From the NCBI RefSeq assembly GCF_000020025.1, contig NC_010628.1, positions 7,260,001-7,292,000 on the forward strand: DNA of 32,000 nucleotides, given 5' to 3'. Under the pieces are notes generated by a model. That model made no database searches, was not told the DNA's origin, and worked only from the letters and a program-made list of their open reading frames with translations. This document shows, in pieces, positions 1-32,000 of this stretch; positions within the stretch are counted from its first letter, which is position 1, and the number at the start of each line of letters is the position of its first letter. The position numbers and the translations under genes were made by a program. The DNA comes from Nostoc punctiforme PCC 73102 (GTDB lineage Bacteria > Cyanobacteriota > Cyanobacteriia > Cyanobacteriales > Nostocaceae).

Positions 1-662
1 TCCATACCCGACATCTCGGCTCCAGCTTCTGCCGCCATCAGATAACCATCCCCTGTCAGGACGTTGCATCCTAACGCTTTACTGAGAAACGCACAGCCAC
101 CAGTTGCGATAATTGTGGACTGCGATCGCACTATCCATTTACTACCTGTCTGACGGTTCACACCTGTTGCACCAGCAACAGCATCATCGTCATCTACCAG
201 TAGTTCTAAGGCGGGGCTGTTATCTAAAATCTTGACTCCTGCCCGTTGAATTTGTCGCCGCATCAGCCGCATATACTCAGGCCCTTGCAGCGATCGCCGG
301 TAGGGTTTGCCTTCATCGTCGGTAGGGAAGGGATAACCCCACTCTGCTAACTGATTGACGTTTGCATAGGTCCGATCCAGTACTCGATCCATCCAATTGC
401 GATCGGACAAAAACCCACCCAATGATTCCCGACTCGCCTTTGCAGTTTCTCGTGCTTCTGGATCGGGTGGCACATACCACACACCATTACCAGATGCCGC
501 AGCACATCCAGTCGTACCACAGTATCCTTTGTCTACGAGGATAACTCTAGCTCCACTTGATGCAGCACTCCAAGCCGCCCAAGTTCCAGCTGGCCCGCCT
601 CCAATCACAAGCACATCTGCTTCTAAGTCGAGTTCAAAATCGGTTGTTAACGTCTTCAGCAT
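1..662 (-). CDS. FAD-dependent oxidoreductase, SdhA/FrdA/NadB-like flavoprotein (N-terminal part; the gene runs off the left edge)
   Basis: My own minus-strand translation from the ATG at 662-660 reads MLKTLTTDFELDLEADVLVIGGGPAGTWAAWSAASSGARVILVDKGYCGTTGCAAASGNG... It has a GxGxxG dinucleotide-binding fingerprint and stays open to position 1. It is absent from the ORF track because there is no stop codon in the window. Confidence 0.7.
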   Translation of the reverse strand, partial: MLKTLTTDFELDLEADVLVIGGGPAGTWAAWSAASSGARVILVDKGYCGTTGCAAASGNGVWYVPPDPEARETAKASRESLGGFLSDRNWMDRVLDRTYANVNQLAEWGYPFPTDDEGKPYRRSLQGPEYMRLMRRQIQRAGVKILDNSPALELLVDDDDAVAGATGVNRQTGSKWIVRSQSTIIATGGCAFLSKALGCNVLTGDGYLMAAEAGAEMSGM

Positions 663-983
663 TTACAATTTTCCCCCATCGATAAAGTCTTAAGCATCAA
701 GTTTTCACCCCATCGATGCTGCAAAATATTCAGAAATCTGTTTGCCCATTTACTTGAGGACTTCTCAGTAGCCTCGATTTATGGCTTTTTAAGCCAGACA
801 AACTTAAATACTTTAACTCGATCAATAAACCGTAGTTTTTGACATAACAAAGCTTTTCACAGTTTGAGGTAAAAAGCAAGTATTTTAACAAATTCAAATG
901 TAAATTTATCAAAACAGAATTTAGGAGTCAGAATGGATTCTGTACAACTAGCAGATAGCGAACCCGCGAATGGTAAAAATATT

Positions 984-1994
984 TTAAGAATCCTCATCCC
1001 TTTTAGAGTAGGGAGCCTCAACTAGTTTGTCGGCATTATTTGTTGAATTAGAGGATTTGGGATAGAAGCCACCTACCTCTGCCAAAGTATAAAGGGGTCT
1101 AGCTTTAACTTCTTCATAGATACGCCCTATATATTCGCCTAAGATGCCAACACTGACTAACTGCACAGATCCGAGAAAGAAAATTGCCATCAAAATAATC
1201 GTGAACCCAGTTAAAGGTGAATGGGGGAGAAAAAGCCGCCAATACAAGATTAATAAAGCCATGAAGATGGCTGCCGCCGCCGCTATTAAGCCTAAGTAAG
1301 TTGATAACCGCAGTGGCACTATTGAAAAGGATACTAGACCATTAATGGCAAGGGCCAAGGATTTGCTAAAAGTGTATTTAACTTCCCCAGCAAAGCGGGG
1401 ATCGCGCTCAAATCGAATTGCCGTTTGCTGAAAGCCAACCCAAGAACGCAGACCACGAATATAGCGGGTGCGTTCTGGCATAGAATTGAGAATATCTACG
1501 ATTTGTCGATCCATTAAACAAAAATCACCAGTATCAGTAGGAATATCTACATCTGCAAGCTTCTTGAGGAGGCGATAAAAGGAGTAGGCAGTAAAACGTT
1601 TAAACCATCCTTCCTTGAGGCGTTGAGTGCGTTGAGCGTAGACGACCTGATAGCCTTGTCGCCATTTTTCAATCATGTCTGGGATTAGTTCTGGCGGATC
1701 TTGTAAGTCAGCATCAAGGATGATAATAACTTGACCTCGAACAAAATTGAGACCGGCAGTAACTGCAATTTGATGACCAAAGTTACGAGCAAAGCTCAGG
1801 TAGCAAATGCGTGGGTCTTTTTGATGGAGTTCTCGCAGTAGTTGTAAGGAGCGATCGCGGCTACCATCATTGATTAAAATTAATTCGACAAGACCATCTA
1901 GCCGATTCATTACTGCACTTAGTCTGCGGTATAGTTCGGGTATAATTTCTTCTTCGTTATAAATTGGAACAATCAATGAATACTTTGGTAGCAT
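984..1994 (-). CDS. Family 2 glycosyltransferase, polyprenyl-phosphate (GtrB/ArnC/DPM1-like) type
   Basis: 336-aa ORF. The N-terminal GT-A motifs are [18 protein letters not shown] and ILDADLQDP (DxD). Two C-terminal TM helices are typical of lipid-carrier glycosyltransferases. Confidence 0.85.
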
Positions 1995-2102
1995 CTAGGA
2001 ATTCCGTTTAATTTTGCAACAGCCAAGCTGACAGACTGCTTCTCATGATAAAGGGTTTGGTTCTCAGTATACTTAGCAAGATTCAAGTCATATTGTTATA
2101 GT

Positions 2103-2846
2103 TTATTTATTCTTTGGGTTGATGTCATCTGAAGATTCAGATTCTTTAAGGCTTTCTACAGCTTTTTTAGGAAAAGTTCGACGATGGCGATACCAAGTAG
2201 ACCCTGCTACCAGTATTCCAGTTAAACCCAAAGCGAGTACTAGCGGCAAAAAATCACCTGTTTTGACTGCTTTCAAACCAGAACTACCTAGTAGTACAAA
2301 AGGTAAGACACTAGGAACAGTACCAAGTGTTGTGCCTATAACATAATCTTTAAAGCTAATCGAAGTCAGTCCAGCAACAAAGTTTACTAAGCCATAAGGC
2401 ATGATTGGTACTAGTCGGATGGCAAACATATAAAAAAGTCCTCCACGCCGTACCTCAGCATCCATAGCTTGCCAGCGTCCTGCTAGTCGTTTTGCAACTG
2501 TTTGCCGTCCAATGGTTCTAGTAAAAACGAAAGCAATTATTGCGGCAATTATTGCTCCAACACTAGTCCAGAAAGTACCCAGCCAAGGGCCAAAAATTGC
2601 ACCTCCAGTTAAATTCAACACTGTTGAGGGCAGAACTAACATAGTTGCCACAACATACAAAGCAACATAAATAATCGGTGCCCAGATACCAGAAGATTTC
2701 AGCAAAGCCTGAATTTGTGCTGGTTCAATGCCGCCAATCAGATATACTGCTATACCAGTTGCAATTATGCAACTCAGTGTGAGTAGTAAAATACCAGTTT
2801 TCAAGTTCCACACTAGAACTCTACTCCTACTTTTTTTGTAACACAA
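2103..2846 (-). CDS. TVP38/TMEM64-family membrane protein (DedA superfamily)
   Basis: 247-aa polytopic ORF. It carries the family-typical stretch VLPSTVLNLTGGAIFGPWLGT...RLVPIMPYGLVNFVAGLT. The exact start is uncertain. Confidence 0.8.
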   Translation of the reverse strand: MCYKKSRSRVLVWNLKTGILLLTLSCIIATGIAVYLIGGIEPAQIQALLKSSGIWAPIIYVALYVVATMLVLPSTVLNLTGGAIFGPWLGTFWTSVGAIIAAIIAFVFTRTIGRQTVAKRLAGRWQAMDAEVRRGGLFYMFAIRLVPIMPYGLVNFVAGLTSISFKDYVIGTTLGTVPSVLPFVLLGSSGLKAVKTGDFLPLVLALGLTGILVAGSTWYRHRRTFPKKAVESLKESESSDDINPKNK

Positions 2847-3020
2847 GCCATCTTTCGCAAATATCCCTTTTAATTAACTCGCATAAACGAGTCAAAAACG
2901 AAATGTCCTCAAGATGTTTTTCACAGCCGGAAGAATCTTGAGAACAGTTAAGTTTTTGACAATCCATTATAAGGATATGCGAGTGTAGCGATATTTGTTT
3001 AGTCTGGGGAGTGTCAACAA

Positions 3021-3190
3021 AGAGGAAAGGGGGCAGGGGACAATGGGCAGGGGAACAAGGGGCATGGGGCATCGAAAAGAGACATAGGAGACAAGGAAGA
3101 GGGGGGAGACAAGGGAGAAACTTGAATAATTCTCCCCTTATCCTCCCTGCTCCCCTGCTCGCCCTGCTCCCCTGCCCCCTTGCCTCTTCG
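3021..3190. repeat. Long imperfect G-rich/C-rich hairpin repeat (dispersed family, copy 1)
   Basis: The purine-rich left arm (agaggaaagggggcagggga...ggggagacaagggagaa) and the C-rich right arm (ttctcccctta...cccctgcccccttgcctcttcg) flank the loop acttgaataa. About 85 nt (3068-3158) is nearly identical to 11382-11480. The two overlapping track ORFs here are repeat artefacts. Confidence 0.75.
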
Positions 3191-3230
3191 GCCAAAGTTC
3201 TACATTACTAGAAAACCTAAGTTTTCCCGA

Positions 3231-5144
3231 TTAAAACCTAAAGACAGTACGAACCCAAGCAAATAAACTATCAGGATTGCTGGCATCAGAGTCCGGTGCA
3301 GTAATCCAGATCAAACCCGGTGTCACCTCAATATTATCTCCGATTTTATATTGGTAAAATGCCTCAACGTGCAAGGAGGTATCTTTGTCTGCTTGTCCAG
3401 CACCTGCTCCCAAATTTACACTTTGACTGAGCCTAGTAAGTTTCGGCTCCATACCAACTAAAATCCCCCCTAAAGCACCCTCACTAAACAGATCCGGGAA
3501 TGCTAGTCCTACGGCCCAATCCATTGCACTACCATCACCGCGCCCTAAATAGCGGTGCGCTCCATAACTTATCCACCCATTAATTGCCAACTTGGAATTA
3601 ACTTGATAGAACGCTTGTAGACCATAAAGATTGGCTACAGTTCCCGCTCCAGGTACGGTGCTGTTTACCAGGTTACTACCGACTGCTGGGCCGAAGTTTG
3701 TTCCACTTAGACCTTGGGTATTTGCTGGACTATAAGTATTGACGTAAGTTGCCGCCACCCGAAAATTTCGATTAGAGGAGTAGTAGATTATCTGTGCCAG
3801 AGCTAAATACCTGCCTGTAAATAAGCCATTATTAGCTGTGGGATTACCGCCGTTTGGTGCGCTGTACGCTATCCCCACTTGAACCTGTTTGCCTAATTTT
3901 TGGAGTATGGCAATTCCGGGTCCGCTATCTCCATAGTTATAGACCAAAGACCGCCGTGAAAATCGTGAAATTCCATTAGCGCCGGTTGCAGAAGACGATT
4001 CAAAATATGGATTGATAGGGCCAGAAAGACCTATCTCACTAGCTCCATCAGATAGGGCATAAATGTTAACTTGAGTATCTGGATTAGGTAAAAAACGATA
4101 TCGCACGCCACCGAGAAGAATAGTATTACGTGCAAAGGTAATACTGGAGTTATCAGCAGTTCTCCCCTCAAAAGTTCCTAATAATCCAGCTCTTGTTTGT
4201 CCTAATGATTCAATATTTCCACCTGACAGCGATAAGCTTAGTGAATCTTTACCGTTAAAACTAGTGTTTAACCGTAAAGTCGTTGAACCTTGAAGTGTGG
4301 CATTGCGAGGTGCAGGTCTTTTGGTAACGACATTATTGCCAGCCAGAACCGAGCCAAGAACAATCTGCGCTCGACCTATAAGTTTAGTTGTAGTTGTAAA
4401 CTGATTTGCCTCTAATTTCGCAGTCCGCGTTTCCAAGTTATCTAAGCGTCCCCGAAATTGAGCAAGTTCTGGAGAAAATTGTTCTTGTAGTTTTTTGATG
4501 GCATCCAAGTCTTCCCGTTTGACCAAATCTGCCGTTGAAGTCGCTATTAATTCATTGAGGCGCTCTAAAGCAGCATTCAACCCAGCAGCAAATTCATACC
4601 GTGTTAGGGCACGATTCCCTTTAAATGTGTCATCTGTATATCCAGCAATTACACCGTAGCGCTCCACCAAAGACTGTAATGCTTGAAATGCCCAATCTGT
4701 GGGTAAAACATCTGACAATTGGGAGACAGATGTTACTTGTCCCGCAGAATTATTTGTAGCTTTTTTATTAGTCGGCGGTGCAACTTCCAACAATTGCGAA
4801 ACAGGTGTGACTCGTTCTGGGTTGGTAGCTTTTTTACTAGTTAGCGGTGGAATTGAAGAAGAAGGTAGGACGCAGGATAGCGCACAGAAAGCAGGAGGGG
4901 ATGCGACCTCTCCTGACCCTTTGTCTCCTGCCTCTATCATTGAAGTTTCTAGTGTTTGATTGACAATTGCTTCTGGAGCTTTGTTCACTTCTGCTTCAGC
5001 AGTAGATACATCAGATTTAGGGAGTTCAGCGTGACTTTTGGCTGGATAAAAAACCAAAATGGCTAGAATATCTAGCAACAATATCAGGAACATTGTGTAT
5101 CTATAATTAGAGCGAAAATTCGACATTACTCTTGAACTCCTCAA
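3231..5144 (-). CDS. Outer-membrane porin with an N-terminal SLH domain and an OprB-family beta-barrel
   Basis: 637-aa ORF. It has a signal-like N-terminus (MFLILLLDILAILVFYPAKSHA), an SLH motif (PTDWAFQALQSLVERYGVIAGYTDDTFKGNRALTRYEFAAGLNAAL), a coiled-coil linker, and then an aromatic-terminated beta-barrel ending in F. An alternative start is at 5126. Confidence 0.85.
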   Translation of the reverse strand: MRSSRVMSNFRSNYRYTMFLILLLDILAILVFYPAKSHAELPKSDVSTAEAEVNKAPEAIVNQTLETSMIEAGDKGSGEVASPPAFCALSCVLPSSSIPPLTSKKATNPERVTPVSQLLEVAPPTNKKATNNSAGQVTSVSQLSDVLPTDWAFQALQSLVERYGVIAGYTDDTFKGNRALTRYEFAAGLNAALERLNELIATSTADLVKREDLDAIKKLQEQFSPELAQFRGRLDNLETRTAKLEANQFTTTTKLIGRAQIVLGSVLAGNNVVTKRPAPRNATLQGSTTLRLNTSFNGKDSLSLSLSGGNIESLGQTRAGLLGTFEGRTADNSSITFARNTILLGGVRYRFLPNPDTQVNIYALSDGASEIGLSGPINPYFESSSATGANGISRFSRRSLVYNYGDSGPGIAILQKLGKQVQVGIAYSAPNGGNPTANNGLFTGRYLALAQIIYYSSNRNFRVAATYVNTYSPANTQGLSGTNFGPAVGSNLVNSTVPGAGTVANLYGLQAFYQVNSKLAINGWISYGAHRYLGRGDGSAMDWAVGLAFPDLFSEGALGGILVGMEPKLTRLSQSVNLGAGAGQADKDTSLHVEAFYQYKIGDNIEVTPGLIWITAPDSDASNPDSLFAWVRTVFRF

Positions 5145-5724
5145 CCTGAAAAACGAATAAATTAGCTCTAGCTTTGACAGACAAACTAGCAGAAATTAAT
5201 GATGAAATATTTGTGCTAAACCATTAGTTAATGAGTTAGCAAAGGTTCTCCTGGCGATAAAAGTGCAAATCCCCGATAAATACCGCAACCATTCCTAAGC
5301 AGTTGAATGTAGACTCCAAAATTCATAAAAAATTCTCAAAACAAAATTCAAAATTCGGTTTGATATTGGAGTGCGACTGGTGAGATAATGCAACAAAATT
5401 CATCAACGGCTACTGGCATCGACTAAATCTTGAATTTAATTCAAGCTACTGATTGACAATTAACATTAGCTGAATACACTAATTAGTAAGCAGCTAGATT
5501 TCACAATCTGAATTGTTAAGAAAAGCCCATAAAACGGTAAGTCGATAGATTTACCGGATTTTGCGTAAAATTATCTTTGCATAGAGCTTGTTACAATGCA
5601 AGACCCAGTATTTATTCATGAAGAGAAAATATATCAAAATTATTGGCTAGGTCAACTCAACCCAAGTAACTGCGTTCGCGTAGCGTGCCGTAGGCGATCG
5701 CCGCAGATAGTCACTCGCTAAAAA

Positions 5725-5746
5725 TCCCATAAATAAATTTATGGGA
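5725..5746. repeat. Perfect 10-bp palindrome TCCCATAAAT-AA-ATTTATGGGA
   Basis: Read directly from the sequence. It lies in the 843-bp divergent region between the porin and ssuD, next to a HIP1-containing repeat. Confidence 0.6.
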
Positions 5747-5987
5747 ATTCCTATTGCCTCTTGCCTCCTTTTTGCCTTACTCGATTAAAAGTTGTATTTT
5801 CCAACACAGCAATTCTGGCTACAAAAGTGTCAAAATTACCGACTAAGGAGTTCGTTATTCAGGCAGCCCTTTTTTACTAATGGTTAAATTAGGCTTGATT
5901 TTTAGATAATATCGGGTAAAATTTTGACTATAAAATACGGCAATTTGATCGGATAATCGTATATTAAGTTCTCATACCCTGATAGAT

Positions 5988-7136
5988 ATGCAAATTCTCT
6001 GGTTTATTCCTACTGGATCTCATGACGGACGCTATTTAGGTACAGATATTGGCTCTCGTGTTGCCACACCTGATTATTTGCAGCAAATTGCCCAAGCTGT
6101 GGATAGTTTAGGCTACACAGGCGCATTGTTACCTACAGGGAGTTCTTGTGAAGATGCTTGGATAACTGCCGCCGCTTTTATATCTGTCACCAAGCAGATG
6201 AAATTTCTCGTGGCAATTCGTCCAGGAATTACTTCTCCAGGTGCTGCTGCACGGATGGCAGCAACATTTGATCGGATTTCTAAAGGAAGATTGTTAATTA
6301 ATGTGGTGACAGGTGGAGATCCGGTGCAACTCGCTGGGGATGGCTTGCATCTTAATCATGACGATCGCTATGATTTAACCGATGAATTTCTTACCGTTTG
6401 GCGGGGTATCGTCAGTGGGGAAACAGTCGATTTTAAAGGAAACTACCTGGATATCAAAGGTGGTAAACTCCTATTTCCACCAGTCCAAAAACCCTATCCA
6501 CCATTGTGGTTTGGTGGCTCATCTGCGGCTGCAAAGCGCGTTGCTGCTAAACATATAGATGTTTATCTAACTTGGGGCGAACCTCCACAGCAAGTTGCTC
6601 AAAAGATTGCTGAGGTTAAACGACTGGCGGCTGAACAAGGTAGAACAGTCCGTTTTGGGATTCGCTTGCATGTAATTGTGCGAGAAACCGATTCTGCGGC
6701 TTGGGATGCTGCCAATGAGCTGATTAAGTATGTTGATGAGGATGCGATCGCAAAAGCTCAAAAACACCTAGCTAGTTCTGATTCTGAAGGACAGCGACGG
6801 ATGAGTCAACTACATAGTGGTAGTCGAGAAACCCTAGAGATTAGCCCCAACCTGTGGACAGGAATTGGATTAGTGCGGGGTGGTGCTGGTACAGCCCTAG
6901 TTGGAGATCCCGATACTGTTGCCGCTAGGATGCTGGAATATCAAGATTTGGGCATAGAAACCTTTGTGTTCTCTGGATATCCCCATTTAGAAGAGGCATA
7001 TCGTACAGCTGAATTATTATTTCCACGTTTACCTTTGCAGAGGGAAACTGCACCGCTAACGCCACCAGTATTGAGTACTGTTAGCGAAATAGTTAGCAGT
7101 GAAAAATTTGCTAAACAACTAACGAGTGCTTCATGA
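5988..7136 (+). CDS. ssuD: FMNH2-dependent alkanesulfonate monooxygenase
   Basis: The 382-aa ORF is colinear with my recollection of E. coli SsuD. Shared stretches include [68 protein letters not shown] and [16 protein letters not shown]. Confidence 0.92.
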
Positions 7137-7222
7137 ATAATTTGTAATTTGCTCTTTAATTACAAATGATGTTGACGATGCTTCTAGATTCATCTTTGCG
7201 GAAATCTAAAATCTAAAATCCC

Positions 7223-8050
7223 ATGACTATTACCCTTAAACACAGCAAAAGAAACAATAATATATCCTGGAGCGAGGTATTAGAAAACCCACAAATCGAT
7301 AAAATAGTTCCCTGGATTGTGCCCGTTTTAATACTAGTATTGTGGGAATTTGCTTCCAGAACTGGTTTACTTTCAACCAGAATTTTACCAGCCCCAAGTG
7401 GCGTAATTGCTACAGCCATTAGACTAGCCTCTACCGGAGAACTTTTTCAACATATAGAAATTAGTGCTGGACGGGCGATATCTGGTTTTATAGTTGGTGG
7501 CAGTATTGGGTTCGGTTTGGGATTGCTCAATGGCTTTTCCCGTATAGCAGAAAAGTTATTGGATAGTTCTTTGCAAATGCTTCGTACTATCCCTAATCTG
7601 GCATTAATTCCCCTGGTAATTCTCTGGTTTGGCATCGGCGATCAAGCTAGACTTTTTTTAGTGTCTATGGGGGTATTTTTCCCGTTATATCTTAATACAT
7701 TTCATGGCATTCGCAATGTAGATCCTGGACTGATTGAAATGGGAAAAGTCTATGGATTAAAAACCCCACAACTTTTGTGGCAAATTATTTTTCCAGGGGC
7801 CTTATCTTCAATTCTCGTCGGTGTCCGTTTTTCCTTGGGGATTATGTGGCTGACATTAATTGTGGCAGAAACGATCGCAGCGGATTCTGGACTTGGTTAT
7901 ATGGCAATGAATGCCCGTGAGTTTATGCAAACTGATGTTGTGGTTTTGAGTATTGTTATCTATGCACTGCTGGGTAAATTAGCAGATGCTGTTGCCAGAG
8001 GGTTAGAAACCAAATTCTTGGCTTGGAATCCTAACTATCAAAGGTCATAA
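7223..8050 (+). CDS. ssuC: Aliphatic sulfonate ABC transporter permease
   Basis: 275-aa polytopic ORF with the EAA-loop-type region of NitT/TauT-family permeases (GIRNVDPGLIEMGKVYG). It lies directly downstream of ssuD. Confidence 0.85.
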   Translation: MTITLKHSKRNNNISWSEVLENPQIDKIVPWIVPVLILVLWEFASRTGLLSTRILPAPSGVIATAIRLASTGELFQHIEISAGRAISGFIVGGSIGFGLGLLNGFSRIAEKLLDSSLQMLRTIPNLALIPLVILWFGIGDQARLFLVSMGVFFPLYLNTFHGIRNVDPGLIEMGKVYGLKTPQLLWQIIFPGALSSILVGVRFSLGIMWLTLIVAETIAADSGLGYMAMNAREFMQTDVVVLSIVIYALLGKLADAVARGLETKFLAWNPNYQRS

Positions 8051-8167
8051 AATGAGAAAATCACCAAGGTCAAATATTAAAAACTCTTGATTCTGGGTGT
8101 GATTTTCAAATTCAATATTTCACCGAATAATTCAATCTCAATCGTTCTGAAAAATGAGGTTTTGCAA

Positions 8168-8938
8168 GTGAGTTCTAATGTACAAGGTACGCAACTAAGT
8201 ATTTTGGATTTGACTAAAGCTTTCGGTAAGAAAACTGTTTTAAACTCGCTCAATTTAGAAGTTGAAGCGGGTGAATTTGTCGCTATCGTCGGACGTAGTG
8301 GTTGTGGTAAGAGTACTTTATTGCGTCTGGTGTCAGGGTTAGATAAAGCAACTTCAGGCGGAATACTACTGGATGGAGAACCACTGCGTAGACTCAGCCG
8401 CTCTGTAACAGTGATGTTTCAAGACCCCCGCTTACTGCCGTGGAAGCGCGTTGTTCAGAATGTGGGGTTAGGCTTGGAAGGTAATTGGCGTGAAAAAGCT
8501 TTGTGGGCACTCGATAAAGTCGGACTCAAAGATCGGGCTGATGAGTGGCCTTATGTCTTATCTGGTGGACAACGGCAACGGGTGTCATTGGCAAGGGCAT
8601 TAGTTAGCCAGCCCCGTTTGTTATTGTTAGATGAACCTTTGGGAGCATTAGATGCTCTAACTCGTCTAGAGATGCAGGGTTTGATTGAGAACTTGTGGCA
8701 AGAGCGGAGATTTACTGCATTTTTAGTGACTCACGATGTAGAAGAAGCTGTGGCGTTGGCAGACCGAGTGATAGTGATTGATGAAGGACGTATTTCTCTC
8801 GATCTACCTGTAAAACTTTCACGCCCCCGAGATAGAAGTAGCGAAGTGTTTATCAATATCAGAGAAGCAGTTCTCCAACGAGTAATGAGCAATGAAAGTA
8901 CTCAGTCAAATAACCAATTGTTGCAGTTGAGTAGTTGA
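8168..8938 (+). CDS. ssuB: Aliphatic sulfonate ABC transporter ATP-binding protein
   Basis: Walker A is GRSGCGKST, the signature is LSGGQRQRV, Walker B is [12 protein letters not shown], and the H-loop is VTHD. The track ORF opens at TTG 8087, but the first 27 codons look non-coding. The in-frame GTG at 8168 is preceded by gagg, so it is the more likely start. Confidence 0.85.
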
Positions 8939-9377
8939 GATTTAGCTTTCGTTAGTTGATTAATGCAATGCTTGAGGTAGCTGTGGTAAAAATAGGCTAC
9001 TTCGAGAATCAATGTTATTAATATAGTTATCTAATTTGCGAAAAATAATTTTTTATCGAGGCAGGAGACAAGAGTCAGAATTCAATTAGGTATTCTGACC
9101 GAAAAAGTGTATGAATAACTGGCGTTTTGCACCTCTGCCAAATGGAAAATTTGGTGGTAACAAATAAGACAGTCGTAGGTCTGAATGAATTTCCTGCCGA
9201 TAGTGCAGGATCTCGTAGAGAGTATCTTGATTATGAATTCTGACTTCTGAATTCTCTTTCAAAGCAAACCGCAGAGACGCAGAGAACACAGAGAGAATAA
9301 AGAGATTCACATATTTATTAGTAAACCAGAAGCAATTTATAGAGATATTTCTGTAAATAGAAAAGAGGTTATCTACC

Positions 9378-10325
9378 ATGAAACTGATTTTACCGCTCGA
9401 TCTCGTTGCTGACATTGAGCCTCATCTACCGCCTGATACAGAGATTGTCACAGTAGATGTTGAAGGAAATTTAGATGGGGATGCTACTGATGCTGAAGTT
9501 TATTTTAGTTGGTTTTTAGCCAGAAGTCCGATACTGCATAAAATAATAGCAGCAGCACCTGCACTGCGTTGGCATCATGCACCAAATGCAGGGGTGAATC
9601 ATATCCTCACACCAACTTATTTGGAAAGAGATATTATCCTCACCAATGGGGCCGGAGTGCATGGAATTCCGATCGCAGAATTTGCGATCGCTTATATCCT
9701 AGCTCATGCCAAACACCTGCCAGAATTATATGCTCTACAGGCGGAACGTCACTGGAAAAGAGGCTTTGCTATCCAAGAATTGACAGATGCTACCTTACTA
9801 ATTATCGGTGCCGGTGGTATTGGTCAAGAAATCGCCGCCCGTGCTAAACCCTTCGGCTTAAGAATTATTGGCAGTCGCCGTCATCCCCAAGAGCTACCAA
9901 ATTTTGATAAAGTAGTGGGTGGTGATGAATGGCGAGCGCTCCTGCCAGGAGTTAATTATGTAGTTATTGCAACACCTCTAACTCCAGAAACCAAAGAATT
10001 TATTGATGAATCTGTATTGCGATTGCTCCCAAAACATGCCTACCTAATTAATATTGCTCGCGGTGGCGTAATTGATGAATTGGCTTTAATAAAAGCGCTC
10101 ACAGAAGGTTGGATTGCAGGTGAAGCTTTAGACACAGTTAACTCAGAACCATTACCATCCGAAAGTCCTTTATGGTCACTTCCTAATATCTTTATCACAC
10201 CTCATATTTCTAGCGATTCCCCAAAAATTAAACAGCGTTCAATAGTACTATTTATCGACAATCTGAAGCGTTACCAAGCTGGTCAACCATTACGAAATGT
10301 AGTAGATAAAGAAGCAGGATACTAA
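9378..10325 (+). CDS. D-isomer-specific 2-hydroxyacid dehydrogenase family protein (paralog 1)
   Basis: 315 aa. The Rossmann motif is IIGAGGIGQEIA, followed by GSRRH. Catalytic-triad contexts are NIARGGVID (R), LDTVNSEPLP (E) and ITPHISS (H). Confidence 0.85.
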   Translation: MKLILPLDLVADIEPHLPPDTEIVTVDVEGNLDGDATDAEVYFSWFLARSPILHKIIAAAPALRWHHAPNAGVNHILTPTYLERDIILTNGAGVHGIPIAEFAIAYILAHAKHLPELYALQAERHWKRGFAIQELTDATLLIIGAGGIGQEIAARAKPFGLRIIGSRRHPQELPNFDKVVGGDEWRALLPGVNYVVIATPLTPETKEFIDESVLRLLPKHAYLINIARGGVIDELALIKALTEGWIAGEALDTVNSEPLPSESPLWSLPNIFITPHISSDSPKIKQRSIVLFIDNLKRYQAGQPLRNVVDKEAGY

Positions 10326-10413
10326 ACAATTAAAAATTAAAAATTAAAAATGAAGAGGCGTTACCGATTGGGTTACACAATCCAAAATCCAAAATGGAAT
10401 TAGGGAGTAGCAA

Positions 10414-11364
10414 ATGGTGAAACTGATTTTACCCGATCATCTCATTGCTGATATTGAGCCACACCTACCATCTGATATAGATGTTGTGGAGGTGGATAGT
10501 GAAGGTAATCTTGATGGTGATGTCAGTGATGCAGAAGTTTATGTCAACGGATTTTACCTGAAAACTTCTACTCTTGACAAAGTGCTGACAGCAGCGCCCA
10601 GGCTGCGTTGGCAACAGTCACCGAGTGCTGGCGTGAATCACATCCTTACGCCAAATTTTTTGCAAAAAGATATTATCCTCACTAATGGCGCGGGGGTTCA
10701 TGCGATTCCAATTTCGGAATTTGTACTGGCATTCATGCTCTATCACGCCAAGAATCTGCGGAAATTGCAAACTTTGCAGGATGAACACACCTGGGTAAGA
10801 GGAGTGTTTCTCGAAGAGCTAGCAGACGCGACTTTATTAATTCTCGGCACAGGGAATATAGGTCAAGCGATCGCATCTCGCGCTAAAGCCTTTGGTGTTA
10901 AAGTTTGGGGGAGCCGCCGCCATCCCGAACCCCTACCGAATTTTGATAAAGTAGTGGGTGCTGATGAATGGCGATCGCTCCTACCCGCAGCCGACTATGT
11001 AGTAATTGCCACGCCACTAACCCCAGAAACGAAAGGCTTGATCGATGAAGCCGCCTTACGCTCTATGCGTCAGTCTGCTTACTTAATTAATATTGCTCGT
11101 GGTGCGATCGTCGATGAAACAGCATTGCTCACCGCACTAAGTGAGGGATGGATTGCAGGTGCTGGATTAGATACAGTGGCTACAGAACCTCTACCACCGG
11201 AAAGTCCTTTGTGGTCGTTGCCGAACGCCTTTATCACACCCCATTGTTCAGCCCTGTCACCACGACTGAGAGAGCGCATAGCACAACTGTTTATCGACAA
11301 TCTTAAACGCTACCAAACCGGTCAACCCTTGCGGAATGTCGTAGACAAGAAAGCAGGATACTGA
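10414..11364 (+). CDS. D-isomer-specific 2-hydroxyacid dehydrogenase family protein (paralog 2)
   Basis: 316 aa, colinear with the upstream gene over its full length. By eye, roughly two-thirds of residues are identical. It has the same R/E/H contexts and an almost identical C-terminus (FIDNLKRYQ.GQPLRNVVDK.AGY). Confidence 0.85.
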   Translation: MVKLILPDHLIADIEPHLPSDIDVVEVDSEGNLDGDVSDAEVYVNGFYLKTSTLDKVLTAAPRLRWQQSPSAGVNHILTPNFLQKDIILTNGAGVHAIPISEFVLAFMLYHAKNLRKLQTLQDEHTWVRGVFLEELADATLLILGTGNIGQAIASRAKAFGVKVWGSRRHPEPLPNFDKVVGADEWRSLLPAADYVVIATPLTPETKGLIDEAALRSMRQSAYLINIARGAIVDETALLTALSEGWIAGAGLDTVATEPLPPESPLWSLPNAFITPHCSALSPRLRERIAQLFIDNLKRYQTGQPLRNVVDKKAGY

Positions 11365-11487
11365 TTGGGAATTGGGAATTGGGCATCGAGAAGAGACATA
11401 GGAGACAAGGAAGATGGGGGAGACAAGGGAGAAACTTGAATAATTCTCCCCTTGTCCTCCCTCTCCCCCTGCTCCCCTACCTCTTCG
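11363..11487. repeat. G-rich/C-rich hairpin repeat (dispersed family, copy 2)
   Basis: It starts on the stop codon of the dehydrogenase (tgattgggaattgggaattggg). The core 11382-11480 is nearly identical to 3068-3158. The loop acttgaataa is flanked by ggggagacaagggagaa / ttctccccttgtcctccc. Confidence 0.75.
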
Positions 11488-11566
11488 ATCGCTCTCCGAA
11501 CACAAGAATCAAAAGCAATGCTTAAACCTTAGACTAGGGTTAGGTTTGTGGCTTTATTTTCTAGTA

Positions 11567-11581
11567 TGATAAATATTATCA
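11567..11581. promoter_or_regulatory. Fur-box-like palindrome TGATAAATATTATCA
   Basis: It matches 14 of 15 positions of the 7-1-7 Fur consensus TGATAATnATTATCA as I recall it, and is a perfect 6-3-6 inverted repeat. It overlaps a -10-like TATTAT, lies 330 bp upstream of the NDH-2 gene, and sits in an AT-rich intergenic region. Confidence 0.35.
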
Positions 11582-11910
11582 TCGCTCTATCGTGAAACTC
11601 TTGTGTAGAAAGGATCTCATCCTTTTATCTGAGGAAAGTGACACAAGCTGTTTACGGACGCGCTCGCTTCCGTTATGGATGGGAGAAACAAGCCAAATCC
11701 TCTTTCCTCCTGCCTCCTGCCTTCTGCCTCCTGCCTTGTTTCTTGCAAGAGGGATATCTAGAGAAGCAGTCCAGTAGAAGTAGTGAATACTAACTTTGAA
11801 TACTTTTAGTATTTTTTCAATTGTTCTAAATAAACAGCAACCATTAGCATAATGCTGTTACATCTTTGTTAAGAATAGTTACAAGTTCTTAACACAAGGA
11901 AATATCTCGT

Positions 11911-13257
11911 ATGGTAGTCTCACTTGAAAATAATGCACCACATCGGGTTGTCATTGTTGGTGGTGGCTTTGGTGGACTGTATGCAGCAAAGGCTCTGAAT
12001 GCAGCGAATGTAAATGTTACTCTCATTGATAAACGAAACTTTCACCTATTTCAGCCGCTCTTATATCAAGTTGCCACAGGTACGCTATCACCATCTGATA
12101 TTTCCGCACCATTGCGATCTGTATTCAGCAAAAGCAAGAATACAAAGGTGTTGTTGGGAGAAGTAAATAATATTGATCCAAAAGCGCAACAAGTTATTTT
12201 GGGTGATGAGATAGTACCTTATGATACATTAATTGTTGCCACAGGTGCTAACCATTCCTATTTCGGTAAGGATCACTGGGAAAAAGTTGCTCCTGGCTTG
12301 AAAACTGTGGAAGATGCTATAGAAATGCGTCGCCGAATATTTGGCGCATTTGAAGCAGCAGAAAAAGAAACTGATCCTGAAAAACGTTGTGCTTGGTTGA
12401 GTTTTGTGATTGTGGGGGGTGGCCCGACTGGTGTAGAGTTAGCAGGTGCGATCGCAGAATTGGCATACAAAACTCTCAAAGAAGATTTCCGCAGCATCGA
12501 CACTTCAGAAACGAAAATTTTACTATTACAAGGGGGCCCTCGCATCCTCCCACACATGGTGCCAGAGTTATCGGCATCAGCAGCAGTATCTTTGCAAAAG
12601 TTGGGTGTAGAACTCCACACTCACACCAGAGTGACAAATATTGAAGGTGATGTTGTTACTTTCAAGCAAGACAATGAATTTACAGAAATTGCCTCAAAAA
12701 CTATATTGTGGGCAGCAGGTGTCCAAGGTTCCCCAATGGGGAAAGTCTTAGCAGAAAGTACAGGTGTAGAGTGCGATTACTCTGGGCGTGTAATTGTAGA
12801 ACCTGACTTGTCTATCGAGGGTTATGACAACATTTTCGTAATTGGAGATTTAGCTAACTTCTCCCACCAAGATAGTAAAGTCTTACCTGGTGTTGCACCC
12901 GTAGCTAAACAACAAGGAGAGTATGTAGGTAAACTAATTCAACGACGGCTTAAAGGTAAGACTTTGCCACAATTTCATTACAACGATGTGGGTAGTTTGG
13001 CGATGATTGGGCAAAATTTAGCTGTTGTAGATTTAAGCTTAATCAAACTCACAGGTTTCATTGCTTGGGCATTTTGGCTATTAGTTCACATCTACTTCTT
13101 AATCGAGTTTGACACTAAATTACTAGTAGTATTTCAGTGGGCGTGGAATTATATCACTCGTAATCGTCGCTCTAGATTGATTACAGGTCGGGAAGCTTTT
13201 GTAGAAGCAAAAACTGCTAACAATAGGGTGCAAGAGCCTTCTGGGACAGCTCTGTAA
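11911..13257 (+). CDS. Type 2 NADH dehydrogenase (NDH-2) / FAD-dependent pyridine nucleotide-disulfide oxidoreductase family
   Basis: 448 aa. It has two dinucleotide-binding motifs (VVIVGGGFGGLYAAKAL and FVIVGGGPTGVELAG), the motif GDLA, and a C-terminal hydrophobic membrane-association segment. Confidence 0.85.
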   Translation: MVVSLENNAPHRVVIVGGGFGGLYAAKALNAANVNVTLIDKRNFHLFQPLLYQVATGTLSPSDISAPLRSVFSKSKNTKVLLGEVNNIDPKAQQVILGDEIVPYDTLIVATGANHSYFGKDHWEKVAPGLKTVEDAIEMRRRIFGAFEAAEKETDPEKRCAWLSFVIVGGGPTGVELAGAIAELAYKTLKEDFRSIDTSETKILLLQGGPRILPHMVPELSASAAVSLQKLGVELHTHTRVTNIEGDVVTFKQDNEFTEIASKTILWAAGVQGSPMGKVLAESTGVECDYSGRVIVEPDLSIEGYDNIFVIGDLANFSHQDSKVLPGVAPVAKQQGEYVGKLIQRRLKGKTLPQFHYNDVGSLAMIGQNLAVVDLSLIKLTGFIAWAFWLLVHIYFLIEFDTKLLVVFQWAWNYITRNRRSRLITGREAFVEAKTANNRVQEPSGTAL

Positions 13258-13554
13258 CTTCGGGTATCACAGCATTTGCCGACTGGTAGAATTGTTAAAG
13301 CGGACGAGAGGACGAGAGTACCAAACATCTACCAGATTGGTAAAGTCTGCCAAATTATAGCTAAGGAAAACCCCAAATTTAGGGGCAAGGATGGGTGTTG
13401 GCATAGCCTCTTCAAGAACTATGCGTTTTGTCAACTACTTCTACTCGACTAGCGCTGTAGCAGAGGTTCTGAGGTAGAAATATTTATCAACTAAATCAAT
13501 GTTATCGCTGATAACCTGATATAGCATTTCCTAATCACATGAGGTACATCATAG

Positions 13555-13582
13555 CCCCCTCCCCGCGTAAGCGAGGAGGGGG
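13555..13582. repeat. Small dispersed hairpin repeat with a GNRA-type loop (ccccctcc-c-cgc GTAA gcg-a-ggaggggg)
   Basis: The inverted repeat was read directly from the sequence. The overlapping 66-aa track ORF is probably an artefact. Confidence 0.55.
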
Positions 13583-13931
13583 TTGGGGTTCTAAGGGTCG
13601 AGAACCGCTATAAGACTTTTTATGACTAAACAATACAAAGTACTTGGAATTGACTTTTAAACACCTAACTATAGAAGTCTTTTTCATGCTGTGTTTATTG
13701 AAGAAACAGCTTAATTTAGATTCATGGTTAAACAACAGGTTCTGAACACGGCTTGCACAAAACCAAACAACTAAGGCTCTATTGAAAATAAGAAATAATA
13801 TTTATTTTCATCAAACTCTAAGCCGCTACATTCCAGTAAATGTAGGTTCAAATAGAAAGTTCACATCTGTGCAAACCACAACTTAATCTCAACTTGACCA
13901 GATCACAATCAACACCCAAAGGACAAAAAAA

Positions 13932-14693
13932 ATGACACTTTACAATCTTGGTACATTAGGTAGCACCCCTGTTGTCAAAAATAACTTTGATTTAAATGCA
14001 TCTGAACCCACGGATGTCTTTCAGTTCAAAATCACCAGTGGCAAAAACATCAACCTGTCTCTGACAGACATCAGCGCTGGCGATGATGCCGACATCCAGC
14101 TGTTTAAGGACGCTAACCTTAACGGTGTATTGGACGACTTCGACCGAAAAGTTGGACTTGTTTCCAATCAAGCAAGCAACCATGATGACGCGATTAACTT
14201 TAAAACTAGCTCAGGTACTTTTTTTGCCGAAGTATCTCGCTTTGCTCCAGGTAGTTCAGGCAATGTCAGTTACGATTTAGCCTTGTCTGCGACTGAACCG
14301 TCTGGAACTGTTCCCCTTTCAGCCAGTTTCAGCAACCTTCTACCGAGAGAATTTATAGTTGGTAACCTGTCACATGATGTCACTCGTACAGGTTCCATAG
14401 ATAACCGCAACACTACTGATGTTTACAGCTTCACTTTGGGAACCTTTGAGGGTGTCAACATTAAATTGAACGGATTAAGCAGCGATGCTGACATCCGGCT
14501 GATTCGAGACTTTAACAACAATCGCATCGTTGACGCCGGAGAGGAAATTGCACACTCTACTAATGGAGGTATTAACTCAGAGCTTATTTCCAACTTTACC
14601 ACCGCTGGTAACTACTTCTTACAGGTCACTGAATTCAATGGTGCCACTAATTACAACCTGACTTTTGACCAGTTCACCACCCCCTTTGCTTAA
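13932..14693 (+). CDS. Secretion-candidate protein with two PPC (pre-peptidase C-terminal)-like beta-sandwich modules
   Basis: 253 aa. There are two internal repeats (TDVFQFKI...DDADIQLFKD... and TDVYSFTL...SDADIRLIRD...) that match the D.Y.F...DADL.L pattern I associate with PPC domains. There is no signal peptide, no Cys and no Trp, and about 30 acidic against about 15 basic residues by my count. Confidence 0.65.
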   Translation: MTLYNLGTLGSTPVVKNNFDLNASEPTDVFQFKITSGKNINLSLTDISAGDDADIQLFKDANLNGVLDDFDRKVGLVSNQASNHDDAINFKTSSGTFFAEVSRFAPGSSGNVSYDLALSATEPSGTVPLSASFSNLLPREFIVGNLSHDVTRTGSIDNRNTTDVYSFTLGTFEGVNIKLNGLSSDADIRLIRDFNNNRIVDAGEEIAHSTNGGINSELISNFTTAGNYFLQVTEFNGATNYNLTFDQFTTPFA

Positions 14694-14764
14694 CTTTAGG
14701 CATTGGCAGTGATGAGTAGTACTTGAAAGTTTTGTACGGCAATGCTTTCAAGGGTATGCAAATG

Positions 14765-14807
14765 ATGCAAGCGGTACAAATCCATACCTGAACTTTACCG
14801 CTTGCAT
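14765..14807 (+). terminator. Hairpin with a perfect 12-bp stem (atgcaagcggta / taccgcttgcat), a 19-nt loop and a T-rich tail
   Basis: The inverted repeat was read directly from the sequence and is followed by ttctaaattt. It lies between the PPC-protein gene and the parvulin-like gene. Confidence 0.5.
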
Positions 14808-14848
14808 TTCTAAATTTATCTCTGCACGGCGCAAATATTTACACAAAT

Positions 14849-15649
14849 ATGAATAAAACATTACAACTAGGCGATGTCTACGACGGGCGTAGCGGCAGCG
14901 CCATCTTACCGCCAGAAATTATCCCCTTTTTAGCTAGTTACAATCTAATCCCGCAATTGTTATCTCAGAGCATTATCGAGTCTGCGATCGCACCAATCAC
15001 CTGTACACCAGCTGAAACATCTCATGCTCTAGAACAATTTTATCAGCAGTGGGATTTAAACAGTGAAGAAAAAATTCAATCTTGGTGCTTACGTTACGGT
15101 TTAACTCAAGAACAATTAGAACTTTTTGCAACCCGAAAGCTCAGAGTCGAAAAGTTTAAGCAAATAACTTGGGGACATCAACTAGAATCTTACTTCCTTA
15201 AATACAAAAGACATTTTGATAAAGTAATTTATTCTTTAATTCGGACTGATAACAGAGGAACTGCTAACGAGCTATATTTCCGAATTACAGAAGGGGAACA
15301 GTCATTTGCTGAGTTGGCGCATGAATATTCTCAAGGCCCTGAAGCTGAGACAAGTGGCATCATCGGCCCAGTGGAAGTTGGTACAATCACCCCAAATTTT
15401 GCTCAGTTACTTTGCACAAGTCAAGTGGGTATAGTTCAAGCACCTGTAGCCTTTGGAGAATCATGGGTGATTGTCCGGGTGGAAAAGTTTATAACTGCAC
15501 AGTTAGACAATTTTATGCGCCAACGATTGCTGCAAGAGAATTTTGAAACTTGGTTTCAACAGCAACTAAGTCAACTTTCGGCAGAAGAGAAAACCTGGAT
15601 GGGAATCAACACAAAACCAGCACAGGTTCAACAAGCCATCGCTGCATAG
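14849..15649 (+). CDS. Parvulin-like (PpiC-type) peptidyl-prolyl isomerase family protein, probably non-catalytic
   Basis: 266 aa with no signal peptide. Residues about 124-213 align by eye to E. coli Par10 (SFAELAHEYSQGPEAETSGIIGPV against [24 protein letters not shown]). Both signature His positions are substituted. Confidence 0.65.
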   Translation: MNKTLQLGDVYDGRSGSAILPPEIIPFLASYNLIPQLLSQSIIESAIAPITCTPAETSHALEQFYQQWDLNSEEKIQSWCLRYGLTQEQLELFATRKLRVEKFKQITWGHQLESYFLKYKRHFDKVIYSLIRTDNRGTANELYFRITEGEQSFAELAHEYSQGPEAETSGIIGPVEVGTITPNFAQLLCTSQVGIVQAPVAFGESWVIVRVEKFITAQLDNFMRQRLLQENFETWFQQQLSQLSAEEKTWMGINTKPAQVQQAIAA

Positions 15650-15665
15650 AACTTATTAAAATAGG

Positions 15666-18620
15666 GTGTCGAAAATGATGACAAATACAACCGTTGATAT
15701 TCAAGAATTTATTGCTGATTTGTTTCCTTTCAATTATCTGTCACCAAATGTTTTAGAAAATTTGCTCAACAAAGTGCAATTTTGTCGCTATCGCATCGGG
15801 CAAGTAATAGTAGCACGGGAAGCTATGCCCGATCGGATTAGTATTATCTACCAGGGACAAGCGCGTTTATTAGCCTACAATTCCCAAGGACAAAATCCGG
15901 CGACACTGAAGTTGCTCTCATCAGGTGAGGTTTTGGGTTGGGTAAGTCATGTGCGGGGGATTGCTTGTGAAACTGCGATCGCTTCTACTGAAGTTATCAC
16001 CTTTAATCTGGCGATCGCTGATTTTCTCGCATTGATTCAACAGGAGAAGGCTTTTGCCGAAGCATTACATAATACTGCTTCCCTCATAGAAGTATATGAA
16101 CTGCTGATGGAAGAACTGAATCGTCGGGCAGATGGTAGCAGGAATTTAGTTAAGCTTGCTCGCACAGCAACTCAAGCAGCCGTTATTCAAACATTCCCAA
16201 CACGTAAAATATCTCTCCAGCAGTTAGATTCAGAATTATTGTGGTTAGTTAGCAGTAGTTCGAGTGCTTACTTTCCTGTAGGGAGTCGCTTAAAGTTAGA
16301 TGATATCAACCCCAAGCTGAAATTTAACGCAAGTATGCGTCTGGTGGGCTTACCTAAATCAATACTTGGAGAAAATCTTGCTCCTCCTACGTCAAAAACA
16401 CTGTTACCCGCAGAGATTCCCTACGCTTCAGAAATTACTGTCACAGAAGAACCAGCAGCTAAGGGTAAACAAAAGAAGTTTCCTTATATCAAAGGTAGAG
16501 GACCACTAGATGGTTCATTAGCTTGCTTCCAAATGTTGAGCCAATACTTTAACATCTCCTGGCGCAAAGATACACTACGCCGGGTGTTGACAAAGCAGCA
16601 AGAACAGAAGGGCACTATATCTCTGCAATTTTGCGCCGCCGCCGCTGAGTTGATGGGGTTGACAACACAGATGGTTAAAGTTCCCGCTACCGCAGTCGGA
16701 CGCTTGCAGTTACCAGTAATGATTTCTTGGCAAGATAGTTTTGCCATCATCTACAAAAATAGCGATCGAGAGTTACTCATTGCTGTTCCAGAGATGGGAC
16801 TACTGCGCTACAAATTACGAGACTTTGCGGAAAACTGGGGGGCTGAAGGAGAAGTTCTGCTGCTACAAACCACCAAAAATACTCCCAAGGCGCGGTTTAG
16901 TTTAAGTTGGTTTGTACCTTCACTGCGACGCTACCGCAAAGTATTAATTGAAGTACTAATTGCTTCCATTGTTATCCAACTGTTTGGGCTGGTAAATCCT
17001 CTGGCTACACAGGTGATTATTGATAAAGTATTGGTTGGCAATAGTCCTGATACCCTGGAAGTTTTCGGCATCTTTTTGCTGGTAGTTGCAGTCATCGAAG
17101 CAATACTTACCAGCGTTCGCACTCATTTATTTACAGATACCACCAACCGGATTGACCTCACCCTTGGTTCTGAGGTGATTAATCACTTGTTGCGTTTGCC
17201 TTTATCTTACTTTGAACGCCGCCCTGTGGGGGAATTGGCAACGCGAATCCACGAATTAGAAAACATCCGCTCTTTTTTAACTGGTACCGCTTTAACTGTA
17301 GTGATGGATGCTGTGTTTTCGGTGGTCTACATCGTAGTAATGGCGATTTACAGCCCAGTGTTGACATTAGTTGCTTTGGCAACAGTACCGCTATTTGGCT
17401 TGCTCAACTTGATGGTATCACCTTTGATGCGGCGACAATTGCAAGAGAAAGCTGAGTGCAATGCCGAGACGCAATCTTATTTAGTGGAAGTCATGGGGGG
17501 AATGCAGACAATCAAGGCGCAAAATTTAGAAATGCGATCGCGTTGGCAATGGCAAGAACGCTATGCTCGTTACATCAGCGCTGGTTTCAAAACAGTCTCT
17601 ACCCAAACTACCGCCAGTTCTATTAGCAGTTTTCTCAACAAGTTTTCCAGCATGTTAGTACTGTGGGTGGGAGCTTTTCTCGTCCTAAATCAGCACCTTA
17701 CCTTGGGACAACTCATCGCCTTTCGCATTCTTGCTGGTTATGTCACCAGTCCCTTGTTACGCCTGATGCAACTTTGGCAGAACTTCCAAGAAACCGCTCT
17801 ATCTCTGCAACGCCTTGCTGATATTTTAGACACTCCCCAAGAAACAGAAATCGGCAACTCTCAAAATATTCTCATGCCCAGTATTCAAGGTAGTGTCCGC
17901 TTTGAAAATCTCAGCTTCAGTTTCTCGGAAAACGGACCGATGCAACTGTGCAATATTAACTTAGACTTTCCGGCTGGCTCCTTTGTGGGAATTGTTGGTC
18001 AAAGCGGTTCCGGTAAAAGCACTCTGCTAAAATTGTTGCCTCGGCTTTATGAACCAAAGTCCGGCAAAATCTTGATTGATGGCTATGATATCAGCAAAGT
18101 AGAACTTTATTCTTTACGTCGTCAAATTGGTATGGTGTTACAAGATACCCTCTTGTTTGATGGCACAATTCGCGAAAACATTTCCTTGGGATATCCTGAT
18201 GCTAGCGATGAAGAAATTATTACTGCTGCCAAGGTAGCATTCGCCCACGACTTTATTATGTCTTTACCCAGTGGCTATAACACCCGCGTCGGCGAACGAG
18301 GTTCGGGACTGTCTGGGGGACAACGCCAAAGAGTCGCGATCGCTCGTACTGTTCTGCAAAATCCCCAATTACTGATTCTTGATGAAGCAACCAGTGCCTT
18401 AGATTACAATGCCGAAGCCCAAGTTTGCGGTAACTTAGCGAGAACTTTCCAAGATAAAACAGTATTTTTCATTACTCACCGCCTCAGCACAATTCGCAAT
18501 GCCGATGTAATTCTCATGATGGATCGAGGCGCTGTAGTAGAACAGGGAACTCATGAAGAATTGATGGCGCTCAAAGGTTATTACTACTGTCTGTATCAGC
18601 AACAGGAAGCGAAAGTGTAG
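15666..18620 (+). CDS. Type I secretion-type ABC exporter: N-terminal cNMP-binding-like domain, degenerate C39 peptidase-like domain, 6-TM domain and NBD
   Basis: 984 aa. The cNMP-like fold covers residues about 15-130. The C39-like region, about 272-402, aligns to CvaB (GSLACFQMLSQYF against CGLACLAMICGHF). The NBD has [30 protein letters not shown] and ITHRL. The start is either GTG 15666 or ATG 15675. Confidence 0.9.
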   Translation: MSKMMTNTTVDIQEFIADLFPFNYLSPNVLENLLNKVQFCRYRIGQVIVAREAMPDRISIIYQGQARLLAYNSQGQNPATLKLLSSGEVLGWVSHVRGIACETAIASTEVITFNLAIADFLALIQQEKAFAEALHNTASLIEVYELLMEELNRRADGSRNLVKLARTATQAAVIQTFPTRKISLQQLDSELLWLVSSSSSAYFPVGSRLKLDDINPKLKFNASMRLVGLPKSILGENLAPPTSKTLLPAEIPYASEITVTEEPAAKGKQKKFPYIKGRGPLDGSLACFQMLSQYFNISWRKDTLRRVLTKQQEQKGTISLQFCAAAAELMGLTTQMVKVPATAVGRLQLPVMISWQDSFAIIYKNSDRELLIAVPEMGLLRYKLRDFAENWGAEGEVLLLQTTKNTPKARFSLSWFVPSLRRYRKVLIEVLIASIVIQLFGLVNPLATQVIIDKVLVGNSPDTLEVFGIFLLVVAVIEAILTSVRTHLFTDTTNRIDLTLGSEVINHLLRLPLSYFERRPVGELATRIHELENIRSFLTGTALTVVMDAVFSVVYIVVMAIYSPVLTLVALATVPLFGLLNLMVSPLMRRQLQEKAECNAETQSYLVEVMGGMQTIKAQNLEMRSRWQWQERYARYISAGFKTVSTQTTASSISSFLNKFSSMLVLWVGAFLVLNQHLTLGQLIAFRILAGYVTSPLLRLMQLWQNFQETALSLQRLADILDTPQETEIGNSQNILMPSIQGSVRFENLSFSFSENGPMQLCNINLDFPAGSFVGIVGQSGSGKSTLLKLLPRLYEPKSGKILIDGYDISKVELYSLRRQIGMVLQDTLLFDGTIRENISLGYPDASDEEIITAAKVAFAHDFIMSLPSGYNTRVGERGSGLSGGQRQRVAIARTVLQNPQLLILDEATSALDYNAEAQVCGNLARTFQDKTVFFITHRLSTIRNADVILMMDRGAVVEQGTHEELMALKGYYYCLYQQQEAKV

Positions 18621-18632
18621 GCAGGAGGGAAG

Positions 18633-18660
18633 AGGCAACAGGCAACAGGCAATAGGCAGG
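18633..18660. repeat. STRR-like heptamer run (AGGCAAC x4, degenerate)
   Basis: aggcaac aggcaac aggcaat aggcagg, immediately after the ABC stop codon. Confidence 0.7.
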
Positions 18661-18675
18661 AATAAATACTATTGC

Positions 18676-18927
18676 TTCGACCTTTGAACTCGGAACTTCG
18701 ACCTTTGAACTTGGAAGTTGAGCCTTTTTGCTTGAAGGTTGAGCCTCTGAACTCGGAAGTTGCACCTTTTTACTTGAACGTTGAGCCTCTGAACTCGGAA
18801 ATTGAGCCTTTTTGCTCGAACGTTAAGCCTCTGAACTCGGAAGTTGCACCTTTTTGCTTGAACGTTGAGCCTTTGAACTCGGAAATTGCACCTTTTTGCT
18901 TGAACGTTGAGCTTCTCAACTAAGAAC
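18676..18927. repeat. Tandem array of 12 x 21 nt with alternating A/B units (42-nt superunit)
   Basis: The unit boundaries were mapped by hand. A-type units read ttgagcctctgaactcggaag and B-type units read ttgcacctttttgcttgaacg. Frames are open on both strands only because the period is 21 nt (7 codons). Confidence 0.9.
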
Positions 18928-18956
18928 TTTAACCTTAGCACTCCTAACTCTTGTAC

Positions 18957-18976
18957 AGACGCGATTCATCGCGTCT
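18957..18976. repeat. Dispersed hairpin repeat agacgcga-ttca-tcgcgtct
   Basis: An 8-bp perfect stem read directly from the sequence. From memory, this motif is common in Nostoc and Anabaena intergenic DNA. Confidence 0.6.
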
Positions 18977-18985
18977 CTCAACACT

Positions 18986-19020
18986 CCCCAATGCCCAATG
19001 TCCCATTCCCCATTCCCCCA
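18986..19020. repeat. C-rich heptamer run (CCCCAAT-like x5)
   Basis: ccccaat gcccaat gtcccat tccccat tccccca, ending 6 nt before the likely HlyD start. It is the complement of the gggaatt motif that begins the hairpin-repeat family. Confidence 0.65.
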
Positions 19021-19026
19021 TTTATT

Positions 19027-20529
19027 ATGAATATTCAATATAAATTCGATCAACCAGTTCTTTTACAACAAACCCCTACTTGGTCACGAGCGATCGCCTG
19101 GACTATTATCGGAGTTAGCACCTTCACAGTAATTTGGGCTTCAGTCTTCCAAATTGATGAATCAATTCATGCTACTGGCAAGTTAGAACCACAGGGTGCA
19201 GTCAAAGAAATTCAGGCTCCGGTTCATGGTGTTGTCAACGAAATTCTAGTCAAAGATGGTCAGCGAGTCAAAAAAGGTGAAACACTCATTACCCTAGAAA
19301 AAACTTCTTCTGAGGCGGAGTTAACTTCATTAAAGCAAAGTCGCGCGGCTCAGTTGCTTGCAAAACAGTCGCTAGAGCAAGAAAATGACTTCTATCGCCG
19401 TCAGCTTCAAGGGAGCATATCACTACAACAAGTGGCACAGCAAACTGCTCTGTTGAAAATTAAACCAGAACTAGCCTTTTTGACCAAAAGCCGAGCAGCG
19501 ATTATTGCCGAAAACCAGTTGTACCGGACACAATTAAACGGTGCGACTGCTGAAAGTCCTCTTACAAGAGAGCAACAGTTACGCTTGCGAAATCGCCAAA
19601 TAGAATTAGAATCACGTTTAGCCACAGCTAATTTAGAAACGGGACAGACACAACAGCAATTTTTCCAGACTCAGGCACAGTTAACTAGCGCTAAAGAGTT
19701 GCTGACAATTAATCAACAAATTCTTCGCAGGTTTGAACCTCTAGCACAGCAGGGGGCGATTTCCCAGGTGCAGTACTTGAAACAGCAACAGGATGTCAGC
19801 ACCAAACAAGCAGAAGTGATCCGATTGAATCGGGAACAGCAGCGATTACAATTAGCGATCGCACAGTCAAATGAAAAACTTCGCAATACTGCGGCTGTGT
19901 CTCAAGAAGACTTATTAGCCAAAATTACAGATAATGACAAAAAAATTGCCGAAATTGACAGCCAATTAACCAAAGTAATTGTAGATAATCAGAAACGCCT
20001 CTATGAAATTAATGGTCAGATTGGTGAGATTGAGAGTAAGTTAATCCAGGCACAACAAACTCTTAAATATCAGAAAATTACTGCACCTGTAGATGGTACT
20101 GTTTTTGAACTTAAAGCTAAAACAGCAGGATTTGTAATTAATTCTAGCGAACCGCTCCTAAAACTTGTTCCGAGTGATAATTTGGTTGCTAACGTATACA
20201 TCACTAACCGCGACATCGGTTTTGTCAGAGAAAGGCAACAAGTGGATGTAAGAATTGATTCCTTTCCCTTCCAAGAGTATGGTGACATCAAAGGCGAACT
20301 AATTGAGATTGGCTCTGATGCTTTACCTCCAGACCAAGTTTATAAATTCTGGCGTTTTTCCGCAAAAGTCCGCCTACATGGGCAGAAATTACTGATTAAT
20401 CAGCGTCAAATTCCATTGCAATCCGGGATGTCCATTGATGCTAATGTGAAATTGCGTCAGCGCACCATTATGAGTATCTTCACTGATTTCTTAGTTCAGA
20501 AGACTGAAAGCTTAAAATCTCTCCGTTGA
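19027..20529 (+). CDS. HlyD-family type I secretion membrane-fusion (periplasmic adaptor) protein
   Basis: It has an N-terminal TM segment (AIAWTIIGVSTFTVIWASVF), a lipoyl-like segment (GVVNEILVKDGQRVKKGETLITL), a long Q-rich coiled coil and a beta-barrel C-terminus. The track ORF begins at 18907 inside the repeats. ATG 19027 (MNIQYKF) is the plausible start. Confidence 0.85.
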   Translation: MNIQYKFDQPVLLQQTPTWSRAIAWTIIGVSTFTVIWASVFQIDESIHATGKLEPQGAVKEIQAPVHGVVNEILVKDGQRVKKGETLITLEKTSSEAELTSLKQSRAAQLLAKQSLEQENDFYRRQLQGSISLQQVAQQTALLKIKPELAFLTKSRAAIIAENQLYRTQLNGATAESPLTREQQLRLRNRQIELESRLATANLETGQTQQQFFQTQAQLTSAKELLTINQQILRRFEPLAQQGAISQVQYLKQQQDVSTKQAEVIRLNREQQRLQLAIAQSNEKLRNTAAVSQEDLLAKITDNDKKIAEIDSQLTKVIVDNQKRLYEINGQIGEIESKLIQAQQTLKYQKITAPVDGTVFELKAKTAGFVINSSEPLLKLVPSDNLVANVYITNRDIGFVRERQQVDVRIDSFPFQEYGDIKGELIEIGSDALPPDQVYKFWRFSAKVRLHGQKLLINQRQIPLQSGMSIDANVKLRQRTIMSIFTDFLVQKTESLKSLR

Positions 20530-20573
20530 ACAAAGTCCTCAACCTTGTACTGTTACTTCAAAAACATTATTAC

Positions 20574-21860
20574 TCAGGAATCAATATCAATACAAATCAC
20601 TGTAACGTATGGATTAATTACTGATTCAGGTATATCAATTGTTAATTCTCCTAATGGATTGGGATTAAGAATAGAATCTATAATTGCACAGCGACTTGTG
20701 TAGGTTAGTGCTGTGCTATCAGCAAGAACAAATACTGATTTTACCCGTTTGATTGGTATACCCCTAACTGATATTGTTTCGTAAGGTTTCATTAATAGGT
20801 GTAGATAAATGCGATCGCCTCCGGCACGCGAAGCGCGAACGCCCTTACGAGTTGAGGGGCCATAAAATTGCCACGGTTCTAACCCTGGGGTTGTATCAAG
20901 TATACTTTCACTGTGGCTCTCCATCCAATCTGCTATATCTTTGAGACGCTCTAACTGCTCAGGAGGGATTTGTCCATTACCCATTGGGCTAACATTGAGC
21001 AAAAGATTGCCTCCTTTGCCTGCTACTTCGCAAAGGGTATGAATTAGCTGACGAGATGACTTGAAGCAATGATCGTCTGAATTATATCCCCAACTTTCAT
21101 TAATAGTCAGACAAGTTTCCCAAGGATGATCGGGTGGATGAGGCGGAATAAACTGTTCAGGAGTTTCAAAGTCTCCACAATTTGGAAGACGATCGTTAAT
21201 GAGAATATTCGGTTGTAAATCACGAATCATTTTTGCTAAATTTTGAGCCTGCCATTGCTCTGGAGTGCGTTCCCAACTTCCGTCAAACCAAATGATGTCA
21301 ATTTGACCATAGTTGGTCAATAATTCTCGGATCTGATTGAACATAAATTGGATATATCGCTCCCACTGTTGCGCTGTAGGTTGAGGTAGCTGGTCAAAGC
21401 GATAAGGTTTAGCTGCTTCTGTAAAAGCCGGATAGTCTGGATGATGCCAGTCACTAAGCGAAAAATAAAGACCAATACGCAATCCGACAGAGCGCATCGC
21501 TTCGATATATTCACGTACAATATCTTTTTTGTAAGGTGCAGATGCAATTGAAAAGTCTGATTCTTGGGTATGGAATAGGGCAAAACCATTATGATGCTTG
21601 GCTGTTAATATGGCATATTTCATTCCGAGACTTTTTGCTAAATGTGCCCATTCTTGAGGATTGTATTGCTGTGGATTGAAAGTATTAGCTGTGTAGTGAT
21701 ATCTCTCAACTGGAATATCTTTGCAAAAAGGAAGGCTGAATACACCCCCAACTAACGGCCAAGATAACTCACATCCTTGTTGAGAACTATGTCCCCAATG
21801 AATAAACATCCCCAATCGAGCTGTATCAAACCAGTTATTCATCATGGTGAAATTTGGCAA
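20574..21860 (-). CDS. Alpha-L-fucosidase (GH29)
   Basis: 428 aa. GH29 hallmarks are FDTARLGMFIHWG and YAILTAKHHNGFALFHT. No signal peptide is visible. An alternative start is at 21845. Confidence 0.85.
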   Translation of the reverse strand: MPNFTMMNNWFDTARLGMFIHWGHSSQQGCELSWPLVGGVFSLPFCKDIPVERYHYTANTFNPQQYNPQEWAHLAKSLGMKYAILTAKHHNGFALFHTQESDFSIASAPYKKDIVREYIEAMRSVGLRIGLYFSLSDWHHPDYPAFTEAAKPYRFDQLPQPTAQQWERYIQFMFNQIRELLTNYGQIDIIWFDGSWERTPEQWQAQNLAKMIRDLQPNILINDRLPNCGDFETPEQFIPPHPPDHPWETCLTINESWGYNSDDHCFKSSRQLIHTLCEVAGKGGNLLLNVSPMGNGQIPPEQLERLKDIADWMESHSESILDTTPGLEPWQFYGPSTRKGVRASRAGGDRIYLHLLMKPYETISVRGIPIKRVKSVFVLADSTALTYTSRCAIIDSILNPNPLGELTIDIPESVINPYVTVICIDIDS

Positions 21861-21939
21861 TAATTCTACTTAATTAGGAGAAATAGCTCCCTTTGCATCT
21901 TAGTATATATACAGTTTTTGGTTGTTATTATTTGTTAGC

Positions 21940-22150
21940 TGAGGTGAAAATGCGTAGGCGTAGCCTGCACTTCTCTACGAGACGCTCCGCGTTAAGCGTA
22001 GCTATGCCGCAGGCTTTACGACATGGTTCGACTCCGCTCACCAGCCGCTCAGTGACCACCGCAGGCATCGCTATAAAGTGGGGCGTAGCTCCTCGCCCCT
22101 TTTCCTCAGAACTAGAGACAAGCGCTTGCTTGTCGTGGGTATAGCGTCGT
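21940..22150. repeat. Mosaic of short dispersed cyanobacterial repeats
   Basis: It contains gcgtaggcgtagc, tacgagacgctccgcgt and ggttcgactccgctcacc. The related string ttcgcgtagcgt recurs at 5685 and 26746. The 83-aa track ORF here is rejected. Confidence 0.5.
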
Positions 22151-22304
22151 AGGGCGTTACAATGCAGGGTCTTTTTCTAGCATCTTGTTGGCTGTTAGGG
22201 AGTTAGGTTTCTGAAGCCGACTGTTTAAATTTAAGTGAATAAGGAAAAAACTATGAATAATTCCGCTACAGTCTTATTTAAAATCAACTTTATTCTTTTT
22301 ACAA

Positions 22305-23747
22305 ATGAATATAGAAGAAGCATTAGTAATTCTAGATACATTTATTGAACATGGCTTAAGTGATGTTCAGGAAATAATATTTCGTCAGGCTTGGGAAGGA
22401 AAAACTTATCCAGATATCGCCGAAAGCTGTGGTTATGATGCAAATTATATAAAAGATGTTGGTTCTAAGTTATGGAAGTTACTTTCACAAGCTTTTGGGG
22501 AGGAGGTGACAAAAAGTAATTTTCGCTCAGTATTGAGGCGGCGAAGCCTCCGGCAGGCTTTGCCTACGCAAAATAGCGTTTTGTCAGAAAAACTACAAAC
22601 TGTGCCAGCAGTCTTGAGACAGTCTCAGCAAACAAGCACAGGGAAAGATAGGATATCAGCATCTTCTTTAGCGATCGAAAAGCAAGACGAGAGAAAAACC
22701 CCAGTCCTTAATTCCGACTTCTTAGAAATTCCTGGTGGCTCGGTGCCGCTCAATTCCTTTTTTTACATAGAGCGTCCGCCAATTGAAGAACGCACATATA
22801 CAGAAATTAATAAACCTGGAAGCCTAATCAGAATCAAAGCCCCCAGCAAAATGGGAAAAACCTCCCTAATGCACAGAATTCTTACTCATGCTAAACAGAC
22901 TAGGGTACACACCGTACAGATCGGTTTACAGAGGGCAGATAGTCAAGTTTTCACCAGCTTGGAAAAATTCTTACGCTGGTTTTGTGCTAACGTCAGTCGG
23001 CAGTTGAACCTAGAAATCAGACTAGATGATTATTGGGATGAAGATATTGGTAGCAAAGTTAGCTGCACATTGTATTTACAAGAGTATTTGCTAGAGAAAA
23101 TCGACGCTCCGGTAGTCTTAGCTTTGGATGAAGTGAATCGAATTTTCGAGTATCCAGAAATCTCTAGGGATTTTCTGCCGCTACTGCGTTCTTGGTATGA
23201 AGATGCTTCCGAATTAGAAATCTGGCGAAAACTCCGATTACTAGTTGTCCATGCCACTGAAGCTTATATTCCGTTAGATATTAATCAATCCCCTTTTAAT
23301 GTGGGACTACCGATTAAGTTACCAGAATTTAGTTTAGAGCAGATGCAGGAATTAGCAGTGCGTCATGGACTCGATTGGGCTAAAGGTGAGAAAGGATTGG
23401 AAAAGCTGGCTCCTCTACTAGCGATGATTGGTGGACATCCCTATCTAGCTCGTCTGGCTCTTTATAACCTGGGACATGAAGAAGTAACTCTAGAGCAACT
23501 ACTAAACGAGGCTCCCACAATTGCCGGTATCTATAGCAACTATTTACGGCAGCATCTAGCCAATCTCCAAGAACATCCAGAATTAGCAACAGCACTCAAA
23601 CGGGTAGTTACCTCTCCAACAAGCGTGCAATTAGAAGCGATCGCTGCCTACAAATTAGAAAGTATGGGTCTGGTAAAACTTGAAGGAAATCAAGCAATAC
23701 CTAGCTGTGAGTTGTATCGGCTCTATTTCCAAGAGCATTTAGGCTAA
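22305..23747 (+). CDS. HTH-containing AAA-like (STAND/ORC-like) NTPase
   Basis: 480 aa. An N-terminal module of about 80 aa (LSDVQEIIFRQAWEGKTYPDIAESCGYDANYIKDVGSKLWKLLSQAFGEEV) resembles a sigma-70 region 4 or LuxR-type HTH. It is followed by a low-complexity linker, Walker A (APSKMGKT), Walker B (VVLALDE) and a C-terminal wHTH-like segment (MGLVKLEGNQAIPSCELYRLYF). Confidence 0.75.
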   Translation: MNIEEALVILDTFIEHGLSDVQEIIFRQAWEGKTYPDIAESCGYDANYIKDVGSKLWKLLSQAFGEEVTKSNFRSVLRRRSLRQALPTQNSVLSEKLQTVPAVLRQSQQTSTGKDRISASSLAIEKQDERKTPVLNSDFLEIPGGSVPLNSFFYIERPPIEERTYTEINKPGSLIRIKAPSKMGKTSLMHRILTHAKQTRVHTVQIGLQRADSQVFTSLEKFLRWFCANVSRQLNLEIRLDDYWDEDIGSKVSCTLYLQEYLLEKIDAPVVLALDEVNRIFEYPEISRDFLPLLRSWYEDASELEIWRKLRLLVVHATEAYIPLDINQSPFNVGLPIKLPEFSLEQMQELAVRHGLDWAKGEKGLEKLAPLLAMIGGHPYLARLALYNLGHEEVTLEQLLNEAPTIAGIYSNYLRQHLANLQEHPELATALKRVVTSPTSVQLEAIAAYKLESMGLVKLEGNQAIPSCELYRLYFQEHLG

Positions 23748-23752
23748 ATGCA

Positions 23753-25327
23753 ATGAATAAATACGAATATCAAATTGGCGGTAGTCTTAAAGTCGATGCT
23801 CCTAGCTATGTAGAACGACAGGCTGATATTGAACTTTATAATGCTCTCATCCAAGGTGAATTTTGTTATGTATTTAGTTCCCGACAGATGGGTAAATCTA
23901 GCTTGCGTTTACAAACAAGACACCGATTAGAACAAGCCGGCTACAGTTGCGCTTCTATCGATATGACTCGGATCGGCAACGGCAATATTACTCCTGCTCA
24001 ATGGTATAAGGGCATAGTGGTTGACTTATTAAGGAGCTTTAATATATTTGGCAAAGTTAATTTAAAAACCTGGTGGTCGGAGCGAGAAGATTTACCTGCG
24101 TTACAGCGATTGAGCCAATTTGTCGAAGATATTTTGTTAGTTGAAATAAAAGCTGAAAAAATATTTATTTTTATTGATGAAATTGATAGTGTTTTAGGTT
24201 TGAATTTCCCTGTCGTCGATTTTTTTACTCTAATTCGCTCGTGCTACAATCAGCGAGCAGAAAATCCAGAATATAACCGTCTAACTTGGGCACTATTCGG
24301 AGTGGCAACGCCTTCAGATTTGATTGCCGATCGCAACTGTACTCCATTTAATATCGGTAAATCTATTGAACTACACGGTTTTAACTTCTCAGAAGTTCAG
24401 CCATTAACAGCAGGGTTAGAAGGTAAAGTCGCTAATCCTATGGCAGTTATCAAAGACATTTTGGCTTGGACAAATGGTCAACCTTTTCTGACTCAAAAGC
24501 TCTGTCAGATAGTAGTGCAAGAAAGAAACTCTGGAAGCAAAAATGTTGAAGAGCAGAGAAGTATAGAAGTTGACGAGCGTTATAAATTGGATGACCATTT
24601 ACCGATTGTTAATCAACATCTGATAAATTTTTATTATCAATTTCCATTGTTAGTTTTAGAAAAACTCGTGCAAACCCATATTATAGAGAAATGGGAAGCA
24701 AAGGACGATCCTGAGCATTTGAAAACAATCCGCGATCGCTTGCTGAGAAATGAACAGCGTGCTGGAGGCTTACTGGGAATGTACCAGCAAATTTTGCAAG
24801 GAATTCAGATAGCTTGTGATGAGGGAGAGGAGCAAATAGAACTGCTGTTATCGGGATTAGTAACCAAGCAGCAAGGGCAACTAATAGTCAAGAACCGCAT
24901 TTATGAAGAGGTTTTTAATCAAACTTGGGTAGAAAAACAATTAGCAAAGTTGCGACCCTATTCGCAAGCATTAAATGCTTGGATAGCCTCAGAACACTGT
25001 GATAATTCTCGACTATTACGCGGGAAAGCTTTACTTGAAGCTCTAGCTTGGTCACAAGGCAAAAGCTTGAGCGATCTAGATTATCAGTTTTTAGCAGCTA
25101 GCCAAGAATGCGATCGGCGAGAAGTTGAGACATGGTTAGAAGCTGAACGAACTAAAGAAGTTAAAGCTAGATTAGTTCAAGAGCAAAAAGCAGCTAGATT
25201 CCAAAGATTATTTTTTATCGGCGCATTCAGTTGGGCATTGATAGTTGTTTTAGGATTAGGGGTAGTGACTTTCCAGTATAAAAAGCACTGTTCCGTTACC
25301 TCAAAGCAATTACTAGATCAACCTTGA
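23753..25327 (+). CDS. AAA-like (STAND/ORC-like) NTPase with a C-terminal coiled coil and a single TM anchor
   Basis: 524 aa. The opening YQIGGSL..DAPSYVERQAD.EL, Walker A (SSRQMGKS) and Walker B (IFIFIDEID) match my recollection of the Pfam AAA-like (AAA_35) family. It also has a wHTH-like segment (GLVTKQQGQLIVKNRIYEEVF), a LLRGKALLEALAWS...LDYQFLAAS linker and a TM segment (LFFIGAFSWALIVVLGLGVVTF). It starts 5 nt after the upstream stop codon. Confidence 0.75.
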   Translation: MNKYEYQIGGSLKVDAPSYVERQADIELYNALIQGEFCYVFSSRQMGKSSLRLQTRHRLEQAGYSCASIDMTRIGNGNITPAQWYKGIVVDLLRSFNIFGKVNLKTWWSEREDLPALQRLSQFVEDILLVEIKAEKIFIFIDEIDSVLGLNFPVVDFFTLIRSCYNQRAENPEYNRLTWALFGVATPSDLIADRNCTPFNIGKSIELHGFNFSEVQPLTAGLEGKVANPMAVIKDILAWTNGQPFLTQKLCQIVVQERNSGSKNVEEQRSIEVDERYKLDDHLPIVNQHLINFYYQFPLLVLEKLVQTHIIEKWEAKDDPEHLKTIRDRLLRNEQRAGGLLGMYQQILQGIQIACDEGEEQIELLLSGLVTKQQGQLIVKNRIYEEVFNQTWVEKQLAKLRPYSQALNAWIASEHCDNSRLLRGKALLEALAWSQGKSLSDLDYQFLAASQECDRREVETWLEAERTKEVKARLVQEQKAARFQRLFFIGAFSWALIVVLGLGVVTFQYKKHCSVTSKQLLDQP

Positions 25328-25340
25328 AGCGAACACAATT

Positions 25341-26225
25341 TTAGTGAGTGCTGGGATAGTAAGCACTAGTACATAAATATTCCTGCTCTTTAAACTCTAG
25401 ATAACTAAAGCTGATTTTCACATTTAGATGCCGACCATCTTGAGTTAGGTGAATAGATTCAAAACTGGAGGAGTCTTTTTGTCTAAGTTCCTGCCATTGT
25501 GAGTGCCAAGTTTCTGCGGGAAAATTGGGATCAATATCGTGAACGGTCATAGTCAACAGTTCTTTGCGAGAATAGCCTAAAATCTGGCAAGCTGCTTCAT
25601 TTACATAAACCAACTGGGCATTTGAATTAATAAAAAAAATTGAATCTCTAAACTTATCTAAATAAAATTGGCTTAACCGCAATGCTGATTCTGCTTTTTG
25701 ACGGTCGCTAATTTCTTGTTGCAAAAGTACATTTTGCTCAGTGAGTTGTTTTTGTAGTCTTCGGATAGTCAAGTTATTTTCCACACGGGCAAAAACCTCT
25801 TCTTCACTAAAAGGTTTGGTAATGTAATCTACTCCCCCGACTGCAAAAGCTTTGACTTTATCAAATACTTCATCCAAGGCACTAATAAAAATTACTGGAA
25901 TGTCGCGGGTTATCTCTGAGGCTTTCAAATGTTGACAGACTTCATAGCCATTCATTTCTGGCATCATGATGTCAAGTAAGATTAAATCGGGCGGTGCAGC
26001 TTGTGCTGTTTTCAAAGCTGTTGGACCGTTAATCACTCTCCGAATTTCATACCCAAGCTGAGTTAGCATAGCTGATAAAAGTCGCAGATTATCGGGTGTA
26101 TCATCAACAACAAGAATATTTGCTTTTGGTAGTTGAACTTGATGGTTATCCATATTTATGAGAACTAATTTATCAGAAAAGAATTCAGGAGCGGAGCCGG
26201 AGACGTTTCCGTTAGCTCCGGTCAT
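25341..26225 (-). CDS. Response-regulator receiver + PAS protein with no recognisable output domain
   Basis: The REC domain reads ILVVDDTPDNLRLL...LILLDIMMPEMNGYEVC...ITKPF. A coiled coil and one PAS domain follow (LVYVNEAACQILGYSRKELL). The more likely start is ATG 26153 (MDNHQVQ). Confidence 0.85.
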   Translation of the reverse strand: MTGANGNVSGSAPEFFSDKLVLINMDNHQVQLPKANILVVDDTPDNLRLLSAMLTQLGYEIRRVINGPTALKTAQAAPPDLILLDIMMPEMNGYEVCQHLKASEITRDIPVIFISALDEVFDKVKAFAVGGVDYITKPFSEEEVFARVENNLTIRRLQKQLTEQNVLLQQEISDRQKAESALRLSQFYLDKFRDSIFFINSNAQLVYVNEAACQILGYSRKELLTMTVHDIDPNFPAETWHSQWQELRQKDSSSFESIHLTQDGRHLNVKISFSYLEFKEQEYLCTSAYYPSTH

Positions 26226-26320
26226 AAATCAGGATTTAGAATTTAATTGGAGTCAGACTGGTGAATGAATCGGTTAAGATCCCCACCAAATCTTCTGGTG
26301 CATTCGCTACACAAAAATTT

Positions 26321-26843
26321 AGAGGATGTCTGAGAAGTATTAAATATTTCGTCCGATCCCCCTAGCCCCCCTTTCCAATGCTACCGTGTACACACAAATC
26401 GAATTTCTTCTTAAATCCAGTCATTTATTGAATTCGGGCGAGCGTTTATTGAATTCGGGCGGTCGTTTATTGAATTCGGGCGAGCGTTTATTGAATTCGG
26501 GCGAGCGTTTATTGAATTCGGGCGAGCGTTTATTGAATTCGGGCGAGCGTTTATTGAATTCGGGCGGTCGTTTATTGAATTCGGGCAATCGTTGATTGAA
26601 TTCAAGCAGTGGTTAGGGTGGGGTAAAACCCAGATTATTGAGCCAGTTCAGACTTGTGTATACACCGTAGCTTTCCAAGGGGGAAAAACTTCTAAAAGTC
26701 CCCCTTTTTAAGGGGAGCCACTGCGCCCTTGCGGTTTCCCGACTTGTTCGCGTAGCGTCTCCCCTTGGGAGAAGCATGTGGCGTGGATTTAGGGGGATCT
26801 ACAAGTCTCGAATACAACACTAAAAAGTTTTCAGACATCCTCT
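26321..26843. repeat. Composite element of about 520 bp bounded by nested inverted repeats, with a central 21-nt tandem array
   Basis: Inverted-repeat pair 1 is agaggatgtctga (26321-26333) / tcagacatcctct (26831-26843), 13 of 13. Pair 2 is gatccccctag (26355-26365) / ttagggggatc (26789-26799), 10 of 11. Pair 3 is 26366-26398 / 26653-26685, about 24 of 31. No ORF is present. Confidence 0.55.
26425..26613. repeat. Tandem array of 9 x 21 nt (TTATTGAATTCGGGCGAGCGT)
   Basis: There are eight near-perfect units and one degenerate unit. Variation is confined to positions 17-18 (ga, gt or aa). Each unit contains GAATTC. Confidence 0.92.
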
Positions 26844-26922
26844 TAGCGCTCTTTAATTAGTGGCAGGTATCAATCCCCACTTTCTTGTTCTGACTTTTGA
26901 ATTCTGATTCAAAAATCATTTC

Positions 26923-29900
26923 TTACAGTTGGGTTAAATCAATAACTTTATCAATCCGAAAGTTATTAATCCAATCAGACAGAGTGTTTGCCAAAAGAGC
27001 AGATTCTTCAGGAATTTGCTCAAGTAAGCTGAAAATCAGTTTTTCATCAGTACAGAGTGCCGCTTGGTGTAGCTGTGTCACCCACTCAGTAGGCATCTGA
27101 GCTAGAATTTCTTCTAATGATAGAAGTTTAAGGTTGGGATTTTTTGCAAGTTGGTCTTGTTGAAGTGGTTCCTGTTCATATACATAACGCACTCCTAAAT
27201 ATTTAGATATGATATTTAAGATTACTTCTTCTCGGAACGGCTTACGCACAAAATCGTTGCAGCCTGCCGATAAAACCACAAACCGTTCCTCATCAAAAGC
27301 ACTAGCAGTTAGAGCAATAATGACTGTAGCTTGACCTTTTAAAGTAGCTCTGATTTGTTTAGTGGCTTCATACCCATCCATCACGGGCATTCGCATATCC
27401 ATGAAAATCAGGTGGGGTTCCCAAGTTTGCCAAAGAGCGATCGCTTCTTGTCCGTTAGCTGCTGCCTGAGTTTCAAAACCAATACTATTAAATAACTGCG
27501 TTAATAAATCACAATTGTCTTCGCGGTCATCAACTATCAGGATTCTGTATACAGGTTGCCCTGGTGTCAAAGCAATTACTCTACGTTTGAGTGTTGGTGG
27601 TGCAATATCTAATGAGTCTGCTAGTTCAATTTTGATATCAAAGTAGAAAGTTGAGCCACTGCCTACCACACTATGAACTCGGATATCGCCACCCATTAAC
27701 TGCACAAATTGACGGCTGATTGTTAATCCTAATCCTGTCCCTTCCATTACTTGTCTGGCACTTGCAGTCTGAACGAAAGGCTGAAATAAATTATCTAATT
27801 CCTCTGTAGGAATTCCCAATCCTGTATCTTCAATTTTAAAGCTAATCAGGGATTGGGAATTGGGCACAAGAGGCAGAGGAGCAGAGGGGCAGAGGGGCAG
27901 AGGGGAAAGACTTAGTGCAACTTCTCCCCTGCTCCCCTGCTCCCCAATCCCCAAGCTTACGCGCAACGTTACTCCCCCAGTATTGGTAAATTTAATGGCA
28001 TTTCCCAATAGGTTGATCAGCACTTGTCGGAGCTTACTTTCGTCTGTGAGGATATATTGGTGCAAATTTGGAGCAAGTTCAAATGAGAGTGATAACTTTT
28101 TATCCTTGGCTCGTACCTGAAACATCTGTTGCATCTCTTGCAATAACCTATGCAAATCAAAGGATGTCGGGTTAAGAACAATCCGTCCAGCCTCGATTTT
28201 GGACATTTCCAGCACATCGTTAATTAAGTTGAGCAGGTGTTCTCCACTACGATTGATAGTTGCTAAAGAGTCTCGCTGACGTTTGTTGAGGGTGGTGTCT
28301 CGTTCCATTAGCTGGGCAAAACCCAAAATGGCATTGAGTGGCGTTCGCAGTTCATGGCTCATGTTGGCTAAGAAGGCGCTTTTTGAACGGTTGGCAGTTT
28401 CGGCGGTTTCTTTGGCAATTCGTAGTGCCTCTTCAGCCTTATGCCGCGATCGCCCAATGGCTATGAGTTCGCTCACCAGTTGCAGTAAGTTGATTTCCTC
28501 TTGGTTCCAAGTTTTGGATTTGTTAACAGTATCTAATTCCAGTAGTCCAACGACTCTGCCGGCATAAATCATTGGTACAGCCACTACAGATTTAATTATT
28601 TCTCTGTAAGTCAATTCTGTCTCGACGTTTGCCTCTGGTAAAATATTTGCAATGCGAGACGCTTGTAAACCTTGAATAGGATTACCGTTGAGAATTTGGT
28701 TATAAAACCAGGGCAACGGCTCAGATGAAGTGGTGTTGTTTAATATGCTGCTGGGATTATACCACTCATGGGCGATGTGAAATTGCTGTTGTGGCTCGTG
28801 ATATTCAAAGATACAACTGCATTCAGCTCCCATAAATTCGGCGATCGCTTGCAGGGTAAAATTGATTGCGGTATCTGCATCTTGGTCGATAAACTGGCGA
28901 GAAATGCTGTTTAATAGTCTATCTACCTGAGCGCGATGCCAAAGTGTGGCTTCAACTTGCTTACGTTCAGTCAAGTCTTGCACCAACCCCTGAATGAGTT
29001 TGCGCTCACCCAACTTAAATACTGTTAACCATACCTCAGCCGGAAAATCTGTACCATCGGCACGACGGTGAACCCATTCAAAACGATGTCTGCCTTGTTC
29101 ATAGGCGATCGCAACTTGTTCGCGGGCTAAACTAGCAGAAGTTTGACCGTTTGGTTGAAATGGTGGTGAAAATTCACTGGGATGCTTCTGCAAAAACTCT
29201 TGCCGAGAATAGCCGAATAGTTCCTCTGCTGCCCGGTTACAATCAAGAGGAATTCCGTTTTCCTGTAACATGACCGCAATGCTGGTTGATTCGTAAAGAG
29301 CGCGAAATCTGGCTTCTGATTGTCGCAAAGATTCTTCTACAAGTTTGCGATCGCTAATATCGGTAATGACAGCATCTATACAGCCATCCTGAGCATTCCG
29401 TCTCAGCGAGATTAGTCCCCAACCAAGAGATTTATCGCGACGACACAGTTGCAACTCAAAGTTACGTACTTCACCCTGCTGTGCCATTTCTGCCAATAGC
29501 TGTTGGCGATCGTTTGGATTCGCGTAAAACTCCGTCGTGAATTGCTTGCCAATGAGATCGGTGGCGCAACTATAACCCAAAATTTCGGCTTGGCGTTGGT
29601 TAGCTTCCAGAAACAGCCCATCTTCTAAGCGAATGCGAGCAATCCCCACTTGAAAATTCTCAAAAATGTTGCGATATTTCTGTTCGCTGCGACGTAGAGC
29701 TTCTTCTGACTGTTTGCGATCTGTAATATCGCGGAAGTACCAAATTCTACCGTAGTAATCTTCTGTTAGCGATCGCACAGATGCAGAATATCGGTCTAGA
29801 GTTCTTCCATCTTTCAGGCGAATTTCATCCCGGCTGATTTGGTCTGGATGGGCGTAGAGATACTCAACTTTTGCCAGAAACTCCTGTGGCTGTTCTAGTT

Positions 29901-31650
29901 TTTCGAGTGCTAATTCTAGTAATCGCCGATTGTTACCACTGACAAATCTTTCTGGAATTTGCCATAACTGACAAAAACGCTGATTATAAGATACAACACG
30001 ATTATTTTCATCAACGACTAAAATTCCATCAATTGAAGCTTCTTGTTGGGCTTTGAGTATGGCATTACTGCGGTGTAAATCTGCCTCTACTTGCTTGCGA
30101 TCGTTAATGTCAGCAACCACGGCTTCAAGACAATTATCTTCCACATTTAAACGTAAGGAAAATAAGCCCCAATGAGCCTTACCGTTGCATTGATAAAACT
30201 GTAGCTCAAAATTTTTGAGCGAACCTTTTTCACGCAGTTCGGTTATTATACGCTGGCGATCGCTTGGGTTTGCATAAAAATCTGTGGTAAATTTTGTGCC
30301 ACCAATTAAGTCTGCTACACAACTGTAGCCTAATAGCTCGGCAAGGCGTTGATTGGCATCTAAAATCAGTCCATCATCAATTCGGCTGCGAAGGATGCCA
30401 AATTGAGAGTTTTCAAACAGATTGCGAAACTTTTGCTCACTCTTGAGCAAAGCTTGTTCAGCTTGTTTACGCTCTGTAATCACACGCGCAACGCTGATCA
30501 ATACCAAGTTACCATTTAGATCATTTGTTGTAGCTAAGTTAGAAGCTTGCCATTGCCAACTACCATCCTTGAGCCTAGCTCTATACTCAATTTCTAACCT
30601 TTCCCCTGTTGTTACTACCCTGTTGACTGCATCTAGACAACTTGGTAAGTCATCAGGATGAATAAAATCTGCAAATGGGATACCTTCTAACTCAGTAGTC
30701 TCATAGCCTGTAAGCTTGGCTAAATTGGGCGAAATATAGCTGATTCGTCCTTCTAAGTCAATCAGAGAAATAATATCATTAGAATTTTCCACAATGCGCC
30801 GGAACTTAATTTCGCTTTCGCTCAAAGCTTTTTCTACTTGCTGGCGTGCAGTAATATCCCGAAAGCTCCAAACACGTCCAATAATTTTATTGCCCTGCCA
30901 TTGAGGTTGAGAGTAACGCTCAAAAACACGTCCATCTTTCATTTCTATCAAATCAAAAGCTTCCTGTTCTGGGAACTTATAAAACAGTTCCTTGACTCTG
31001 GCAATAAACGCTTCAGGATCTCGCGTTTGTTCAGACATAAATTTGAATCGTTCATTATTTTGAGAAGGTAGCAACAACGATTCTGGTATTGACCACATCT
31101 GAAGAAACTTTTGATTAAAGACTGCTACATTAAAGTCCTGATTTACAACTATAATTCCATCAGCTGTAGATTCAACTGTCGCTTGCAAAAGAGATAGAGT
31201 TTCTGCTTGTTTTTGTTGTGCTAAGTAGCCTTCCCTTTCCCAATGTTTTGCTTGAGTGACATCTCGAATTACTAATATAGATGACCTATCACCTCCTGTA
31301 AGTTGGACGCAGTTGCCTGATATTTCTAAAATTAAGGAGCGATGTTTGCCGTCACGACATTCATATTCTTCTGTGATTTCATACTCTCCCCCTAACACCC
31401 TCATATTTGGATAAGACTCTGGTGCAACTTCTTCACCAGCTAGGCTTAAAAATAACAAGTCACTCAGCTTGGCATTAAGAACGAGAATATGCGATCGGTT
31501 AACCAGTTTGTCAAAAGCAGTATTGCACCATTGTATTTTGCCATCACTACCAGTCCAGACAATAGCATCAGCGATCGCCCCCAGCGCCACCTCCATCTTG
31601 CCCAAAATTGCCCGTAATTGGTTGACCAAACTAGTCAAATGTATGCTCAT
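26923..31650 (-). CDS. Hybrid sensor histidine kinase: about 7 PAS domains, GAF, HisKA, HATPase_c and REC, plus an uncharacterised C-terminal tail
   Basis: 1575 aa. The H-box is FLANMSHELRTPLNAILGF, the N-box is LINLLGNAIKFT, and the G-boxes are EDTGLGI and GTGLGLTIS. The REC domain reads ILIVDDREDN...IFMDMRMPVMDGYE. Repeated PAS signatures and coiled linkers (DITxRKQxE) are present. Confidence 0.92.
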   Translation of the reverse strand: MSIHLTSLVNQLRAILGKMEVALGAIADAIVWTGSDGKIQWCNTAFDKLVNRSHILVLNAKLSDLLFLSLAGEEVAPESYPNMRVLGGEYEITEEYECRDGKHRSLILEISGNCVQLTGGDRSSILVIRDVTQAKHWEREGYLAQQKQAETLSLLQATVESTADGIIVVNQDFNVAVFNQKFLQMWSIPESLLLPSQNNERFKFMSEQTRDPEAFIARVKELFYKFPEQEAFDLIEMKDGRVFERYSQPQWQGNKIIGRVWSFRDITARQQVEKALSESEIKFRRIVENSNDIISLIDLEGRISYISPNLAKLTGYETTELEGIPFADFIHPDDLPSCLDAVNRVVTTGERLEIEYRARLKDGSWQWQASNLATTNDLNGNLVLISVARVITERKQAEQALLKSEQKFRNLFENSQFGILRSRIDDGLILDANQRLAELLGYSCVADLIGGTKFTTDFYANPSDRQRIITELREKGSLKNFELQFYQCNGKAHWGLFSLRLNVEDNCLEAVVADINDRKQVEADLHRSNAILKAQQEASIDGILVVDENNRVVSYNQRFCQLWQIPERFVSGNNRRLLELALEKLEQPQEFLAKVEYLYAHPDQISRDEIRLKDGRTLDRYSASVRSLTEDYYGRIWYFRDITDRKQSEEALRRSEQKYRNIFENFQVGIARIRLEDGLFLEANQRQAEILGYSCATDLIGKQFTTEFYANPNDRQQLLAEMAQQGEVRNFELQLCRRDKSLGWGLISLRRNAQDGCIDAVITDISDRKLVEESLRQSEARFRALYESTSIAVMLQENGIPLDCNRAAEELFGYSRQEFLQKHPSEFSPPFQPNGQTSASLAREQVAIAYEQGRHRFEWVHRRADGTDFPAEVWLTVFKLGERKLIQGLVQDLTERKQVEATLWHRAQVDRLLNSISRQFIDQDADTAINFTLQAIAEFMGAECSCIFEYHEPQQQFHIAHEWYNPSSILNNTTSSEPLPWFYNQILNGNPIQGLQASRIANILPEANVETELTYREIIKSVVAVPMIYAGRVVGLLELDTVNKSKTWNQEEINLLQLVSELIAIGRSRHKAEEALRIAKETAETANRSKSAFLANMSHELRTPLNAILGFAQLMERDTTLNKRQRDSLATINRSGEHLLNLINDVLEMSKIEAGRIVLNPTSFDLHRLLQEMQQMFQVRAKDKKLSLSFELAPNLHQYILTDESKLRQVLINLLGNAIKFTNTGGVTLRVSLGIGEQGSRGEVALSLSPLPLCPSAPLPLVPNSQSLISFKIEDTGLGIPTEELDNLFQPFVQTASARQVMEGTGLGLTISRQFVQLMGGDIRVHSVVGSGSTFYFDIKIELADSLDIAPPTLKRRVIALTPGQPVYRILIVDDREDNCDLLTQLFNSIGFETQAAANGQEAIALWQTWEPHLIFMDMRMPVMDGYEATKQIRATLKGQATVIIALTASAFDEERFVVLSAGCNDFVRKPFREEVILNIISKYLGVRYVYEQEPLQQDQLAKNPNLKLLSLEEILAQMPTEWVTQLHQAALCTDEKLIFSLLEQIPEESALLANTLSDWINNFRIDKVIDLTQL
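27851..27952. repeat. G-rich/C-rich hairpin repeat (dispersed family, copy 3) inserted in frame in the kinase CDS
   Basis: gattgggaattgggcac...gcagaggggcagaggggcagaggggaaag, loop acttagtgcaac, then ttctcccctgctcccctgctccccaatcccc. It has the same left end as copy 2 at 11363. It translates as GIGEQGSRGEVALSLSPLPLCPSAPLPLVPNSQS between the N-box and the G1-box. Confidence 0.65.
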
Positions 31651-31806
31651 CGGCAGACTCCCCTCCGGGGAATTAAAAATGAAAAATTAAGAATTAAAAA
31701 TTGTAACTATTGGGTACAAGTCCCCAATATTAATTAAAATTTACTATTTTTAATGAAAAAAAAGGTCAATTTGTGATTTTTTTGGCGATCTATCTTCTCA
31801 TTTATT

Positions 31807-32000
31807 TTAAAGAGGACGCAACATAGCCATAAACACCCATTCTCCCTGATGTTTCTCTGCCATAATCAAATGCTCGGCTTGAATTTCTAGACCATCTTTG
31901 GTGATTCCGACTAGATGCAGTGGGTGATTGAGAATAGTAGAATTTTCTGTTGAAAGAAAGCGGGAAAAACCAAGATGGTGCGGGGCATGAAAACCTTCTG
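31807..32000 (-). CDS. Hypothetical protein (C-terminal 63 codons only; the gene runs off the right edge)
   Basis: My own minus-strand translation reads ...EGFHAPHHLGFSRFLSTENSTILNHPLHLVGITKDGLEIQAEHLIMAEKHQGEWVFMAMLRPL*, with the stop at 31809-31807. The composition looks coding. No family was recognised. Confidence 0.45.
   Translation of the reverse strand, partial: EGFHAPHHLGFSRFLSTENSTILNHPLHLVGITKDGLEIQAEHLIMAEKHQGEWVFMAMLRPL

Follow-up and report, generated by a model that had tools for sequence, protein, structure and literature searches.

A probable type I secretion locus in Nostoc punctiforme combining a tandem-PPC candidate cargo with a non-catalytic parvulin-like protein

Four adjacent genes in a window of 32,000 nucleotides from Nostoc punctiforme PCC 73102 probably encode the inner-membrane part of an HlyB-type type I secretion system, one substrate, and a helper linked to that substrate. 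The genes, for a candidate cargo, a parvulin-like protein, an ABC exporter, and an HlyD adaptor, all lie on the forward strand (Table 1), as an initial reading of the sequence alone had described. The gene after HlyD, a fucosidase gene, is convergent, and the unit therefore ends at HlyD. Comparative genomics indicates that the four genes are more than chance neighbours. The assignment to type I secretion, already made in the sequence-only reading, is upheld because the exporter and adaptor pass curated models, the closest solved homologue is HlyB, and a Synechocystis homologue with the same domain order, Sll1180, exports an S-layer protein. The machine itself is of a known cyanobacterial type that is commonly labelled a bacteriocin cluster. 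The cargo and its pairing with a helper appear to be undescribed so far. Three features appear novel: a tandem-PPC cargo family adjoining a parvulin gene, cargo-parvulin pairs without an exporter, and RTX proteins at the cargo position.

Table 1. Features of the locus, with positions in the window and the evidence for each.
Feature	Position	Strand	Evidence
Candidate cargo, 253 aa, two PPC beta-sandwich domains	13932..14693	+	Pfam, AF2 model, family alignment, synteny
Two-hairpin conserved element, 155-nt cargo-parvulin spacer	14722..14807	+	RNA fold, conservation
Pseudo-parvulin, 266 aa, predicted cytoplasmic	14849..15649	+	Pfam, SurA P2 alignment, AF2 model
HlyB-type type I secretion ABC exporter, 984 aa	15666..18620	+	Pfam, NCBIfam, PDB sequence match
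ABC cNMP-like domain	aa 41-126, nt 15786-16043	+	Pfam cNMP_binding
ABC C39-like domain without catalytic triad	aa 274-403, nt 16485-16874	+	Pfam Peptidase_C39
ABC transmembrane domain	aa 427-697, nt 16944-17756	+	Pfam ABC_membrane
ABC ATPase domain	aa 763-910, nt 17952-18395	+	Pfam ABC_tran
42-nt tandem repeat array, ~5.2 copies, in 406-nt ABC-HlyD spacer	18681..18921		TRF score 335, 87% matches
HlyD-family membrane-fusion adaptor, 500 aa	19027..20529	+	NCBIfam, homologue alignment

Profile searches place the ABC exporter in a secretory family. It scores 770 bits on the NCBIfam HlyB model of type I secretion (TIGR01846, cutoff 725.55), its top PDB sequence match is HlyB (7sgr, E 1.5e-175), and it stays under the cutoffs of the bacteriocin ABC models. 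Aligned with the peptidase of PCAT1, its C39 domain has Gly283, Ser358, and Val374 in place of Cys21, His99, and Asp115. The triad is replaced in all 55 parvulin-linked orthologues checked. Among about 75 family representatives with a score at all three positions, nearly all have lost it, and three keep the Cys. Given this loss, the domain is C39-like by definition. In HlyB, unfolded substrate is bound by such a domain (PMC6363468). A small-molecule signal probably acts on export through the N-terminal cNMP-like domain. In HetC the cNMP domain is indispensable, and its ligand is ppGpp rather than cAMP (PMC10986499). HetC with ppGpp is the sole precedent. The module had been called ligand-gated; the cNMP-like fold is indeed present, but the canonical contact residues, Glu and Arg of the phosphate-binding cassette, are replaced by Trp92 and Glu102, so that gating by a nucleotide is unproven. 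The cassette segment is non-canonical yet nearly invariant.

The HlyD adaptor scores 228 bits on TIGR01843 (cutoff 208.65), also matches HlyD_3 and Biotin_lipoyl_2, and has one N-terminal transmembrane helix at about residues 23-41 by hydropathy. Translation most likely starts at ATG 19027 rather than at TTG 18907, since in most loci tblastn aligns the resulting 500-aa protein from its first residue, and the gene call in a close relative (L001) is also 500 aa long; the start taken originally is corrected accordingly. No OEP/TolC domain was found by domain search in any window ORF of at least 120 aa, in keeping with the absence of a TolC-like partner noted in the sequence-only reading. This absence, the missing cNMP-binding Glu and Arg, and promoter and terminator scans of the locus that performed no better than on shuffled sequence count against the secretion reading.

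The closest characterised relative is the Synechocystis PCC 6803 exporter Sll1180, which shares 56% identity with the ABC protein over the full length, the same order of cNMP-like, C39-like, membrane, and ATPase domains, and a degenerate triad (Ala/Ser/Val). As in Nostoc, a HlyD gene lies directly downstream and TolC is encoded elsewhere. Sll1180, Sll1181, and the TolC homologue Slr1270 export the S-layer protein Sll1951 (Agarwal 2018, via PMC11594277). Unlike the Nostoc locus, sll1180 adjoins neither a parvulin nor a cargo gene, and thus a parvulin is not a general requirement of such exporters. The substrates also differ, as Sll1951 is a large S-layer protein of the RTX or haemolysin-like kind and the Nostoc candidate is a small tandem-PPC protein.

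As had been proposed, the most plausible cargo is the 253-aa protein, since in 45 of 49 close loci (those with at least 57.5% parvulin identity) a PPC gene immediately precedes the parvulin gene. It matches PPC (PF04151, 59 bits) over two stretches. It is acidic (pI 4.36), lacks Cys, and has no hydrophobic segment (maximum Kyte-Doolittle 19-aa window 0.71), in agreement with its initial description. No signal peptide or double-glycine leader was found in it. The ORF uses the earliest start codon available to it and thus conceals no signal peptide, and in the family alignment the N-terminus is the first strand of a PPC domain, not a leader. The same alignment shows an invariant loop, DxNxNGxxD (D60-D68), and a conserved C-terminal tail, ...TFDxFTTPFA. 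The AF2 model (pLDDT 89) finds its best PDB fold match in the calcium-bound tandem collagen-binding domains of ColG (5iku, E 7e-15), and the modelled protein most likely binds calcium. The acidic, Cys-free composition, the lack of a signal peptide, and the extracellular-type calcium-binding fold are hallmarks of type I substrates. Since this fold comes without a Sec/Tat signal, type I secretion would be the simplest route out of the cell. Three points count against secretion of the cargo. First, it lacks the RTX GGxGxD repeats that usually accompany exporters with a C39-like domain. Second, other cyanobacteria carry solitary homologues with three PPC domains, within 8 kb of which there is no parvulin, ABC, or HlyD gene. 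Third, PPC genes are scarce beside distant exporters (see below). Literature searches, which were not aimed directly at exoproteome data, found no experimental secretion of any PPC family member.

Gene order links these genes. Cargo, parvulin, ABC, and HlyD follow one another on a single strand in 34 of 42 close loci that have a PPC gene before the parvulin gene, and the cargo gene is present in one to four tandem copies per locus, often two to four. The parvulin gene is linked to the exporter family in 51 of the 66 cyanobacterial loci with enough downstream sequence. Conservation of the neighbourhood holds among close loci but weakens with distance, as just 3 of 27 more distant parvulin-ABC-HlyD trios have a PPC gene nearby. 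The remaining 8 of the 42 loci have cargo-parvulin pairs without ABC or HlyD; in one genome such a pair (L019) coexists with the full set (L026). The locus had also been described as self-contained. It does form a four-gene unit, but the missing TolC, the solitary cargo homologues, and the exporter-less pairs limit that description.

These exceptions are what would be expected if ABC and HlyD formed a general exporter with RTX or S-layer substrates encoded elsewhere, and the PPC and parvulin genes were a separate adjacent unit whose products are cytoplasmic or exported by another route. The PPC-less trios of distant cyanobacteria, the ability of PPC homologues to stand alone, and the substrate of Sll1180/Sll1181, which is encoded elsewhere, fit this explanation, which is nevertheless unlikely. 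The conserved four-gene order, the 16-nt gap between parvulin and ABC genes in the window, the linkage of the parvulin to the exporter family, and an extracellular fold without a Sec/Tat signal argue against it. In addition, RTX proteins, which are classic type I substrates, occupy the same place beside the parvulin gene in three loci (L025, L046, and L070) and precede the PPC gene in six more. Thus, synteny of the PPC gene with the parvulin gene and RTX proteins at the same position support secretion of the cargo by the adjacent exporter.

The parvulin-like protein looks like a non-catalytic chaperone of the PrsA/SurA type, judging from alignment and model, which agrees with the chaperone first suggested. 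It matches Rotamase (PF00639, 46 bits) and, weakly, TIGR04500 and NifM. As in PrsA, SurA, and NifM, a helical N-domain precedes the parvulin domain, and a C-terminal helix, which is included in the SurA P2 alignment, follows it. Against SurA P2, the catalytic Asp/Cys is Gly163, which is invariant across the family alignment, the first His is Leu130, and the second His is Val. The catalytic residues of both the C39 domain and the parvulin are therefore lost, as had been noticed. The AF2 model (pLDDT 85.5) best matches PrsA (6vj6, 4wo7) and SurA (1m5y). Unlike PrsA, SurA, and NifM, which share this architecture, the Nostoc protein combines the lack of a signal peptide or lipobox with the loss of all catalytic residues, and its gene is linked to those for type I cargo and exporter. 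It has no hydrophobic segment (maximum Kyte-Doolittle 19-aa window 1.32), and its ORF begins at the first possible start codon, which leaves no room for a concealed signal peptide. Within SurA, domain P1 likewise lacks catalytic activity, and NifM acts in the cytoplasm on specific clients.

The chaperone reading follows from the fold, the missing catalytic residues, and the lack of a signal peptide, and we propose that the protein is a holdase or targeting chaperone of the cargo. Cargo-parvulin pairs outlast the loss of ABC and HlyD, and so the parvulin is tied to the cargo, not the pump. It is a good deal less probable that it serves as an assembly or regulatory factor of the exporter, or is a second secreted product acting as an extracellular PrsA-like foldase. 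Such roles would suit the fold relatives PrsA, SurA, and PEB4, all of which function outside the cytoplasm, the lack of a signal peptide, as in type I substrates, and the short gap to the ABC gene. However, the parvulin gene stays beside cargo genes where exporter genes are missing, its product (pI 5.14, 3 Cys) lacks the acidity and repeats of type I substrates, the loss of every catalytic residue makes foldase chemistry unlikely, and a weak sequence relative, NifM, is a cytoplasmic parvulin-like protein.

No described role for the parvulin partner was known to the sequence-only reading, but its association with the exporter is not undescribed: the parvulin-ABC-HlyD trio was defined as the "group I bacteriocin cluster", with the parvulin named SurA (Wang, Fewer and Sivonen 2011, PMC3140520). 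The definition, also used by Micallef et al. (2015, PMC4558948), covers the commonest type in cyanobacteria and specifies an identical gene set: a SurA-like rotamase, a long CAP_ED and C39 ABC protein, and HlyD. Tools of the antiSMASH kind would assign the locus to this group as well. The published model supposes that the C39 peptidase is active and that precursors have a double-glycine leader; since the Nostoc locus has neither an active peptidase nor such a precursor, the bacteriocin label does not fit it. The position of the precursor is taken here by the PPC protein and in some loci by RTX proteins. Despite the exact match in gene content and the active-C39 relatives PteB/EbfG and HetC that do process peptides, it is highly improbable that C39 cleaves a double-glycine precursor that the rotamase modifies or folds and ABC/HlyD exports, with the PPC protein a bystander, given the replaced triad, the ABC model scores, a cargo N-terminus that is no leader, a 675-nt upstream spacer without a small ORF encoding a double-glycine leader, and a published precursor count of just 0.35 per group I cluster (PMC3140520).

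Other systems share parts of the design. Like the Nostoc locus, the E. coli HlyB/HlyD/TolC haemolysin system, the paradigm of exporters that have a C39-like domain, combines such a non-catalytic domain with an HlyD adaptor. The Nostoc locus differs in having a parvulin-like gene of its own and, on the exporter, an extra N-terminal cNMP-like domain, and it has no RTX repeats in its cargo and no HlyC acyltransferase gene. HetC of Nostoc PCC 7120, the kinship first suggested, is also a fusion of cNMP-like, C39-type, and ABC domains. However, HetC is an active protease that retains the catalytic Cys347 and His420, and no adaptor gene adjoins its own. A probable HetC-like representative, assigned by length, triad, and domain position, shows 27% identity, in the N-terminal region. 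Sequence comparison thus indicates only a distant relationship, with Sll1180/Sll1181 closer. HasA, a type I substrate of HasDE without RTX repeats, depends on a factor in the cytoplasm to remain export-competent, as proposed for the PPC cargo; this anti-folding factor is SecB (PMC8277102). SecB is general and encoded elsewhere, whereas the Nostoc helper is a dedicated pseudo-parvulin beside the cargo gene, and HasD lacks the N-terminal domain of the Nostoc exporter.

Gene content, domain identities, the lost catalytic residues, synteny, and kinship with a type I system already characterised are shown, whereas export of the PPC protein, the chaperone role, ligand control, and what the hairpins do are inferred. 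In the mechanism we propose, the tandem-PPC protein would be made leaderless in the cytoplasm and held unfolded, in part by low cytoplasmic calcium and also by the inactive PrsA/SurA-like parvulin in the role of holdase or targeting factor. It would then be captured by the C39-like domain, which does not cleave, together with the ABC/HlyD complex. The uncleaved cargo would be threaded, probably C-terminus first, through ABC-HlyD and onward through a TolC-type channel whose gene lies elsewhere. Outside the cell, calcium binding would fold it into a binding module resembling the collagen-binding domains of ColG. The cNMP-like domain would probably link export to a small-molecule signal, and hairpins 3' of the cargo gene would probably set the ratio of cargo to machinery transcripts.

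The cargo-parvulin spacer folds with a minimum free energy of -47.7 kcal/mol, compared with -32.2 +/- 3.2 for shuffles (z -4.79). Hairpin 1 (about 14722-14752) is built on the palindrome TTGAAAG..CTTTCAA, and hairpin 2 (about 14765-14807) is followed by a T-rich tract. The element is kept in 20 loci, from Nostoc through Scytonema, Tolypothrix, and Iningainema, and 3 of 18 pairs have pair-keeping changes on both sides in at least one sequence (6, 7, and 1 sequences). The element could act in termination or attenuation, in transcript stabilisation, or as an operator. It recalls the hlyA-hlyB terminator, a structured element between cargo and machinery genes. The structure of the ABC-HlyD spacer is not unusual (z -0.94). 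The 42-nt repeat array within it is bordered by short 7-nt repeats, and in the window its unit occurs only there. The array overlaps the TTG-started extension of HlyD by 15 nt (18907-18921) and makes the ORF seem to begin at that TTG; the choice of ATG 19027 was made from the homologue alignments, independently of the array.

The secretion locus comprises four consecutive open reading frames (ORFs) on the plus strand (13932-20529). Its downstream limit is a convergent alpha-L-fucosidase gene, and a 675-nt spacer, preceded by an NDH-2 gene, lies upstream. Profile searches assigned PPC, Rotamase, cNMP/C39/ABC, and HlyD domains to the four products, referred to here as the cargo, the parvulin, the ABC, and the HlyD, and the ABC passes the HlyB secretion model. 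No TolC/OEP domain was found in any window ORF of at least 120 aa. The sequence-only reading had described a same-strand unit made up of an acidic, Cys-free protein without a signal peptide, a parvulin-like protein, an exporter with two extra N-terminal domains, and an HlyD adaptor, with both the parvulin and C39 folds stripped of catalytic residues and no TolC-like partner in the window. The analysis confirmed this description. On balance, the locus probably encodes a type I secretion module through which the tandem-PPC protein leaves the cell uncleaved. In such a module, the dead parvulin, linked to the cargo, would be its holdase or targeting factor. The cargo would dock at the C39-like domain, a TolC-type channel would act in trans, and folding outside the cell would be driven by calcium.

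Coordinates of features in the window, or in the related cyanobacterial locus (L-number) named
Feature	Coordinates	Strand	Size or composition	Basis
Cargo ORF, two PPC domains	13932-14693	+	253 aa	Profile search
Hairpin 1, just after the cargo stop codon	~14722-14752			RNA folding
Hairpin 2, then a T-rich tract	~14765-14807			RNA folding
Parvulin ORF, Rotamase domain	14849-15649	+	266 aa	Profile search
ABC ORF, cNMP_binding + Peptidase_C39 + ABC_membrane + ABC_tran	15666-18620	+	984 aa	Profile search
Tandem repeat array	18681-18921		42-nt unit, ~5.2 copies, two related 21-nt halves	
7-nt repeats AGGCAAC and CCCCATT flanking the array	18633-18658 and 18987-19018			
HlyD ORF	18907/19027-20529	+		Profile search
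AAA_35 (AAA-like) domain proteins, adjoining pair	22305-23747 and 23753-25327 (pair 22305-25327)			
SLH/OprB porin gene	3231-5144			
RTX protein upstream of parvulin, L025	9005-9523		172 aa	
RTX protein upstream of parvulin, L046	7817-9625		602 aa	
RTX protein upstream of parvulin, L070	8759-9763		334 aa	
Three-domain PPC homologue, L084	8001-9116		About 365-371 aa	
Three-domain PPC homologue, L085	8001-9098		About 365-371 aa	

The cargo contains two copies of the PPC domain (PF04151, 59 bits against a cutoff of 25.9), has a pI of 4.36, and lacks Cys altogether. Its AF2 model consists of two beta-sandwiches (pLDDT 89, pTM 0.87). Among solved folds, it is best matched by s3a-s3b, the calcium-bound tandem collagen-binding domains of the clostridial collagenase ColG (5iku, E 7e-15), and the fold also matches the B. 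anthracis PPC domain. In the family alignment, a D60-x-N-x-N-G-x-x-D68 loop is invariant and the C-terminal tail, ...TFDxFTTPFA, is conserved; the tail is the one feature seen that might correspond to an uncleaved C-terminal secretion signal. Tandem-PPC proteins resemble calcium-dependent collagen-binding modules and might, by analogy, have a role in the matrix or sheath of Nostoc or in binding to a host. A literature search returned no description of secreted PPC proteins of Nostoc, and the tandem-PPC cargo family appears to be undescribed. Hydropathy revealed no hydrophobic N-terminal segment in the cargo. In three-domain relatives, every internal repeat opens with these N-terminal residues, which argues that the N-terminus is part of the fold and not a leader. 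Inspection of the cargo sequence found no GGxGxD motif, so the protein does not qualify as an RTX substrate.

The parvulin is recognized by the Rotamase model (PF00639, 46 bits against a cutoff of 21.7). The whole-protein fold of its AF2 model (pLDDT 85.5) matches the chaperones PrsA, SurA, and PEB4. The parvulin domain superposes on SurA P2 (TM 0.80) and on Pin1, the C-terminal helix can be aligned to its SurA counterpart, and the SurA/PrsA chaperone core (N-domain, parvulin domain, and C-terminal helix) is present. Compared with active SurA P2, the first His is replaced by Leu130, the Asp/Cys by Gly163, which is invariant in the family, and the second His by a Val within an SWVIV segment. 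SurA/PrsA-type chaperones are extracytoplasmic, whereas hydropathy of the window protein revealed no hydrophobic N-terminal segment and no signal peptide or lipobox. A signal peptide cannot be hidden in either the cargo or the parvulin because both ORFs begin at the first possible start codon. The literature search found no description of a parvulin linked to type I secretion.

The ABC bears the hallmarks of HlyB-type exporters, namely exporter membrane and ATPase domains (ABC_membrane, 183 bits; ABC_tran, 122 bits), a score of 770 bits with TIGR01846, the NCBI curated model for HlyB type I secretion (cutoff 725.55), a C39 fold without Cys, and an adjoining HlyD gene. It matches HlyB 7sgr at E 1.5e-175, and the HlyD scores 228 bits with TIGR01843, the type I HlyD model (cutoff 208.65). 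Compared residue by residue with PCAT1, the C39 domain has Gly283 in place of Cys21, Ser358 in place of His99, and Val374 in place of Asp115. Among 55 orthologues from related loci, the Cys position is occupied by Ala, Gly, Ser, Glu, or Val and never by Cys, while His is kept in one and Asp in none. The N-terminal 420 residues of the ABC were also searched against 1.84 billion cluster representatives, and the full Cys/His/Asp triad was present in only two of the approximately 75 representatives scored at all three positions. A triad-keeping representative of 1045 aa is probably HetC-like, judging from its length, triad, and domain position. Since the triad is lost, the domain in the window ABC is classed, on its residues, as a C39-like domain in the HlyB sense and not as a peptidase. 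The C39-like domain of HlyB itself is essential and binds unfolded substrate only (PMC6363468).

The cNMP fold that precedes the C39-like domain is recognized by PF00027 (33.8 bits against a cutoff of 27.5) and can be aligned to the CNB-B domain of PKG. In this alignment, the Glu and Arg of the phosphate-binding cassette are replaced by Trp92 and Glu102, and the ligand is not obviously a canonical cyclic nucleotide. Among the 55 orthologues, the segment G(E/A)VLGWV..VRG..CETAIAS hardly varies, which points to a likely conserved pocket. "Ligand-gated" export by the ABC has the standing of a hypothesis. A literature search on cNMP-HlyB exporters found nothing relevant.

A search with the cargo returned 172 proteins, of which those with source names are cyanobacterial and mostly from Nostoc; several paralogues often lie on one contig. 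The nearest relatives found are mostly uncultured Nostoc metagenome bins, and in the closest of them three PPC genes are followed by the parvulin, ABC, and HlyD genes. A parvulin-alignment scan of one genome per species yielded 80 loci, against which the four window proteins were run by tblastn. Among loci with parvulin identity of at least 57.5% and upstream sequence present, 45 of 49 have one to four PPC genes upstream of the parvulin, and in the PPC-positive loci one of these genes nearly always directly adjoins it. Loci at this level of identity occur in Nostoc, Scytonema, Tolypothrix, Calothrix, Iningainema, and Halotia, as well as in a Coleofasciculaceae bin and Dapis. Below 57.5%, a PPC gene was found in 3 of 27 loci (Symplocastrum, Microseira, and one uncultured-cyanobacterium bin). 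The ABC and HlyD genes follow the parvulin in 51 of the 66 loci with at least 8 kb of downstream sequence, and in 34 of 42 PPC-positive loci. Two neighbours were rejected as parts of the module. Synteny of the downstream AAA_35 gene pair is limited to close Nostoc relatives and missing from the Scytonema, Tolypothrix, and Calothrix loci, and the upstream NDH-2 gene is conserved in none of the related loci. Together with the locus counts, these limits of synteny delineate a conserved unit consisting of the cargo gene or genes, the parvulin, the ABC, and the HlyD. The first AAA_35 protein has an HTH_VMAP-M9 domain in the gene calls of a close relative.

The tightest link inside the conserved unit is that of the cargo with the parvulin. 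In eight cases, a PPC-parvulin pair stands without an exporter within 10 kb. On contig 8 of Nostoc paludosum FACHB-159 (L019, 10001-12000), three PPC genes and a parvulin occur without ABC or HlyD; a minus-strand ORF, assigned by eye as methyltransferase-like, sits at their place and is followed by the AAA_35 pair that the window also has. This genome holds a complete four-gene set as well, on contig 7 (L026). The parvulin is also found with other neighbours. An RTX (GGxGxD repeat) protein is encoded directly upstream of it in L025, L046, and L070, and these proteins end in ...DFILA, ...DLVFV, or ...DITIV, that is, D followed by hydrophobic residues. ABC and HlyD are absent from 10 kb downstream at L025 and L070 and from the 1.7 kb of downstream sequence at L046. 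RTX proteins lie just upstream of a PPC gene in six further loci. The pairing of cargo and pseudo-parvulin, which survives without the pump and recurs with RTX cargo, appears to be undescribed. Three-domain PPC homologues of non-Nostocales cyanobacteria (L084 and L085), in a metagenome and in Capilliphycus, are solitary. In Capilliphycus, SLH/OprB porin genes flank the three-domain gene on both sides; the window has an SLH/OprB porin gene of its own. Nostoc linckia NIES-25 has three parvulin loci with PPC genes. Two of them (L024 and L028) are on plasmid1, a replicon of 1.78 Mb with a plasmid annotation, and one of these two has upstream RTX genes. The third (L040) is chromosomal and its exporter genes are missing.

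The sequence-only reading had proposed a self-contained four-gene unit. This holds in that the set is kept in most PPC-positive loci, but the solitary PPC homologues and exporter-less pairs show that its parts also occur separately. The same observations bear on the main alternative, in which the exporter would serve substrates encoded elsewhere and the PPC gene and parvulin would form a unit of their own. The eight pairs without an exporter fit such an arrangement, and the retention of ABC and HlyD beside most PPC-parvulin pairs speaks for a common unit; we regard the alternative as improbable. A non-cargo role for the parvulin is quite unlikely. The export of a tandem-PPC protein with a parvulin assigned to it is the preferred reading.

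Parts of this architecture have been catalogued under another heading. Wang, Fewer and Sivonen (2011; PMC3140520) describe seven groups of cyanobacterial "bacteriocin" clusters, and by their account groups I, II, and VI combine a "long" ABC carrying an extra CAP_ED domain with a SurA-like rotamase and an HlyD. Because it matches this group definition, the parvulin-ABC-HlyD trio is an already catalogued architecture, and the parvulin partner, for which the sequence-only reading knew of no described role, has a described association with the ABC and HlyD. Group I is reported as the commonest: 57 clusters were counted, spread over 42 of the 43 cluster-bearing strains among 58 genomes surveyed, and the group scheme is taken over by Micallef et al. 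(2015; PMC4558948). As presented in the 2011 survey (PMC3140520), this assignment assumed C39 specificity for double-glycine motifs, which is not supported by the sequences of this clade. A bacteriocin cluster with a double-glycine peptide cleaved by C39 is very improbable here, and essentially excluded for the clade, because, although the SurA-like rotamase, long cNMP/C39 ABC, and HlyD are the gene content of group I, the catalytic Cys, His, and Asp are all replaced, the ABC scores under the cutoffs of the bacteriocin ABC models, no double-glycine precursor occurs among ORFs of at least 20 aa upstream of the cargo (13258-13931), and group I itself is credited with only 0.35 predicted precursors per cluster (PMC3140520). 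That this catalogued class has lost the peptidase triad throughout the family appears to be undescribed.

Characterized exporters offer closer comparisons. One family representative shares a cluster with the Synechocystis PCC 6803 "HlyB family" protein BAA18265.1 (1011 aa), whose gene neighbourhood reads carbamoyltransferase, rpoC1, ABC, HlyD, and Rieske protein. From the sll1178-sll1182 gene order, we take this protein to be Sll1180. Over the full length, it shares 56% identity with the window ABC. Together with Sll1181 and the TolC homologue Slr1270, Sll1180 is reported to form the type I exporter of the S-layer protein (Agarwal et al., 2018, summarised in PMC11594277). Unlike the window, the Sll1180 locus has no adjoining parvulin gene. 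The gene for its TolC partner is at another site, and an OEP-family gene is present ~8 kb upstream of sll1180. The supplements of Wang et al. (2011; PMC3140520) cover precursors only and give no group assignment for Sll1180. The cNMP-like domain of HetC from Nostoc 7120 is reported to bind ppGpp (Kd 59 uM) and not cAMP, and to be essential (PMC10986499). However, HetC has an active C39 domain (Cys347/His420) and no adaptor gene nearby, neither of which applies to the window ABC. The HetC-like pairing of a cNMP/C39 ABC with HlyD in the sequence-only reading stands for the gene pair itself, but HetC is not the closest relative. PteB/EbfG was rejected as the closest characterized system, since it is described as needing an active Cys.

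More broadly, and only tentatively, cyanobacterial type I secretion may provide each cargo family with its own dead cytoplasmic PrsA/SurA-like parvulin while sharing a HlyB-type exporter with a cNMP-like gate. The cargo families would be tandem-PPC proteins and certain RTX proteins. Each parvulin would keep its cargo unfolded and pass it to the shared exporter, and the cNMP-like domain would gate export on a non-cyclic-nucleotide signal such as ppGpp. A chaperone-plus-effector logic is known from type III secretion; to our knowledge, it is undescribed for type I secretion, which is usually taught as chaperone-independent with SecB/HasA as the exception. SecB is required for HasA to stay export-competent, as reported in PMC8277102. 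If the proposal of cargo-specific chaperones is correct, genome mining of cyanobacteria has misassigned its commonest "bacteriocin cluster" type. This architecture is ranked as the most abundant cyanobacterial bacteriocin cluster in two published surveys and by genome-mining pipelines. If the peptidase is dead family-wide and the neighbours are PPC and RTX genes, such counts inflate peptide natural-product potential and mask widespread protein export. A dedicated helper adjoining its cargo would add to the mechanism of type I secretion, and the module might be used for engineered protein secretion from cyanobacteria.

The spacers between the genes differ in character. The 155-nt cargo-parvulin spacer folds at -47.7 kcal/mol, compared with -32.2 +/- 3.2 kcal/mol for shuffles (z -4.79). 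Both of its hairpins are kept in 20 loci whose parvulin identity extends down to 70% (alignment A3, of the spacer hairpins), and 3 of the 18 pairs within the hairpins have a pair-keeping change on both sides in at least one sequence. These conserved inter-cistronic hairpins appear to be undescribed. They are preferably read as an attenuator, under which cargo mRNA would be abundant and machinery mRNA scarcer. As DNA, hairpin 1 is a perfect palindrome, TTGAAAG(N)..CTTTCAA, and might just as well serve as an operator bound by a protein. With 16 nt between them, the parvulin and ABC genes could be translationally coupled. Much of the 406-nt ABC-HlyD gap is taken up by the 42-nt repeat array, just 5' of the HlyD, and the gap varies widely among related loci. 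Folding of this spacer revealed no unusual structure (z -0.94), and the 42-nt unit has no other occurrence in the window. The array overlaps the start of a TTG-started HlyD ORF by 15 nt. HlyD homologues align from the Met at 19027 in most loci, the gene is called at 500 aa in a close relative, and ATG 19027 is the more likely start. Scans for sigma-70 promoters and intrinsic terminators across 13200-20700 gave the same counts as shuffles, and an Rfam search of 13000-20700 gave no match. In the 675-nt spacer 5' of the cargo, a G/C-rich inverted repeat, CCCCCTCCCCGCG..CGAGGAGGGGG, then TTGGGGTTC (13553-13590), resembles a hairpin or a small repeat element.
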